DNA of 64,000 nt from a virus, in the IMG/VR virus record IMGVR_UViG_3300042482_000702, positions 11,355 to 75,354 of that record. The stretch is one strand, 5' to 3'. Made by a program: the position numbers and the translations under genes. Shown one piece after another: positions 1 through 64,000 of this stretch. Under the pieces are notes generated by a model, which was not told where the DNA came from, made no database searches, and worked only from the letters and a program-made list of their open reading frames with translations. Position 1 is the stretch's first letter. Every line of letters starts with the position of its first letter.

Positions 1-31
1 CTATTAAGTTCATAAAGTTCGTAATTTGTTT

Positions 32-427
32 TCATAATTTTTTAATCCATTTATTATCCGAGTTCAACAAAAATTCCCCAACAAAATCTTTTCCACGATT
101 CCATTCATCTGGACCGATAAGTGATAATGTTAATTCTCCAGCAAAGGTATATAAAAAATATGACTTTCCAACTATCGGCTCAAAAGAAATTTTAGATTCC
201 CAAACCATAATAGATGTATTGTACTCTTCATACATTTTTTCAATCCTTTCTTTTATCTCTTGATGTTCCCTGTTGAAGACATCCATCATCTTTTTTGACG
301 CTTCACTTCTAAACAAGGGAACATTGGGTAAATCAAAACTTTGACTACCAGCACTTGTGGGATATGTCCTTAACTTTGCGTCATACCCATCTTTTTCACT
401 CCAAACTATTAAATCAGGTTTTTTCAA
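32..427 (-). CDS. hypothetical protein (131 aa)
   Basis: Long ORF, AT-rich codon usage typical of window; no recognisable motif. Confidence 0.45.
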   Translation of the reverse strand: MKKPDLIVWSEKDGYDAKLRTYPTSAGSQSFDLPNVPLFRSEASKKMMDVFNREHQEIKERIEKMYEEYNTSIMVWESKISFEPIVGKSYFLYTFAGELTLSLIGPDEWNRGKDFVGEFLLNSDNKWIKKL

Positions 428-684
428 TTTAAATAACTTTGTTTATTTATAACAACATCGTAACCCGTAAAATTACTTAATTGTTCTCCCACATCTCCTT
501 TCATATTATCCTCCCACAATAATTTATTATTTGAAGTACTCGCAATCGTTACAAATAATGCTGGGGTATCTTTAACCCATTCATTGTTTTCGTCTAATTT
601 ATTCCTATCCAATACCGTATACTCCGAGACAATACAACCAGGGTAAAAACATTCAATTAATTTATCAAACATTTTTCTTGTCAT
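424..684 (-). CDS. hypothetical protein (86 aa)
   Basis: ORF abutting downstream gene; N-terminus MTRKMFDKLIE contains L-I-E. Confidence 0.4.
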   Translation of the reverse strand: MTRKMFDKLIECFYPGCIVSEYTVLDRNKLDENNEWVKDTPALFVTIASTSNNKLLWEDNMKGDVGEQLSNFTGYDVVINKQSYLN

Positions 685-895
685 ACCATAATAGAACTAA
701 TTACCCAACAAATTATTAACACCACTACTATATTATAGATGTAGTTCATCATCTCCTCTTTGAAGGTTGGTTTAGGTTTTGAAAACGAGTAAACCACAAA
801 TCTAAAAATGGTTACCCAAAATATTATGTTCATCATACAACCAAGTATAATAAAAATATTTTTAATAAAAAGTTGTTGTGTTAGTTTTTTTTATA

Positions 896-903
896 TATCT
901 TTG
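896..903 (+). promoter_or_regulatory. Bacteroidetes-type -7 promoter element TATCTTTG upstream of gene at 935
   Basis: Exact TAnnTTTG match ~30 nt before ATG; same motif recurs before many genes. Confidence 0.4.
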
Positions 904-934
904 TCCAATATTAATAATCTAAAACATTTAAAAA

Positions 935-1171
935 ATGGGTAAGCCAAGTACAAAAGGGAAATATGTCGTTAAAGCGGGACTTTATGACATTTATGTTAAA
1001 ATTATGTCCAAACCGGATACAACAAAAAAACACGGATATTCTATGTCCTACGAGTTTTGTATCTACAAATACGGAAAACTTATTGAGAAAGGATTAAAAT
1101 CAAGAGATGCTGCCGTGGCGAAAGCATTAACGATTGTTCCATCTAAACCAAAACAAAAACAGAAAGCATAA
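935..1171 (+). CDS. small basic protein (78 aa), Lys-rich C-terminus
   Basis: ORF with promoter motif upstream, stop overlaps start of ClpP gene (ATGA). Confidence 0.5.
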   Translation: MGKPSTKGKYVVKAGLYDIYVKIMSKPDTTKKHGYSMSYEFCIYKYGKLIEKGLKSRDAAVAKALTIVPSKPKQKQKA

Positions 1172-1905
1172 TGAATTACGGAAAAGATTTTCAAAAGTTC
1201 GCAATGAGCGAAAGTAATATCTCGGGACTTGATTTACATAACTACCAACAACATATCGTGGGGATGACCCCGTATATCTTGGAAGAAAGAGAATTGAGAG
1301 CAACCCAAATGGATATTTTCTCTCGACTTATGATGGATAGAATTATATGGGTGTCCGGCCCTGTTGAGAGCAAGATGGCGTCAATCATTCAAGCCCAACT
1401 TATTTACCTTGATACCACGGACAAAAAAGATGTGAATCTTTATCTTGATACTCCGGGCGGAAGTGTATTATCCGGACTTGGAATTAGAGACACAATGAAT
1501 TATATCAAAGCCGATGTTACAACTTTAAATGTTGGGATGTGCGCCTCTATGGGTTCAGTTTTAGTTTCTTCCGGAGCAAAAGGAAAAAGAAGTTCATTAA
1601 TCTTTTCAAAAGTTATGACCCATATGGTATCTCACGGAACATCAGGAAATGTTCAAGATACTCGTATCAATCAATTGGAAGCCGAGAAATATAATTATAT
1701 GTTATTCAAAATCTTGGCTGAGAATTGTGGTAAGTCATTTGATGAGATGTATGAATCCTCAAGACACGACAAATGGTTTAATTCAGATGACGCAAAAGCA
1801 TTCGGATTAATTGATAACATCGTTGGGTTAGAAACAAATAAATCTATGACCGAGATGATGGTGGGATTTGATGAGTTTTATTCTAAAGAAATTTTAAAAC
1901 GATAA
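1171..1905 (+). CDS. clpP: ClpP-family (S14) serine protease, candidate phage prohead/maturation protease
   Basis: TPGGSVLSGLGI and GMCASMGS (active-site Ser) blocks, downstream His (MTHMVSHG) typical of ClpP; translational coupling with flanking genes. Confidence 0.8.
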   Translation: MNYGKDFQKFAMSESNISGLDLHNYQQHIVGMTPYILEERELRATQMDIFSRLMMDRIIWVSGPVESKMASIIQAQLIYLDTTDKKDVNLYLDTPGGSVLSGLGIRDTMNYIKADVTTLNVGMCASMGSVLVSSGAKGKRSSLIFSKVMTHMVSHGTSGNVQDTRINQLEAEKYNYMLFKILAENCGKSFDEMYESSRHDKWFNSDDAKAFGLIDNIVGLETNKSMTEMMVGFDEFYSKEILKR

Positions 1906-1909
1906 TACA

Positions 1910-2428
1910 ATGGCGAACACGATGATGACTTATGTTAAGGTTGGAAACCTCAATGAAGAAACCCACAAGAAGTTTGTGGAGTTATTTGAAGAAATAGATG
2001 ACATACCAAACCACTACAATAAATTATACGAAACCAATTTTAAATGTTTTGAAGATATTGATAGAGAATGGATGTCGGAGAATATTGGAGCGAAATGGAT
2101 GGGAGTTGAGTGTGATGATTTAGAATACCACGACAATATGGATTTGGTCCTTGAATCCTCTTGGGATGTTCCAACTCAATATCTTCAAAAAATTGTTGAG
2201 TTCATCGGTGGTGATGTTGTGGTATATGGGACTTACGAAGATGAATCTTACAACCCAATCGGAGCATTTGTATATGCGGTGGGCTATGATGATATTGAAG
2301 ATTACGATGAGGTTGAAACCGATAAAATGTTTCAGGAAGAAGGTTATATGGAAGAGATTTATGATGGTTTATATGAACTCCGTGATTCTTTATATGAAGG
2401 TTATCTTGAAGTAAAAAACGAAGAATAA
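1910..2428 (+). CDS. very acidic hypothetical protein (172 aa), possible scaffold-like
   Basis: ORF immediately after protease; Asp/Glu/Tyr-rich. Confidence 0.5.
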   Translation: MANTMMTYVKVGNLNEETHKKFVELFEEIDDIPNHYNKLYETNFKCFEDIDREWMSENIGAKWMGVECDDLEYHDNMDLVLESSWDVPTQYLQKIVEFIGGDVVVYGTYEDESYNPIGAFVYAVGYDDIEDYDEVETDKMFQEEGYMEEIYDGLYELRDSLYEGYLEVKNEE

Positions 2429-2431
2429 ATT

Positions 2432-2530
2432 ATGGAACCATTATTTGTGGGAATCGGAATAGGATTTATTTTAGGTGCTATGGTAGTAGGTTTTTTTTGG
2501 AGTGAATATAAAAAATCAGAAAATGAATAA
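2432..2530 (+). CDS. small hydrophobic peptide (32 aa, MEPLFVGIGIGFILGAMVVGFFW...)
   Basis: Short ORF with single predicted TM helix, not in ORF track (<60 aa). Confidence 0.3.
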   Translation: MEPLFVGIGIGFILGAMVVGFFWSEYKKSENE

Positions 2531-2795
2531 ACAAGAAACCCTTGAAGAAACTATTGAAATACTATTTAGATATTACCCTGAAAGTACTGGTTATAGAAAA
2601 GCCGCTATAATTGGTAAAGAATGGCAACAAGAAAGAAGTTATAGCGAGGACGAAGTTAGAGAGTTATTAGAAACACAAAGAGGTAATTGTTATGTTGCAT
2701 TACTATCTCACACAAAGAATGATGATATATCTTCAATAGCATTACAATCACCAGAACCTGGTGGTAAAAACGGAACTTGGGTTAAATCAATTTAA
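2502..2795 (+). CDS. hypothetical protein (97 aa; alternative start at 2523)
   Basis: ORF; two candidate ATGs. Confidence 0.45.
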   Translation: MNIKNQKMNKQETLEETIEILFRYYPESTGYRKAAIIGKEWQQERSYSEDEVRELLETQRGNCYVALLSHTKNDDISSIALQSPEPGGKNGTWVKSI

Positions 2796-2967
2796 AAAGA
2801 AATATGAAAAGAGAAGATGAAATCGGAATAATAATTGAATATTTAAAAAAGGAGGTTATAGAAGTGTCAAATCGTTACAGCTCTTTACTTACTGATACCA
2901 TTATTAAAAATGGTAAACTTATAGAATCTTATAAAAATGAGTTAGAAGAATTAAAAAAAGAATAAAT

Positions 2968-3309
2968 ATGAAATCACATTTTAGAAAAACGGAGTATTAC
3001 ACCTCCCACAACGCAAACGCTCCGGTAGAGTTAGACAGCGAAAAATTCCCCGACTTTAAGGGAGAAACAGAAGAAGAGTTTTTACAATACATCTTTGATA
3101 ATTTAGATGGATGGGTCGATGGAGATGGTGAATCACCATTTGACGAAGAAACTCAAGACGCATTAGCAGAATTACAATACGGCTCAATGACAGAATATTG
3201 GGGTTCTTATCAAAACTATTTTGAAGGGGACATTCAGATAGGTAAACCAACACTGGATGATAATTACAAAAACGGTAATTTTGATATACGTCACTCATTA
3301 TCAATTTAA
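2968..3309 (+). CDS. acidic hypothetical protein (113 aa)
   Basis: ORF followed directly by bidirectional terminator. Confidence 0.5.
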   Translation: MKSHFRKTEYYTSHNANAPVELDSEKFPDFKGETEEEFLQYIFDNLDGWVDGDGESPFDEETQDALAELQYGSMTEYWGSYQNYFEGDIQIGKPTLDDNYKNGNFDIRHSLSI

Positions 3310-3317
3310 CAAAAAAT

Positions 3318-3356
3318 AAAAACCCTCACTTAACGGTGGGGGTTTCTTTTTTAAAA
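3318..3356. terminator. bidirectional rho-independent terminator
   Basis: AAACCCTCAC-ttaacg-GTGGGGGTTT hairpin flanked by A-run and T-run between convergent genes. Confidence 0.55.
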
Positions 3357-3662
3357 TAAGTTGAGGTGTCTTATTTTTTTATTTGTTATTCTTTCAACAA
3401 TTTCAGTTAATAAAGGTTTTAAACTTTTATAATCAAGACCCAACTGAGTTGTGATATCACTAATGGTTTTAATACTAAAAGCGATATCATCACTTATTTC
3501 ATCATAAATAATAACAATATCACCATTTCTTGACGAAATCCATTGTTCTTCTTCACCATAAGTATCGTTTCGTCTCATTTTAGATACTACTTTTTTCTCT
3601 AAAGGCCCGATAAATTTAACAATAACATCCAATAATCTATTTTCAGTAATCAATACTTTCAT
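3351..3662 (-). CDS. MKxxITEN-leader family protein (103 aa)
   Basis: N-terminus MKVLITENRLLDVIVKFI matches shared leader. Confidence 0.55.
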   Translation of the reverse strand: MKVLITENRLLDVIVKFIGPLEKKVVSKMRRNDTYGEEEQWISSRNGDIVIIYDEISDDIAFSIKTISDITTQLGLDYKSLKPLLTEIVERITNKKIRHLNLF

Positions 3663-3758
3663 ACTAATAAATACTATTATTTTCCATTATAATGTAATAT
3701 AACCCAATATTAAGATGTTTTTTTCCACTAAAAGTGGTATTTTGGTAAATATTTTCCA

Positions 3759-4151
3759 CTATTCTATTGTTTTAACCGGAACATTAAAGTTATCCCAAAA
3801 CCAATCAATAAATGGTTGTTTCCATCTATCACCAAAAAGACTATTTAATTGGTCTAATTTATCGGAGTCTTCAAATTCTAATATCGGAGATTTATCAATC
3901 ATTTCTTTTAAAAAAACAGGACTTAAAGTTTCAGATTCTTCACTACGCCAATAATCTTCATCATACCATCTAAATAGAGTGTTATCACCATCATCTTCAT
4001 AATCATCTGTATAAAATTCTGTTGCGTAATCAACTTCATTACCCCAATCATCTATACCTGGTGTCCACCCAATATTATTAACATCAAACATACTATTCAG
4101 ATGTTTGATAATTAGTTCGTTAATCTTATTTTCGGTTATTATAATTTTCAT
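3759..4151 (-). CDS. MKIIITENK-family protein (130 aa), conserved WF..F..PVK C-terminus
   Basis: N-term MKIIITENKINELIIKHL; C-term LNSLFGDRWKQPFIDWFWDNFNVPVKTIE shared with paralogs at 23638, 23267, 25069, 15859. Confidence 0.6.
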   Translation of the reverse strand: MKIIITENKINELIIKHLNSMFDVNNIGWTPGIDDWGNEVDYATEFYTDDYEDDGDNTLFRWYDEDYWRSEESETLSPVFLKEMIDKSPILEFEDSDKLDQLNSLFGDRWKQPFIDWFWDNFNVPVKTIE

Positions 4152-4173
4152 CTTTATAAATATGTGTAAATTA

Positions 4174-4198
4174 AAAACCCCCCGAATCCGAGGGGTTT
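4174..4198. terminator. rho-independent terminator hairpin
   Basis: AAACCCCCCG-aatc-CGAGGGGTTT. Confidence 0.45.
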
Positions 4199-4201
4199 AA
4201 A

Positions 4202-4663
4202 TTATATTTCTTCACCAAATAAGTCATCTATCCATCTTTCGGGAACTAACACCACAATATACCCTTTTACCACATTAACTGCGGATGTTGGTAGTAAGTT
4301 ATTAATTTCCTCTAATAGTTCCTCATTCTCCTTAAAAACGATTCGTAATTTACCATCTTCAGCGGTATCAACAACTTTATGTCTATTATTTTCCATAATG
4401 GACTTAAAATTTTCTATATCTCCAAATTTATCTTCTGTTTCTTCTGGCTCAATATCCAAATCACCACCTAAAAATCTATCAGGAACATTACTTTCACCAC
4501 CACTTTTTAAATACTCAATCTCCTCATCAGTCATACCTTCTAACCCAACCTCGTTGTATAAGTCTAAGATACTATCGTAATAATCGGTATTAAATTGTTC
4601 CATCATAATTAATTTAATGATGTCTTTCAATTCAGATTCTGTTAATTTTATAATTTTTCCCAT
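4202..4663 (-). CDS. acidic protein with N-terminal leader (153 aa)
   Basis: MGKIIKLTESELKDIIKLIMMEQ leader helix; Asp/Glu-rich. Confidence 0.55.
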   Translation of the reverse strand: MGKIIKLTESELKDIIKLIMMEQFNTDYYDSILDLYNEVGLEGMTDEEIEYLKSGGESNVPDRFLGGDLDIEPEETEDKFGDIENFKSIMENNRHKVVDTAEDGKLRIVFKENEELLEEINNLLPTSAVNVVKGYIVVLVPERWIDDLFGEEI

Positions 4664-4705
4664 AATTTATTTTATTAATAAATATCTAACGAAATTAATT
4701 ATACA

Positions 4706-4828
4706 ATTTATCGTATTTTTTTAAAGGTAATATAAATTAGATGTAATAAAAATATTGTCGATATTAATACCATTAACCCCAATAACACAGCACTTCCGGT
4801 TATTATAAATTTAAAAAAAGTTTCCATT
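4706..4828 (-). CDS. small membrane peptide (40 aa, METFFKFIITGSAVLLGLMVLISTIFLL...)
   Basis: Short ORF with TM helix, TATCTTTG promoter element at 4844-4851 just upstream. Confidence 0.3.
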
Positions 4829-4858
4829 TTTATTTATTTTTCACAAAGATAGTAATAA

Positions 4859-5065
4859 TTATTTACTTTGAACTAAAAAATAAACCATCCCCTCTTTTTT
4901 AAAAAACACATTTCTTGGATTATCCACACTTGGTGCTGTACTCCATAATTCCGTTAACCCCTCTTGGTCATCCATTGGTCTCATAATCGCTTTTTTGTCG
5001 GTGAACTTAATTGTTCTTGTAATTTCTTTTTCCATATGTAAAATATAAGGAAATTTAAATAACAA
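4859..5065 (-). CDS. hypothetical protein (68 aa)
   Basis: ORF only. Confidence 0.3.
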   Translation of the reverse strand: MLFKFPYILHMEKEITRTIKFTDKKAIMRPMDDQEGLTELWSTAPSVDNPRNVFFKKEGMVYFLVQSK

Positions 5066-5079
5066 GTAAATTTGATTGG

Positions 5080-5715
5080 TTGGAAATTAATAACTATATT
5101 TGGGTTATGGAAGAAATAATTAACAAATTAATAAATTATCACATAAAGGGTATGGATATATACACCCATGGTGGCTCCGTTTGGTTAATTTTTACCAAAA
5201 CCAAAGAATGGATACTTGAATTGGATAATAATAAAACTTTATGGTATAATTTTCATTATTTTGATGCAATATTTTCTTACGCATCGTTGGGTGTTATCGA
5301 TAACCAACAATATATCACAAAATGGGTAGAAGATAATATTCTAAATGGGGTGGAAGATACTCAGAATAACTCACATTCCAACGAAAGCTGGGTTGAGGGT
5401 GTTATTAAAAAGGGTGTAAAACAAACCTTACCTGAATTGGGAAAATATATTCACGATGTTGAAGAAGTAATTGAACAGGGAATAAATCATATTCAATCTC
5501 ATGTTATAAAAAATAAATATATCGTTGAAGAGGTAATTGAAGATGGAATTCTCAATACATATGAAGACTTATATCACCATAAACATAGAGTGGAGGGTGT
5601 AATTAAGAATGGTATCAAAGATACCGCACCAATGGATAATTGGGTTAATTCAGAACGAATGGTCACCGAGGTTATTAAAACCGGAATTAAAGAAACAAAT
5701 AACCCCACCGATTAA
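5080..5715 (+). CDS. repeat protein (211 aa) with four VEGVIK-G-K-T repeats
   Basis: Internal ~20-aa repeats VEGVIKKGVKQT / VEEVIEQGINH / VEEVIEDGILNT / VEGVIKNGIKDT / VTEVIKTGIKET; terminator follows. Confidence 0.55.
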   Translation: MEINNYIWVMEEIINKLINYHIKGMDIYTHGGSVWLIFTKTKEWILELDNNKTLWYNFHYFDAIFSYASLGVIDNQQYITKWVEDNILNGVEDTQNNSHSNESWVEGVIKKGVKQTLPELGKYIHDVEEVIEQGINHIQSHVIKNKYIVEEVIEDGILNTYEDLYHHKHRVEGVIKNGIKDTAPMDNWVNSERMVTEVIKTGIKETNNPTD

Positions 5716-5732
5716 GGATGGGGTTATTTTTT
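5701..5732 (+). terminator. rho-independent terminator
   Basis: AACCCCA-ccgattaagga-TGGGGTT + T-run. Confidence 0.45.
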
Positions 5733-5877
5733 ACATCTCAGATTTTAATCTTCTGAGAATTTCGTTGTTTTTATTAATTATTTTTAATTTCTTAACAACA
5801 TTTACTCTGTTTTTTTTAGGTTTCCCTGGTTTTCTTGATTTAGACATAATAATAATTTAATAATAAATATATCAAAA

Positions 5878-6126
5878 TCACATAATACCTTCTATAGGTA
5901 AATTATATCTAATTTTAAACCATTCACTAAAAAATTTTTGGAACTCCATTCTATTAATACTAAACATTAATTTACTGTCACGTAAAATACTATCATTATA
6001 AAACACAATTTGTTTTATATCGTGATACCCAAACGAATGACCCTTAAACCAATTAGGTTCATCATTACTTTCAACTAATTCACCTAAGTAATACTTATCA
6101 AAATATGTGAAGATTGATTTTTTCAT
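5878..6126 (-). CDS. hypothetical protein (82 aa)
   Basis: ORF; TATCTTTG element (6131-6138 on minus) 4 nt before ATG, so leaderless. Confidence 0.45.
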   Translation of the reverse strand: MKKSIFTYFDKYYLGELVESNDEPNWFKGHSFGYHDIKQIVFYNDSILRDSKLMFSINRMEFQKFFSEWFKIRYNLPIEGIM

Positions 6127-6180
6127 TTAGCAAAGATAATAAAAAAAACCCAACCTAATTAAAGATTGGGGATTTTTATT

Positions 6181-6522
6181 TTATTCCTCTTCGTCGTCCT
6201 CATCATCATCATCATCATCATCATCATCGTCTTCATCTACCTCAACAAAATATATTTCTTTTTCTTCGTCATAAATTTTGTCTTTGGTTTCGTACATATT
6301 AGTCAAATCATCATACAATGAGTCGCTATACGATTCCTCGTCCTCTTCCTCGATTGGGTTCATATCCCAAAAATTTTCTTCAATATATTTTTTCATTTCG
6401 TTTTCGGTCATACCATCCAATTCTGGATAGTCCGATACGGTAATGGTTACAGGTGCGTGCCAAACGGCAATACAATGGGATTCTAATAATCCGAAACTAA
6501 GTTTTTTTGGTGCTTCTGACAT
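6181..6522 (-). CDS. highly acidic protein with poly-Asp tail (113 aa)
   Basis: C-terminal D10-rich run encoded by (GAT)n trinucleotide repeat at 6205-6232; paralog of next gene (YPELDGMTE.E motif). Confidence 0.55.
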   Translation of the reverse strand: MSEAPKKLSFGLLESHCIAVWHAPVTITVSDYPELDGMTENEMKKYIEENFWDMNPIEEEDEESYSDSLYDDLTNMYETKDKIYDEEKEIYFVEVDEDDDDDDDDDDEDDEEE

Positions 6523-6524
6523 AA

Positions 6525-6812
6525 TTAAAACATTTTCTCAACTGCGTTAATTTCTTGCGACTCATTCGTAATTTTATCTCTACGAATATCCATATCGTTA
6601 AGTTCTTCAGCTAATGAATCATAACCTTCGTCATCGTTGGTTGGTTTCATTTCCCAAGCGTTTGATTCAACATAATCAATAGCTTCTTGTGTGGTCATAC
6701 CTTCCAATTCAGGATAATTTTCAAGGTTTAATTCTACCGGTTCTCTGGTAATTGATGTTTCATAATATTCTCTAGCGAATACTGCAATTGTTTTTGGTGT
6801 TTGTTCTGACAT
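6525..6812 (-). CDS. acidic paralog of 6181..6522 (95 aa)
   Basis: Shared N-terminal region (..YPELEGMTTQEAIDYVESNAWEM..). Confidence 0.55.
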   Translation of the reverse strand: MSEQTPKTIAVFAREYYETSITREPVELNLENYPELEGMTTQEAIDYVESNAWEMKPTNDDEGYDSLAEELNDMDIRRDKITNESQEINAVEKMF

Positions 6813-6847
6813 AGTGTTTAAGTTTTTTTATAAAGATACAAATAAAA

Positions 6848-6869
6848 AATCCCACTATCAAGTGGGATG
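6848..6869 (-). terminator. rho-independent terminator
   Basis: ATCCCACT-atca-AGTGGGAT perfect 8-bp stem preceded by A-run (T-run on minus strand). Confidence 0.5.
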
Positions 6870-6874
6870 TGTAA

Positions 6875-7270
6875 TTATTTACCAAATAATTCAAAAAATT
6901 TATCCTGATTAGTTTTCTCTGGTGGGATAATTAATGATTCAACCTTAAATGTCACAAAATCCATACCAGTATATGTCATCTTGAAATAATCATTTAACAT
7001 TAACTCATAACTCGTCTTATCTCCCAAAACCAAAATATTCTCATGACAAAATATATTAACACCAACAAGAAATTTTTTAATAGGTTCAAAACTTTGGGGG
7101 TCATACATAGATGTTACCTTAAATCCTGCCGACACAATATCTCTAATCTCCGGACGAGTCTTTAAGATAACCGATTTAAAATTATCAGGTAATTCAATTT
7201 CCCTATTTTGTAGAGAGTTCTCGTATAATACCCGAATCTCATCCATACTTAAATTATATTCATTTTCCAT
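6875..7270 (-). CDS. hypothetical protein (~131 aa; start moved to MENEYNLSMDEIRVLYE)
   Basis: Track ORF start at 7300 lies inside the terminator hairpin at 7291-7316; internal ATG at 7270 avoids it. Confidence 0.45.
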   Translation of the reverse strand: MENEYNLSMDEIRVLYENSLQNREIELPDNFKSVILKTRPEIRDIVSAGFKVTSMYDPQSFEPIKKFLVGVNIFCHENILVLGDKTSYELMLNDYFKMTYTGMDFVTFKVESLIIPPEKTNQDKFFELFGK

Positions 7271-7290
7271 AAACAATAATACAAATAAAA

Positions 7291-7316
7291 AACCCCACAA
7301 TCAAGTGGGGGTTAAA
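7291..7316 (-). terminator. rho-independent terminator
   Basis: AACCCCAC-aatcaa-GTGGGGGTT. Confidence 0.5.
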
Positions 7317-7595
7317 TTATTCTGAAATATCCTCAATACCGGCTTCAGGAAAATTATCTTGGAGATACCTCAACATTAAATCATTTGAGTTTCCCCCAAA
7401 GAAATCCTCCAACTCATCTTCCATATCATAACTTGCAAATATAAAACTACTTTTATTTTTCCATCCAAAAACATCCCCATGATTTTTCCAATTTCGAAAC
7501 TCCCTATGCTCGGGGACATAAATTAAATTTGTTCGGTGATTAATATATTTAACGAACGCATCATACATTTTACTTTCGGTGATTATTATTTTCAT
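7317..7595 (-). CDS. MKIIITESK-family protein (~93 aa)
   Basis: Leader MKIIITESKMYDAFVKYI (start at internal ATG of track ORF). Confidence 0.55.
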   Translation of the reverse strand: MKIIITESKMYDAFVKYINHRTNLIYVPEHREFRNWKNHGDVFGWKNKSSFIFASYDMEDELEDFFGGNSNDLMLRYLQDNFPEAGIEDISE

Positions 7596-7596
7596 A

Positions 7597-7956
7597 TTAT
7601 TCATTAACAAAGTTATTTATTATATAATCTAACCCAATACCCAAATGTTTAATACCAAGAATGTTTAAAAAATCAGATTCGTCAATTTTACGATTTTGTT
7701 TTTCACTTAAAACTAATACACCATATTCTTTTTGAGGTTGGGCATAATAATTATTACCATTAATATGAAACAAATACATTGACCCATAATTGTTAAGTAA
7801 CCATCTAAACTCTTCTCTACCATCAGAGAACAAGTATTGACCTTTAGGTCCTAATTCAACCCAATTTGTAATCACCTCAATATGGTCGGATAAATTATAT
7901 CCCACCTCCTTGGTAATTAAATCTTTTATTTTATTTTCCGTGATTATAAATTTCAT
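7597..7956 (-). CDS. MKFIITENK-family protein (~119 aa)
   Basis: Leader MKFIITENKIKDLITKEV (start at internal ATG; track ORF extends over upstream gene). Confidence 0.55.
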   Translation of the reverse strand: MKFIITENKIKDLITKEVGYNLSDHIEVITNWVELGPKGQYLFSDGREEFRWLLNNYGSMYLFHINGNNYYAQPQKEYGVLVLSEKQNRKIDESDFLNILGIKHLGIGLDYIINNFVNE

Positions 7957-7969
7957 ATCAATAAATATA

Positions 7970-8212
7970 CTACGATTTAGTTTCCAAACCATATTTCTCG
8001 CAGAACCATTTGTTGAAAAGATAATTATAACTCCCATCACCAAAAAACATATTTAAGTCCCGAATAACAATAGATAACGCACCTGCCCTTTTCAAATATT
8101 TATAATATACACAAACACCATTGACGCAAATTGTATCATCGGTTTCATATATTTCCCTATCACCATAGGTTGATTCCAAATATTTAATAACACACAACTC
8201 CGTCTTGGTCAT
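7970..8212 (-). CDS. hypothetical Cys-containing protein (80 aa)
   Basis: ORF; promoter element TACCTTTG (8222-8229 minus) upstream. Confidence 0.45.
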   Translation of the reverse strand: MTKTELCVIKYLESTYGDREIYETDDTICVNGVCVYYKYLKRAGALSIVIRDLNMFFGDGSYNYLFNKWFCEKYGLETKS

Positions 8213-8239
8213 ATATTTTTTTTACAAAGGTACAACAAT

Positions 8240-8881
8240 TTATTCAAATAAAAAAGGGGGTGGGGGGATTTGGAACCGACCGGAGGGAGTTCGGGTTATC
8301 AAACTATCATACACATTACAAATGTCTTGCTCATTAAGACCCAAGTATTTTTTTGTAATACACGTACTTAAATGACCAAATAATTCCTTCAATAAAATTA
8401 AACTTTCATTTGAATAATTATTCACTTCTAATACCCTTCTACCAAATGTTTTCCTAAAAGTATGTGTTGAAACATTCCCATCTAATTTTATTCTATACTT
8501 TTTTACCAATTCTTTAAGTTTTACATTCACATAAGATTTATCAATTGATTTAGTTCCGTACTTATTTATGAATATAAGTTGATTTAAATTAGTTATGTTG
8601 GATTTTAAAACAATCCTGTCAACAATCTCTTTTAAATCTTTATTTACTTTAACATTTCTTTGTTTTTTTGATTTTACCTCTCTGAATGTAAAAGTTTCAT
8701 TACTTAATAAATCTGAATAAGTAAGTTTTAATAAATCTGAAATCCTTAAACCTGTAAAAACCCCAATTGAAACTAAAAGACAGAATTTATAATGTTCATC
8801 TTTTTCTAATTTTGTAATTAATGATATAAAATCATTCCACTCAAAATATGCTGTAGTTATATTTTGTCCTCTGTTACTCAT
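8240..8881 (-). CDS. tyrosine recombinase / phage integrase family (213 aa, catalytic domain only)
   Basis: GLRISDLLKL (Arg I), HTFRKTFGRRV (HxxR), LLKELFGHLSTCITKKYLGL (His/Tyr) motif order typical of tyrosine recombinases. Confidence 0.7.
   Translation of the reverse strand: MSNRGQNITTAYFEWNDFISLITKLEKDEHYKFCLLVSIGVFTGLRISDLLKLTYSDLLSNETFTFREVKSKKQRNVKVNKDLKEIVDRIVLKSNITNLNQLIFINKYGTKSIDKSYVNVKLKELVKKYRIKLDGNVSTHTFRKTFGRRVLEVNNYSNESLILLKELFGHLSTCITKKYLGLNEQDICNVYDSLITRTPSGRFQIPPPPFLFE
8255..8296. repeat. att-like direct repeat copy A (part 1)
   Basis: Matches copy B with 2 mismatches; encodes integrase C-terminal PPPPFLFE. Confidence 0.6.
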
Positions 8882-8887
8882 AATATG

Positions 8888-9253
8888 TTATTTACTCATG
8901 TCGTATTTGAACTCTATATTGAATTCACATTGTTGTTCACATATCAAGTATCGTTCCACCATATCAACATAGTTTTTTGGGACATCAACGTATGAAAAGT
9001 ATTTTACCTTACACCTTCTATTAAGAATTATTTCATTATATTCATCATCATACTTACTTGGCATACCAACAAATAAATGGTTCATTAATCTTCCTCGAAT
9101 AGATGATACGGATTTCCCAATATACAATATTTCTTTATCCTCACCATATAGAAAATATACCCCTATTCTTTTATTATTAGGTAAATTATTCATACTCACT
9201 TCTAATATACCTGAAAAATTATCTATTGTATATTTTATTTCTTTACCTATCAT
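8888..9253 (-). CDS. GIY-YIG family endonuclease (121 aa)
   Basis: GVYFLYGEDKEILYIGKSVSSIRGRLMNH = GIY-(10)-YIG-...-R...H module. Confidence 0.6.
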   Translation of the reverse strand: MIGKEIKYTIDNFSGILEVSMNNLPNNKRIGVYFLYGEDKEILYIGKSVSSIRGRLMNHLFVGMPSKYDDEYNEIILNRRCKVKYFSYVDVPKNYVDMVERYLICEQQCEFNIEFKYDMSK

Positions 9254-9987
9254 TATTTTTTAATCTTTTCAAATAATAAAGCTTCCTTAACAATATCTTC
9301 ATTACCGGCAATAATTTTTTTAAGAACATCCCAATTATTGACTTTATTACTTGGTTCAACCCAATCCCCATTTTTAATCAACATCTTCTTAACTTTTAAT
9401 ATTGTATTTGTTGATTTATTAGTCACAACATTAATTAATCTACAGGTATACCCGGAATTAAGAAAATGAATAATATCTTCATGTTTTAATAAAAACATTG
9501 ATTCCAATTCTATTGAACCTTTTTTTCTACCAACAATACCACCATTAAGTAATTTATTTTGATATCCTCTTGCTAATCTTTTTTGAAGTTTACCAAGTTC
9601 TCTATTAGCGTATTCAATCTCAGTCATAAAAACAGGAATTGCATTTACATTTAATTTGTTATTAATTATGGTTTCCATTTCAATATCAACACAATATATT
9701 GAGACACCTAATTCATACAGTTCAGAAATTAATTCTTTACAATTGAAAGTATCTCTACTTAATCTTGATAATTCACTAACTACAATTTTATTAACTTTAT
9801 TTTCCCGAACATATTCTAACATAGAATCAAATCCTAAACGAGATTTTTTTAATCCACTATCAATATCTTCAAAATAAGACACAACAGACCATTTCTTTTT
9901 ATTACAAAAATCTAAAACATTAGACCTTTGAGACTTCATTTTTTGTTTGCTTGTAGAAATCCTACAGTAAATTACGACTTTATCCAT
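9253..9987 (-). CDS. serine recombinase (resolvase/invertase family, 244 aa)
   Basis: N-terminal VVIYCRISTSKQK catalytic-serine motif, resolvase core; start/stop overlap with neighbour. Confidence 0.8.
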   Translation of the reverse strand: MDKVVIYCRISTSKQKMKSQRSNVLDFCNKKKWSVVSYFEDIDSGLKKSRLGFDSMLEYVRENKVNKIVVSELSRLSRDTFNCKELISELYELGVSIYCVDIEMETIINNKLNVNAIPVFMTEIEYANRELGKLQKRLARGYQNKLLNGGIVGRKKGSIELESMFLLKHEDIIHFLNSGYTCRLINVVTNKSTNTILKVKKMLIKNGDWVEPSNKVNNWDVLKKIIAGNEDIVKEALLFEKIKK

Positions 9988-10005
9988 TTTTTATTTATTT
10001 ATTAT

Positions 10006-11712
10006 TTATTTATTTTTTAAATTAACCATATAAGAACATACCTCATCAAACCAACCATTTCTTTTTGCACCTTTGTAAGCACCTGAGTATAATTTTTGAA
10101 ATTCTGTTTTTGACCTACATTTTAAGGCAATCATTTCAACATTTTCTTTAATATCCCAATGCCCTATACTTTGTTTAGTTAATACCATATGCGAACATAC
10201 TTCATCCAACCACCCGTTTTTTAATGCCGAATTGTATGCCCCCCCGCAATGTTTGGAAAACTCAGACCTATTTTTATACTTCAATGATTCCTTTTTAATA
10301 TCCTCAATATTACCCCATTTTGAATTAAACTTTGGATATATGGAAAACACCTCATCCGACCATCCATTACTTCTAACAATCAAATAAGCTCCGGGACAAG
10401 ATTTTTTAAATTCTGTCTTTGACTTATATTTTTTCGCCTCATCTTTAATATCCTCAATGGTTTTCCATTTCCCATATAATATTTCCATATGAGAACATAC
10501 TTCATCTAACCAACCATTTCTTTTTGCGGATTTATACGCTGAAACATATAATTTATTAAATTCTGATTTTGTGTTACATTTTTTTGCAACCGTTTCAACA
10601 TTTGATTTAATATCCCAATATCCCATATCACCTTGTATTAGGTTTTCTTTAGGAAATAGAATATCCAACCAACCATTTCTATAAGCACCTTCGGATGCCG
10701 CTCTACATCCCCTCGCAAATTCTTTTCGGATTCTATATTTCACAGCTTCTTTTTGGACATTTTCAAAAATATCCCACTGACCACTCCTTAACACCATATG
10801 AGAACAAACCTCTTCTAACCAACCATTTTTGCGAGCAATTGATGAAGCCCCACCTGAATATCTATGGAAATCACTCCTATTGTCAAAAGTTAGCGCAATT
10901 TCTTTTATAGATTCTAAATCCCACATTCTTGAATAACTTCCTAAAGAACCGGATTTGGCTATGTTTACGGGATTGTAACCTAATTCAATGTAATTATCAA
11001 CCCATTTTTGTTCATATTCACCAGCAATATTAACATCAACAGGGGTTTCAGTAATTAATCTAAATATTGGAGAACCATATTCTTTTATGGTCTTAAATAC
11101 AATACAACTTTCAGTATTAAGATGTTCATTTTTCCTTCTTTTATAGTTTTCGGTTAAACCCACATAAACAAGTTTTACTTCTTCCCATATGAACGCGTAA
11201 ATATATCTAGGGGAGTCATTTATGTTTGGAGTCATATGTGAACAAACTTCATCATACCAACCTTTTCTACGAGCAATTTCAGCAACATATTTATGTTTAC
11301 CCTGACAAAAATCACTTCTATTATCATACATTAGAGCAATATCTTTAATCGATTCAAAATCCCACTTACTTTCACCTTTTTTAATCCCACATTTAATAAT
11401 CATATGTGAACAGACCTCATCAATCCAACCTTTTCTTACCGCTTGGAGATACGCTCCAGTATTTTGTTCATTAAATTCTGTTCGTGTTTCATATTTTAAC
11501 GCCACCTCCCAAACAGATTCTTTATTCCAAGAATTATTTCTTTTTTTAATAAGAGGTTGAGTTAATTCATCATACCAACCATTTTTTAGTAAAGAGTTAA
11601 GAATAGAAGTGCCTTGTAATTCATTAAGGTATGTCATATTAGATATACCCACCTTACATCTTTCGTATGTCCAATAACCGTAGGGTTTTTTTTCAGGTTT
11701 ATTTTCTATCAT
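10006..11712 (-). CDS. GIY-YIG domain protein flanked by ~11 tandem NGW.DEVCSHM repeats (568 aa)
   Basis: Central YIYAFIWEEVKLVYVGLTENYKRRKNEHL GIY-YIG core; repeated ~45-aa units ending (K/R)(N/K)GW(L/Y/F)DEVCSHM on both sides. Confidence 0.55.
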   Translation of the reverse strand: MIENKPEKKPYGYWTYERCKVGISNMTYLNELQGTSILNSLLKNGWYDELTQPLIKKRNNSWNKESVWEVALKYETRTEFNEQNTGAYLQAVRKGWIDEVCSHMIIKCGIKKGESKWDFESIKDIALMYDNRSDFCQGKHKYVAEIARRKGWYDEVCSHMTPNINDSPRYIYAFIWEEVKLVYVGLTENYKRRKNEHLNTESCIVFKTIKEYGSPIFRLITETPVDVNIAGEYEQKWVDNYIELGYNPVNIAKSGSLGSYSRMWDLESIKEIALTFDNRSDFHRYSGGASSIARKNGWLEEVCSHMVLRSGQWDIFENVQKEAVKYRIRKEFARGCRAASEGAYRNGWLDILFPKENLIQGDMGYWDIKSNVETVAKKCNTKSEFNKLYVSAYKSAKRNGWLDEVCSHMEILYGKWKTIEDIKDEAKKYKSKTEFKKSCPGAYLIVRSNGWSDEVFSIYPKFNSKWGNIEDIKKESLKYKNRSEFSKHCGGAYNSALKNGWLDEVCSHMVLTKQSIGHWDIKENVEMIALKCRSKTEFQKLYSGAYKGAKRNGWFDEVCSYMVNLKNK

Positions 11713-11724
11713 AATAATTTTTTA

Positions 11725-11732
11725 CAAAGATA
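11725..11732 (-). promoter_or_regulatory. TATCTTTG -7 promoter element for gene starting at 11712
   Basis: Exact motif 13 nt upstream of ATG. Confidence 0.4.
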
Positions 11733-11771
11733 TAATAAAGATTCCATACATCCAAATTTATTTTCAAAAAA

Positions 11772-11855
11772 AAGGGGGCGGGGGGATTTGGAACCGACCG
11801 GAGGGAGTCCGGGTGGTATGTCATCCCCCAATCCTATCTAAAGAAAATGGGGTTG
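11772..11855. repeat. att-like repeat copy B (part 1 + part 2)
   Basis: Part 1 matches 8255-8296; part 2 (CCCCAATCCTATCTAAAGAAAATGGGG) matches 12300-12328. Confidence 0.6.
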
Positions 11856-11887
11856 TATAATTAAATTATTATTTATATCTTTGTAAA

Positions 11888-12316
11888 ATGAAAAATAGTA
11901 TTACAATTTTATTAGATAGATGTTTTGAGTGTGGAACAATAGGTGATGTTGACTTACATCATGTTGTTCCCAAAAGTAAAGGGGGGACACAAATGATTCC
12001 ACTATGTTTATCCTGTCATTCAAAAGTTCACGGAGAACATATGTTAGAAATTAGAAAACTTGCGATGGAGGCAAAAAAAATAAAAATGAATGATTATAAA
12101 GAAAATGGAATACCCCATAATTTTGGTAGAAAAGTTGGGTCAAAAGAGAATAGAGAAACCTTTATGAATAAACAAACAACTAAAGACATTATTTATTTAT
12201 TATCATTCGAAGATAACACTATAAGAGAAATCGCCAAAATGGTTAAATGTTCAACAAGAACTGTTCAAAAAGTTAAAAAAATTATTAATGAATTAAATAT
12301 CCCCAATCCTATCTAA
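11888..12316 (+). CDS. HNH endonuclease (142 aa) with C-terminal HTH-like region
   Basis: CFECGTIGDVDLHHVVPKSKGG...CLSCHSKVHG = HNH motif with Zn-binding Cys pairs; TATCTTTG 5 nt before ATG (leaderless). Confidence 0.7.
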   Translation: MKNSITILLDRCFECGTIGDVDLHHVVPKSKGGTQMIPLCLSCHSKVHGEHMLEIRKLAMEAKKIKMNDYKENGIPHNFGRKVGSKENRETFMNKQTTKDIIYLLSFEDNTIREIAKMVKCSTRTVQKVKKIINELNIPNPI

Positions 12317-12328
12317 AGAAAACGGGGG
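12300..12328. repeat. att-like repeat copy C (part 2), at HNH gene 3-prime end
   Basis: CCCCAATCCTATCTAAAGAAAACGGGGG; the two part-2 copies bracket the HNH gene. Confidence 0.55.
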
Positions 12329-12797
12329 TGGAATCAATAATATCCATAAGACCCTCAACCCTTATACCAACCTTATCATAAACCATATAGTTAATCTCAT
12401 CATTATTTCTTGTATATAAAGTAACATCCCTATGTTCCTTCTCCGTTAATAAGATAGTTGAAGAATACTTACGAAGTAATTCAATGAATCCTTCAACACT
12501 CATATCAGGATTCTCACTCAACTTATCAAAGATAATCTCCATACATAATGACCTCTGAATATAATGGTCATCAACTCCCTTACCCCCACTCTGAATCAAA
12601 CCATCCGATTTTAATCCCGTCTTGAAATACTTAATGTTAGTTAAATCCCATATTGGGTTACGGTTCCTTGAACAGAACTCCTTCAATAATACCTTATCGT
12701 TCTTAACCTCGTTGAATCGTACAACCAAACACTTAAAGTCCTTTAAGGTTTCCTCAATCTTCCGCAATTTTAATGATGATATTTTCATAGACCACAA
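12309..12797 (-). CDS. hypothetical protein (162 aa)
   Basis: ORF; palindromic operator-like site upstream. Confidence 0.5.
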   Translation of the reverse strand: MWSMKISSLKLRKIEETLKDFKCLVVRFNEVKNDKVLLKEFCSRNRNPIWDLTNIKYFKTGLKSDGLIQSGGKGVDDHYIQRSLCMEIIFDKLSENPDMSVEGFIELLRKYSSTILLTEKEHRDVTLYTRNNDEINYMVYDKVGIRVEGLMDIIDSTPVFFR

Positions 12798-12834
12798 ATA
12801 TAATACATTCCTCCATTATAACCAAATTTTTTTT

Positions 12835-12853
12835 ATCCGGAAAATTTCCGGAT
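12835..12853. promoter_or_regulatory. perfect 19-bp palindrome ATCCGGAAAATTTCCGGAT plus two extra half-sites (12864-12876, 12896-12908)
   Basis: Palindrome read directly; TTCCGGA half-sites repeated three more times within 70 bp upstream of gene 12309..12797. Confidence 0.45.
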
Positions 12854-12927
12854 TATAAACCATTATTTCCGGATAGACATTTTAACCCCCTCCTTAACCG
12901 GAAAATAACACCACTCCAAAATGGGGG

Positions 12928-13422
12928 TTATTCTTTACTACGAACTTTACGAGGTTTCTTAACACATCCACAACTATATTCTTTACCGTCATATAAGTGT
13001 TTACCCGTTACAACCGTATTTTTACCACATTCACATTCACATAAAAATGTCCTAAAATACCAATTAGCGTTAACATCATCAGCATTAATAGGGTCAATTT
13101 GTTTTTTAATAGTAAATAAACCAAACTTATCCCCCACCTTCATCTTATTAACCTCATTAACCCATAACCTTCTTTCCTTACCATCTACAACCCACATTTG
13201 TTTCATCATTTCAGGAACAATACCTTTACTACCGTTTTGGTCATAAATTACAACTCCCAAATTCTTTATATTATTAGCGTCTATATATTTTTTAGCAAAC
13301 ACCTCATTAATGAAAGTTTTCTCTCTTTTAGACCTTTCACAAATTAAAGGTTCTGAATACCAAGTAATCGAACACTTACCATCCTTTTGTTTTTTAATTT
13401 CAATACCTTTGTATTTTCCCAT
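12928..13422 (-). CDS. hypothetical protein with C-terminal Cys cluster (164 aa)
   Basis: ORF; CECECGKN...YSCGC putative Zn ribbon. Confidence 0.5.
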   Translation of the reverse strand: MGKYKGIEIKKQKDGKCSITWYSEPLICERSKREKTFINEVFAKKYIDANNIKNLGVVIYDQNGSKGIVPEMMKQMWVVDGKERRLWVNEVNKMKVGDKFGLFTIKKQIDPINADDVNANWYFRTFLCECECGKNTVVTGKHLYDGKEYSCGCVKKPRKVRSKE

Positions 13423-13549
13423 ATCTTATATTTTTTAGTAAAATATACTATATCCCAAAATTATTATCAATTTTTCCCCAAAAATTTTTCCAGAATTTTT
13501 TAAACAAATTTTCTATAAAAGTTTTTTTCACCCATACACAATGTAGAGA

Positions 13550-13700
13550 GGATTATCCCCCCTTTTGACACCCAAAATACCCATATGGGGAGGGGGGATA
13601 CCCCCCCGGTAGGGGGTATGGGGGGTATGTAGGGGGGGGGATGGGAGGGTGTATGGACAAAAAACCCCCTGTAAATAGATAAGGGGGGAGGAGGTATATT
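13550..13700. repeat. G-run island (multiple G5-G9 tracts), G-quadruplex-prone, non-coding
   Basis: GGGGAGGGGGGATACCCCCCCGGTAGGGGGTATGGGGGGTATGTAGGGGGGGGGATGGGAGGG in an otherwise AT-rich genome. Confidence 0.5.
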
Positions 13701-13752
13701 TGGTTTATCCTAATAAAGTTATCAACCTGACAGTATGACATTGTTAATAACT

Positions 13753-14280
13753 TTATTCATTATAGACAATAAAGTTATGAACACTTGGTTGAGCGGGGTA
13801 TAGTCTATCGGGATTACCATACTCTGACTCATAGGTATAAAATCTTTTGAGTTCATCGGGGATGTATGAGTAGGCATTCTTGTAGTGGTCGGCTATCTTA
13901 TTCCTAAAGATGTGCATCTCCCTATCTTGGTTTGCGTATAGTTCCTCAAGGAATCCCCCAATTGAGTAAGTGGAGTTGTATTCATTGTTTGGGTCCTTAA
14001 GTCTTATAGCCCAATAGGGTTGTAATGGAATGTTGAGATAATCGGATAACATATAGAAATCAATGTATAGGTCAATGACAGTAATACCACCATACTTCTT
14101 ATAGTCATCCCCATATTTCCATCCTTTAATGAATGGGTATTTCTTTGATACAGCTTTGGTTGTTATATCAAACCCTTTAGTTATTAATTTATTTTCTTCC
14201 ATATGATATAAATATATTGAAATAATGTTTGTGTATGTAATATATTCTTTGTATCTTTGTACCACAGAATCGGTAATCAA
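13753..14280 (-). CDS. hypothetical protein (175 aa)
   Basis: ORF in low-coding region; Tyr-rich. Confidence 0.4.
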   Translation of the reverse strand: MITDSVVQRYKEYITYTNIISIYLYHMEENKLITKGFDITTKAVSKKYPFIKGWKYGDDYKKYGGITVIDLYIDFYMLSDYLNIPLQPYWAIRLKDPNNEYNSTYSIGGFLEELYANQDREMHIFRNKIADHYKNAYSYIPDELKRFYTYESEYGNPDRLYPAQPSVHNFIVYNE

Positions 14281-14728
14281 TCCGGATGGGGGCGCGACGA
14301 TAGGGTTGGAAGAGTAGACTCCACAGCGCTTTATATTTTTTTATATAAATCCCCCATCCTATTTGTTGAAGAATCCTCAATACGCCTACATACTTTATTT
14401 TTATTTACTGAATTATCTTCATTAGAATTGGGGATTAGATGAGAATCATTTAATATCCCCCCATTTTGGGTTTGTTCTACCCTCCGGATTGGTATCATCT
14501 TCAGTGAATTGGGGGTTTTATTGAGAATAATATAATCATCCCCCGTATATATTCTTACCTCATCCACATTATTCTCATAGAATGGGTCAATCCATTAATA
14601 ATTAAGTAATTGTGGGGGATTAATATGATTTTGTCGTACATTTGTCTATACTTATGTATTAAACAGTTATACTATGAAAAGAATTTTACATTGGTTGAAG
14701 TTGTTGTGGGTGTCTATTAAAGAGACAT

Positions 14729-15079
14729 CTAAGAATTGTCCCCTAGAGACAAAGTGGTAATGTATCTCTCCACACATTCTAATGAGTGGTTTCGTATCTC
14801 CATGTTGAGGTTCTTGTAATCCCCCTCGTTTAGTGGTGTCTCCACATTTATACTCTCTATTACCTTCCACATATCACAATTGATAAGTAGGAGTACATCC
14901 TGCTTGATTCGTCTACCCACCTTTCTATAGGAATATATACATTCCCCAATCCCATAATCCACTATATATAAATCATCTGACACACTGACAGTGGGGGTAA
15001 ATCCGGTTAAATAAGTTCTTGGTACCATAATTGTTAATAACTTTTCATAAATATAGTTATCAACAATTGAGTTGTACAT
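14729..15079 (-). CDS. hypothetical protein (116 aa)
   Basis: ORF only, low-coding region. Confidence 0.3.
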   Translation of the reverse strand: MYNSIVDNYIYEKLLTIMVPRTYLTGFTPTVSVSDDLYIVDYGIGECIYSYRKVGRRIKQDVLLLINCDMWKVIESINVETPLNEGDYKNLNMEIRNHSLECVERYITTLSLGDNS

Positions 15080-15858
15080 ACTCTCAGGGGGGATTGTTGA
15101 TAACTTTTTATGTTAAATTTCTTGTTTTTGACAAAATGTCAGTCTCTCTTCACGATGGGGATAATCCTTTTCCCCCATTTTAATGGTACACTCTTACCAT
15201 CTTCTACCACATATTCCCACCGATTATGGTTCTGTGGATAGTGAAACATCACTTTTTCCCCTCTGAGAGTAGTGTGAGGACTAATTAATTCACTATATAC
15301 ATTTCCCAGTGATTTATGTCAGTTATGGTACATAATGCGTGTGAACCGTTAGGTGTTAGGATGATTACTTCAACGACCCGTCAGGGGTATATAATTGACT
15401 ACTAATGGACGAACTTAATGGTTGTGGAATGGGACACTACAGAGACAGATAATACCATTAAAACTTACCTTTCGTATCAGTCCTGTGAGTTTTAAACTGA
15501 CTACAGTGATACAAAACATAAGTTACCTGAACAGTTACCAATCCGGATTATATTCATTTACATATAATTAACCACTTGTGGTTCCCTTTATATGTGTTTG
15601 CGTATAATCCCCTCATTAACTAACTAATCCTGTCCCTCATTTGTCCCCCCTTAAAAGGGGATTAGTTAAATGGGGGGTAAAATGTATATATGATGAGTAA
15701 AACAATTATAGTGTATGATGTATGGGGTAAAATGATTATATGTATAAATTATTGAGTTTTTTATACATATGGAAGTTGATGTGTATAGATAAATGGATTT
15801 CTTTTACATATATCCGTATTGATACGATTAATTATTTGAGAGATATATTTATATATAT

Positions 15859-16212
15859 ATGAAATTTATTATAACAGAGAATAAAAGGAATCAGATTGTC
15901 ACTGATTGGTTGGATAAGAACTATGGTAATTTAAAACCTGAACAACATAAAATTGCTTCAGTTACGTCTTATGTGGATGATAACGGTGATGAGGTATTCT
16001 CATATGATTGGTATGGATTGGTTACCATACATAACTCTGATTTACAAACAATGTTATTTACCGTATTTAATTTGGATAAGGATAGTTTAAATAGTATCTT
16101 TATACCTTGGATGATGGAGAGATATTATATAAAAGTTAATGATGTTCGGTATACCACTTGGCATTGTAATAAGTGTGGTGAATTTCATCCTACTAAATAT
16201 CATATTGATTAA
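15859..16212 (+). CDS. MKFIITENK-family protein (117 aa) with C-terminal CxxC
   Basis: Leader MKFIITENKRNQIVTDWLDK; family C-terminal block LNSIFIPWMMERYYIKV. Confidence 0.55.
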   Translation: MKFIITENKRNQIVTDWLDKNYGNLKPEQHKIASVTSYVDDNGDEVFSYDWYGLVTIHNSDLQTMLFTVFNLDKDSLNSIFIPWMMERYYIKVNDVRYTTWHCNKCGEFHPTKYHID

Positions 16213-16305
16213 TCCCCCTCGTTTAAAATAGTAAAGGATGAAACTATGAGTGAGTTCCGGAACGGAGTGTAGGAATGTTAACGAGTGGTTTTATACTTTA
16301 GTATT

Positions 16306-16662
16306 TTATTCACACTCTTTAATGTATTTTGGGAATATATCCACCCCATGTCCTGTGAAATTATATATGATATCCCACAGCTCATCTATTAAATTATCGT
16401 ATCTAATCTGTACAGCTTGAGTTTGTGGGAAAAACTTTGTCCCATATCCCCCGATAAATGTTATATCCACCCTGTAGTTATTGTAGGGATATTCCTGATG
16501 TTGTAATTTGGTTCTGTTGTCCGGATGTTTAACTCTTACACCACAGATAATGTCTTGGTTATCCTTAACCAACATCGTATTTAATAACTTCTCCATTGTT
16601 GGAGATAAATCCTTATTTGATTCTTCCCTTAATATTCTTCTTATGGTTGTTTGTAAGTTCAT
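16306..16662 (-). CDS. hypothetical protein with MNLQ-leader (118 aa)
   Basis: MNLQTTIRRILREESNKD leader. Confidence 0.5.
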   Translation of the reverse strand: MNLQTTIRRILREESNKDLSPTMEKLLNTMLVKDNQDIICGVRVKHPDNRTKLQHQEYPYNNYRVDITFIGGYGTKFFPQTQAVQIRYDNLIDELWDIIYNFTGHGVDIFPKYIKECE

Positions 16663-16668
16663 AGTATC

Positions 16669-17232
16669 TTAATAGAATGTTTTTAATTTCATATACGGTT
16701 CCAAATTGTATTTGTCTATAATCTGTTTGAAGATTTGTTGTCTGTGTCTTAAACCTAATGTATTTTTTTGAGTGATAAATCCATAACCAAATCCTGAATC
16801 ACCACTTAATCCCACAACTTTATAATATGGTTGGTCATAAAGTTTTATTGGGTATAATCTTGCTGTGAACTTATACATCATATGGTCTTTGGCTCCGAAT
16901 TTAAAATCCCCCAATTCTTTTTCACCACGATGTTGTAATCGTGTATTATCATTTAGTCCAAGTTTTTCAACCAACGCGTCATGTAGATATAATGACTTTT
17001 TATCTACCGACATATAAGCCAATGGAGTATGAGTATCTTCACTGAACTTCATAATATCACCATCATAAAGAACACTTATTAAATAATCAATCCCACCTAT
17101 TAATTTAGATGTTACGTCTATCCCCAATTTTTTTAACATGGATTTCATAGAATCTTTTTTTGATTCAGATTCTTCGGTTATAAGTCCACCCATCATTTGA
17201 TGTATTCTATTTATATTCTCTTGTAAGTTCAT
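16669..17232 (-). CDS. MNLQENI-RI--MMG leader family protein (187 aa)
   Basis: Leader MNLQENINRIHQMMGGLITEE; homolog of 19151..19618. Confidence 0.55.
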   Translation of the reverse strand: MNLQENINRIHQMMGGLITEESESKKDSMKSMLKKLGIDVTSKLIGGIDYLISVLYDGDIMKFSEDTHTPLAYMSVDKKSLYLHDALVEKLGLNDNTRLQHRGEKELGDFKFGAKDHMMYKFTARLYPIKLYDQPYYKVVGLSGDSGFGYGFITQKNTLGLRHRQQIFKQIIDKYNLEPYMKLKTFY

Positions 17233-17280
17233 AACTATAAATATAAAAAAAAGGGAAAATATTACTTTCCCCTCTTTTAA

Positions 17281-17907
17281 TTATCTTCTTATAAAGAAAT
17301 TATCATCGTCTCTCCTTATCTTCTTCATAAAGGAAAGGTAATCACCTGAATCTCTATATCCTAATGGTAATAATAATGTTGACTTTAATCCTAACTCTTT
17401 TAATCCTAATATCTCATCCACTTGTGCTGGTACAAATCCCTCCATTGGTGTTGAATCTATCCCCTCGAGTGCTGACGCAACCAATGAGAACCCTAACCCT
17501 ATATATGTTTGTTTCTGTGCCCATGTTGTTTTTTGTTCCTCTGACATATTATTGATTGTTCCTATCATCATATTTTTAAAATCATCTAACCCCTCTACAG
17601 GGATGTTTCTTTGTGTTGCCGTATCATTAATATACTTATCCACCGATTCCTCATTTATTGTGTCCCATACAGCAAATACCAATACAGCCGATGAATCCTT
17701 TAATTGTGTCTGTCCGTAGCACGCCGGAACCAATCGTTCTTTTAACTCTTGGTCCTCGATGACAATCACCTGATATGGCGTTAGTCCATATGAACTTGGA
17801 GCCAACTTGGTTACCTGTAATATTTTATCTAATTTGTCTTGAGGGATTTTATCCCCATTCATTTTCTTGGTGGCATATCTCCACTCTAACGATTCTAATA
17901 ATTCCAT
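17281..17907 (-). CDS. NAD(P)H nitroreductase family (NfsB-like, 208 aa)
   Basis: RYATKKM...L.KIL.....APSSYGLTPYQVIVIED.ELKERL matches nitroreductase N-terminal signature; correct length. Confidence 0.75.
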   Translation of the reverse strand: MELLESLEWRYATKKMNGDKIPQDKLDKILQVTKLAPSSYGLTPYQVIVIEDQELKERLVPACYGQTQLKDSSAVLVFAVWDTINEESVDKYINDTATQRNIPVEGLDDFKNMMIGTINNMSEEQKTTWAQKQTYIGLGFSLVASALEGIDSTPMEGFVPAQVDEILGLKELGLKSTLLLPLGYRDSGDYLSFMKKIRRDDDNFFIRR

Positions 17908-17965
17908 AATATATCTTTTTGTTATTAAATATATGATATTCCCCCCGATTAATCAATAGTACGAA
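17900..17965. repeat. ~60-bp conserved 5-prime region, copy 1 (upstream of nitroreductase)
   Basis: CCATAATATATCTTTTTGTTRTWAAATATATGWTATTCCCCCCGATTAATCAATAGTA also at 18812-18880. Confidence 0.5.
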
Positions 17966-17969
17966 TCTA

Positions 17970-18251
17970 TTACCTACCTTCGTATTGCCATAATACCGCA
18001 TTACAATAACTATGAACCGCTCCTTCAGTCATATTGGTTTTATGACAATGTTGTAGATGAATTGGATAATTTAAAAACCCCTCCGGAAACAATCGCCAAT
18101 TGATTGGGTTCTTTGTTATTCTTTCAGGGGCAACCTCATCTAATGTCTCCCCACAATACATACATAGATTATCCTGTTCTTTGATATATTGTATTCTAAC
18201 CTCTCTTCGTTGTTGAGGTTTTAATTTTGTATAATCTGTTGGTAATTCCAT
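17970..18251 (-). CDS. Cys/His-rich small protein, possible His-Me finger/HNH-like (93 aa)
   Basis: CMYCGETL ... HLQHCHKT ... HSYCNAV. Confidence 0.4.
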   Translation of the reverse strand: MELPTDYTKLKPQQRREVRIQYIKEQDNLCMYCGETLDEVAPERITKNPINWRLFPEGFLNYPIHLQHCHKTNMTEGAVHSYCNAVLWQYEGR

Positions 18252-18255
18252 ATTA

Positions 18256-18819
18256 TTAAAGTCTCACAGGTATCTTATGTTTGGTACCATCAGTCCTTGA
18301 ATATACTGCGTGTTGTGGCGTCATCATCATTTCATTATGTTCATCACCCAACATATTAATATAATCATTACCTTTACCAGGTTTAAGATATGCAATTGTC
18401 ATATGTGGATGATAGTCCGGATAATCACTTGTGAATGGAAATTGTTTTAAATCCTCGTTTGTTTCATTTAAACTATCCCCCATTATATCATACTTTAATA
18501 CATCATATTTCGGGTTGTTGAAACAAGATAGATTATGAGCTTTACAATTTGTGTATGTATATTTGTTTAACACATTAATTATGTCGTCAATACTCACCTC
18601 GTTATCGTGTAATCCGTATAGTAATGTACAATGTGATTCAGGTTCTAAACCAAACCCCTCTTCTTCGGTGTATAAATCATCAGGGTTTATTTTGTTGTGT
18701 AATTCCGCAATAGAATCAGGGTTAAAGTATAACATCGCACAAGAATAAGGATATGTTTGTTTATTCTCATTTATCCCCATCATTGTTTTGATTTTTGTTA
18801 ACTGTTCGTTTAATTCCAT
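18256..18819 (-). CDS. 2H phosphoesterase (LigT / Acb1-like cyclic-nucleotide phosphodiesterase, 187 aa)
   Basis: Two H-x-T-h motifs (ESHCTLLYG and HPHMTIAYL) at the spacing typical of the 2H superfamily; N-terminal MELNEQLTKIKTMMG leader. Confidence 0.65.
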   Translation of the reverse strand: MELNEQLTKIKTMMGINENKQTYPYSCAMLYFNPDSIAELHNKINPDDLYTEEEGFGLEPESHCTLLYGLHDNEVSIDDIINVLNKYTYTNCKAHNLSCFNNPKYDVLKYDIMGDSLNETNEDLKQFPFTSDYPDYHPHMTIAYLKPGKGNDYINMLGDEHNEMMMTPQHAVYSRTDGTKHKIPVRL

Positions 18820-18880
18820 AATATATCTTTTTGTTGTAAAATATATGTTATTCCCCCCGATTAATCAATAGTAAAAATAT
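18812..18880. repeat. ~60-bp conserved 5-prime region, copy 2 (upstream of 2H phosphoesterase)
   Basis: Near-identical to 17900-17965. Confidence 0.5.
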
Positions 18881-19150
18881 AACCATAATCGGTTATAAAT
18901 GTATTCTATAACTTATTATGGCTATAAGGTTCAGGACTTATTTTGTGGGTTTATAAGGGTTGGGACTTATATGTCTTTTACCATATAATTTGGATTATAT
19001 GGTTTTTATCATATATTTTGATAATATGGTGAAATATGATTATCTTTGGTGAATTGTGGTTATATTAATCCTCCGGTGGTGAAATATACTTATTAAAAAG
19101 TAAATCTTTGCCGTTGGTACCACTTATCGGTACTTTGAGCAATAATTTAC

Positions 19151-19618
19151 TTATTTGTAATAGTTTGATGCATCAACCATAAATAGGAAAACATCGTCTA
19201 ATGATTTATCATCCAAATCTGTATACTTCTTATTGTAGGATAATTTATGATATCCACCTTCATACACATCTATGGAGACAGTGTCCGAATAAAAATACTC
19301 AATTTGTTGTGCGGTATCATCATCAGGTGTACCATATGGAACGGCATTTAAACCTAATGTATATATAGAAACTCCGGTTGAATTATTTTCTTTTGATAAA
19401 TCTTGTACCACATCTTTAATAAAACCAATCTTTTGTTCGTTTGTTAAATTAATACTATCACCATACATATTCATAATAGAATCATAACCACCGAAAAGTT
19501 TAATGGTGTAATATAACCCCATCTTATCAATCATTTTGCTTATCTTTGCGGACTTATCATCCTCATTGATAACCCCCATCATTTGGTGGATTCTATGTAT
19601 GTTTTCGTGTAAGTTCAT
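19151..19618 (-). CDS. MNLHENI-RI--MMG leader family protein (155 aa)
   Basis: Leader plus homology to 16669..17232 (KLGI..T.KL.GG.D). Confidence 0.55.
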   Translation of the reverse strand: MNLHENIHRIHQMMGVINEDDKSAKISKMIDKMGLYYTIKLFGGYDSIMNMYGDSINLTNEQKIGFIKDVVQDLSKENNSTGVSIYTLGLNAVPYGTPDDDTAQQIEYFYSDTVSIDVYEGGYHKLSYNKKYTDLDDKSLDDVFLFMVDASNYYK

Positions 19619-19619
19619 A

Positions 19620-20393
19620 TTATTTTTCTTCAGGCAATTTTGTATCCTTTATAAATTTCTTGTGAGAATCCTTATATGATTTTTGTGTCTCATCATTTAC
19701 ATCTTTGGTGTATTGCCAATTCCAATATAAATCATCGTTTGGTTTGAATCCGTAAAACTCATGAACTTCTTTTTGTGTTTCACTAACTACCTCACCATTC
19801 CAATTCTGACCGACACAGATAAATCCTGTCTCAATATCCTCAACAAGATTTGATTCCCCCAATGTTGCATGTCTATTCTCAATCCAAGTCAATCTCTCTA
19901 TTAGATTCTGATAAAACATATTGGTTTGTCCCCACCTTACCGAACTAAAGAATATAATTGCGTCTGACTCAAATAACTCTTTGGATATCTTCCATAGCTC
20001 ATCCTTTGGATTATTTATATTTGCCCAACATCTATGATTACCTGACGGATTTTTTTTCTTATCTTTGAGCATTGCCTTTAATACCCCACAACTATTTCCG
20101 TCTTTTCTTGAAACATTCCCTTCACAAGGAACTATGTTAAGTTCCGGAACATCAATTAGAACTGACTTGTCACCCAACTCATCGTTGAGGTACATCGCAA
20201 TCATTTTGGATTTTGGTATGTCTTGGTTTTTTTCATCCCAATTATATCTATTGGAACAACTTAGTAGTAATACCTTTTTCTTTTTCTTTAGAATGTCCAA
20301 TGTTTTCTTTACTGATTTCCATGCGTCCGATTGAACCATCTCCTCAGCAATCATCATTTCTCTTATTCTAATTATATTTTCCTGTAAGTTCAT
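19620..20393 (-). CDS. flavodoxin-like fold / NADPH-dependent FMN reductase-like protein with Cys cluster (257 aa)
   Basis: KKVLLLSCSNR (GSxR-like) and SDAIIFFSSVRWGQ blocks; CEG..C..C cluster; MNLQENIIRIREMM leader. Confidence 0.45.
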   Translation of the reverse strand: MNLQENIIRIREMMIAEEMVQSDAWKSVKKTLDILKKKKKVLLLSCSNRYNWDEKNQDIPKSKMIAMYLNDELGDKSVLIDVPELNIVPCEGNVSRKDGNSCGVLKAMLKDKKKNPSGNHRCWANINNPKDELWKISKELFESDAIIFFSSVRWGQTNMFYQNLIERLTWIENRHATLGESNLVEDIETGFICVGQNWNGEVVSETQKEVHEFYGFKPNDDLYWNWQYTKDVNDETQKSYKDSHKKFIKDTKLPEEK

Positions 20394-20433
20394 AATAATA
20401 AATATATTGTTTGGTAGAATAGTTTTTATTTCT

Positions 20434-20441
20434 TATCTTTG
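20434..20441 (+). promoter_or_regulatory. TATCTTTG -7 promoter element for gene at 20463
   Basis: Exact motif 22 nt before ATG. Confidence 0.4.
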
Positions 20442-20462
20442 CGTTCTAAATAAATTATACCT

Positions 20463-21179
20463 ATGAAAAATATACACTTATTATCAACAAAATCAAAAAC
20501 AAGATTGTATCTATCTAACTATGGTAAAGAACTTAATTTAGCTAGTCATCCAACAACATTTTTCACCACAGGTCAACACATCTACATCACTTCTGATGAA
20601 GAAATTAAAGAGGGGGATTGGTGTTTAGATTTAATGAATAATACAATTTATGTAGCTACAAAAGTTGTTGTACATAATCTAAAATCATTAGAGTATGAAG
20701 AATATCTTAAAAAAATCATCCTAACAACAAACCAAGATTTAATTAATGATGGTATACAAGCTATTGATGATGAATTTTTAGAATGGTTTGTTAAGAATCC
20801 AAGTTGTGAGGAGATTAAAGTTGAGGTTGTTGATGATAATATACAATGGTATAAAATAATAATGTCAAATAAAGTCTTTACACCAATTTATAACCATGTT
20901 GAATTTATCAATGATAATATTGATGAGTTTGATGAAAAGATTAAGGAGTTCAAACACGAATTTAAAGTATTAACTACAAAAGAAGTTATGGAAGGACGAA
21001 GTAGTGCATATAACTTTATTGATTTTGGTAAAATAGAAACACTTGAAGATATTAAACTTGAAGAAGTGGTTGGGAGTAAGCATTGTCGATATTCAGTCAT
21101 TGAAAATAAGTTATCAGCACTCTATAGAAATCAAGAACAAATTTTAAAAGCTATTAAAATGTTAAACCATAGAAGATAA
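20463..21179 (+). CDS. hypothetical protein (238 aa)
   Basis: ORF with promoter motif. Confidence 0.5.
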   Translation: MKNIHLLSTKSKTRLYLSNYGKELNLASHPTTFFTTGQHIYITSDEEIKEGDWCLDLMNNTIYVATKVVVHNLKSLEYEEYLKKIILTTNQDLINDGIQAIDDEFLEWFVKNPSCEEIKVEVVDDNIQWYKIIMSNKVFTPIYNHVEFINDNIDEFDEKIKEFKHEFKVLTTKEVMEGRSSAYNFIDFGKIETLEDIKLEEVVGSKHCRYSVIENKLSALYRNQEQILKAIKMLNHRR

Positions 21180-21186
21180 TACTTAA

Positions 21187-21594
21187 ATGAAATATAAATT
21201 CCCTTCGACAAATATAGACGATAATGCTTACTCAACCAAAATAATTCCTTTGATGAAGAAATTCATTAAAAAACATCCGTGGTCCGGAGTAATAGAAGCC
21301 GATAGGTGGTTTAGATATGATTATAAAATTGTTGGTATGACTCTTAATCAAGACTACTTTGAACCAAGATTATTAATCCATATTGAAATTAATAACTTTA
21401 GAACTCATTATCATAATAAATTAGACAACACTCTTGAGTGGAGAAAACATAAATTTCATTTTTGGTCAGCAATAAAAAGAAATGAATATGTTAGAACTTG
21501 GGGTTTGAGGGAAATGTATTTATTCGTTAAATTATTCTCATTCCCTTATCAAATTGGAATTGGAAAAATTAAATTAATAGATGATGAACGATAA
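21187..21594 (+). CDS. hypothetical protein (135 aa)
   Basis: ORF. Confidence 0.45.
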   Translation: MKYKFPSTNIDDNAYSTKIIPLMKKFIKKHPWSGVIEADRWFRYDYKIVGMTLNQDYFEPRLLIHIEINNFRTHYHNKLDNTLEWRKHKFHFWSAIKRNEYVRTWGLREMYLFVKLFSFPYQIGIGKIKLIDDER

Positions 21595-21901
21595 AATGTC
21601 CTCCTTAATCATTAAATACCTAAATCTTACTTATCCTAATAAGCTAACATTTAGTCAATCCAACTATCACAATAAATCAATTGTGTTTAGACACGGTGAT
21701 AATGAAATTGGAATAATGCGGTCGGATATGGATTTTATCAGAATTAATAACCAAACACATAGAGACATATTTATGTGGTTTGGTAATGATTTGGACAGCG
21801 GATTTATTAGTGAATGCGTCATTAAATGGTTATTGATGAAGTACAACTTTAATAATATGAATGAACTACTTATATCGGAATGGTTTGGATTTGACAATTA
21901 A
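21581..21901 (+). CDS. hypothetical protein (106 aa)
   Basis: ORF overlapping previous stop. Confidence 0.4.
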   Translation: MMNDKMSSLIIKYLNLTYPNKLTFSQSNYHNKSIVFRHGDNEIGIMRSDMDFIRINNQTHRDIFMWFGNDLDSGFISECVIKWLLMKYNFNNMNELLISEWFGFDN

Positions 21902-22029
21902 AATTAATTAAATTATCATTTTAAAAAAAAAGAAATTATGAAAAAATGTTTAGTATGTTTATTACTCGTTACTCTATTATTAGAGAGTTGTTCAACCTGT
22001 CACTCAAGACGTAGAGCACAGAATAAAAA

Positions 22030-22935
22030 ATGGTATGTGGAAGTTGGAGCGAAGAAATGTTTCAACAAAAAAGTTCAATCAATTCAAACACAATTAGTAT
22101 GAACTATCATTTAGAGAATGCAAAGAGATACTTAATCTATATGTACCATCTTATCAAAGGAGATTCAATTTCCTCTCGAGTACTTAATCAATGGGATAAA
22201 TTAAATCCAAATGAAAAAAAGTTATTCATGGAAGGAATGGAACACAATTCCCAATTTGATTTTAAATCATTTAAAGTATTAAATAATAAATGGGGTGAAT
22301 GGAAATTAAAAAAGGGTGAAAAATATATCCAATATTTAGTTGAACTCGACAATAAAATAGGTTGGAAATATGTAACACCAAATAAAAACAGAGGTGTAAT
22401 AGGATTCCCAGAGGTATTCATTGGAAAGTCGCCTTTTGGAGGAGAATCAACCAATGAATACTTCCCAAAAAAAATAGATGATATCAAAATCTTAAATGCT
22501 ACTTACGATGTATCAATGTATCTTGAACCTAAAAAGTACAATCTAGCATTTGACTTATGGGTAACCAAAGAAGGTAAGAATGAAACAAAAGATATCTCTC
22601 ATGAAATAATGATATGGGAAGATAGGAATGTGGCAATGCCTGCTGGAAAGTTCATGGGAGAAGTCAATACTACTTCAGGTGTTTACAGAATGTATCACAC
22701 ATATATGGATAGAACATCTGAAAATTTAGGAACACCCGGATGGAACTTTACAGCATTTGTTAAAAAAGATAGAAGAAGAAGTGGTACAGTTAATCTGAAA
22801 GAATTTATCTATATTATGTTAATAGATAATTTATTAAATGAAAACCACTTTGTATCAACAGTAGAGTTTGGAAATGAAATTTATAACTCATGTGGTTATA
22901 CCATTGTGAATGATTATAAGTTAGATATAAAATAA
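22030..22935 (+). CDS. glycoside hydrolase family 12-like protein (301 aa)
   Basis: HEIMIWED block (GH12 nucleophile motif EIMIW) and downstream VEFGNEIY (putative acid/base Glu), beta-jelly-roll-like composition. Confidence 0.45.
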   Translation: MVCGSWSEEMFQQKSSINSNTISMNYHLENAKRYLIYMYHLIKGDSISSRVLNQWDKLNPNEKKLFMEGMEHNSQFDFKSFKVLNNKWGEWKLKKGEKYIQYLVELDNKIGWKYVTPNKNRGVIGFPEVFIGKSPFGGESTNEYFPKKIDDIKILNATYDVSMYLEPKKYNLAFDLWVTKEGKNETKDISHEIMIWEDRNVAMPAGKFMGEVNTTSGVYRMYHTYMDRTSENLGTPGWNFTAFVKKDRRRSGTVNLKEFIYIMLIDNLLNENHFVSTVEFGNEIYNSCGYTIVNDYKLDIK

Positions 22936-22981
22936 GTGATTAATATTTCCATGTGTTGGAATTATGTCGTATCTTTGACAT

Positions 22982-23266
22982 ATGAGACTACTTAAATATT
23001 TGATTATCCGGACAACAACAAAGGGTTCTAATGAGGCAATTAGTGTATATAATACATTATACAACACCAATGTGGTTACGACCCCTATAAAACCCTTACC
23101 CGTTGTTAAACCTACTATTAATGTTCATAATTCACCACTGAAACCTATGGACAAGAAACAAGAGATGATTGATTCTTTGGAATACCTTAAAGGTAAATCT
23201 GTAAAGACAAAAAAAGATAAGGAATCAATCTCTATGTTGGAAGCTATTTTGAAGAATATGACATAA
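22982..23266 (+). CDS. hypothetical protein (94 aa)
   Basis: ORF. Confidence 0.35.
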   Translation: MRLLKYLIIRTTTKGSNEAISVYNTLYNTNVVTTPIKPLPVVKPTINVHNSPLKPMDKKQEMIDSLEYLKGKSVKTKKDKESISMLEAILKNMT

Positions 23267-23638
23267 TTACCAATTATGTATATCCCCAATACCCATATTC
23301 TCCCAATCTAATGAACCCGGATTTGAAAAATATACCTCATCAGGTTCAATATTCACCCGACTTTTAAACCATTGGGAGATTAATTGGGTTTTCTCATTTT
23401 CATCAAATGAGAAGATATCTAAAATATTCTCAAAACTATTTGTAACATATAAATGGTCTCTCTTTTCAGACCATCTCATAATAATATCACCATCATTGTC
23501 TTTGAACACCACTTGTTGATTACTATATACAGAATCTTTATTTGAATCAAAATCTTCCCGACTTAAATCATTAAAGATATCATCTAATAACTTATACGCT
23601 AAATCTTTTCTTTTATTCTCTGTTATTAATATTTTCAT
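23267..23638 (-). CDS. MKILITENK-family protein (123 aa)
   Basis: Leader + family C-terminus QLISQWFKSRVNIEP. Confidence 0.55.
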   Translation of the reverse strand: MKILITENKRKDLAYKLLDDIFNDLSREDFDSNKDSVYSNQQVVFKDNDGDIIMRWSEKRDHLYVTNSFENILDIFSFDENEKTQLISQWFKSRVNIEPDEVYFSNPGSLDWENMGIGDIHNW

Positions 23639-24033
23639 TATATTTTTAAATAATCGTCCGTTATTTGTTTAACCTCTAATCCCGTATTTTCTTCAAACCA
23701 CTGTTTAAATATTGGTTTCCATAAATTTCCAAATAAAGAAGTTAGTTTTCTACCAACTATAGGATATATGTGTAATAAAGGACAGTCATAGTCATGTAAA
23801 GGGCCATAACCCGCAAAATATTCATCTTCCGGGCCAGCATTTGCATTACAACCATAATAAATGTAAGAATCAACATCATTTATAAAAAAAACAAGGTCTC
23901 CCCACTTATCAACATCATCTTGGTAAGTACCTGAGCGGTTATTTTCATGCCACCCATAATCCGGAGTATATTCCCTATCCAAATACTTACGGACAACACC
24001 CTCAATCTTATTTTCCGTTATTACTATTTTCAT
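23638..24033 (-). CDS. MKIVITENK-family protein (131 aa)
   Basis: Leader + C-terminus LTSLFGNLWKPIFKQWFEENTGLEVKQI, clear paralog of 3759..4151. Confidence 0.6.
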   Translation of the reverse strand: MKIVITENKIEGVVRKYLDREYTPDYGWHENNRSGTYQDDVDKWGDLVFFINDVDSYIYYGCNANAGPEDEYFAGYGPLHDYDCPLLHIYPIVGRKLTSLFGNLWKPIFKQWFEENTGLEVKQITDDYLKI

Positions 24034-24055
24034 ATAAATAAATATCCCATAAAAT

Positions 24056-24082
24056 AAAAACCCCCATTAATCTTGGGGGTTA
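24056..24082 (-). terminator. rho-independent terminator
   Basis: AAAACCCCCA-ttaatct-TGGGGGTT. Confidence 0.45.
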
Positions 24083-24280
24083 TCTTTTTCTTTATTACGC
24101 ACTACATAAAAATTATGTCCAAAGTAAGGTAAATCAATATTATCACCAAACCCTAACGACTCAACCATATTTTCAAGGTCTCTATTGGACATCTTATTTA
24201 GGACATCCACCCCAACCTTTAATAGTATCAATTCTATAACCTCATCTCTACTAATTTCTACTGTTGATTTCCATCCCATA

Positions 24281-24481
24281 TTACTTTCTAGCTTTACCAA
24301 CAAATTCTATCAATTCATTCGCCAATCGTATCGCCTCATCATAGGACATATACAATCTTGTATCAATACTCATATCTTGTCTTTCTACCACTCGTAGTAC
24401 AATTGAACTTTGTGTTTCACTTTCTTGGATAACCACTTCTTGATATCCACCATCCATTATTATTTTTGTTTCTACCCACAT
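24281..24481 (-). CDS. hypothetical protein (66 aa)
   Basis: ORF. Confidence 0.3.
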   Translation of the reverse strand: MWVETKIIMDGGYQEVVIQESETQSSIVLRVVERQDMSIDTRLYMSYDEAIRLANELIEFVGKARK

Positions 24482-24507
24482 ATTACTTAATTGAATTAGT
24501 TAATTTT

Positions 24508-25014
24508 TCACTCATAATCATCAAAATATTTATTCATCGGTATTGGTTTTTCATAACCTCCGATTTTTTTTAATCCCTTTTTCATTTCCGATATATCATC
24601 TTTAGTGTAATGTGGTGGAAAAGTTGGTTTCATCCCATATGGCATGTTATGTCTCTCTTCCCAAATTTTCAACCTGTGTTCCGCAGTTGATATTTCGTTA
24701 GCAAATTCCGTCCCTAATAACCATTTATCATACTCATCTTTAGATTTAATAAGCATTATATCACCACCATAATTGGTGATTTTAGCATCCGGATTGGTTG
24801 TATAAACATTTACAATCCCATCTTGACCATTGTATTCCTCACATAAATCATTCACCGCAAGTTCATTGGTTAATGTGTTTTTCCATTTACTACCATATGA
24901 CCTAACCTCACAGATATATATAAACCCATCTTCACGAGTTTGTAAATAATTACCTATCTTGTTTTGAAGCTCTCTTAATTCTTCTACCGAGTATTTAATA
25001 AAATCTATTTCCAT
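24508..25014 (-). CDS. hypothetical protein (168 aa)
   Basis: ORF bounded by terminator at 25036-25062. Confidence 0.5.
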   Translation of the reverse strand: MEIDFIKYSVEELRELQNKIGNYLQTREDGFIYICEVRSYGSKWKNTLTNELAVNDLCEEYNGQDGIVNVYTTNPDAKITNYGGDIMLIKSKDEYDKWLLGTEFANEISTAEHRLKIWEERHNMPYGMKPTFPPHYTKDDISEMKKGLKKIGGYEKPIPMNKYFDDYE

Positions 25015-25035
25015 AAGGCAAATATAGGCATAAAA

Positions 25036-25062
25036 AAAGGAACCACCAAATAGTTCCCTTAT
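25036..25062 (-). terminator. rho-independent terminator
   Basis: AAGGAAC-caccaaata-GTTCCCTT + T9. Confidence 0.5.
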
Positions 25063-25068
25063 TTTTTT

Positions 25069-25404
25069 TTAACTTAAATCTTCTTTATCTTCCATATAAT
25101 GAACAATTTTAACCGGTAATTTAAATTTATCTTCAAACCAATGTTTTACTAACAATTTACTTTCATCCATTGAATAACTGAACCAAACTATAGGTGCGAG
25201 AATATCATCACAAATTGATAAAGTATTTAAATTTGGATTGTACACCATTATAATACCATCACCATTTATATAATTAACCAGAAAAACCTCCTTCCCTTGA
25301 CCATTTCTAATCTGTTTAGTTTTATTATACATTTTAGAAAATGTTTTATTCAAGTTTTTTATAGCTAATTCGTCTCTACGACTTTCCTTTATTAATAATT
25401 TCAT
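25069..25404 (-). CDS. MKLLIKESRRDE-family protein (111 aa)
   Basis: Tandem paralog of next gene (CDDILAPIV.FSY...K.LVK.WFEDKF.LPVKI). Confidence 0.55.
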   Translation of the reverse strand: MKLLIKESRRDELAIKNLNKTFSKMYNKTKQIRNGQGKEVFLVNYINGDGIIMVYNPNLNTLSICDDILAPIVWFSYSMDESKLLVKHWFEDKFKLPVKIVHYMEDKEDLS

Positions 25405-25419
25405 ATGTTATTTTATTTT

Positions 25420-25749
25420 TTAATTTAAAACACCTTTTTGTGTGTGATGAATAATTTTAACAGGTAATTCAAACTTATCTTCAAACCAATTTTTTACTAA
25501 CATTTTACTTTCATGTGGTGTATAACTGAAATAAACTATGGGAGCAAGAATATCATCACAAATGTATAAAGTACTCGCCCTTTCACCATAAATCATTATA
25601 ACACCATCACCATTTCTATAATCAATTCTCCTATGTTCTCCTGTTGAATCTGTAATATAATCAACATCAATATACATATTGGAAAATGCTTTATCCAACT
25701 CTTTTTTTGCCAATTCGTCTCTACGACTTTCTTTTATCACTATTCTCAT
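25420..25749 (-). CDS. MRIVIKESRRDE-family protein (109 aa)
   Basis: Paralog of 25069..25404. Confidence 0.55.
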   Translation of the reverse strand: MRIVIKESRRDELAKKELDKAFSNMYIDVDYITDSTGEHRRIDYRNGDGVIMIYGERASTLYICDDILAPIVYFSYTPHESKMLVKNWFEDKFELPVKIIHHTQKGVLN

Positions 25750-26360
25750 ATGTCATTTGATTTTATGTTATAAACACTTCTGTATCTACTCTTTAAATCA
25801 TAATCACTTAAATCTTCCAATTCACTAACCCTATATAATGAATTTTTATGAAGATAATTAATCATTTCACCCCTACTTAAATTATCAGTATTAACCATCT
25901 GATAACATTTACGCATATTGTCACTTTCATGAGTTTCATCAATCTCTATTTCCGGATGACCAATCTCTTGCCCAAACTTGGTTGTATATTTATCGTCATA
26001 CCATTCGGTAATAACATTTAATATAAAGGTTTTTCTAACTTGTAACATTTTAGATAAATAATCAATCTCTTCTTTATCAATATATAAATCACCAGCAAAA
26101 AACTTATCACCACTTTCAAAATCAGAGTCATCATCTTCATCACTGTTAAAATAATATCTAGCCTCCATAATAATTTTATCCCCTTTACACCATTCCTCAT
26201 TATAGTTTCCATAATTCTCTTCAGTAGGTGGAGTGACTCTTGTTGTATTAGAGATAATTTTCTCCATATGTTTAATGATAATCGATTTAGCGGCGTCTGT
26301 ACCTCTAATAAATCGTTTATTAACCTCTTCTCTTAATATCTTTTTAATTAAATCTCTCAT
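25746..26360 (-). CDS. hypothetical acidic protein with MRDLIKKILREE leader (204 aa)
   Basis: Leader shared with 38978..39916. Confidence 0.5.
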   Translation of the reverse strand: MRDLIKKILREEVNKRFIRGTDAAKSIIIKHMEKIISNTTRVTPPTEENYGNYNEEWCKGDKIIMEARYYFNSDEDDDSDFESGDKFFAGDLYIDKEEIDYLSKMLQVRKTFILNVITEWYDDKYTTKFGQEIGHPEIEIDETHESDNMRKCYQMVNTDNLSRGEMINYLHKNSLYRVSELEDLSDYDLKSRYRSVYNIKSNDI

Positions 26361-26361
26361 A

Positions 26362-26976
26362 TTATTTAATAATTCTGAACCTTAATAATGGTTTACCATT
26401 TATTGTTATATCACCTTTTTCATTCTTATCTATTGTCTTAACAACAACCTTTTTGTTTTTGAATTTTCCACCCATTATGGTATCACCGACTTTAATATCT
26501 AACTTAATCATTTCACTTAATGTTAATTCTCTCTCATCATCTTGAGTGTTCCAAATATCTTGCCCTGTTCCTTTATATATTAATCTGATTGCATCAACCG
26601 GAATGTCTTCAAAGGTAACAATATGATGTTTATAATCACCACCATCAAAATGAGCGTCTTTATACCATTGTACACCGGCTCTTTCTGTATCAATCGCCCA
26701 TATGTCATCATCATAAGTCGAATCGAACATATCTTTTTTCTTTAAACTATCTGTCGCAAATACCGCAGGGACACACTCATCATCTTCATCATAATTACTA
26801 TCAGCATAAATCATATAACATTCCCCCAAGACCGCTCTGATTCCGTATTCAGAAATACTATCTCGATTTTCTCTACTCGAAGCATGAACAACATATTTTC
26901 CGGGAGTAATCTCATCTCCCTTAACCCTTTGTTCTTGCAACAATTTATATTGTAATTCTGTTATAATTATTTTCAT
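26362..26976 (-). CDS. hypothetical protein with MKIIITE leader (204 aa)
   Basis: Leader MKIIITELQYKLL. Confidence 0.5.
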   Translation of the reverse strand: MKIIITELQYKLLQEQRVKGDEITPGKYVVHASSRENRDSISEYGIRAVLGECYMIYADSNYDEDDECVPAVFATDSLKKKDMFDSTYDDDIWAIDTERAGVQWYKDAHFDGGDYKHHIVTFEDIPVDAIRLIYKGTGQDIWNTQDDERELTLSEMIKLDIKVGDTIMGGKFKNKKVVVKTIDKNEKGDITINGKPLLRFRIIK

Positions 26977-26977
26977 A

Positions 26978-27355
26978 TTATTCTAAATTTCTTTCTAAAA
27001 ATATAACATGTTCAGGGTCTTTATCATCATAAATACTTGGGTATCTACTAGTATATATTTTAAAAATTCTTCTAATTAAATCTTCTCTTATTACATTATA
27101 AATGTTACGGGAACCAAAAATTGAACTAACTAAATCATAGAAATAGTCGTCAGACACTCTAATAAAATTTTTATTATCAAATCCGTAATATTCAGCTATT
27201 ACATGTTTTCTTGTTCCCGGAGTTAAAAATTGAACTTTATATCCGTTCATTCTTGATTGAAAGGCTCTTATTAAGTTATCCTTATCAATACCAAGACTAC
27301 TAATAACAATATCTTTTAATTTTTCTATTTTTTCTTCACTAATCTTAATATCCAT
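26978..27355 (-). CDS. hypothetical protein (~125 aa; start chosen at MDIKISEEKIEKL)
   Basis: ORF; leader-like N-terminus at internal ATG. Confidence 0.4.
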   Translation of the reverse strand: MDIKISEEKIEKLKDIVISSLGIDKDNLIRAFQSRMNGYKVQFLTPGTRKHVIAEYYGFDNKNFIRVSDDYFYDLVSSIFGSRNIYNVIREDLIRRIFKIYTSRYPSIYDDKDPEHVIFLERNLE

Positions 27356-27495
27356 ATGTATAAATATGACGATTTTGTCTTTTATTCTATTTGCATAACT
27401 CCACACAATGTGTAGTAAAGGGCAAATGAAATATATTACCAATCACCGCAAGATGAACCCCAATTTTTAGGGTTTATATTACCACCAAAAGTAAT

Positions 27496-27520
27496 AAACC
27501 CCCAACAATGTGAGGGTTTA
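27496..27520. terminator. rho-independent terminator
   Basis: AAACCCCCA-acaatg-TGAGGGTTT + T9. Confidence 0.45.
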
Positions 27521-28285
27521 TTTTTTTTTCATTAGTTCTATAATCTCTTTTCGTAGATGAAATAATTCAGGGTCAGTCATTAAAAGATAACGTGATTTAA
27601 TATCCCGATAATTGTTTGTCATATCCTTAATTGTCCATTTTAAAAATAGAATTGTCAAGTCAATTTTTATTTTCAGGTTTTTCATCTCTTAATATATCGT
27701 GAATCACCAAACAGCAAAAAATAACCAACAATAATATAAAACCGTACAACGGGAATATTGGGTCGGGTATCACAACTTTTATGGTAATAGATTAGGGAAG
27801 ACTAAGATATCTTCGTCTGATAAATACTCATCATCATCGAATTGTTCCATTTTTTTGTGATATTATTTCAATTATTTAAATATATTTGTATTTTTCTGTT
27901 AAATATTCCTTTTTTTCATTAAAATATAACAGAAAAGATACCATAAACTATTGATGATAGAATAAATCCTATTATACACCCTTTTAAAAAACTACAATCC
28001 AAATTTGTTTTTAATGGGATTATCGTTTTACATCTTTGTCTATCACATAAAACATTCCAATAATTTTTAATCATTTCATCAACAACAAAATTATCATTGT
28101 TTTTTACTTTTTCATCCATAACTTTTATTTTTCTGATTCACCAATTATTAAAAAACCTAAAACACCCAATACAAACCATACATTAACAAAATAAGTTAAT
28201 GCACCACATAATAGCATTAAAATGTCGTATTTATTTTTTAACACAAATTGTTTTATTTCATTCATAATTTTTAATTTTAAATAGT

Positions 28286-28471
28286 TTAACAAACGCAGTT
28301 TCCATCACCACCTTTAGCAGGATTACAGACACATTCTTTTTTTTCTTTAACTACTCCGGTAATTAGAGTATATCCCTTGAATATCTCTAATAAAGATTTA
28401 ATTTCATCAACTCTACCTTCACTATTGTGAACGGTAATAGTTTTATCTTCGTGATTTATTATATGTTTCAT
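28286..28471 (-). CDS. small Cys-rich protein (61 aa)
   Basis: C-terminal CVCNPAKGGDGNCVC. Confidence 0.3.
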   Translation of the reverse strand: MKHIINHEDKTITVHNSEGRVDEIKSLLEIFKGYTLITGVVKEKKECVCNPAKGGDGNCVC

Positions 28472-28629
28472 GTTAAAATTATTATATATAGAATAATAAT
28501 AAATATTATTTGAGCAATCAATATTTTAGTACCCAATCTACTTTGTTTCCCAACTCTTAAATATTCTTGTCTTGTCATCTTAAAACATTTTCGATACAAA
28601 GATATTAATCCATTTTATTATAACCAAAT

Positions 28630-30225
28630 TTATATTGAAATATCATCTAATCTGTAATTAACATTTTCATTAACAATATCGTAATCAGGTGATGGGTACC
28701 ATCTATCATCAGGACTATAATCAGGTTTTTCTATATAATCTTCTGAAATTAATGTATCAAGAACACCTTCTAAATTATAACCTCCACCTAGTTTATTTAG
28801 ATTATCTTCAAATATTACATCAATATCTTCATCATCAACATCAACTAAACTACTTAAATCAATTTGGATTTTGGCTCCATCACTATTAAAGAAAGACACA
28901 TTACCATAAAACTCTAACGCCGATTTTATTTCATCCTGTAAATGATTAACATAATCATCAGCATCAGCATCATTTATTGCACTACCGATAGCGTTTTTAA
29001 TTTCATAATCATTATCAACCTCATTTATCGCATCCTCTAAATCTAATTCCTCATCTAATTCTATACCATCTCTTTGAGCCATGTCTCTAACAATCGCCCA
29101 TATCTTTTCTTCGGTTGGTTTATCCATTACATATTGGAAATAAGAACCCAAATCTTCATTATCGTGATGACCCCATAAATTCCAAGCGTCACCTTCCATA
29201 ATCTCTTCAAAAATACTAACCCTTTTTACTACACCTGTTGTTCTATTGGTATAACTATTGTAAGTCCCCCCATCAATATACCTGTAAAAATCATCCGGAG
29301 TAATATCTAATGTAAATGTTGTTGGGAGTGGTTGGGCATCCACAATCCCCATCTTACCTAACAATCGTTGCATGGTTCTTGATGAGAATAACTCCGGTCT
29401 ATTTTGATATAAATCTTTGATTGTTTGTTCAGGTAAATCAGATAGTTTGAAGTCCTGTTCTGATGCGTATTCTGTTCCGAATCCTTGAATCAAGTAATCC
29501 TCTTCTTCACCTGAACCACCTAACACATAGAATAGTGGTAAGATATATTGTTGGTATTTTTCATCCGGCTTAGAGTTCTTAACACCCTTCAACTGATACA
29601 TAATACCGTCCTCACCGATTGCAGCAGTTAAAACCGATTTGTTTAATTTATATTTGTTGTTAATTGGAATCACTTGTCTTAATGAATAAAGATATCCGTA
29701 AGAACTTCTCCCACAGTGACCCATTCTTTCACATTCTGCTTCAGAACTTTTTGTTTCCAAATCAGCCCAATAGAATCCATTACCATCTTCATCTCTAAAA
29801 TCTAATAAAATTGGGTTTGTTTCTCTGTAATTGATATCACCCTGACCAACTTCTAAACTATTGTGCCATTCCTCTGATTTTTGTTGTAATTCTTTAAATG
29901 TTAAATCCTTGTATGGATTCACATTACCATTTAATCCGACTCTAATCCAATCCATAATAGATTGAATCCTACCACGATGTCCGGTAATAAAACGATTACT
30001 GTTCATTTTATCAACCAATACTTGACCCTGACTAGCCGGCTTACCCCAACCTAACTCAACATCTTGTTGAAACCCCATAACTTTTTTAGCCATCCAAACA
30101 GATAACGGACCACAAACAGTATCTAATATATCAGCGTTCTCCTCGTTAAACCCAATCTTATCCATTAAGATTTGTTTCTTGGATGCTTCAGTTATAATTT
30201 GTTTTATACTCTCTATTAATTTCAT
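28630..30225 (-). CDS. large hypothetical protein with MKLIESIKQIITE leader (531 aa)
   Basis: Long ORF, acidic C-terminal half. Confidence 0.55.
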   Translation of the reverse strand: MKLIESIKQIITEASKKQILMDKIGFNEENADILDTVCGPLSVWMAKKVMGFQQDVELGWGKPASQGQVLVDKMNSNRFITGHRGRIQSIMDWIRVGLNGNVNPYKDLTFKELQQKSEEWHNSLEVGQGDINYRETNPILLDFRDEDGNGFYWADLETKSSEAECERMGHCGRSSYGYLYSLRQVIPINNKYKLNKSVLTAAIGEDGIMYQLKGVKNSKPDEKYQQYILPLFYVLGGSGEEEDYLIQGFGTEYASEQDFKLSDLPEQTIKDLYQNRPELFSSRTMQRLLGKMGIVDAQPLPTTFTLDITPDDFYRYIDGGTYNSYTNRTTGVVKRVSIFEEIMEGDAWNLWGHHDNEDLGSYFQYVMDKPTEEKIWAIVRDMAQRDGIELDEELDLEDAINEVDNDYEIKNAIGSAINDADADDYVNHLQDEIKSALEFYGNVSFFNSDGAKIQIDLSSLVDVDDEDIDVIFEDNLNKLGGGYNLEGVLDTLISEDYIEKPDYSPDDRWYPSPDYDIVNENVNYRLDDISI

Positions 30226-30286
30226 ATCACTATAAATATAACAAATTTAATTAATAGGTTAAGATATTTATTATAAAATATAACGA

Positions 30287-30919
30287 ATGAAAAATTTTAT
30301 ACTATACACCCTATTAATATTCTCTCTATCGTCTTACTCACAAGATTTAGTCACCATAAAACACACCAATTACACCACAACATTTAGTAAATCATTAAAG
30401 TATCCAATTGTTGTTGAATGGTGGGAGACAAAATCCAATGTTGCTTGTCCAACCCCATTGAAAAGAAAAGACCAATTCCAATCTGACCCACAATTATTAA
30501 AAGATACCAACCTAATGTCGGATTATGTTCGTTCAGGGTTTGATAGAGGACATATGAGTCCTGCAGCATCCAATCTATGTGGTGGTGATAAAGTTCTAAC
30601 AGAATGTTTTTACTTCTCTAATATGTCTCCCCAGACACATACATTAAACGCTGGTGATTGGAAATCGTTAGAAATGGAGACAAGAAGTATTGCAACCGAA
30701 AAAGATAGTGTACATGTGTGGTGTGGAAACATTGGTGTATTAAAAAAGATTGGTTCTGTTTCTGTCCCAACCAAATGTTGGAAGGTAATCTACATTAAAA
30801 AGACAAAGAAGTTTAAAGCGTATCTTTTCATTAACAATACATCTAAACCGGATGGTATAATAGACAATGAAGTAAGTGTTCTCTTCATCTCAAAACTAAC
30901 CGGATTAACATTTAAATAA
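30287..30919 (+). CDS. secreted DNA/RNA non-specific endonuclease (Serratia nuclease/EndoG family, 210 aa)
   Basis: N-terminal signal peptide MKNFILYTLLIFSLSSYSQ; catalytic SGFDRGHMSPAA (DRGH) and NMSPQ....W..LE blocks. Confidence 0.8.
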   Translation: MKNFILYTLLIFSLSSYSQDLVTIKHTNYTTTFSKSLKYPIVVEWWETKSNVACPTPLKRKDQFQSDPQLLKDTNLMSDYVRSGFDRGHMSPAASNLCGGDKVLTECFYFSNMSPQTHTLNAGDWKSLEMETRSIATEKDSVHVWCGNIGVLKKIGSVSVPTKCWKVIYIKKTKKFKAYLFINNTSKPDGIIDNEVSVLFISKLTGLTFK

Positions 30920-30941
30920 AAAACCCCCTAAAAGGGGGTTT
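30919..30941 (+). terminator. rho-independent terminator
   Basis: AAAACCCCCT-aaa-AGGGGGTTTT. Confidence 0.55.
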
Positions 30942-30945
30942 TGTT

Positions 30946-31191
30946 TTATAAATTAAAGGAGAAATAATTATTCCCATCAAAATCAAAATTCGCAATCACA
31001 TCATCACAACCCCATACAAGTCGGATATATAAACTAATATCGGGATATAAATCACCGGACATTCCTGGAAATTCAATAGTAAGTTTTCTTTCATAATTAT
31101 CAGTTAATGATTCAGAAATAAATACTTTATCCACATACTCCGGATGGTATCGTTTTAATATTCTTATAAAACTTTTGACACCTGATACCAT
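30946..31191 (-). CDS. hypothetical protein (81 aa)
   Basis: ORF. Confidence 0.4.
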   Translation of the reverse strand: MVSGVKSFIRILKRYHPEYVDKVFISESLTDNYERKLTIEFPGMSGDLYPDISLYIRLVWGCDDVIANFDFDGNNYFSFNL

Positions 31192-31195
31192 TATT

Positions 31196-31558
31196 TTATA
31201 ATCCTAATTTTTCTCTTTTTGTTTTTGTATCAACACTTTTAACACTCAACTCACCATATAGTTTTTTAATCTCACCATACGACTTATACCATCTTGGTAT
31301 TGAACCGACATCGTTAATGTAACATCCCATTAAACAACTTGATACACGATTTGATATAAAAGGTAACCCATTACCAAACCGTATTAAAGAATTCTTTTTT
31401 GACCCATCAATTATACTTGGGTTAGAGTTTCTCGCTTTCACAAGGAACTCTAAAACATCCTTATCTTTTGGGGGAAACCCTGTAGAACCTACTTGAGCAA
31501 TTTCATTCGTTAAAAAAATAAAAAAAACCCACACTAATAAAAAAACTAATCCTACCAT
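31196..31558 (-). CDS. membrane-anchored hypothetical protein (120 aa)
   Basis: N-terminal TM helix MVGLVFLLVWVFFIFL. Confidence 0.45.
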   Translation of the reverse strand: MVGLVFLLVWVFFIFLTNEIAQVGSTGFPPKDKDVLEFLVKARNSNPSIIDGSKKNSLIRFGNGLPFISNRVSSCLMGCYINDVGSIPRWYKSYGEIKKLYGELSVKSVDTKTKREKLGL

Positions 31559-31564
31559 AACTTT

Positions 31565-32422
31565 CTATTTTCTATTTAACAATATTCCCTGAACCGAACC
31601 GAAGACATTATTAGAACCATAAGGTGATTTACCTTTCTCCGCCCATACTCTTTCAGTTTCTGCTCTATACAACTCTAACATTTTAGGTTGAGATAGTATC
31701 TCTTTTGTTTTAGCGTCGTAAATAGCCGCCTCATAATTACCTTTAGCCAATGCCACTTTCTTTAGAGCCGTTTGTTCCGCTTGTTTTGTTTGGGAAATAA
31801 TGGTTGCCGTCTCCTGAAGAACCGCAATCTTTCTCTCAATCGCCTTTTTATATGATGCCGGTAATGCCATCTTTAGAATTGCAATATTGTTTAAGGTAAA
31901 TCCTTCCTTATTCAAAGCTACCGTCAATGTTTTAGTGACATCTGACTCATACACATTTCTATGTTGTAATAAACTATCTGATGCGAAATTAACAGCGTTG
32001 TCCAACAATTCTTTTCTAACAATCGTTCTCACTCTCGTTTCTATCAACTCCGTCATATCAACTCTATACTTAACAAACAATTCAGAGGCTCTTGCTCTCT
32101 GTAATTGTAAATTAATAGAAACATCCAACCCAAATGTCGCTCCATCAGCCGATGTTACATCAATATGTTCATCCGTGTCAGAATCTTCATTAATATCTGC
32201 CGTCCATACTTTGTGTTGTACCGATGTTGGATACATATATACATCTTGTGTTGGTGGGAAATAAAAAATAACTCCCGACGCCATTTCAATATTAGGAACC
32301 CCTTTATTAGTTCCAATTTGGTCAACAACCAACGCAACTTCCGCTGAATCAGCAATTTTACAAGAACTAACTCCTAAAATAAACAATAATACTACTCCTA
32401 CAATAATTAAAATTCTTTTCAT
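31565..32422 (-). CDS. SPFH/band-7 (prohibitin/HflK-like) lipoprotein (285 aa)
   Basis: Lipoprotein signal with lipobox VSSC; SPFH core and C-terminal coiled-coil QTKQAEQTALKKVALAKGNYEAAIYDAKTKE. Confidence 0.7.
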   Translation of the reverse strand: MKRILIIVGVVLLFILGVSSCKIADSAEVALVVDQIGTNKGVPNIEMASGVIFYFPPTQDVYMYPTSVQHKVWTADINEDSDTDEHIDVTSADGATFGLDVSINLQLQRARASELFVKYRVDMTELIETRVRTIVRKELLDNAVNFASDSLLQHRNVYESDVTKTLTVALNKEGFTLNNIAILKMALPASYKKAIERKIAVLQETATIISQTKQAEQTALKKVALAKGNYEAAIYDAKTKEILSQPKMLELYRAETERVWAEKGKSPYGSNNVFGSVQGILLNRK

Positions 32423-32459
32423 TTTTCTTTTTTTTTAAATTAATTTTTAAATTGGGTAC

Positions 32460-32467
32460 AAAGATAC
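32460..32467 (-). promoter_or_regulatory. TATCTTTG -7 element for SPFH gene
   Basis: Exact motif ~38 nt upstream of ATG. Confidence 0.35.
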
Positions 32468-32496
32468 CACATTTTTTTTAATACACAACTTTTTTT

Positions 32497-32724
32497 TTAT
32501 TTTTTTTCTTTATCAAAGAAAACACCTTTCATATTCTTCAGGAACATTACAATATTATCTAAATAATAAATTATAGGACCAGCAGTAATTAACGCTAATA
32601 CTAATACTCCCCAAAAAAAGTAAAAGGTACTAGGTTGTGTCATCAGATAAAATGATAGATTAATTAATTCTATCCACAAGAAGATTCCAATTAGAACCCC
32701 CATAAATTTTAATACATTTTTCAT
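32497..32724 (-). CDS. small two-TM membrane protein (75 aa)
   Basis: Paralog of 32750..32998. Confidence 0.45.
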   Translation of the reverse strand: MKNVLKFMGVLIGIFLWIELINLSFYLMTQPSTFYFFWGVLVLALITAGPIIYYLDNIVMFLKNMKGVFFDKEKK

Positions 32725-32749
32725 ATTATTTTTTTTTATTAAAGAAACT

Positions 32750-32998
32750 TTACCTCGTAAGGTTTTTTAAAAGATTTTTCATATTTTTCATAGACATTAC
32801 AATATCGTCCCAAAACACAAATGCCGGCAATACAATTAATGCTATCAACCTTAAAATTCCATAATAAAAGTTAAGAGTGTCAGGTTTTTTCGTAAAATCA
32901 AACGATAATTCAATCGCCTCGAACCACATAAAGATAAGAATTTGATTCCAAAGGAATAATATTATTTTTTTTACATTATTATTCATCTTACTTTTCAA
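32750..32998 (-). CDS. small two-TM membrane protein (82 aa)
   Basis: Paralog of 32497..32724 (E.I.LSF....P.T..F..G.L.L.). Confidence 0.45.
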   Translation of the reverse strand: MKSKMNNNVKKIILFLWNQILIFMWFEAIELSFDFTKKPDTLNFYYGILRLIALIVLPAFVFWDDIVMSMKNMKNLLKNLTR

Positions 32999-33197
32999 TT
33001 AACATATTCGTATTCGCCACCGGAACTCTTAATACCGGAATTACTGAACTTGTTGATTTTTGCATTACTTCATAATACCCACTCTCAATCCTTACCGTTG
33101 GGACATTTTCAAAAGAATATACTTTATATCCATCAAACGCGGATAAAAGGGTTACTGTTTTTTCTGTGCTGTTAAACACCAATACTTGATTTGTCAT
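32988..33197 (-). CDS. hypothetical protein (69 aa)
   Basis: ORF; TATCTTTG at 33213-33220 upstream. Confidence 0.4.
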   Translation of the reverse strand: MTNQVLVFNSTEKTVTLLSAFDGYKVYSFENVPTVRIESGYYEVMQKSTSSVIPVLRVPVANTNMLIEK

Positions 33198-33276
33198 TTT
33201 ATTTTGTTTTTACAAAGATAACATAATTATCCCAATAATAAAACATTTTCACAAAAAAAAAAATAGATTAGAAGAT

Positions 33277-33900
33277 TTACCCAATTTTAGGTGGTAGTGG
33301 CGGGTCTAACAAAAACTTATCATTAACCCAATGTCTTAATTCATTCTCAACAAAATATTCAGGGACTTCTTCGTCTTCTGATTTTTCTGAAGCCAATTCA
33401 CTAATATGTTTAGCAAATTTAATTTTATATTTATCATTTAACATAGTCATTAATCCGTCAGATATGAAAAATATTTTAGAAAATGGGTCGTCTAAATGTA
33501 TTTCACCTTCGGCAACTTGAAAAGCTTTTAATATTAATTTACCCCAAAAAGTTTTATAACTTTCTGTTTCAGTTAAACTTGGTCGTAAAAGTTTATTAAC
33601 CGCTCTCATTGTACTGGCAATAATGCCCGGAATCATAAGTTGGGGTAAGAACCACGGTAATAATCTAATAGTTGTTTTTACACCACCTTCACCAACATGT
33701 CTAAACACTCTTCGTTTGGTTGCACTATCAACAATAGCCTTTAATTGCCCAAAAGTTATCTTACCTTGACTACTACAAAATCTCTCACTATCACAAATAT
33801 TTTTAATAGTTGTTTTTGACGGATGTACCTCTACGTTTTCAAATAATTTAATATATTGGGTTTCATTTACTATAATTCTCATATTTATAAATACATTCAT
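33277..33900 (-). CDS. hypothetical protein (207 aa)
   Basis: ORF. Confidence 0.5.
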   Translation of the reverse strand: MNVFINMRIIVNETQYIKLFENVEVHPSKTTIKNICDSERFCSSQGKITFGQLKAIVDSATKRRVFRHVGEGGVKTTIRLLPWFLPQLMIPGIIASTMRAVNKLLRPSLTETESYKTFWGKLILKAFQVAEGEIHLDDPFSKIFFISDGLMTMLNDKYKIKFAKHISELASEKSEDEEVPEYFVENELRHWVNDKFLLDPPLPPKIG

Positions 33901-33913
33901 ACTTTAAAATAAC

Positions 33914-34741
33914 ATGGAAAAAAATAAATTATTAAAACTTGTTAGTAGAAGCTCTAAATCATTTAAAGAGTTAACTCCAACCCAAATTTATAATAAAATA
34001 CAATCAGACTCAATGTTTGAACCTTTGTTGTCTATATTACAACCTAACGATATTGTATTATATTGTTTTTTAGTTAATCAAAACCAATTAAAAAAAGATA
34101 TTGATGAGATGTATGACCGAATAATTAGTGGTCTATACGCTGTTCAAATTGCTGAAATAGACGAACAAAACCCTGAAGTGGATTGTTCATATTGTGATGC
34201 AGGTCTTACTAATTGTAGTAATTGTGATTCAGCTGGAACTATTTCTTGTGACCAATGCTCTGAAACCGGTGAAGTTGATTGTCATTATTGTGAAGGTAGT
34301 GGTTACGAAGATGATGATACCGAATGTGAATATTGTGATGGTAGTGGCAATGAAACTTGCGATAAGTGTAATGGAGATGGTGAGGTTGATTGTCATTGGT
34401 GTGATGATGGTTATAATCTTTGCGATGAATGTGGTGGAAGTGGAGAAATACCCGATTATGATTTAACATCTGTTGTCTTTTCAGAGTTTGTATCTTGGAG
34501 TGAAGGTTGGAGAAATAATTTTGACACTTATGTTTCAGATGAAATCATTGATGACGATGATTACCACAATTTTATTGAGAATAATCAAACTTTATTACTT
34601 AACTATATCACATTAAAAAGTGAACATTATAAAGATTTTGAAGTTGGTGAATTAGTTTTTGATGGATTAATATTTCAACCGACAATCAGTCGAGCAGGAA
34701 CAATAGGAAATAAATTAGTAGTTAAAAACTTTAGACATTAA
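33914..34741 (+). CDS. Cys-rich protein with 8 DnaJ-type CxxCxGxG zinc-finger repeats (275 aa)
   Basis: CSYCDAG, CSNCDSAG, CDQCSETG, CHYCEGSG, CEYCDGSG, CDKCNGDG, CHWCDDG, CDECGGSG. Confidence 0.55.
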   Translation: MEKNKLLKLVSRSSKSFKELTPTQIYNKIQSDSMFEPLLSILQPNDIVLYCFLVNQNQLKKDIDEMYDRIISGLYAVQIAEIDEQNPEVDCSYCDAGLTNCSNCDSAGTISCDQCSETGEVDCHYCEGSGYEDDDTECEYCDGSGNETCDKCNGDGEVDCHWCDDGYNLCDECGGSGEIPDYDLTSVVFSEFVSWSEGWRNNFDTYVSDEIIDDDDYHNFIENNQTLLLNYITLKSEHYKDFEVGELVFDGLIFQPTISRAGTIGNKLVVKNFRH

Positions 34742-34742
34742 A

Positions 34743-35390
34743 ATGGAAAAACTTATTGGAATGTATTACAAATCCCTTAAAAAGCCAACAAACATAAACG
34801 GTCTTTTACTTTATCCATTTATGGAAGATGGGAATATAAGGTGGGAATATGATAACCAAAATAATGTATCATTTAATATTGATACAATAGAAGGATATTT
34901 AGAACAATTAATTTATGATTTTTTTAAATTAGTGGGTCTTGAACCTGATTTCAGAGAACTAACCCCAAAATATTGTAAAATAGATTCCCCTAAAACTTTA
35001 TATATCACTAACGAATTAAAATCAAAACTTGAAAAGTCATTATCTAAAATAAAGACAATATATCTTTTTGATGGTGAAGAGAATTTTAAATGCGATTCAC
35101 AAATGATTAATTGGGAGTTAAAAAGACAGGACACCGAATCATTATCTCTTTATGTTAGTTTTAAAATTTACAACGCATCTATAGATAAAGAACCGGTTGA
35201 TGATATTAAAGCGAGTATGTGGTTACAAGAATTTACTTATTCTGATGAGGCAATGGAAAGTGAAGAAGATGTGATACACGAAGCGACAAGTATCATATAC
35301 AATGAAAAAAATATATATGATAGTGATTATATGTATGTTAATACGGTACTAGATTATTATGACACCGAAGGTAATCCAATGCTTCGTTAA
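34743..35390 (+). CDS. hypothetical protein (215 aa)
   Basis: ORF immediately following previous stop. Confidence 0.5.
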   Translation: MEKLIGMYYKSLKKPTNINGLLLYPFMEDGNIRWEYDNQNNVSFNIDTIEGYLEQLIYDFFKLVGLEPDFRELTPKYCKIDSPKTLYITNELKSKLEKSLSKIKTIYLFDGEENFKCDSQMINWELKRQDTESLSLYVSFKIYNASIDKEPVDDIKASMWLQEFTYSDEAMESEEDVIHEATSIIYNEKNIYDSDYMYVNTVLDYYDTEGNPMLR

Positions 35391-35399
35391 GTGAATTAT

Positions 35400-36434
35400 C
35401 TATATGTTGTCAGGAAATATTTCATTTATGTCTTTAATAATACGACGATAATCCGCATAATCGGGGATTCTAAAATCAAGACGAGGTTCTTCACCATCAT
35501 CCATTAGTTCATTCATCATAGTTAACCAAGACCCTATATAATCAATATTGTACTGATAACTTCCCCACAAATTTCTATCCCCAACATATTTTTTAATTGA
35601 GTTCTTAACTTCATTGGGATTAAATTTGATATAATAATATTCTATAAGTTGGTCAGGATAATTTCTTTTAGGCTCTGATATCCATTGTGTTGATTTAGTA
35701 TCAAAAAAAGTCTCTAACTCATTCATGACCATATCGTAAATTTCAGATTCTAAAGCGCTATTATAAGCATTGTTATGAATGTTATATAATTCACTTTCTA
35801 AATCTTCTAAATAACCTTCATTCATCAAATAGTTCATTGATTCCTCATCACCTATAACATCACCAACATTATCTGATTCTAAATAAAAAACACCCTCATC
35901 ATCCACATAATTTTGAAATAAATCAGGACTATCATCATCAACCTCAACCTTCCAATTGGTTAATCTATCTAAAATATATGTTTTTAATAAGTTAACATTA
36001 CTAGGGTTTAACTCACTAATAACATCACGATAAACATCATCTGTTGTATTATCATATGGATGCCAACTATCTTCTCCCAATACCGATGTCGCTATCTGAG
36101 ATGCGGTCACATCTCTACCTCTATCATCAAATAAAATTGATAAATCTTCTCGGTCACCCATTTTTAAATAATAACCATCTTCTTTTTGAACAATATTTGA
36201 CAATTGTTTTATACATTTTTGAAGAACCTCTTCACTACCTAATGTGTTAATCATATAGTCAAGTAATTCTAACTGCTCATCCTCTAATTCACCAATAAAT
36301 GGGTCAATTAAATGAATTAAGTTTTTAGTTTTGAAGAATCTTAATACACTATTAATATCACCAAATATATCAACAAGATTATTAATTTCACCTCTATTAA
36401 ATTCCTCAACATATTTTAATAATTTATCTGCCAT
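35400..36434 (-). CDS. acidic hypothetical protein (344 aa)
   Basis: Long ORF. Confidence 0.55.
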   Translation of the reverse strand: MADKLLKYVEEFNRGEINNLVDIFGDINSVLRFFKTKNLIHLIDPFIGELEDEQLELLDYMINTLGSEEVLQKCIKQLSNIVQKEDGYYLKMGDREDLSILFDDRGRDVTASQIATSVLGEDSWHPYDNTTDDVYRDVISELNPSNVNLLKTYILDRLTNWKVEVDDDSPDLFQNYVDDEGVFYLESDNVGDVIGDEESMNYLMNEGYLEDLESELYNIHNNAYNSALESEIYDMVMNELETFFDTKSTQWISEPKRNYPDQLIEYYYIKFNPNEVKNSIKKYVGDRNLWGSYQYNIDYIGSWLTMMNELMDDGEEPRLDFRIPDYADYRRIIKDINEIFPDNI

Positions 36435-36963
36435 AATATCTTTTCCTTTTACTCGTATATTCCGGTGTTCCGTAGATAACTTTTATTCCAGTATTTGTTG
36501 TTATGTTATCTTTAAAATAATCATTTACACCCCAATCTACCTCATCTTTTATTTCCCACCCAAAAATATCATCACTTAATGCGTCTTCTAATGTCCTGTG
36601 TTCATTACCTAAATCAACACTACCCGCCATATCATCTACCTTTATTCTAACAACGACAAATGGTTCATCATCGTCTAAATCCCAATTATCAATATCCACA
36701 ACCTCAAAAAAGAAATCATAATTACCATAATCATCTACATGATGGGGATTTTGAAGTAATAAAGATTTTGCTAACTCTTTTGATTGGTCATTACCTCTAA
36801 ACTCAACTAAATATTTATATGCTTGGTCATAAGTCACCATTGGATTACCACTATCCAACCCGAATAAACTAATAAAAGTTTTATCTACCTTCCATTTTCC
36901 GGTCTTATCCCAATATTTGAAAAAGATGTTCTTTAATTTGGATTCTGTCAGTATAAATTTCAT
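36424..36963 (-). CDS. MKFILTESK-leader protein (179 aa)
   Basis: Leader MKFILTESKLKNIFFKYWDK. Confidence 0.55.
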   Translation of the reverse strand: MKFILTESKLKNIFFKYWDKTGKWKVDKTFISLFGLDSGNPMVTYDQAYKYLVEFRGNDQSKELAKSLLLQNPHHVDDYGNYDFFFEVVDIDNWDLDDDEPFVVVRIKVDDMAGSVDLGNEHRTLEDALSDDIFGWEIKDEVDWGVNDYFKDNITTNTGIKVIYGTPEYTSKRKRYYGR

Positions 36964-37019
36964 TGATTAATTGTCTCGTTAAATTATAATTATAATGATA
37001 AATAGTTAAAACTACAGAA

Positions 37020-37370
37020 ATGGCTCATCCAATATTACATTCTAAATCATCCGCCAAAAAGTTTGGTGGAATATGGGAAGATTATATCCATCTACATAAT
37101 TGGCTAGACGAAACCAAGGCGTGGTATGGACATTCATTACATAGAATTTTCAGACATCACAGTGAGGGCATATTTGAGATGGAACAGAAGTTTGGAGCAT
37201 CCTTTACAAATAGTGATGGGAAAATTGTTTATACCCGATATGTGGGTGAACAGCATGTTAAAGAAGATTGTTATAATTATATTCCCACAGCCCGTGAGTG
37301 GTTACAAGCATTAGAAAATAAAGAAAAACCGATGTGGATGATAAGAACTTTAGATATTAATGTAGATTAA
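37020..37370 (+). CDS. hypothetical protein (116 aa)
   Basis: ORF. Confidence 0.45.
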   Translation: MAHPILHSKSSAKKFGGIWEDYIHLHNWLDETKAWYGHSLHRIFRHHSEGIFEMEQKFGASFTNSDGKIVYTRYVGEQHVKEDCYNYIPTAREWLQALENKEKPMWMIRTLDINVD

Positions 37371-37394
37371 CATATTTATAATAAAAAACAGATT

Positions 37395-38093
37395 ATGCAA
37401 CCAGAAATAACAGAAGACCAATTAAAATCCCTTAAACTATTCGCAATCTATTGTAGAGGTTACGGAGCCGATGAAGTTAATTACACAATATACACAATGA
37501 ATTGTGAGGAAGATTGGAGAGACGATAGATTTTATCCAACTAACGGGGTTAGTGGTATCGAAGGATATGATAGGATTAATGAAGTTCTTGACCAAATTAT
37601 TGACCAAAACGAGTTATTTGAAAATAGTGTCACCGATTGTGAATATAGAGGACAATTAGTATTTAATATTGATTGTAAAGAAAGAACATTAACAGTAAAC
37701 GCTTGGGAATGGCAATACGGAACCAATGAATCTTCAGCATCTTGGACATTAGAAGAGATTAAAAATGATGATGAAGATTATTATAACGAAGTTATTCGGG
37801 TATTTGAAATGTTAGGTGATGGTAGAACAGCAAGTGTTAGTTTTGAAGGAAGTGGTGACTCAGGTTCTCTTAATGATTATATGGATATTGAGGGTCAAAG
37901 TGAAGATATTTCGGCAGGTCTTGAAGATTTATTATATAAATTATTATCTAATCATTATGATGGTTGGGAAAATAACGAAGGTGCTAGTGGAGATTTTATA
38001 TTTAATCCCTCCGATGGTGAGATACAATTAGAATTTCTTGAGAATACCGAAGAAGAAGTTTCAGTCCCACTAAATTTCACAATAAAATTTTAA
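37395..38093 (+). CDS. acidic hypothetical protein (232 aa)
   Basis: ORF followed by terminator 38097-38125. Confidence 0.5.
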   Translation: MQPEITEDQLKSLKLFAIYCRGYGADEVNYTIYTMNCEEDWRDDRFYPTNGVSGIEGYDRINEVLDQIIDQNELFENSVTDCEYRGQLVFNIDCKERTLTVNAWEWQYGTNESSASWTLEEIKNDDEDYYNEVIRVFEMLGDGRTASVSFEGSGDSGSLNDYMDIEGQSEDISAGLEDLLYKLLSNHYDGWENNEGASGDFIFNPSDGEIQLEFLENTEEEVSVPLNFTIKF

Positions 38094-38096
38094 TAA

Positions 38097-38125
38097 AAAA
38101 CCCCACCGAAAGATGGGGTTTTTAT
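38097..38125. terminator. bidirectional rho-independent terminator
   Basis: AAAACCCCACC-gaaaga-TGGGGTTTTT between convergent genes. Confidence 0.5.
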
Positions 38126-38132
38126 TTATGAT

Positions 38133-38879
38133 TTAAATCATTTTAAGGATGATTTCGGTTTTACCTTCCCATTTTATGATTTTAGATTTTGGTATCCAAA
38201 ATTCCATCTCACCAATCTCATCAACCTTTTTTAGATACTCCTCTCTAAATCTTTCAGTCTGACTTCTGTCGGTGATATAAGGGATTCCCATATGTTTAGA
38301 ACATAACTTACCAACTCCGGTTAACATAGAGAACTCATCGGTCAATGTTTTAGCACAACATCTACAAATATCACCTCGTTTAATTGTCATCTTACCCTCA
38401 AATTTAACCGCTTTTGGCGAAACACCCAATACTTTAGTAATATCAATTAAAATTGGGTTAAACTTTAATCCGTATTTTTCTTTCAAATCCTGACCGATTG
38501 TTCTACCAATTTTAAGAGTCTCACCAGGAGTGGGAATTTTTAATTGGAGAGTTTTTTTCTTATCAGACTCTTTTTGAATTTGATTCAGTGCCGCTCTAAC
38601 TTGACTATCGGTTAAAGTCCCGTAGGTTATTAATTTATTTTTAATGTCCACCATAAATACATTAGTACCATCATATTTAGCGATTTTTTGTAAGTCTTCA
38701 GACATTTCCTCAACTTTAACCACCTGAACACTTTTAAGTGCTTTTTCAGCGAATTCAAGTTGTTTTGGAGTTAAATTACCCCATTTTTTTAATGAAGCTT
38801 TAAGATTTAAAAGAAATGGAATAGTACCTTCGTAGTTTCTTACTCTTGAGAAGATAGTCGATGTTGATGTAGTTGTCAT
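38133..38879 (-). CDS. hypothetical protein (248 aa)
   Basis: ORF; TATCTTTG at 38908-38915 upstream. Confidence 0.5.
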   Translation of the reverse strand: MTTTSTSTIFSRVRNYEGTIPFLLNLKASLKKWGNLTPKQLEFAEKALKSVQVVKVEEMSEDLQKIAKYDGTNVFMVDIKNKLITYGTLTDSQVRAALNQIQKESDKKKTLQLKIPTPGETLKIGRTIGQDLKEKYGLKFNPILIDITKVLGVSPKAVKFEGKMTIKRGDICRCCAKTLTDEFSMLTGVGKLCSKHMGIPYITDRSQTERFREEYLKKVDEIGEMEFWIPKSKIIKWEGKTEIILKMI

Positions 38880-38977
38880 AGGATGTTTGTTTTTAGTTTT
38901 GTGAGTACAAAGATAAGCCTTTATTTCATATAACCAAACTTTTTATAAAAAAAAAAGGAACAAAATGTTCCTTTAAT

Positions 38978-39916
38978 TTAATGTATGAATTCAAATGTAG
39001 AATTATCCTCCGATAAATACTTTTCATTACTTGAGATTATTTGTCGTTTTATCCCATTTTCAACCTCTTCAACAAATCCCGGAATATTTTGGTAGTCATT
39101 ATCTACAACCATTTTATTATTAACAACTTTACCGGCTTTAATTATTGTAATAATAATTTTAATTTTCCCATCTTCTTCTTTAATATCTGAAATGGTATAA
39201 CTCACTTTTTTTGCCGTATCACCATAACCCAAAGTCAATAATTTTTTAGAACCAACTAATTCAGATTTAATTTTTGTTGTAAAATTTACCACTTTTGCAT
39301 TATTAATCTCCTCTAAAGTATAAACACCATACATAAGACCTTTAATATCGTCTTGAGTAACTTTTATAACATCACTCTTTAAATCCGAACTATAACTTAT
39401 CGGATTAACTTGGGACATTTGTTTTCTTGTAGAACTTGAATAGGTGTCAGAGGTTTTAAACCATTTATCATTAATAAATAAATAAACAGGATACCATCCA
39501 TATGATGTTATAACATAATACCATTCATTTTTTCTATTAACATCCCACTTACCTTCAATGTTTGAACCCTTAAAAGGAATTTTAGCTGAACTATATTCTG
39601 AAGCTTTATTATTTGGAGTCTTACTTTGTTTAAATAATCTATAATCTTTGAAGTTCTCTTTGGTTAAATTTTCATAGTCCCCGTCTTCCCTAAAATTCGC
39701 AGTATAAACCTCATAGTAGAATAAAGCATCGTTAGATGGTAACCCAAAAACATCCATCATCGATTTAATTAAATCAACTAATACTTTTTTAGTTTTTGTT
39801 TGATGTTTGTGTTTGTTAAGGTATTTGAAAAGTAATATTTCTTTTTTTGATAAAGGATTATCATTCTCACCACCCTCAAGTTGTTCTTTTAATATTTTCT
39901 TAATTAAATCTCTCAT
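38978..39916 (-). CDS. hypothetical protein with MRDLIKKILKEQ leader (~312 aa)
   Basis: Start set at internal ATG giving shared leader and abutting upstream stop codon. Confidence 0.5.
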   Translation of the reverse strand: MRDLIKKILKEQLEGGENDNPLSKKEILLFKYLNKHKHQTKTKKVLVDLIKSMMDVFGLPSNDALFYYEVYTANFREDGDYENLTKENFKDYRLFKQSKTPNNKASEYSSAKIPFKGSNIEGKWDVNRKNEWYYVITSYGWYPVYLFINDKWFKTSDTYSSSTRKQMSQVNPISYSSDLKSDVIKVTQDDIKGLMYGVYTLEEINNAKVVNFTTKIKSELVGSKKLLTLGYGDTAKKVSYTISDIKEEDGKIKIIITIIKAGKVVNNKMVVDNDYQNIPGFVEEVENGIKRQIISSNEKYLSEDNSTFEFIH

Positions 39917-39917
39917 T

Positions 39918-40517
39918 TTAGAAATAAGTTTGCTCAAAATATAATACTTGGAATTTATCGTTTTTATCAATTAAATTACTAGCATTGATTAAATCATTAT
40001 ATTCTACAACAGCATTTTTTTGAAATTTTCTAAATTTAGTTAAAACATCAAAAGTTGTAATATCATCATTAAATAATGATTGTGAGTTTTTATTATATTC
40101 ATTCATTAATCCTAACTCCATTTTATATGCTCCGTGAACAATATCAATTAAATTTGAAAAATTATATTTTGTTGGTGCTTGGGGTATTTCCGGTTGAACA
40201 TTAAAGTCCACCATATATTCTTGTAGAGTCTGAGCATGTGTTAATTCATCTGCCGCCTCATTTGTAAAAAATTCTGCAGCTTTTTTATAATTCATATCCT
40301 GACACCAATTAGATGCCGCTCTATAATAATAATGCGCAGTATATTCATCTTTAATTCTATCAGTAAGAATTTTGATTGTTTTTGTGTCTAACTTATATAA
40401 TGTAACCTTACTAATTTTATTTAAGGTATTATCGCTTTCAACAATAACTTCTTCATTAGATAATTCCATATTTTTAATTTGTTGGAACATTTTGTCTGTT
40501 AATGATTTATTTTCCAT
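39918..40517 (-). CDS. ferritin-like di-iron protein (199 aa)
   Basis: EYTAHYYYRAASNW and NEAADELTHAQTLQEYM blocks resemble ferritin helix A/B (E..Y.Y and E..H ligands). Confidence 0.5.
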   Translation of the reverse strand: MENKSLTDKMFQQIKNMELSNEEVIVESDNTLNKISKVTLYKLDTKTIKILTDRIKDEYTAHYYYRAASNWCQDMNYKKAAEFFTNEAADELTHAQTLQEYMVDFNVQPEIPQAPTKYNFSNLIDIVHGAYKMELGLMNEYNKNSQSLFNDDITTFDVLTKFRKFQKNAVVEYNDLINASNLIDKNDKFQVLYFEQTYF

Positions 40518-40534
40518 TTTTTAATTATTTTAAT

Positions 40535-40882
40535 TTATTTACCAATTATTATATCACTATAATCTAATTTACCCATACCATCAACATCTTTTTCATCAAT
40601 AACTTCATCATACATAAATGCTTTCACGACAGATGTTATACTTTCTTCAGATTGAGCGATTTTACTTTCCATCCAATCATCAAGTTGTTCTCCGTCTTCT
40701 AATTGTTCCCACATTTTATGAGCCAAAGTTGCTATTATAAATAATTGTTGTTTAGCCATATAAGAACCTTTACCATCGTTTTCTTTAATGGTTTTCATTT
40801 TTGTTACCAATTTTTCAAATTGTTTTTCAGTAAGTATAATGTTTTTCATATTCAGTTTATTTATAAATATACCATAAAACAA
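40535..40882 (-). CDS. hypothetical protein (~105 aa from MKNIILTEKQFEKL)
   Basis: ORF with leader at internal ATG. Confidence 0.45.
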   Translation of the reverse strand: MFYGIFINKLNMKNIILTEKQFEKLVTKMKTIKENDGKGSYMAKQQLFIIATLAHKMWEQLEDGEQLDDWMESKIAQSEESITSVVKAFMYDEVIDEKDVDGMGKLDYSDIIIGK

Positions 40883-40883
40883 A

Positions 40884-40908
40884 AAACCCCCACTATTGTG
40901 AGGGTTAA
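40884..40908. terminator. rho-independent terminator
   Basis: AACCCCCAC-tattgt-GAGGGTT. Confidence 0.45.
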
Positions 40909-40958
40909 TTTTGGACCGACAGATGTCGGCGACTCCACCATCCTATTTTTAAAGAGAA

Positions 40959-41462
40959 TCAGGAAAACTCCGCACTTGTTGATACTCTGAGACCATCAAC
41001 ATTTTTATCATAATAACTTGACATATTAAATGAACTAGGTCTGTAATTAGGTTTCTTGCGTTGTTCTTCCATATAATTGTCATCCAACACATAACCATCC
41101 GGTTGACCCCACTCTAACGCCATCTTAATAAACTCTTCAGTGTCTTGTAATTCACCATATTCATCAATAATTCTACCTGACCGGATGAACTTCAAAAGTT
41201 CTTCTTTATTACTATAGAATTTATTGTCTTGAAAATTCCAAAGAAATTTCCAACCTCCACTTCTCTTTCCAATATGGATTCTCATATCGTCCAAGAACAC
41301 ATCCCAAGGAGATAAGTAATCAAACCCTCTCTCAGTAGTTCTAAAGTCGTTTCTAATGTTATCCGGACACCATATATCCAAATTATTTATTTCTTCAACC
41401 AGCTTAAGATATTTCTCTCTAACCTCAGTTGCTTTTGGTATTTTATAGTAATTAGTAGACAT
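40959..41462 (-). CDS. hypothetical protein (167 aa)
   Basis: ORF; HIGKRSGGWKF motif of unknown meaning. Confidence 0.5.
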   Translation of the reverse strand: MSTNYYKIPKATEVREKYLKLVEEINNLDIWCPDNIRNDFRTTERGFDYLSPWDVFLDDMRIHIGKRSGGWKFLWNFQDNKFYSNKEELLKFIRSGRIIDEYGELQDTEEFIKMALEWGQPDGYVLDDNYMEEQRKKPNYRPSSFNMSSYYDKNVDGLRVSTSAEFS

Positions 41463-41464
41463 AG

Positions 41465-41701
41465 TTATCTTTCTTGTTTATAAATGAATAAAGTATCAAT
41501 TGTTTTTCCGTCAGTTGTTAATCTTTTTTCCGGGACGATGATTTTTCTACTTTGGATTGTGGTCTCACCCGACATTCCCCATAATAAAACTATTAAACAA
41601 GTTAACACCCCAATAAACCAACCTACCATAAATACACCGGTTAAACCTCCTGTATGATTTGTACCGTCTTTTGAATCTCTTCCGGTTGTAGTATTTCTCA
41701 T
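41465..41701 (-). CDS. small membrane protein (78 aa)
   Basis: TM helix GWFIGVLTCLIVLLWGM. Confidence 0.35.
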   Translation of the reverse strand: MRNTTTGRDSKDGTNHTGGLTGVFMVGWFIGVLTCLIVLLWGMSGETTIQSRKIIVPEKRLTTDGKTIDTLFIYKQER

Positions 41702-41710
41702 ATTTACACT

Positions 41711-42109
41711 TTAATTAAAATATTCTATGGAATCTTTAAAATTTTCATTGGTAAATATTCGGAGAGCGGTATCAAATAGTTGTAAGTAAAGCACATTCCC
41801 CTTATCTTTATTTATACACTTAACCAATTGATATTTAGTACCATTATTAGTAACACCTGTCTCAACTTTACCGGAACTATATAATAACACTTTATTATTC
41901 CCAAAATACAAACCAATATCTGTACCGTTATTCTCATTATACACAATAGTGGTTAAACTATGTTGAGCCGCTTCAGGGACATCATTCTTTGTGATAATGT
42001 ATTTTGTGTATTTTCTAACGAATGTTCCGTTATTAGCACTTTCTTGACCAAACATTGATAATGACACAACAATCATTAAACCTAACAGTAATTTTTTCAT
42101 AATATTCAT
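41711..42109 (-). CDS. secreted hypothetical protein (132 aa)
   Basis: Signal peptide MNIMKKLLLGLMIVVSLSMFGQ. Confidence 0.45.
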   Translation of the reverse strand: MNIMKKLLLGLMIVVSLSMFGQESANNGTFVRKYTKYIITKNDVPEAAQHSLTTIVYNENNGTDIGLYFGNNKVLLYSSGKVETGVTNNGTKYQLVKCINKDKGNVLYLQLFDTALRIFTNENFKDSIEYFN

Positions 42110-42111
42110 TT

Positions 42112-42294
42112 TTATTTATCTTTAATATCCAAGTAACCCACTATCGCCCCCACACCAGTTAAACTAGCCACCGTATATACAGCCTCAGCCTTACCTATTG
42201 GTTCCCAATTACACTGAAGTGCTTTTATAATACACTTAACCTCTCCCACAATCAAAACTACCACAATCAATATTGCTATGATTCCTGTTTTCAT
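42112..42294 (-). CDS. small membrane protein, holin-like candidate (60 aa)
   Basis: Two hydrophobic segments in 60 aa. Confidence 0.35.
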   Translation of the reverse strand: MKTGIIAILIVVVLIVGEVKCIIKALQCNWEPIGKAEAVYTVASLTGVGAIVGYLDIKDK

Positions 42295-42305
42295 AATATT
42301 TATTT

Positions 42306-42581
42306 TTATTTAGTTACTAACGCCTCTACTTTACTTCTCATATGGTCCGCCAAATCATAATCATTAACTGATGTTACGATGATGGAATCCACCAAATATT
42401 TATAAGGAATGTGGATTAAAAAATCCGTCCCGTTGAAGAACGACAAATCATTCTTTAACTCAATACATCCTTGAACCATCTTCAAAAATAACTTGAATTG
42501 GATTGCATCCACGAATGTTTCGTGTAATAGTTTTCCGAACTTCTCGTTCTCAATTCTAATTGTGTGAGTGTTTGTTGTCAT
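42306..42581 (-). CDS. hypothetical protein (91 aa)
   Basis: ORF with TATCTTTG at 42602-42609. Confidence 0.4.
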   Translation of the reverse strand: MTTNTHTIRIENEKFGKLLHETFVDAIQFKLFLKMVQGCIELKNDLSFFNGTDFLIHIPYKYLVDSIIVTSVNDYDLADHMRSKVEALVTK

Positions 42582-42638
42582 ATGTTTTAGTTTCTATGGT
42601 ACAAAGATAATTCTTTTTTTGATAATACCAAACTTTTT

Positions 42639-42893
42639 TTAATATTTTTCAATATTATATGAACCACAGATTCTGTGCTCTCTATTATACTCATCTTTGA
42701 ATGTAATACATCCGTTTTTCTCCACATATGTATTAGTGAAAAAATTTGTGTTTTGAGTTCTATTACCCGAAATGGTAATTTCATAATAATGTCCATTTAT
42801 TGAGACACGACTTACCATATACATTCTGTGTCCAATAATAACAAAAACAAATAAAAAAATAACACCCACCAAAGTCAATAACTTACTTACCAT
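42639..42893 (-). CDS. membrane-anchored hypothetical protein (84 aa)
   Basis: N-terminal TM; extended promoter ATCAAAAATAGTATTATCTTTG at 42917-42945. Confidence 0.4.
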   Translation of the reverse strand: MVSKLLTLVGVIFLFVFVIIGHRMYMVSRVSINGHYYEITISGNRTQNTNFFTNTYVEKNGCITFKDEYNREHRICGSYNIEKY

Positions 42894-42964
42894 ATTAATT
42901 TAATTTAAATTCCCGACAAAGATAATACTATTTTTGATAATACCAAGCATTTTTTTTAATTATT

Positions 42965-43702
42965 TTATTGTTCCGTTGTTGGTTTCAACCATAACAATTT
43001 GTTTTCAAAAATATAATTCTTTAATGTTGGAAAATAATACAACATCTCCAAAGTTTTTAATGTGTCGTGTTTGAAACATTTTAATAGTTCCTCTCGGATT
43101 CTTTCCGTTGAAACCACCCCCATTTTATTTTCATAGTCATAGTTGTTGATATAGTAATCCAAAAACTTTAAACTAAACCCTTTTGTAATTGAGAATCTGA
43201 TAGCCCTTAAAATACGAAGAGGGTCATCATTAAAAGTTTCTTTACAAGATTTTGGAGTAATTAAAACTTTTCTTTCCAAATCAAGTCGTCCATTAAAATA
43301 ATCAATGATGGTACCATCCTCATCTTTAGCGAGAGCATTTAATGTGAAGTCACGTCTCTCTAAATCATCATATAATGTTCCCGGTTTAACGATTGGTGTT
43401 CTTGTTCCCGGAATGTACCCAACTTCTTTACGAGCCATCACAAAGTCAGCAACACCGCTATACTTGTGGTCTTTTGGGAATTTAGCTCTGATGGTAAAAC
43501 AATCCGCAGTAATTAAGAAGATTTCAAACTTCTCATCTCTCAAATATTGTTCCAACATAGAGAACATAGATTCCGCAGTATCAAAGTCCTGAAGTAATTT
43601 ATCACTTGGAACCGCAACATAATCCACGTCCTTAGATTCAAGACCTAAAATCTCGTCTCTAACTTTTCCCCCGACCTCATAAAACTTAAACATATTTTCC
43701 AT
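42965..43702 (-). CDS. cca: tRNA nucleotidyltransferase (CCA-adding enzyme head/neck, 245 aa)
   Basis: GGKVRDEILG...DVDYV, RRDFTLNA and DDPLRILRAIRF blocks = class II nucleotidyltransferase signature. Confidence 0.85.
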   Translation of the reverse strand: MENMFKFYEVGGKVRDEILGLESKDVDYVAVPSDKLLQDFDTAESMFSMLEQYLRDEKFEIFLITADCFTIRAKFPKDHKYSGVADFVMARKEVGYIPGTRTPIVKPGTLYDDLERRDFTLNALAKDEDGTIIDYFNGRLDLERKVLITPKSCKETFNDDPLRILRAIRFSITKGFSLKFLDYYINNYDYENKMGVVSTERIREELLKCFKHDTLKTLEMLYYFPTLKNYIFENKLLWLKPTTEQ

Positions 43703-43707
43703 TTTTT

Positions 43708-43950
43708 CTATTTATTTTCATTCATTGGATATAAAATTGTTTGTAATGTCGCCTTGTACGCGGAAGATTTGAATGGGTCTTTTTGATGTTGTATCACAGC
43801 ACCCTCAAATAACTCAATCGCCTTATCTAATCCATCATATTGAGCTATCATTCTACCTGCGGCAGGAATCGTAAATGGATTACTCACTTTATGTTTATCA
43901 CATATGTTATCAATCGTCTCTTTAATTCTTTCTTGAAATGTCTTTTCCAT
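43708..43950 (-). CDS. hypothetical protein (80 aa)
   Basis: ORF. Confidence 0.4.
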   Translation of the reverse strand: MEKTFQERIKETIDNICDKHKVSNPFTIPAAGRMIAQYDGLDKAIELFEGAVIQHQKDPFKSSAYKATLQTILYPMNENK

Positions 43951-44294
43951 TATCGTTTAATTACATAATTATTTGACTGATATGTGGTAGTTTTTCTTTC
44001 TTTCTTTTCAATCCAACCATCTCTCAACACTCTTTTAACCGGACCTAATCCAAACCAACTTTTATAATCTTTAAAGGCGCTGTCCGTAAATAATTCTTCC
44101 TTACCCAATTCACTACTAAACATATTACATTCCATAATACATTTTTCACCGGTAATATTAATTACACCAAGTTCATCATCAATCTCAACAACAACATTAT
44201 AATGTTTATCAAAATTATTATAGTCGGAAGTATTGATTGTTACCGAACCATAACGATAAGAAACACCACATTTATCAAAAGTTAATTTTCTCAT
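43950..44294 (-). CDS. hypothetical protein (114 aa)
   Basis: ORF. Confidence 0.45.
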   Translation of the reverse strand: MRKLTFDKCGVSYRYGSVTINTSDYNNFDKHYNVVVEIDDELGVINITGEKCIMECNMFSSELGKEELFTDSAFKDYKSWFGLGPVKRVLRDGWIEKKERKTTTYQSNNYVIKR

Positions 44295-44461
44295 AATTTA
44301 TTTTTAAGTTTCTTAATTTTTAATCTTGACCATCTTACACCTAATTCATTCTCTTTCATTACCATCTCCCTATATACTAAATTCCACCACCAAAGCAATA
44401 TTTTGTTTAACATATTAATTTATTTTAAGCAAAGATAATACTATTTTTGATATAAACAAAA

Positions 44462-44497
44462 AAAACCTCAACAAATTTTACTCTGTTGAGGTTTTTA
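44462..44497. terminator. rho-independent terminator
   Basis: CCTCAACA-aattttactc-TGTTGAGG flanked by A8/T5. Confidence 0.5.
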
Positions 44498-44564
44498 TTA
44501 TACCAACCATAGAAAGGGGTTGTTGGCTGAATGAGTATATAAATATGTTGTAAAATTAGAAAAG

Positions 44565-44990
44565 TTAATCTTTTTTTAACAATCTCATAATTAATTTACA
44601 TAATTGGTCGTTTTTATTATCAAATGGTAGATTTTCAAGGTTAAAATACCCACATTCGGTATGTTCTTCACCATCTTTTGCATTTTCTAAATCCGGATTT
44701 ATTGGTTCGTCTGTTTCCATCATAAAAACATACATCAAACCTTTTATTTCCGAACCTTCACGATTATATCTCTTAACAAACCCAACTAATTTTAAATCAT
44801 TATCTAATGTATAGTTAGTCTCTTCTTTGAATTCGCGTTTTACACCATCCATAGGGTGTTCCCCCTTTTCCAAATGACCACAAGGAATACTCCATTGTCC
44901 TGGTAACTCACCTGTAGCGTTTCTTTTACAAAGCAAAACCTCATCACCACATTTAACTATTACCCCGGAATATCGTTTAACCTCTTTCAT
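44565..44990 (-). CDS. NUDIX hydrolase (141 aa)
   Basis: Nudix box GHLEKGEHPMDGVKREFKEETN (Gx5Ex7REuxEExGu). Confidence 0.75.
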   Translation of the reverse strand: MKEVKRYSGVIVKCGDEVLLCKRNATGELPGQWSIPCGHLEKGEHPMDGVKREFKEETNYTLDNDLKLVGFVKRYNREGSEIKGLMYVFMMETDEPINPDLENAKDGEEHTECGYFNLENLPFDNKNDQLCKLIMRLLKKD

Positions 44991-45002
44991 TTTATTAAAT
45001 TT

Positions 45003-45359
45003 ATGATATTTATCTATATGATTATAAATATAGGTAATTCAGAATTCAATGTCAAAGTAGTTTTTTCAAAAAAAGATACATCAAATGGTATGATGGGTAA
45101 AAGATTTGATAAAACCTTTAATGGTATGTTATTTTTAATGTCCGATGGTCAACACGGATTTTGGATGAAAGATTGTGTTATACCTTTAGATATTATTTTC
45201 ATATCAGATAATGTAATTACAAAAATATACCATAATTGTCCACCTTGTAATACCAACGAATGTAAATCATATATTGGTGAAGGAGATACAATCCTTGAAG
45301 TTCAAGGGAACACCTGTAAAAAATTAGGTATTAAAATTGGTGATAAAGTATCCGCATAA
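45003..45359 (+). CDS. DUF192-like small protein (118 aa)
   Basis: FWMKD..IPLDIIF...PC...C pattern reminiscent of COG1430/DUF192. Confidence 0.35.
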   Translation: MIFIYMIINIGNSEFNVKVVFSKKDTSNGMMGKRFDKTFNGMLFLMSDGQHGFWMKDCVIPLDIIFISDNVITKIYHNCPPCNTNECKSYIGEGDTILEVQGNTCKKLGIKIGDKVSA

Positions 45360-45384
45360 AAAATGACCCATTATAGGTCATCTC

Positions 45385-46794
45385 TTATTTTTTTGTTTCA
45401 ATTTTACTTTGTAATACTTTCACAAACTCATTCTGAATCATTTTAACAAACTTTACATAAGGAGAATCGTCAGAGTCCGGATTGTATTTATAATCACCTT
45501 TTGGTGGACGAGTACTTCTACCCATAAAATTTAATCCCGATATGTTTGTAATACATTTGTGTCCTCCACTATTAGATTGGATGAAGTCCCAAGCATTTAC
45601 TTTAATATCATCCAACATCTTTCTATGTTCTTCAGGTAATTCAGAAAAAGGTTTTTCCATCATCTCACCAATGTGAACTAATTTTCCCTTACCATCTTCC
45701 ATTGTCTTATATTCTTTACCATATAAAGCAACAAAATCTTTAAAAGTAAACCCAACTGATTCCCCACTAAAATCTTTCGACGATTCCGATATCCACTTAA
45801 TTGTTGATAAAGGAATTTCTCTTTGTTTTAATTGGTCTTCCCATTTAGATAAAACTTCTTGAGCTATCTCACCTAAATTAACACCTTTTAATTCTCGTTC
45901 TTTTTTAAATGGATTACAGGACGCTTGAACTAACCCTAATGGCCAAGCAATAACTATAAAGTCAGCTTCAGGGTTATTTTTAAATGGTGTATATCTATCG
46001 TAAGAACCTGGTTTAAACATTGACCCACCACCATACTGAACAATAATATTACCCAATACTTTAACATTGGGATTGGTTTTCATTGACTCAACATAGTCTT
46101 CTTTATTTTTTTCAAGTTGTTCAGGTTTCGCATAACCTTTTTCAACCATTATTCTTTTGATGTTGTGTAATATGTTTAACAATGATGGTGTTGATTTCAT
46201 AACCAACTCATCTAAAAACCCAGGTTTGTTTTTAAAAGCTAACAACAATTTATTAGCAACTAATCCCATCGCAGTTTTATTTTTAGACAAAGATTTTTCT
46301 TTATCTAATCTAAATAAATAAGAAATTACTTGGTCAACACTAATATCATTTATAGCGTAATTAGCTGAATCTACAGTAGAGATAAGTAATATATCTTCAT
46401 TTGGAAATATATCTCGTGGAGAGACTATTTGAGATAATGTCTCAACATTTGACCGAGAAGGTCTAAACGATGTTGATGTAGTTTCTTCCGCACCAGCTTG
46501 TCTATCGTGGTGGTCTGTGTGAATCATAAACATTGGTTTACCGTGAGCAAAATCTACCAACACTGGCATAATATCACCACTAGCATCAGGTTTTTTAACC
46601 GCAAATTCTTTATCACCGTATTGGATAATCTCACAATCAACGACTTGAATACCATTACTCTCGAGATATTGTTTCATAGCAATTGCTGAAACAACACCAT
46701 CAAGGTCCATATGATAATATATCTTAGCCTTCTGATATCTTTTAGCAAGAGATTTTATTTCCCTTATCCCACTCTCAATAATTAATTTTTTCAT
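45385..46794 (-). CDS. DHH-family phosphoesterase (NrnA/RecJ-like, 469 aa)
   Basis: DHH motifs: YYHMDLDGVVSA (DxD), VLVDFAHG, and MIHTDHHD (DHH); long C-terminal DHHA1-like region; leader MKKLIIESGIRE. Confidence 0.6.
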   Translation of the reverse strand: MKKLIIESGIREIKSLAKRYQKAKIYYHMDLDGVVSAIAMKQYLESNGIQVVDCEIIQYGDKEFAVKKPDASGDIMPVLVDFAHGKPMFMIHTDHHDRQAGAEETTSTSFRPSRSNVETLSQIVSPRDIFPNEDILLISTVDSANYAINDISVDQVISYLFRLDKEKSLSKNKTAMGLVANKLLLAFKNKPGFLDELVMKSTPSLLNILHNIKRIMVEKGYAKPEQLEKNKEDYVESMKTNPNVKVLGNIIVQYGGGSMFKPGSYDRYTPFKNNPEADFIVIAWPLGLVQASCNPFKKERELKGVNLGEIAQEVLSKWEDQLKQREIPLSTIKWISESSKDFSGESVGFTFKDFVALYGKEYKTMEDGKGKLVHIGEMMEKPFSELPEEHRKMLDDIKVNAWDFIQSNSGGHKCITNISGLNFMGRSTRPPKGDYKYNPDSDDSPYVKFVKMIQNEFVKVLQSKIETKK

Positions 46795-46795
46795 A

Positions 46796-47743
46796 TTATA
46801 TCAAACCCTTTACAGCATTTCCTAACAATGGTGCTAATAGAGTTGTTATTGGGTCAGACCCTGTTTTAGGTTGTGATGGAGGTGTTGGTTTTATTTCCTG
46901 ACTTTCACCACCAAATTCACTATTAAACAATTCTTTATTTTTTGGGTCACTATTAAATTTCTCAACCTTTTGGTCTATGTCCGTAACCTTTTGTTCCAAC
47001 TCATCCGGACCAACAAAATTATGAATACCTAACATATCTAATAATGCCAAATACCATTTACTCCTTCTCATTAATGACCTTGTCGCCGCATTACCACCAA
47101 TTCTTGGGACACCACCAACAAGTCTATTAAGAAATGATGGTTTTAATGCCTCATAACCTCTGAAAGCCTTAAATTTACCTGTCGCACCCATTTCTTTACT
47201 CGCTTTAGTAAATAATTTTACATATTCTTCCAATAAATTAACGAATCTACTACCTAAATAAGGAACTTTTCCAATGGATGACCTCAATGTTGTTATTAAT
47301 TTTTCACCCCAAGCAGGAGATTTTTCTACCATTTTAGCAATTGGACCACCAACTGATTTGGCTGCACCAGCAACTTTAACAGCATCACCAGTAAGAGTGG
47401 CAGCTTTAAACGCTTTAGCTCCTTCACCACCTAATTTCATAACACCTACAACCGGTTTAGCAATAATATCACCGAAAATAGGTAAAGCCGCAATAAAAGA
47501 TAAAATCGCAAACAATTTATCTCCTTGTCTCCAATAACTAATACCATTAACTAAATCTACAACACCTGTTGGGTCAAATATACCCGCAATATCACCAACG
47601 GTGTTATACCATTTTGATTCTGAAAGTAATTTTGTTTTTTCAGGATAAAGGGTTTTCATCACTTCAACAACAAAAATTTTCTCACCACGAGTTAAACCTT
47701 CCCATTTTTCAGTTAAGTCATTAATTTGATTTAAGTTTTTCAT
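46796..47743 (-). CDS. Gly/Ala/Lys-rich hypothetical protein (315 aa)
   Basis: ORF. Confidence 0.5.
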   Translation of the reverse strand: MKNLNQINDLTEKWEGLTRGEKIFVVEVMKTLYPEKTKLLSESKWYNTVGDIAGIFDPTGVVDLVNGISYWRQGDKLFAILSFIAALPIFGDIIAKPVVGVMKLGGEGAKAFKAATLTGDAVKVAGAAKSVGGPIAKMVEKSPAWGEKLITTLRSSIGKVPYLGSRFVNLLEEYVKLFTKASKEMGATGKFKAFRGYEALKPSFLNRLVGGVPRIGGNAATRSLMRRSKWYLALLDMLGIHNFVGPDELEQKVTDIDQKVEKFNSDPKNKELFNSEFGGESQEIKPTPPSQPKTGSDPITTLLAPLLGNAVKGLI

Positions 47744-47745
47744 AA

Positions 47746-48105
47746 TTAATCTAAACCTAAAAAATGAATACCTTTATCTATAATACTACCTTCTTGAGAT
47801 ACACAATCTTTAAAGATTTGAACATCCGAGTCAGGCATTTTATTTTGTGTTGCAGGACCCCAAACACCATCAACAGGATAAACACCAATTTTTGATTGAT
47901 ATTTACTCAACGCTTGTTTAACACTATCACCCAAAAGTCCATCAACTTTTAATGGTTGGTTTTTATCATCTCTGTGTCCTTTTTTATTTAAAAAACATTG
48001 GATACCCTTTTTTAATTCAGGACTCTCATTTTGTTCAGTAACCAATCCGTATATAGAACGGATGTCACTTCTTTCTTCTTCGGAAATTATAAATCTTTTT
48101 GCCAT
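47746..48105 (-). CDS. peptidoglycan-binding domain protein (119 aa)
   Basis: VDGLLGDSVKQALSKYQ...VDGVWGPAT = PG_binding_1 repeat signature. Confidence 0.5.
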   Translation of the reverse strand: MAKRFIISEEERSDIRSIYGLVTEQNESPELKKGIQCFLNKKGHRDDKNQPLKVDGLLGDSVKQALSKYQSKIGVYPVDGVWGPATQNKMPDSDVQIFKDCVSQEGSIIDKGIHFLGLD

Positions 48106-48148
48106 AATAAATCATTTAGTTATAAATATACAGAAAACAAAAAAGAGG

Positions 48149-49048
48149 TTATAACACCTCTTCTTTTAATTCTAATTTTGTCTGTTTCTTATCATCAATG
48201 AATGCTTGAACTCTTTTCCGAGCAACTTCCGTATAATCCGGAGATAACTCAATCCCCACCCATCGTCTCTCTAAAACTTCTGCCGCTACCGCCGATGTCC
48301 CACTTCCCATAAATGGGTCAAGAACAATATCATCCTTATATGTAAGTATCTTAATCGCCTTTCCCGGTATATCCATACTAAATGTCGCCTTGGTTAAGGA
48401 TTTTGTATCAGCAAAGTATTCCCACCTTCCAAACACCAAGTTCATAAACTCTTTCTTATCTTCATCCTTATAAACCATCTTATTTTTGATAGTTCCATCT
48501 TCCTGAATTACTTTAGTTGGTTCTCCTTCCCATTGTGATTGTCCTTTAAGTAATTTCTTACTTGTTTTCTTATAAGCTAGAATGATACATTCTTTTGGAT
48601 TATAGATGTAAGGACTAGATGCTGACATCCAACTACCCCAAGCTGTTTGTCTCACTCTATGTGGTGAATCTTCGGTAAGGTCAACCATTCCATAAAATTT
48701 AAATCCAACTTCCTTCATCTTCATCCAAAATTCAGCATTGAATAGTATTCTTCCACCTCTTTCCTGAACATTTACTTCTATTGGAACATTGATTGCTATT
48801 CTTCCATCATCCTTTAATACTCTATACGCTTCAGTTAACCATTTTGTTGTAAAATCCCAATACTCGTCCATTGGAATACTATCGTTATAGACATCGTATT
48901 TAATGTTAACCGAATATGGAGGACTAGTCACCACTAAATCAACACAACCTTCAGGAAATGTTCCCATAACCTCAACACACTCACCATTTATAATCTTTCC
49001 TGTCTCTATCATATTACTTTGCGTGGTATTCCCACTCGTTTTCTTCAT
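48149..49048 (-). CDS. DNA methyltransferase, beta class (SPPY motif, likely N4-cytosine or N6-adenine; 299 aa)
   Basis: Motif IV VVTSPPYSV near N-terminus, motif I VLDPFMGSGTSAVAA near C-terminus; no cognate endonuclease nearby. Confidence 0.75.
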   Translation of the reverse strand: MKKTSGNTTQSNMIETGKIINGECVEVMGTFPEGCVDLVVTSPPYSVNIKYDVYNDSIPMDEYWDFTTKWLTEAYRVLKDDGRIAINVPIEVNVQERGGRILFNAEFWMKMKEVGFKFYGMVDLTEDSPHRVRQTAWGSWMSASSPYIYNPKECIILAYKKTSKKLLKGQSQWEGEPTKVIQEDGTIKNKMVYKDEDKKEFMNLVFGRWEYFADTKSLTKATFSMDIPGKAIKILTYKDDIVLDPFMGSGTSAVAAEVLERRWVGIELSPDYTEVARKRVQAFIDDKKQTKLELKEEVL

Positions 49049-49313
49049 TTTTAATTGGTTCTAAACCTTGGTCCAGAAACACAGCATTTTGTTCGCCAGC
49101 ATATAAACCTAATATGTTATAGTCATAGAACTCTTCTGCTTCTCCCATAGTCATTTGGTCTCGTTCTTGCAGAATATCAAGGATTCTCTGTTTTGAGTAT
49201 AGAACTCTATTACCATTCCCAAACTCTTGGACAATTCCAATAATAGCACTTTCTAACCCATTCAATAGAATCGCTCCTTCAGCATATTCGTCAATATCTA
49301 CTAACACTTTCAT
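49014..49313 (-). CDS. hypothetical protein (99 aa)
   Basis: ORF overlapping MTase start. Confidence 0.4.
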   Translation of the reverse strand: MKVLVDIDEYAEGAILLNGLESAIIGIVQEFGNGNRVLYSKQRILDILQERDQMTMGEAEEFYDYNILGLYAGEQNAVFLDQGLEPIKNEENEWEYHAK

Positions 49314-49499
49314 TTACTCTTCTATAAGATTGATATCAGTCGGAATTGAATCCACATCTTCGTAAATACAATCACCCCAATCTTCCTCAAACTCATCCCA
49401 AAATTCATCCGGACTTTCTCTATATTGTTTTAATTCATCATCTGATAGTTCATACTCATAGATGAAATTTGTTGTCTCAATTTTTTGTAATTTTGCCAT
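49314..49499 (-). CDS. very acidic small protein (61 aa)
   Basis: ORF, Asp/Glu/Trp-rich. Confidence 0.35.
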   Translation of the reverse strand: MAKLQKIETTNFIYEYELSDDELKQYRESPDEFWDEFEEDWGDCIYEDVDSIPTDINLIEE

Positions 49500-49526
49500 T
49501 TTTTTATATTTAATTTTGTTTATTTT

Positions 49527-50021
49527 CTAAATTTTCATAAAAATATTAGTGTAATATTTTTTACCATCTAAATTAGGTCTTATTGATATTCCAAAATGAG
49601 TGTAATCCCCAATTACATTTTCTTTATGTGTAGGGCTATTTAACCAACCATTTAAAACTCCTTTAGCTGTGCTATAATTATAAGCCACATTTTCCCCAAC
49701 TCTTTTAGCCCCTAAAGTAGAAACTAAATCTTCTTGTCTACCAACAAAACCATTATGATTAGTAAAATTTCCATTAATCATGTAAGTAGTGTGTTTTTCT
49801 GATATGTAAGAAATATAATTACTTATCTTTAAAGGTATTAATCCTACACTTACTCTATAATCATTAATGATTGACATAGTTTCTAATTCTATAATACTAT
49901 GGTCATATGTTATTTCTTTTTGATTTGAAATTGGTGATGGTTTTTGAGACTTAACACGGGAGTCTATAAAATACTTTCCTACTATAGCAATTATTACGAC
50001 GGCAATTATTACAAATTCCAT
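49527..50021 (-). CDS. membrane-anchored CAP/SCP/PR-1-like domain protein (164 aa)
   Basis: N-terminal TM; GENVAYNYSTAKGVLNGWLNSPTHKENVIGDYTHFG resembles bacterial SCP-like (YkwD) core. Confidence 0.5.
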   Translation of the reverse strand: MEFVIIAVVIIAIVGKYFIDSRVKSQKPSPISNQKEITYDHSIIELETMSIINDYRVSVGLIPLKISNYISYISEKHTTYMINGNFTNHNGFVGRQEDLVSTLGAKRVGENVAYNYSTAKGVLNGWLNSPTHKENVIGDYTHFGISIRPNLDGKKYYTNIFMKI

Positions 50022-50023
50022 AT

Positions 50024-50251
50024 TTAATTTTGTTTATTTTCTAAATTTTCAATTCTACGATTAAGATACCATTGAGCTTTGAGTAAATCCTCCAATTCTT
50101 TCTCCGGATATTTCTTACCCGCCCTTGAGATATATTTCACCGTATTACCCAAATGAAAATCTAAAGACCAATTTTCTATCACCTTAATGGCTTCATATGG
50201 ATTATCTACTCCCCCATAATGCTCGGGGTTTTTTACCATTTCTTTACTCAT
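50024..50251 (-). CDS. DUF3310 family phage protein (75 aa)
   Basis: NPEHYGG...IE......FHLGNTVKYISRAGKK......DLLKAQWYLNRRI pattern of DUF3310. Confidence 0.55.
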   Translation of the reverse strand: MSKEMVKNPEHYGGVDNPYEAIKVIENWSLDFHLGNTVKYISRAGKKYPEKELEDLLKAQWYLNRRIENLENKQN

Positions 50252-50472
50252 AATTTTACTATATAATATTTACCTAATTTTATACTCTTTCTATAACCCT
50301 GTCTAACAGAAAACAATGGTTTTGTTGTTATTTTAAACCCAACCCCACTCTTACCTGAAATAAGATAAAACTGACTTTTAGATTTACCAATTAAGAGGGG
50401 AAAGTTAAATATTTTAATCACTGTTTGACTACAACCACTACCAATATGATATGTTTTTTTAGATAACCACAT
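50248..50472 (-). CDS. hypothetical protein (74 aa)
   Basis: ORF. Confidence 0.3.
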   Translation of the reverse strand: MWLSKKTYHIGSGCSQTVIKIFNFPLLIGKSKSQFYLISGKSGVGFKITTKPLFSVRQGYRKSIKLGKYYIVKL

Positions 50473-50641
50473 AAAACCCTTCTGCTATATTACTTTCTAC
50501 AATAATACCGGATTCTATTAAAAAATCCAGCTCTTTTTTTGTTTCTTCAATATTCTTTTTGAGAATATACTTTGAAATGTAGGTAATGTGGATTGGTTGT
50601 CTTAATTTACCAATCAAATTGTTAATTTGTTTTTCGTCCAT
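50459..50641 (-). CDS. hypothetical protein (60 aa)
   Basis: ORF. Confidence 0.3.
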   Translation of the reverse strand: MDEKQINNLIGKLRQPIHITYISKYILKKNIEETKKELDFLIESGIIVESNIAEGFYVVI

Positions 50642-50822
50642 AATTAAATTTTTCTTTAATTTTATCTTCTGTTAATCCTTTCATATACCATTTATAAACT
50701 TTAGATGATATTTTATCCGACAGAATTAACATATCCGATTTAAACAACAAAGTTAAACCTAAATTATTATTAAAACAATTTTTTACCGATTTTTTATCAA
50801 TTATTTTTTTGTTAAATCCCAT
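50622..50822 (-). CDS. hypothetical protein (66 aa)
   Basis: ORF. Confidence 0.3.
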   Translation of the reverse strand: MGFNKKIIDKKSVKNCFNNNLGLTLLFKSDMLILSDKISSKVYKWYMKGLTEDKIKEKFNYGRKTN

Positions 50823-51592
50823 TAAGACAATAATCTTTTATTTTGTTTTCCACTTTGATTTATATATGCTAATATTTTCCTTTTAAAGATTGGTATTAAT
50901 GTTTCCTCTAATGGAAAAATATCACTACAAAAAACTTCAAATAATGGATGTGATTCTTCATTATTCTTTTCATAAGTTTTAGAAAATTTAGATATAATTT
51001 GGGGAATTGTCAAATCGTCTTGGACTCCTTCATAAACTAATTTTAACGATGTTTTAGTTTGGTTTTTTGTTTTGTAAATTTTTCTTGTAGTATATTGCCA
51101 AATATATAATTTATCCGGTAATTTGTAGTAAAAAAACCCTGACTTGTTTGATAAATTATTTTTGTTTTTTTTCACAACAACATCTATGGAATCATAAACA
51201 ATACTCCAAATAGATTTTGCAAAATTAAAATAGTCGTATAATTGGGGTTGGCTATTTTTTAAAATTTTTCGGTATTCAATTACCTCTTCATCCGCTAGCA
51301 CGGGAATATCTTTAACTTTTAAATCTGAAAAAATTAATTCATCATCTTTTGATGATAATTTTCTATCAATATAAAGTATTTTGTTTTGAGTTAATAAAGT
51401 TTGCATATTACCCAAATGTAATGAAAGCTCAATAAACATTGGGTAAACCTCCATTTTCTCTAGATGTTTATTCATCTTTTGAAAATAGTCTAATAAAACA
51501 TATTGTTTCTGTTCCGCGTCAAGGACACCATCGAATAACCAATCGGTATTCATTATAAATGATGTCTTTTTATTTTTTTGTTTCTTTTCCAT
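50822..51592 (-). CDS. hypothetical protein (256 aa)
   Basis: ORF. Confidence 0.5.
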   Translation of the reverse strand: MEKKQKNKKTSFIMNTDWLFDGVLDAEQKQYVLLDYFQKMNKHLEKMEVYPMFIELSLHLGNMQTLLTQNKILYIDRKLSSKDDELIFSDLKVKDIPVLADEEVIEYRKILKNSQPQLYDYFNFAKSIWSIVYDSIDVVVKKNKNNLSNKSGFFYYKLPDKLYIWQYTTRKIYKTKNQTKTSLKLVYEGVQDDLTIPQIISKFSKTYEKNNEESHPLFEVFCSDIFPLEETLIPIFKRKILAYINQSGKQNKRLLS

Positions 51593-51641
51593 ATATTATT
51601 ATATTAATTATATGAAAATATATTAAAGAAATGAATAGTTT

Positions 51642-53000
51642 TTAATTAACTCTCATAACATAATATCTAGTATTGTTAACAACTACATCATCATATGTAC
51701 CATCGTATCCATTCATCACACCCCAACCATCTTCATCAACTAATCCTTGAGCTAAAGCATCTTTATCAATATAATCCTCAATACTTAATCCAAAATCACT
51801 CATATAAGATGTAATATCATTCTCAACATCTTTTAACATTGAGTCTACCTTATTATCAATCATATCTTGGGATGGTTCCATATCAACCTCAATATTATCT
51901 AATTCTTCTTGAAGATATTCTATGTGGTCTTGTGTTTGTTCATATTCTGTTGAATCCGAATCATCCATAATTATTAATCTTTCTTTATATTCTTCAATTT
52001 CAGATTCAAGTTGTTCTTTCCTTTCTTCTTGTTCTGAGGTTAACTCAAAATCATCATCACTAAAATAGACATCCGGTTCGTTAGCTATATCATTTTCATA
52101 AAAATCTCTAAAATAATCAAGAACCTCATCTTCATTAATATAACCATCAATAAAACCACTTCTAAAACCCTCAACACCCATATCATCAACTAAATTTTTT
52201 GAGTATTCTAATGCCGAAGTTTCCATCTCATCTTCTGTACCAACAGAATATTCTCTACCTTTAAATCCTGGTAGTAAAACCTCAAATTGGGATAAACCAT
52301 AATAACTGTAATTACCAGGGTACATATCATAAACATCCGCAACATCTTCTGTTAACCCATCAATTTCTTCTTGAATTTCCTCAATAGTATTTAATATTTC
52401 AACATTTTCATCGGGGTCACCTTCTCTATCTTTATCTTCATACTGAGCTTCAAGGTCTTCTTTCTTTTTTATTAATACCGATAATTTTTCTTTATCATCC
52501 TCATCTAAAACTTTTACATCACCCTCTTGGTCTAAATATTCTAATAACGCTTGAGCCTTCATACCTAACTCGTCTTCTTTTTCAAGATTCCAATCATCAC
52601 CATTTCTATATTCATTCATGGTTTCTTTCATCTTATTTAACTCCTCCAATTCTCGTCTTTTTTCTCGAGGTGAACCGTAATCACTAATATAACCTTTAAC
52701 TTTCGTATTTGATACATCAGACACACTAGTACGACTAATATCTAAATTTCCGTCAATATATCCAATATTACCCAATGAAGTTGTTGGTGTATTTGCAAGA
52801 TTTAAATCACCGGTTATCCATATTGGTTTTCCACCAAATTTTTTAAGATTCGTGACAGAATTACCGTTGTAACTAGTTAAAACCATTAAGTCCGTATATT
52901 CTTTAGGCGTCATTTTATAATAATCATCCTCAACTTGTTCAACAATTGTTTTAATAAAACGATATAACCCTTCTTCCGTAAGTCTAATTTTTCTACTCAT
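51642..53000 (-). CDS. large acidic hypothetical protein with MSRKIRLTEEGLYRFIK leader (452 aa)
   Basis: Long ORF; Asp/Glu-rich. Confidence 0.55.
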   Translation of the reverse strand: MSRKIRLTEEGLYRFIKTIVEQVEDDYYKMTPKEYTDLMVLTSYNGNSVTNLKKFGGKPIWITGDLNLANTPTTSLGNIGYIDGNLDISRTSVSDVSNTKVKGYISDYGSPREKRRELEELNKMKETMNEYRNGDDWNLEKEDELGMKAQALLEYLDQEGDVKVLDEDDKEKLSVLIKKKEDLEAQYEDKDREGDPDENVEILNTIEEIQEEIDGLTEDVADVYDMYPGNYSYYGLSQFEVLLPGFKGREYSVGTEDEMETSALEYSKNLVDDMGVEGFRSGFIDGYINEDEVLDYFRDFYENDIANEPDVYFSDDDFELTSEQEERKEQLESEIEEYKERLIIMDDSDSTEYEQTQDHIEYLQEELDNIEVDMEPSQDMIDNKVDSMLKDVENDITSYMSDFGLSIEDYIDKDALAQGLVDEDGWGVMNGYDGTYDDVVVNNTRYYVMRVN

Positions 53001-53089
53001 AATAATAAATATGTAAAATTAAAAAAAAATCTTTACATATTACCATTATAACAGATATTTATTGATATAAACATTTAAAAAAATATATC

Positions 53090-53236
53090 ATGGGATGCGG
53101 TTGCAAAGGAAATTCGAATCAAACACAAACAACACAACAAACGAGCCAGTCTCAACCTAAAGCTCCTGAGCCAAAAACTCAGCCTATACAAGAGTCAATT
53201 CGTAAAGTTGTTGAGAAATATTATAATAAAAAATAA
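53090..53236 (+). CDS. small Gln/Thr-rich peptide starting MGCGCKG (48 aa)
   Basis: Short ORF in otherwise empty 340-bp gap. Confidence 0.25.
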   Translation: MGCGCKGNSNQTQTTQQTSQSQPKAPEPKTQPIQESIRKVVEKYYNKK

Positions 53237-53337
53237 TATTTATTGTGTTAAAAATCTGAGGGACTTTATGTCCCTTTTTTTATTTTCTATTTAGAATTAA
53301 TATAATTTTAATTATTAATTGGTATAAGTCTAAAATT

Positions 53338-54162
53338 ATGAAATATATTAACGAAAAATCAAACAGAGGTATTGTGAATTTATTCTCCGATTACCTATTA
53401 AAAGAATTAACTAAAGAAAATAATATTGATGCAGTTATAGAAGTAACCGATTGTGGTAAATTTTTTATTGTTAATGGATTAACTAATTCAAATAAGATAT
53501 TAGATATGACTAAATTAAAATCTTCTTTCTTGGAAGAATATAAAGAACTATTATCTGAATTTGGTTATACACAAATAAATATTATTGATGTAATCACTTA
53601 TGGTCAAGAATTAGTTAAAAAATCTGAATATACTTATAATTTTTATGATTCAGTTAGACCAATATATTCACAATCAATCATTGATTATGTATCGAATGAT
53701 ACTCAAGGATTAAAATACCACTCTATTTCTGATACTAATGGTTTAACCCTTGAATTAGATTATTCTGAAGAGAATACTAAAGATTTAACAACTTTTAATT
53801 ATTCACCTTTAAACATCACATCCGAATTCCCACACGGATATAGTTTAGATATGGGTAGATTAGAATTTTATTATTCAGAATATATTGCCAATCACTTATT
53901 TTGTCATTCAATCACCGATAAAATACAATTCAAATATTCTAACATTAAAAATAATGATGACGATTACATGATTAACATTAATACAACATCTGTCCATAAT
54001 AATGAATCTATCATTTCAATGGTATTAGATGTGTTTGATTTTGATATGTTGAAATTTAAATCTACAATAAAATCATATGATATAATTGGGGACTTAACAA
54101 AACCTTTTGATAAAAAACCTTGGTTAATAAAAGACCGTATAAAAGATTTGGTTATATTTTAA
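53338..54162 (+). CDS. hypothetical protein (274 aa)
   Basis: ORF. Confidence 0.5.
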   Translation: MKYINEKSNRGIVNLFSDYLLKELTKENNIDAVIEVTDCGKFFIVNGLTNSNKILDMTKLKSSFLEEYKELLSEFGYTQINIIDVITYGQELVKKSEYTYNFYDSVRPIYSQSIIDYVSNDTQGLKYHSISDTNGLTLELDYSEENTKDLTTFNYSPLNITSEFPHGYSLDMGRLEFYYSEYIANHLFCHSITDKIQFKYSNIKNNDDDYMININTTSVHNNESIISMVLDVFDFDMLKFKSTIKSYDIIGDLTKPFDKKPWLIKDRIKDLVIF

Positions 54163-54256
54163 CTAATTAGGAAAACAGGTATCTAATTTTACAAAGACAC
54201 CTTTAAGACCAACATCAGTACTGTCAGTATACCCACCATAATTATCCAATATATAA

Positions 54257-55687
54257 TTATTGGATACAAACCACATCTCGATAAGTTGCGATGTCAGCAG
54301 CACCATTAAAAATACCAGCAGCGTTTGCACCAGTTGTTGGTGATAATACAGTAATATTAGTTACAGTATTAACATTATTAACAGATATTATAGGACCCAT
54401 AAATAAAATATTTCCATCAGATAACGCAGAAATTTTATTTGAGGGGAACCATTCATTTGTTGGTTCGTTTCTATATGATGCAAATGTAGTCCAAGTTCCG
54501 TCATTTAAACCAGTAGTTAATACTCTAGCAATACCAGTTTTTGTACCCACCAGAGTTCCCACCTGTGTGAATTTACCCGCAAGAATAACTTTTCCTCCTT
54601 GACCAGGTTGGTCTAACATAGAAGTAATTGGCCCATTGCACTGTGGATACCAACTAGTGTCTAAAACACCAGCAGCACTAAGTCTAACAGGATTTAATCC
54701 TGTAGAATTAAGACTACCTACCCCAGTAAATGAAGTAGTCCCTGTGTAACCAATCATAATTCTATTATTATTGTCTAACTGCATACAGGTTATACTACCT
54801 AAACCATCATTAGTTCTCGGGAAGACTGCGACATTAGAAGATGCAAAACTAGTATCGATTACACCATTTGCAGTAAGCTTTAGGATTCCACCATATGGGT
54901 TAAGAAAATTTCCAGCAACCAATATGCTCTGTTGGTCATTAGGTTGGACTAGAACAATCTTAACTGTCCCATTTACGGAATAAAATCCACTAGAGGCAAA
55001 TGAAGTATCGGTACTTCCATTAACATTTAATCTAGCAACGTATCCAGCACCAGTAGTAGTAGTGGTTGTTACGGTATTGACATACCCACCTAAAATAAGT
55101 TTACCATCTGATTGAGTATCAACTGATAGAATTGTATAAGGGAATGAAGAGGCACCAGAAAAAGTATAATCTTTACTACCATCAGGATTTAACCGAATAA
55201 TTCTCTGTATTGTTACCCCATCGTATGACGTTACAGTACCTACAACAACTATTTTACCATTAGATTGTTTAACAATTGACATTGGACCCGGAACTCCTTC
55301 AGCAGTCGGAAAAACAGACCCAAAATTAAACCCACTCCCAACATTAAAAGTTCTATCAAGACTTAAATTATTCGTTAATTTTACTATACCTACTGAAGAT
55401 GACCCAGAATAATTACTGAAAGTACCAATAATAATAGGACCTTGTGAAAACACTAAACTATAATCTTGGGATGGTGATGTGCTACAAGTACCTAAAGGCA
55501 CCACATACCCTCTAACTATCGAAGATGTAGTAGTATATGTGTATCCTGTCAATAATTGACCTTTAGTTATATTTGATGCTAATAGGATTGGTGTGGTACT
55601 AGTACCAGTATATCCAAATAAGTTAAATGCTGATACGGCGTATGAAGACCCCGAATATTCCGCTTGTAATGTAAATCTAATATCCAT
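54257..55687 (-). CDS. Ser/Thr/Gly/Val-rich beta-rich protein, probable virion fibre/adhesin component (476 aa)
   Basis: Composition and position next to fibre genes. Confidence 0.45.
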   Translation of the reverse strand: MDIRFTLQAEYSGSSYAVSAFNLFGYTGTSTTPILLASNITKGQLLTGYTYTTTSSIVRGYVVPLGTCSTSPSQDYSLVFSQGPIIIGTFSNYSGSSSVGIVKLTNNLSLDRTFNVGSGFNFGSVFPTAEGVPGPMSIVKQSNGKIVVVGTVTSYDGVTIQRIIRLNPDGSKDYTFSGASSFPYTILSVDTQSDGKLILGGYVNTVTTTTTTGAGYVARLNVNGSTDTSFASSGFYSVNGTVKIVLVQPNDQQSILVAGNFLNPYGGILKLTANGVIDTSFASSNVAVFPRTNDGLGSITCMQLDNNNRIMIGYTGTTSFTGVGSLNSTGLNPVRLSAAGVLDTSWYPQCNGPITSMLDQPGQGGKVILAGKFTQVGTLVGTKTGIARVLTTGLNDGTWTTFASYRNEPTNEWFPSNKISALSDGNILFMGPIISVNNVNTVTNITVLSPTTGANAAGIFNGAADIATYRDVVCIQ

Positions 55688-55715
55688 AATTATAAATATT
55701 TGTTATTTGTATAAA

Positions 55716-55757
55716 AGTTTAAGTTTAGTTGTTAATTGTTTAAGTTTAGTTGTTAAT
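55716..55757. repeat. tandem 21-bp repeat GTTTAAGTTTAGTTGTTAATT x2
   Basis: Read directly in intergenic spacer. Confidence 0.5.
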
Positions 55758-55800
55758 TTGAACATCGATTCTATATTCACATGACACCGAACTCATATCC
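55745..55800. repeat. extragenic copy of the 42-bp unit that is tandemly repeated inside gene 55815..58712
   Basis: ACATCGATTCTATATTCACATGACACCGAACTCATATCCTGAA vs intragenic units at 56458-56660. Confidence 0.5.
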
Positions 55801-55814
55801 TGAATATCATATTT

Positions 55815-58712
55815 TTATCTATAATCTTTTATTAATCTTACCGAGTAACCCCATTTCTTATTCTGCCATGACCGATTCAAATCACCACCACCATTAGTAC
55901 TAAGGTTTCGGTAATAGGCTCCATTAGCATCGAACTCGAACTGTGACGAACTCCACCAGTTACCTACTTCTCCCATAGTAGTAAACACCCCAATGTCCAT
56001 TCGCTCCCCTCCTGGAAGACCTGTCCACCCACTTTCGTTAGTAGCATTAGAATTAGGGTATTGCCAAAGTCCAGTGCCGAGTTGTTGTACTGGGTTACCT
56101 GTCGGACCCAATGGGCCCGTTCCTGTTGATTTCATTTTCCCTTTTGGACCATTTAATATAGGTGGTCCACTTAAACAGACTCCAAATGTATCCCATTCGT
56201 CATTTGTAGGAACGTGATAACCTAATGGAGCTAATCCTCTTGAATCATTTACCGCAAACCAGTTGTATAGTTTGCCATAGATAGGTCCGTTAGATGATAA
56301 GTTTAAATAATAAGACCAAGCACCTACCCCACTGTTACCATAATTTATCCATTCTGTATTAGTAGTTGCTTGGAATATAGTATCTCCATTTCTATAAGTA
56401 GTTACTTCGAGGTTTTTGGCTTCCCATATTAAATTGAATGGGGCACAATTGCAACTAACGTCAATTCTATATTCACATGAATAAATAGGTGATGTCTCCT
56501 GAACATCAATTCTATATTCACACGAATAAATAGGTAATATCTCCTGAACATCAATTCTATATTCACATGCCGCCGAACTCATATCCTGAACATCAATTCT
56601 GTATTCACATGCCGCCGAACTCATATCCTGAACATCAATTCTATAGTCACAATAAGAAAAGTTTAGAGAAGCATTTAAACAACTAGGTATTTGAGATGCT
56701 CCTAAAATATTAATATTATTAATATCTCGAACATAAACCACATCATATGGCGGATTTTGATTAATAATATATAATTTATTTGGAGATGTGCTAGATTCAG
56801 TTATGTAAATATTTCCATTGTCTTCAAAAAGACCATAAGTTGCACAACCAATATTTACTAGTTGAACATCAACTTCCGGAATACCACCTGTTAAATAATC
56901 CCATTGAGTTATATAACAATACCTTATAACCTCAAACTCATCCTCCACCTCTACATAATTAAGTGCTATGAATTTATTTGTTGTTGTTTTATAAAAATCT
57001 CCAGTTATTCCAGATTGGGAAATGTTTGATATTGGCCTATTAATGACCATTGGAAATTTAGTTGTCATAACAGGACTTCCACCTGACACATCAATCTCAA
57101 CAACTTCGTCAGGATTAGTAAAAGTATTTACAGCCAAAATCACAGTATTTGAAATTGCCGCCAAACCTGCTGATGAAGTAAAACCAACTGGAAAATCTAT
57201 GAATCTAAAAAATGTTGCCGTAAATGATGGTAAGGTTATATTATACTCAACAAATGATGTTCCGGAAATACCCCAAAGTTTACCCGTTGTTCCATTAAAT
57301 GAATGAGCAATATCAACACTATTATTTGGAAAATTTGGTACTGTTAACAGTGTTAAGGTGTTTACAGAAGCATTATAAGCATAAACATTAGAACCAGCAT
57401 TAAACAATACAGCGCAAGTTGATACAACAGAATTACTAGTTTGTGTTGGTGTTTGTGTTGGGGTTTGTGTTGGTGTTTGGGTTGGTGTTGGTGTTCGAGT
57501 TGGTGTTTTAGTTGGCGATGGTGATGGACAAATCACGTCCACACAGTTATCTTTTTTACTTGAGTCTAAAATCGAAAATGACGCAACATCGTAATATGCC
57601 CCATCAAATGAAGTTATTTGTATAATATAATTGATTCCATTTTGGTTGAAGATATACCATTTTCCAACCGTTAATTCTTCACTATTACTCATATTACCAC
57701 CACCATATGGGAAAGTACAATCTGAACATTGACGTAATGATATACTATATAACCAATATGTATAAGGTTTTGTAGATGTTGGTGTTTGTGTTGGTGTTTT
57801 AGTTGGTGTTTGTGTTGGTGTTTTAGTTGGTGTTTGTGTTTGAGTTTGTGTAGGTGTTGGTGTTTTAGTCGGTGTTTGAGTTGGAGTTTGTGTTGGTGTT
57901 GGAGTTTGTGTTGGTGTTGGAGTTTGTGTTTGTGCTGGTATTCCCGAATTTGAACATATTGACAATAAAGCCCCAGCTAGACCTCCATCCCCCGAAATTG
58001 TTAATGACGTAAAATTAACCGAATTATTAATTAAAAATTTACCCCCTCCACCGGTAGCACCAGCACCTTGTCCAGATAATATTTGGTTACCTATTATTGT
58101 ACTGAAACAACTTTCCGAAGACGAAATTGATGGGATTCCACTTCCCGTATTAGTAGTAAATATAAAATTCTCATTACCCCCTCCTCCTGTTGCCGTTAAG
58201 AAAACTATAATACCGTTAACTGATGCACTAAAATTCATCGTATAAGTAAAAGCTCCACTTGCACCTAAATATATTGAGTTTATAGGTGTGGTTACAGTTC
58301 CACAACTTGTATAAGCAGGTCCGTAATTTGATACACTACCTGTTCGAATATCAGTAATAACAACACCATTTATTGTTGTTGGTGGAACAACGCTGCTCAC
58401 ACAATTTAATATCACACTTGTTGATGTTGGAGTTGGCGTATTTGTTGGTGTTGGTGTTTTAGTTGGAGTTTGTGTTGGGGTTTGGGTAGGTGTTTTAGTT
58501 GGTGTTTGTGTATTTGTTGGTGTTAGTGTTGGTGTTTTAGTTGGTGTTTGAGTTGGTGTTTTAGTCGGTGTTTGTGTTTGAGTTTGTGTAGGTGTTTGCG
58601 TAAATTGTAATAAAACACCATTAATTCTAATGGTGTTTGGTATAGGATTATTGTTGGCTTTTTTCATAGAAGCCAACGATACATCATCAAATTTTTTAAG
58701 TAATTGTGTCAT
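55815..58712 (-). CDS. large secreted/virion protein with (TQTP/TKTP)n linkers and C-terminal Fib_succ_major-type domain (965 aa)
   Basis: Three long PT-rich linkers; C-terminus GKLYNWFAV...GYHVPTNDEW...GYSVRLIKDYR resembles TIGR02145 (Fibrobacter succinogenes major paralogous domain). Confidence 0.6.
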   Translation of the reverse strand: MTQLLKKFDDVSLASMKKANNNPIPNTIRINGVLLQFTQTPTQTQTQTPTKTPTQTPTKTPTLTPTNTQTPTKTPTQTPTQTPTKTPTPTNTPTPTSTSVILNCVSSVVPPTTINGVVITDIRTGSVSNYGPAYTSCGTVTTPINSIYLGASGAFTYTMNFSASVNGIIVFLTATGGGGNENFIFTTNTGSGIPSISSSESCFSTIIGNQILSGQGAGATGGGGKFLINNSVNFTSLTISGDGGLAGALLSICSNSGIPAQTQTPTPTQTPTPTQTPTQTPTKTPTPTQTQTQTPTKTPTQTPTKTPTQTPTSTKPYTYWLYSISLRQCSDCTFPYGGGNMSNSEELTVGKWYIFNQNGINYIIQITSFDGAYYDVASFSILDSSKKDNCVDVICPSPSPTKTPTRTPTPTQTPTQTPTQTPTQTSNSVVSTCAVLFNAGSNVYAYNASVNTLTLLTVPNFPNNSVDIAHSFNGTTGKLWGISGTSFVEYNITLPSFTATFFRFIDFPVGFTSSAGLAAISNTVILAVNTFTNPDEVVEIDVSGGSPVMTTKFPMVINRPISNISQSGITGDFYKTTTNKFIALNYVEVEDEFEVIRYCYITQWDYLTGGIPEVDVQLVNIGCATYGLFEDNGNIYITESSTSPNKLYIINQNPPYDVVYVRDINNINILGASQIPSCLNASLNFSYCDYRIDVQDMSSAACEYRIDVQDMSSAACEYRIDVQEILPIYSCEYRIDVQETSPIYSCEYRIDVSCNCAPFNLIWEAKNLEVTTYRNGDTIFQATTNTEWINYGNSGVGAWSYYLNLSSNGPIYGKLYNWFAVNDSRGLAPLGYHVPTNDEWDTFGVCLSGPPILNGPKGKMKSTGTGPLGPTGNPVQQLGTGLWQYPNSNATNESGWTGLPGGERMDIGVFTTMGEVGNWWSSSQFEFDANGAYYRNLSTNGGGDLNRSWQNKKWGYSVRLIKDYR
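56458..56665. repeat. 5 tandem copies of a 42-bp (14-aa, CEYRIDVQDMSSAA) in-frame repeat
   Basis: ACATCAATTCTATATTCACATGCCGCCGAACTCATATCCTGA repeated head-to-tail. Confidence 0.6.
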
Positions 58713-58722
58713 TTATTTAAAT

Positions 58723-61700
58723 TTACAGTACCTCGACCCAACTATTATCCGGACAGAAATATATTATGTCGTTTGTTGCATCAGTACAATAACCAATGAT
58801 TCGAACATTATTACCCGATACAGGTGGAGATATTGAACTGAACTCTCCAGCAGTTGTTGATACATATAGTATAGAACCTAAAGTCGCTGAGGTAAATGAT
58901 GTTGTACTAAATTTAGCATAACCTCTTAATAACATTCCACCAGCAATTGTTGTCCCTAACGCCATACCTAATAATCCTAATGATGTAACAACTGTTGTTG
59001 CATCTGCCAATGTCCAAGTCCCACCAGTACTATAATAATAAACTGACCCGGCAGTTAATGATGTACCTACACCAAAATAAACAACTTCTCCCGCACCTCC
59101 GTTATTAACAGGTACTGTAAATATTTTATTTTTTTCAATGTTAAGATTATTAACAAATGTTGTGTTACTTCTGTTTGCAGTAATATTACTACCTATAATG
59201 TTAGAATTATTAAAGGAAGATGGAATTCTATTATATGTACCACCAAGGATTGATGATAAAGACGCACAAGCCCAATTTCCATTACCAGCACCAACGAATG
59301 AACAATAACCAACAGCACAGTTTTGGTCACCACCACCAATAAATGAACCTTTTTTACCACAGTTAATTGAACCACCCGCAATTGTTGTACAAGAATCACT
59401 TACACTATTACGAAATCCACCACCAATGAATGACCGTACCCCATAAGCACAATTTGACCAACCACCACCTATTGTTGAATTGACCCCTGACGCTATATTA
59501 TTTATATTAGGATACGTACTAGAGTAATATTCATTATACCCACCTCCAATAAAACTTCCTGCTCCTCTGGCAATATTATGTTGGCCTCCTCCAATTGTTG
59601 AAGAGTATCCGAAAGATTTATTCAAACGTCCACCACTAACTGTTGAGGTAAATCCCGTCGCAATATTACCTACACTTCCCATCATAGGGAAATAACCTGG
59701 GGAACTTGTATTTCCAGTAACTTTAAATCCACCACCACCACCAATTGTAGAATAATTTCCAGAAGCAATATTCCCACTACCCCCACCTATTGTAGAATGA
59801 CAACCACAAGTAACATTACAAATACCACCACCAATAACAGACCCACAGGCGTTAGCTGTGTTCCCAATACCACCACCAATAAATGAAGAATTTCCACCAC
59901 CTAAACTTTTTGTTAAATTCCTAACTAATGGTTCATTTCCAATTCCAAATACTTGAACCGAGCCTGTTGCTCCGGTAACGTTTATATCGGTATATCCAAT
60001 GTAAGACCCAGAGGTATAAGTCGAAGCTGTTACAACAACATTTCTCGAACAAGCGTTATTATCAAAAGTTAATAATAAGTCATTAGTTGTAAAACAACTA
60101 GTTAAATTCCCAATAAACCTTAATGAACAATTTCCAATAACAATAGAAGATTGTATTTTTGGTGAATTACCCACCATATTTAAAACACCTCCAGCAATAC
60201 CACCTTGGTATCCACAAACAACATTCACATGTCCACCACCTACAAAGGTCATATTAGTAGCCGATTTATTATTATTACCTGAAACTATCCCTGAACCATA
60301 ACCACACGCATAATTACCACAACCACCTAAAATAGCCGCTCTAGTACGAAAAGTTTTATTAGAAAGACCACCAGCAATAACCGCATCTTCACCACATTGA
60401 CTAGTCGTTCCTGTTATAATATTACATCTACCACCACCAATAGTTGACATAGTAGTTGAAATAAGATTAACTCTACCCCCAACAATTGATGAGAATGTCC
60501 CCCCACTAAGTACACGGTTATAAAATCCACCACCAATTGTTGAATCTCCTCCAAACGCTCTATTACAACTACCACCACCAATGAATGATAATGTTCCACA
60601 AGTACAATTTAACCAACCACCACCTATGGTTGAGCTATTACCGCAAGCTCTATTTAGACGACCTCCACCAATTGTTGAACAAGTACTAACAATACAGTTT
60701 GAACATCCCCCACCAATAGATGAATAACAGGAAGAAATTTTATTATAACAACCACCACCAATAGATGAATACCTATTACCGACACAGTTAGATTTTCCAC
60801 CACTAATAGTTGAACCAATAACATTCATCACTGTATTACAACAACCACCACCAATAGTCGATGTATCACCAAACGCTTTGTTTAAAACACCACCACCAAC
60901 TGTTGAATTGCTCTGGGTAGTACAATTTGAATTACCACCACCAATAAATGACCCTTCACCATTTGCTTTATTATTATTACCACCACCAATGAATGAACAA
61001 TTTCCCTTTGCATAGTTTTTAAATCCACCCGCAATTGTTATATTCTTACCACCATCAGTAATTGTTGACCTATTTATAAAATATAATTCACCAAATGTTG
61101 TCCCAACATTATTTTGAAGGTTTACCAGAGTAACATCATAATAACTTGGATATCCAGTATTTGATAGAACAATAGAGTCAACATCGGATTGAATCGTTTT
61201 TCCGTAATTTGGGTTATACGATAAAATATTATTTCCAATGGTAAAATATGGTGATACGTCACCATAAAAATATAAAGTAGCATAATTAGTTTTATAAGGA
61301 TTACCTATAAAAATTGTTTGTTGACCCACAACATTTAATACACCACCCCCTATAGTCGATGAACAACCTTGTATTGTATTTCCTTGACCACCTAATATTG
61401 TAGAATTTTTACATTTTATTTGATTAAGATATCCTCCCAAAATATTTGATGTTGTTCCTGAAGCAATATTACCTTGACCACCAACAACAACAGATGCATA
61501 CCCAAATGCTATATTAGTCTTATATCCACTATAGGTACGTCCTCCACCACCAACGAATGATAATGTTCCTGAAGCAATATTACAATTACCACCACCAACT
61601 GTTGATAGAGAACCTGATGCTTGGTTACGATAACCACCACCAATTGTTGACCGATAATTAGAAGCTGTATTACACTGACCACCACCGACTGTTGAATAAC

Positions 61701-64000
61701 GTAGTGTCGCACAGTTTTTATCGCCTCCACCGATTGTTGTATAACTATTAGATGCGATATTACCTCGACCACCACCGATTGTTGCAAAATCTCCAGAAGC
61801 AGTATTACCATAACCATACCACCCTCCATTATTAAAACACTTACCACCACCACCAATTGTTGAACTAACACCGGAAGCTTTGTTATGACCACCACCACCA
61901 ATTGTTGAGGTACTACCGGAAGCAATGTTATAACCACCTCCACCTATTGTTGACCGATAAGTAGAAGCAGTATTATTTTCACCACCACCAATTGTTGTCC
62001 AATAGGCTGAAGCTTTATTACAAACACCCCCACCAACAGTAGAGTTTAAACCTCCGGATTTATTACAAGTTCCACCACCAATTGTTGAACCATAACCATA
62101 ACTATTATTACACTTACCACCACCTATTGTTGCTCGAGGATTTGAAGCTGAATTATTTTCACCACCTCCAATTGTTGTATAGTAACCTGTTGCGCAGTTC
62201 CTAAAACCACCACCAATGGTTGACAATACACCAGAATTAAAACAAATCGTAGTTCCAGTTAATAGACCTGTTGAATAAGTAAATGTTCCTCCGGAAGTAT
62301 TATGCCCAATACCTCCACCAATTGTCACACCTAAAGATTTATTTTCATTAGGTAATGATTGAATTACATTTCTATGTCCTCCACCAATAAATGACATTCT
62401 TGCGTTTGTTGTATTACGATAACCACCAACAACTGTTGAATAAGTCCCACTACTAATATTACATTTCCCTCCTAAAGACGCTGAATAATTCCCTATTGAA
62501 GTATTCAAAACACCACATCTAACAGACGAACAAGTACCACCACCTAATACAATGACTGGAGGTTCAGGACTTGTTCCGCTAGTCCCCGCAGAACCAGTTG
62601 CTCCACTAGTCCCTGACGAACCATTTACTCCACTAGTTCCTGACGAACCATTTACTCCACTAGTTCCTGATGTTCCTCTAGTTCCTGACGAACCTGACGA
62701 ACCTGTCGCTCCACTAGTTCCTGACGAACCTGTCGCTCCACTAGTTCCTGACGAACCATTTACTCCACTAGTTCCTGACGAACCTGTTGCCCCACTAGTT
62801 CCTGACGAACCATTTACTCCACTAGTTCCTGACGAACCATTTACTCCACTAGTTCCTGACGAACCTGTCGCTCCACTAGTTCCTGATGTTCCTGTTGCCC
62901 CACTAGTTCCTGATGTTCCTCTAGTTCCTGACGAACCTGACGAACCATTTGCTCCACTAGTCCCTGACGAACCATTTACTCCACTAGTTCCTGACGAACC
63001 TGTTGCTCCACTAGTTCCTGATGTTCCTCTAGTTCCTGACGAACCTGACGAACCTGTCGCTCCACTAGTTCCTGACGAACCTGTCGCTCCACTAGTTCCT
63101 GACGAACCATTTACTCCACTAGTTCCTGACGAACCTGTTGCCCCACTAGTTCCTGACGAACCTGTTGCCCCACTAGTTCCTGACGAACCATTTACTCCAC
63201 TAGTTCCTGACGAACCTGTCGCTCCACTAGTTCCTGACGAACCATTCGCTCCCGATGTTCCTGATGTTCCTCTATTTCCTGACGAACCTGACGAACCTGT
63301 TGCACCACTAGTTCCTGACGAACCTGTTGCACCACTAGTTCCTGACGAACCATTTGCTCCCGATGTTCCTGACGAACCATTTGCTCCCGATGTTCCTGAC
63401 GCTCCACTAGTTCCCGATGAACCTGTTGCTCCCGATGTTCCTGACGCTCCACTAGTTCCCGATGAACCTGTTGCTCCCGATGTTCCTGACGAACCATTTG
63501 CTCCCGATGTTCCTGACGCTCCACTAGTTCCCGATGAACCTGTTGCTCCCGATGTTCCTGATGAACCTGTTGCTCCCGATGTTCCTGACTCTCCACTAGT
63601 TCCCGATGTTCCTGACTCTCCACTAGTTCCCGATGAACCTGTTGCACCACTAGTTCCTGATGAACCTGTTGTTCCACTAGTTCCTGACGCTCCACTAGTT
63701 CCTGACGAACCTGTTGTTCCACTAGTTCCTGACGCTCCACTAGTTCCTGACGAACCATTTGCTCCCGATGTTCCCGATGAACCTGTTGCTCCCGATGTTC
63801 CTGACGAACCATTTGCTCCCGATGTTCCTGACGCTCCACTAGTTCCCGATGAACCTGTTGCTCCACTAGTTCCTGACGAACCTGTTGCTCCCGATGTTCC
63901 TGACGCTCCACTAGTTCCTGATGAACCTGTTGCACCACTAGTTCCTGATGTTCCGGATGAACCACTAACACCTGAAGTTCCACTAGAACCATTTGCTCCT
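58723..64000 (-). CDS. giant fibre protein: N-terminal collagen-like Gly-X-Y domain fused to a >1200-aa IGGG beta-helix repeat array (partial; N-terminus beyond window)
   Basis: Gly-X-Y collagen-like frame (GTSGVNGSSGTSGAT...) stays open from 64000 down to the annotated start at 62508, which is a TTG (Leu) codon in that same frame; ~40 x S-T-I-G-G-G-x-x-N-x-A repeats in 58723-62508. Confidence 0.7.
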   Translation of the reverse strand, partial: GANGSSGTSGVSGSSGTSGTSGATGSSGTSGASGTSGATGSSGTSGATGSSGTSGASGTSGANGSSGTSGATGSSGTSGANGSSGTSGASGTSGTTGSSGTSGASGTSGTTGSSGTSGATGSSGTSGESGTSGTSGESGTSGATGSSGTSGATGSSGTSGASGTSGANGSSGTSGATGSSGTSGASGTSGATGSSGTSGASGTSGANGSSGTSGANGSSGTSGATGSSGTSGATGSSGSSGNRGTSGTSGANGSSGTSGATGSSGTSGVNGSSGTSGATGSSGTSGATGSSGTSGVNGSSGTSGATGSSGTSGATGSSGSSGTRGTSGTSGATGSSGTSGVNGSSGTSGANGSSGSSGTRGTSGTSGATGTSGTSGATGSSGTSGVNGSSGTSGVNGSSGTSGATGSSGTSGVNGSSGTSGATGSSGTSGATGSSGSSGTRGTSGTSGVNGSSGTSGVNGSSGTSGATGSAGTSGTSPEPPVIVLGGGTCSSVRCGVLNTSIGNYSASLGGKCNISSGTYSTVVGGYRNTTNARMSFIGGGHRNVIQSLPNENKSLGVTIGGGIGHNTSGGTFTYSTGLLTGTTICFNSGVLSTIGGGFRNCATGYYTTIGGGENNSASNPRATIGGGKCNNSYGYGSTIGGGTCNKSGGLNSTVGGGVCNKASAYWTTIGGGENNTASTYRSTIGGGGYNIASGSTSTIGGGGHNKASGVSSTIGGGGKCFNNGGWYGYGNTASGDFATIGGGRGNIASNSYTTIGGGDKNCATLRYSTVGGGQCNTASNYRSTIGGGYRNQASGSLSTVGGGNCNIASGTLSFVGGGGRTYSGYKTNIAFGYASVVVGGQGNIASGTTSNILGGYLNQIKCKNSTILGGQGNTIQGCSSTIGGGVLNVVGQQTIFIGNPYKTNYATLYFYGDVSPYFTIGNNILSYNPNYGKTIQSDVDSIVLSNTGYPSYYDVTLVNLQNNVGTTFGELYFINRSTITDGGKNITIAGGFKNYAKGNCSFIGGGNNNKANGEGSFIGGGNSNCTTQSNSTVGGGVLNKAFGDTSTIGGGCCNTVMNVIGSTISGGKSNCVGNRYSSIGGGCYNKISSCYSSIGGGCSNCIVSTCSTIGGGRLNRACGNSSTIGGGWLNCTCGTLSFIGGGSCNRAFGGDSTIGGGFYNRVLSGGTFSSIVGGRVNLISTTMSTIGGGRCNIITGTTSQCGEDAVIAGGLSNKTFRTRAAILGGCGNYACGYGSGIVSGNNNKSATNMTFVGGGHVNVVCGYQGGIAGGVLNMVGNSPKIQSSIVIGNCSLRFIGNLTSCFTTNDLLLTFDNNACSRNVVVTASTYTSGSYIGYTDINVTGATGSVQVFGIGNEPLVRNLTKSLGGGNSSFIGGGIGNTANACGSVIGGGICNVTCGCHSTIGGGSGNIASGNYSTIGGGGGFKVTGNTSSPGYFPMMGSVGNIATGFTSTVSGGRLNKSFGYSSTIGGGQHNIARGAGSFIGGGYNEYYSSTYPNINNIASGVNSTIGGGWSNCAYGVRSFIGGGFRNSVSDSCTTIAGGSINCGKKGSFIGGGDQNCAVGYCSFVGAGNGNWACASLSSILGGTYNRIPSSFNNSNIIGSNITANRSNTTFVNNLNIEKNKIFTVPVNNGGAGEVVYFGVGTSLTAGSVYYYSTGGTWTLADATTVVTSLGLLGMALGTTIAGGMLLRGYAKFSTTSFTSATLGSILYVSTTAGEFSSISPPVSGNNVRIIGYCTDATNDIIYFCPDNSWVEVL

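What the first reader, a model, noticed from the sequence alone, without database searches (positions are those of the whole stretch)
58723..64000. Giant collagen-like plus IGGG beta-helix fibre protein; ORF track mis-frames the collagen segment
Translating the minus strand upstream of the annotated start at 62508, which is a TTG (Leu) codon, the same frame stays open to the window edge. It encodes perfect Gly-X-Y triplets (GTSGVNGSSGTSGATGSAG...) built from 9-bp units. The track ORF 63192-63992 (QELVERQEH...) is an off-frame shadow. The protein is therefore longer than 1750 aa: a collagen-like stalk followed by ~40 repeats of S-T-I-G-G-G-x-x-N-x-A-x-G that probably form a parallel beta-helix, giving a long tail fibre or whisker. 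The rigidly periodic 9- and 18-bp DNA repeats also make this a recombination and slippage hotspot.
Basis: seen in the sequence. Interest (0 to 1): 0.6.

Follow-up and report, generated by a model that had tools for sequence, protein, structure and literature searches.

The report
Giant collagen-plus-beta-roll phage fibre gene
The window ends inside a real gene of more than 1758 codons for a very long, probably three-chain fibre of a large bacteriophage (a collagen-like rope, then adhesin-type beta-roll segments, then a conserved tip), an unusually long and fast-changing example of a known kind of phage fibre.

Summary
On the minus strand, the frame of ORF 58723..62508 stays open to the window edge (1758 codons). 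Its first 477 residues are 159 uninterrupted Gly-X-Y triplets. ORF 63192..63992 is an off-frame shadow.

After the collagen-like array come about 46 strict 15-residue STIGGGxxNxAxGxx units in three blocks. A profile of these units matches the head of the Moraxella adhesin UspA1 (PDB 3PR7, E=3e-46). The AlphaFold model matches adhesin left-handed beta-rolls.

A neck and a 119-residue tip follow. The tip is 82-90% identical to the C-termini of fibre genes on IMG/VR phage contigs of up to 309 kb, and 48% identical to an annotated Flavobacterium phage tail fibre.

The closest of these phages are 91-95% identical in DNA next to the gene, yet their fibre genes differ greatly:
- lengths of 1459, 1596 and 2459 aa;
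- 0 to 406 collagen triplets;
- 23 to 61 roll motifs.

So this is a hypervariable mosaic gene, most likely for host adhesion. Two full-length relatives predict a 78-residue N-terminal domain beyond the window.

Not shown:
- attachment to the tail rather than the head;
- triple-helix formation, because the array has no proline and almost no charged residues.

Verdict: a new member of a known kind, of moderate interest.

The parts
62569..63999 (-). Collagen-like array: residues 1-477 of the part of the protein seen here. 159 uninterrupted Gly-X-Y triplets with the basic unit G[A/V][T/N/S]-GSS-GTS. The 5' end of the gene lies beyond the window.
   Evidence: composition: no Pro, 2 Glu, 4 Arg. (Pfam Collagen E=6e-61). 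(27-bp period). (differences concentrated at third codon positions, none in the GG of Gly).
62548..62568 (-). Short Pro-rich junction (PEPPVIV, residues 478-484) between the collagen array and the first roll.
   Evidence: The same SP(N/T)PPVI(I/V)LG junction occurs in orthologues L005 and L009, and a similar one in unrelated collagen-like fibre proteins P0158 and P0213.
61324..62547 (-). Beta-roll block 1 (residues 485-892): 15-residue STIGGGxxNxAxGxx turns.
   Evidence: 15-residue spacing. (profile against UspA1 head 3PR7, E=3.3e-46; LpIBP 3ULT, E=7e-7). (AlphaFold pLDDT above 90 for residues 587-827). (Foldseek hits: 3pr7, 7o23, CbpF, AtaA).
62200..62427 (-). Conserved 76-residue module inside block 1 (residues 525-600; NARMSFIGGGHRNVIQS...STIGGGFRN).
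   Evidence: found in 16 of the top homologues, usually in 2-4 copies; 70% identical in L010 and L012.
61045..61323 (-). Insert 1 (residues 893-985): a non-repeat segment between roll blocks 1 and 2, and an orphan sequence.
   Evidence: No homologue among 156 relatives, in 1.84 billion representative proteins, or in the closest orthologues. Weakly similar to insert 2 (29% identity).
60169..61044 (-). Beta-roll block 2 (residues 986-1277).
   Evidence: 48-51% identical to roll segments of L005, L007 and L009.
59905..60168 (-). Insert 2 (residues 1278-1365): a non-repeat segment between roll blocks 2 and 3.
   Evidence: 65-77% identical in orthologues L005, L007 and L009. 75-81% identical at DNA level.
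59203..59904 (-). Beta-roll block 3 (residues 1366-1599).
59083..59202 (-). Roll cap / neck (residues 1600-1639; SNIIGSNITANRSNTTFVNNLNI...).
   Evidence: Conserved at the end of roll segments in 14 homologues. 75-83% identical in orthologues.
58726..59082 (-). C-terminal tip domain (residues 1640-1758): an all-beta globular domain.
   Evidence: 48% identical to the C-terminus of the Flavobacterium phage immuto tail fibre protein. 82-90% identical in IMG/VR orthologues. AlphaFold pLDDT about 90. The fold recurs in 58 phage fibre-like proteins in BFVD.
58723..58725 (-). TAA stop codon of the fibre gene. The next gene starts 10 nt downstream.
63192..63992 (-). Shadow ORF (QELVERQEH...), not a gene: the neighbouring frame of the collagen repeats.
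63006..63162 (-). 157-bp exact internal duplicate, copy 1. Copy 2 is at 62655-62811, offset 351 bp.
   Evidence: (D1: 62571-62870 against 62922-63221, 94% identical).
55815..58712 (-). Downstream gene, probably co-transcribed, encoding a 965-aa protein. It has a conserved 35-residue N-terminus, Pro-Thr linkers and a C-terminal Fib_succ_major lectin-like domain. Together with the fibre gene it forms the variable island.
   Evidence: (same N-terminus after the fibre homologue on L004). (only 65-67% DNA identity to relatives, against 91-95% for the flank).

Best explanation
The region is the 3' 5.3 kb of one gene for a very long, modular fibre of a large phage. The phage's host is probably in the Bacteroidota.

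Architecture, N- to C-terminus:
1. An N-terminal anchor domain that lies outside the window. It is predicted from two full-length orthologues to be about 78 residues beginning MRLTDRLLATG...
2. At least 159 Gly-X-Y triplets, which most likely form a collagen-type triple helix about 137 nm long.
3. Three segments of a 15-residue-per-turn left-handed beta-roll, homologous to the head of trimeric autotransporter adhesins such as UspA1. There are about 46 turns, or about 22 nm. In the solved adhesin heads three such rolls pack around a threefold axis.
4. Two roughly 90-residue inserts between the roll segments.
5. A neck.
6. A conserved beta-rich tip domain.

Inferred mechanism. The trimeric roll and tip register three chains, and the collagen segment zips up from them. 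The assembled rope-and-head fibre, at least 170 nm long, reaches out from the virion and binds the host surface through the tip, possibly also through the roll faces and inserts.

Inferred evolution. Its 27-bp and 45-bp repeat structure lets recombination lengthen, shorten and reshuffle the shaft, while the two ends stay conserved.

Shown: the reading frame, the domain homologies, the fold of the roll and the tip, and the hypervariability among close relatives.
Inferred: trimer and triple-helix formation, virion and tail attachment, the adhesion function, and the host.
For: FRAME AND COLLAGEN ARRAY.

ROLL:
- A profile of block 1 and its homologues hits the UspA1 head (3PR7) at E=3.3e-46, 3NTN at 1.4e-10 and the grass ice-binding roll 3ULT at 7e-7.
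- The AlphaFold model has pLDDT above 90 over 16 turns.
- Its best Foldseek hits are the trimeric autotransporter heads UspA1, BpaC, CbpF and AtaA.
- Homologues carry Pfam UspA1_rep, LbR_Ice_bind and Peptidase_S74, and some are named 'tail fiber domain-containing protein'.

TIP:
- 48% identical to the C-terminus of an annotated tail fibre of Flavobacterium phage immuto, which is encoded near the sheath, baseplate hub and tape-measure genes.
- Tip homologues have N-terminal parts that hit tail-fibre and tail-collar PHROGs.
- The fold recurs in 58 long phage proteins, several of them named tail fibre-like or collagen-repeat proteins.

PHAGE CONTEXT: head maturation protease, GIY-YIG family phrog_20046, tRNA nucleotidyltransferase and methyltransferase. 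The orthologues lie on IMG/VR viral contigs of 15-309 kb.

HYPERVARIABILITY:
- The flank is 91-95% identical to L005-L009. Within the fibre gene, the tip and neck are 82-84% identical, the region around insert 2 is 75-81%, and the rest is 63-70%.
- Orthologue lengths are 1459, 1596 and 2459 aa, with 0 to 406 triplets and 23 to 61 roll motifs.
- There is a 157-bp exact internal duplicate.

PROLINE-FREE GXY ARRAYS ARE A RECURRING, CONSERVED FEATURE of small phage fibre-like proteins. 97 of the 120 best matches are proline-free, and several end in Peptidase_S74.

HOST HINT: the Bacteroidota-type TAnnTTTG motif lies upstream of 11 of 70 ORFs, against about 5 expected, and the tip resembles that of a Flavobacterium phage.
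Against: - No recognised tail or baseplate gene lies near the fibre gene, either in the window or in the relatives' loci. The neighbours are adhesin-like proteins (Fib_succ_major, DUF285, DUF5122), so tail attachment is not shown.
- The best solved-structure matches of the tip are weak (E=7e-3) and are capsid decoration proteins.
- The GXY array has neither of the two stabilising features tabulated for characterised bacterial and viral collagens: Pro in X, and Asp/Glu with Lys/Arg pairs. Triple-helix formation is therefore an inference.
- Only monomer models were possible.
- The 'tail fiber' label of the immuto protein is an annotation, not an experiment.
- The N-terminus is missing.
- Exact repeats of up to 157 bp mean the repeat count could be mis-assembled from short reads.
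Confidence: 0.7

Rival explanations
1. The Gly-X-Y array is not a collagen triple helix. It is a flexible, possibly O-glycosylated Ser/Thr/Gly tether, and its strict period is a by-product of amplifying a 27-bp unit. The rest of the fibre would be as described.
For: There is no proline, and only 6 charged residues in 318 X/Y positions. Characterised viral and bacterial collagens are rich in Pro at X and in charged pairs. Only 27 distinct 9-mers occur among the 159 triplets, and long near-identical segments show recent amplification.
Against: Gly is never replaced, while the first two bases of the X and Y codons changed 18 times. The same proline-free GXY pattern is kept across many diverged phage fibre-like proteins with different flanking domains and across orthologues whose arrays differ in length. 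It is always followed by a domain expected to be trimeric. A plain linker needs no strict period.
Confidence: 0.2
2. It is a head (capsid) fibre. The C-terminal domain would be a trimeric decoration-protein-like anchor seated on the capsid, with the roll and collagen pointing outward and the N-terminal domain distal.
For: The best solved-structure matches of the tip model are capsid decoration or stabilising proteins: phage Adjutor 8saj (E=7e-3, probability 0.99), TW1 5wk1, Sf11, Borrelia phage BB1 and YSD1. A BB1 decoration protein is also the third-ranked, non-significant sequence hit. The gene is not in a recognisable tail module.
Against: The matches are weak (TM-score at most 0.5). The same tip sits at the C-terminus of proteins whose N-terminal parts hit tail-fibre and tail-collar families. 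It also sits on an annotated tail fibre encoded beside tail genes. Both ends of the gene are conserved, as expected for one anchoring end and one binding end, but conservation does not show which end is which.
Confidence: 0.1
3. It is not a virion component. It would be a phage-encoded adhesin exported to the surface of the infected cell, as part of an island of adhesin-like genes.
For: The neighbours here and in relatives carry domains typical of Bacteroidota surface proteins: Fib_succ_major, DUF285 leucine-rich repeats, a DUF5122 propeller and Pro-Thr linkers. The roll is homologous to bacterial adhesin heads. Many roll homologues lie on megabase-sized contigs.
Against: The C-terminus has no autotransporter membrane anchor and no type IX secretion signal (no such Pfam hit). 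The N-terminus of orthologues (MRLTDRLLATGVTVNDL...) does not look like a signal peptide (judged by eye). The tip family is found in phage fibre-like proteins.
Confidence: 0.08

Closest known systems
Head domain of the Moraxella catarrhalis trimeric autotransporter adhesin UspA1 (PDB 3PR7, 3NTN; Pfam UspA1_rep PF18792). Also the related YadA-like heads of BpaC, CbpF and AtaA.
   Same: The same 15-residue repeat (UspA1...GRYSTIGGGxxNxAxG...). Profile E=3.3e-46, 33% identity in the structural alignment, and a left-handed parallel beta-roll.
   Different: No C-terminal membrane-anchor barrel and no coiled-coil stalk. It is encoded by a phage and preceded by a collagen-like array. The roll is split into three blocks by inserts and is rich in Cys (48 Cys, mostly at positions 8 and 10 of the repeat). 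The protein itself scores below the Pfam cut-off for UspA1_rep (16 bits against 27).
Prophage-encoded collagen-like side-tail-fibre proteins of E. coli O157:H7 (EPclA and EPclB; Ghosh et al. 2012, PMC3368898).
   Same: A phage-borne trimeric fibre protein with a Gly-X-Y domain and a C-terminal trimerising globular domain. The triple helix of the EPcl proteins was demonstrated experimentally.
   Different: The EPcl collagen domains have 48% Pro at X and many charged pairs. Here there is no Pro and almost no charge, and the array is much longer. The non-collagen domains are unrelated.
Uncharacterised fibre genes of related IMG/VR phage contigs: L009:2999-10378 (2459 aa) and L005:5588-10378 (1596 aa).
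   Same: Orthologous position, with flanking DNA 91-95% identical. The tip is 88-90% identical, the neck 75-77% and insert 2 65-77%. They share the same collagen-to-roll junction motif and the same kinds of modules.
   Different: The number and order of modules differ. L009 has 406 triplets in five arrays separated by small globular domains. L005 has roll-neck-collagen-roll. Insert 1 and the single run of at least 159 triplets are specific to the window.
Tail fibre protein of Flavobacterium phage vB_FspM_immuto (QQO92141.1, 578 aa).
   Same: The C-terminal 125 residues are 48% identical (E=5e-31). It is encoded in a tail-gene region.
   Different: Its shaft has neither collagen repeats nor beta-roll repeats. 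It is one third the length.
Lolium perenne ice-recrystallisation-inhibition protein (PDB 3ULT; Pfam LbR_Ice_bind PF21300).
   Same: A left-handed beta-roll of 14-15 residues per turn with the xxNxAxG half-repeat. Profile E=7e-7. Many homologues hit PF21300.
   Different: It is a monomeric 118-residue plant protein with an ice-binding face. Nothing here supports ice binding.

Membership tests
Collagen triple-helix repeat proteins (Pfam PF01391) | Uninterrupted (Gly-X-Y)n that scores above the family's gathering threshold. | tested here: met
   159 consecutive triplets. 202 bits against a cut-off of 27.2.
Collagen triple-helix repeat proteins (Pfam PF01391) | X/Y composition of characterised triple helices: Pro (or Hyp) and/or Asp/Glu with Lys/Arg pairs. 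| tested here: not met
   0% Pro, 2 Glu and 4 Arg in 318 X/Y positions. Viral collagens have 22% Pro and 35% Asp/Glu at X, and 38% Arg/Lys at Y.
Collagen triple-helix repeat proteins (Pfam PF01391) | Three chains wound in a polyproline-II triple helix. | not testable with these tools
   Only monomer prediction was available. This needs CD, melting, EM or a multimer prediction.
Trimeric autotransporter adhesins (TAA) | Head made of YadA/UspA1-type left-handed parallel beta-roll repeats. | tested here: met
   Profile against 3PR7, E=3.3e-46. Foldseek top hits are UspA1, BpaC, CbpF and AtaA.
Trimeric autotransporter adhesins (TAA) | C-terminal YadA-type membrane-anchor beta-barrel. | tested here: not met
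   No Pfam anchor hit in the 1281 C-terminal residues, even at E up to 10. The C-terminus is a phage fibre tip domain.
Trimeric autotransporter adhesins (TAA) | N-terminal signal peptide and a coiled-coil stalk. | tested here: inconclusive
   The N-terminus is outside the window. The orthologues' N-terminus does not look like a signal peptide by eye. No helical segment appears in either model.
Phage tail fibres | Encoded in a phage genome. | tested here: met
   Phage-family genes are present in the window. The orthologues lie on IMG/VR viral contigs.
Phage tail fibres | Homology to a fibre protein of a characterised phage. | tested here: met
   The tip is 48% identical to the immuto 'tail fiber protein'. 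That name is an annotation, not an experimental result.
Phage tail fibres | Gene located in the tail or baseplate module. | tested here: not met
   No tail or baseplate PHROG or Pfam hit among the neighbours, either in the window or in L005, L009 and L014.
Phage tail fibres | Present in virions and attached to the tail. | not testable with these tools
   Needs proteomics or EM.
Endosialidase-type fibres with a C-terminal intramolecular chaperone (Peptidase_S74, PF13884) | C-terminal S74 auto-cleaving chaperone domain. | tested here: not met
   Present in many roll and collagen homologues but absent here.
Grass-type ice-binding beta-roll (LbR_Ice_bind, PF21300) | Pfam match above threshold, and ice-binding activity. 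| tested here: not met
   The protein itself has no PF21300 hit. Only the profile-level similarity to 3ULT was found. Activity is not testable.

The most novel reading that the evidence does not exclude
The proline-free, almost uncharged Ser/Thr/Ala/Asn Gly-X-Y array may really fold into a triple helix at least 137 nm long. So may the hundreds of similar arrays in phage fibre-like proteins, which reach 406 triplets in a close relative. That would define a class of collagen stabilised by something other than imino acids or salt bridges, such as side-chain or water hydrogen-bond networks, or glycosylation. Here such a helix would be used as a length-adjustable rope carrying an adhesin-type head.
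Probability: 0.4. Interest if true: 0.55.

Novelty: new member of a known kind. Interest (0 to 1): 0.37.

Why it matters
- It corrects a gene call. One gene of more than 5.3 kb replaces a 1261-aa ORF plus a spurious 266-aa ORF.
- It documents a fibre that joins two trimeric building blocks usually discussed apart: a collagen-like helix and an autotransporter-adhesin beta-roll.
- Together with its IMG/VR relatives it gives a clean natural series. The flanks are nearly identical and the anchor and tip are the same, while the shafts range from 0 to 406 collagen triplets and from 23 to 61 roll motifs. This series is suited to studying how repeat-mediated recombination tunes fibre length and host range in large phages.
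- The proline-free collagen sequence is a testable case for collagen biophysics and for biomaterials.

Tried and rejected
EXTENDING PAST 64000.
- An exact 61-nt pattern from the collagen-roll junction was absent from viral, metagenome and genome contigs.
- The neighbouring protein is not on record.
- Megablast of 44000-64000 against phages found nothing.
- The true start could therefore not be read, only predicted from orthologues.

STRUCTURE AND HOMOLOGY SEARCHES THAT GAVE LITTLE.
- The first AlphaFold job (residues 1366-1758) gave pLDDT below 50 for the roll, because its alignment covered only the tip. A second job with trimmed roll homologues worked.
- A profile of the tip against PDB sequences gave nothing significant.
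- A Pfam scan of the tip at E up to 10 gave nothing credible.
- Insert 1 against 1.84 billion representatives gave only two spurious repeat hits.
The single-protein query succeeded.

IDEAS TESTED AND DROPPED.
- Diversity-generating retroelement: no template/variable repeat pair was found in the window.
- Invertase-driven fibre switching: the only invertase gene is about 49 kb away (9253-9987), and no inverted repeat lies near the fibre.
- Stop-codon recoding: the long ORFs do not lengthen when TAG or TGA is read through, and 60 of 72 ORFs of at least 120 aa end in TAA.
- Sigma-70 promoter and terminator scans were uninformative.
- Ice binding was considered because of the 3ULT and PF21300 similarity, but nothing supports it.
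Full report
OBSERVATION

On the minus strand, the frame of the listed ORF 58723..62508 has no stop between 63999 and 58726. This gives 1758 sense codons ending in TAA at 58723-58725. The listed start at 62508 is a TTG that encodes Leu inside ...SSVRCGVLNTSIG.... An ORF caller picks it only because no ATG, GTG or TTG occurs further upstream in this frame within the window.

Residues 1-477 (window 62569-63999) are 159 uninterrupted Gly-X-Y triplets. They score 202 bits (E=6e-61) on Pfam Collagen.

ORF 63192..63992 (QELVERQEH...) is the neighbouring frame of the same DNA and meets stops downstream. I compared the 159 nine-base units with the six commonest units. Of the 81 differences, 63 lie on third codon positions of the GXY frame, none on the GG of glycine, and 18 on the first two bases of the X and Y codons. 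The GXY frame is therefore the one under purifying selection, and glycine is the most constrained residue.

Self-identity is 78% at a 27-bp offset, but only 50% at 9 bp and 53% at 18 bp. Tandem Repeats Finder reports period 27 (53 copies) with 45- and 72-bp variants. The amino-acid unit is G[A/V][T/N/S]-GSS-GTS.

ANATOMY OF THE REST OF THE PROTEIN

A short PEPPVIV junction follows the collagen array. After it, the motif [IVL][GAS]GG recurs 49 times, overwhelmingly at exactly 15-residue spacing. The consensus is S-T-I-G-G-G-x-x-N-x-A-x-G-x-x, and 40 copies carry the canonical Asn.

The repeats form three blocks: residues 485-892, 986-1277 and 1366-1599. Two non-repeat inserts separate them, at residues 893-985 and 1278-1365. 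The two inserts are weakly similar to each other (29% identity).

Block 1 contains a 76-residue module (residues 525-600). This module recurs, usually in several copies, in 16 of the best homologues.

A cap (SNIIGSNITANRSNTTFVNNL...) and a 119-residue C-terminal domain end the protein. There are 48 cysteines in the 1281 non-collagen residues, mostly at the variable positions 8 and 10 that flank the Asn.

WHAT THE 15-RESIDUE REPEAT IS

The non-collagen part has more than 3600 database relatives. Many carry Pfam UspA1_rep, LbR_Ice_bind ('grass antifreeze beta roll'), Peptidase_S74, BppL_N or Mtd_N. The few that have names are called 'tail fiber domain-containing protein'.

A profile built from block 1 and 33 trimmed homologous segments gives these matches against solved structures:
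- the head of the Moraxella catarrhalis trimeric autotransporter adhesin UspA1 (3PR7), E=3.3e-46, which has the same STIGGGxxNxAxG repeat;
- 3NTN, E=1.4e-10;
- the Lolium perenne ice-binding roll (3ULT), E=7e-7.

With that alignment, AlphaFold2 gives pLDDT above 90 for 16 consecutive turns, residues 587-827. Foldseek ranks UspA1, BpaC, CbpF and AtaA first, all of them left-handed parallel beta-rolls of trimeric adhesins. Right-handed tailspike helices get negligible probability.

More precisely, it is the YadA/UspA1-type beta-roll. In the solved adhesin heads three such rolls pack around a threefold axis (established knowledge of that family). This fits a preceding three-chain collagen helix.

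The protein is not an autotransporter. It has no membrane anchor, and the protein on its own falls below the Pfam threshold for UspA1_rep. YadA-like similarity in marine phage tail fibres has been noted before (PMC3909814).

THE TIP

The last 125 residues are 48% identical (E=5e-31) to the C-terminus of the 578-aa 'tail fiber protein' of Flavobacterium phage vB_FspM_immuto. That protein is encoded among structural genes and close to the sheath, baseplate hub and tape-measure genes.

Thirty-six database proteins share the domain. Their N-terminal parts hit tail-fibre and tail-collar PHROGs. One of them (P0141) combines the tip with a proline-free GXY stretch.

The AlphaFold model of the domain is confident, with pLDDT about 90 and an all-beta fold. 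In BFVD it matches 58 phage proteins at E of 1e-3 or better. Most are 400-1400 residues long, and several are named tail fibre-like, collagen-repeat, Mtd_N or chaperone-domain proteins.

Against solved structures, the only matches are weak ones to capsid decoration or stabilising proteins: 8saj (E=7e-3), 5wk1, 9ocb, 8pkh and 6xgq. I keep a head-fibre reading as a rival for that reason.

RELATIVES AND WHAT LIES BEYOND THE WINDOW

The source contig is not in the searchable collections. A search with the tip found 13 IMG/VR loci on contigs of 15-309 kb.

Five of them (L005-L009) are close relatives of this phage. Window 46787-54205 is 91-95% identical to them in DNA. Inside the fibre gene, identity falls to 82-84% in the tip and neck, 75-81% around insert 2, and 63-70% elsewhere. 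The gene that follows the fibre is only 65-67% identical.

The orthologous genes differ greatly in architecture:

| Locus | Length | Collagen triplets | Roll motifs | Other features |
|---|---|---|---|---|
| L009 | 2459 aa | 406, in arrays of 81, 111, 141, 25 and 48 separated by small globular domains | 23 | |
| L005 | 1596 aa | 28 + 84, in the order collagen-roll-neck-collagen-roll-insert 2-roll-neck-tip | 37 | |
| L010-L014 | 1459 aa (1219 aa in L012) | none | 61 (45 in L012) | different N-terminus |
| L015 | 1934 aa | 315 | none | tip 54% identical |
| L016, L017 | 851 aa | none | none | tip 37-39% identical |

Conservation by segment is as follows:
- tip, 82-90% identical;
- neck, 75-83%;
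- insert 2, 65-77% in L005, L007 and L009;
- the 76-residue module, 70% in L010 and L012;
- rolls, 38-53%;
- insert 1, no homologue anywhere, including in 1.84 billion representative proteins.

L005 and L009 start with the same 78-residue N-terminal domain (MRLTDRLLATGVTVNDLIHIVKPYDTTQSPQGSSYKAE...GGTYFSAATTLELYDSTGGTVSITGF), followed directly by GXY. This is the best prediction for what lies upstream of position 64000.

The picture is a gene with conserved ends and a shaft that expands, contracts and reshuffles. The window's array also contains a 157-bp exact duplicate (63006-63162 and 62655-62811) and 300-nt segments that are 94% identical. It also warns that the repeat count may be uncertain in a short-read assembly.

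IS THE GXY ARRAY A TRIPLE HELIX?

For:
- The period is strict over 159 triplets, and Gly is never replaced.
- The same proline-free Ser/Thr/Ala/Asn-rich pattern is kept in many otherwise unrelated phage fibre-like proteins. 97 of the 120 best matches have under 2% Pro, and their runs reach 64 triplets.
- The array is always joined to a domain expected to trimerise.

Against:
- It lacks both features tabulated for experimentally characterised bacterial and viral collagens, namely Pro at X and acidic/basic pairs.

I put triple-helix formation at about 60-65%. At 0.288 nm per residue (the value cited in PMC3368898), the 477 residues would span about 137 nm. About 46 roll turns at about 0.48 nm per turn (general beta-sheet spacing, my own knowledge) add about 22 nm.

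CONTEXT

The window has 26-37% G+C outside the repeats and 47% in the collagen DNA. It carries these phage-family genes:
- head maturation protease, 1171-1905;
- GIY-YIG family phrog_20046, 10006-11712;
- tRNA nucleotidyltransferase, 42965-43702;
- DNA methyltransferase, 48149-49048;
- nuclease, serine invertase and integrase-like genes.

The best protein match for one of these genes (the GIY-YIG family protein at 10006-11712) is to a 636-kb uncultured phage. The standard genetic code applies.

A TTATCTTTGTA motif, containing the Bacteroidota -7 promoter element TAnnTTTG (my own knowledge), precedes several operons. It occurs upstream of 11 of 70 ORFs, against about 5 expected. Together with the Flavobacterium phage tip, this points to a Bacteroidota host, but the evidence is modest.

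The fibre gene is not in a recognisable tail module. Its neighbours, here and in the relatives, are large adhesin-like proteins with Pro-Thr linkers, Fib_succ_major, DUF285 and DUF5122 domains.

VERDICT

The thing is a giant, modular, hypervariable phage fibre that joins a collagen-like rope to adhesin-type beta-roll segments and a conserved tip.

Each module belongs to a known family, and modular fibres are a known kind. Close uncharacterised relatives exist in IMG/VR, one of them longer and richer in collagen. I therefore class it as a new member of a known kind, with moderate interest.

Open points:
- where on the virion it sits;
- whether the proline-free array is a true triple helix;
- what the orphan insert does.

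Noticed in passing
window 55759-55818 and 56457-56651 (gene 55815-58712, minus strand): The 965-aa downstream protein contains tandem CEYRIDVQDMSSAA units just before its C-terminal Fib_succ_major domain. Directly after its TAA stop the same frame reads KYDIQDMSSVSCEYRIDVQINN*, another copy of that unit (87% DNA identity). The lectin-like domain is therefore flanked by direct repeats, like an exchangeable cassette.
   Followed up: partly
window 54257-55687 (minus strand): A 476-aa DUF5122 beta-propeller gene lies between the 965-aa gene and the conserved flank. It is absent from the otherwise 91-95% identical relatives L005-L009, so it appears to be an insertion specific to this genome.
   Followed up: partly
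window 54644-54732 (minus strand): ARAGORN calls a tRNA-Leu(taa) here. It lies inside the DUF5122 coding sequence and no Rfam family reaches its gathering score, so it is probably a false positive.
   Followed up: yes
window 55815-58712; L004:665-1906; L009:10391-13414: The gene after the fibre keeps a conserved 35-residue N-terminus (MTQLLKKFDDV...RINGVLL) followed by Pro-Thr linkers, while the rest of the protein varies. The L009 version carries DUF285 repeats and an N-terminal Fib_succ_major domain. This may be a second variable adhesin with a conserved docking peptide.
   Followed up: partly
window, e.g. 32458-32506, 38891-38955, 42585-42649, 42916-42964: A repeated ACAAAGATAA element (reverse complement TTATCTTTGT, containing TAnnTTTG) lies upstream of minus-strand genes. 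The motif occurs upstream of 11 of 70 ORFs, against about 5 expected. It looks like a Bacteroidota-type promoter.
   Followed up: partly
window 3300-3351, 5682-5733, 6130-6181, 7269-7320, 24038-24089; also 8237-8296 and 11755-11814: Families of G/C-rich hairpins (AAAACCCCCAC...GTGGGGGTT) sit in AT-rich intergenic DNA and are probably terminators. A 60-nt element that is 90% conserved flanks the recombinase and GIY-YIG gene cluster.
   Followed up: no
window 8240-11712: A cluster of an integrase-like fragment (8240-8881), a serine DNA invertase (9253-9987) and a 568-aa GIY-YIG/DUF285 protein with internal repeats of about 150 nt (phrog_20046, E=3e-81). It looks like a mobile or homing-endonuclease island.
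   Followed up: no
L009:17852-19759 versus window 48149-49048: The DNA methyltransferase is 299 aa in the window but 635 aa in the relative L009. The extra part weakly matches ribonucleotide reductase and thymidylate synthase PHROGs, which suggests an intein or a fused domain in the relative.
   Followed up: no
L002:5991-7754 and L003:3024-4787: In the contig that carries the roll homologue P0009, the gene just upstream encodes an Ice_binding (PF11999) protein and another neighbour has SprB-like repeats. This is a different adhesin-like neighbourhood for the same roll family.
   Followed up: no
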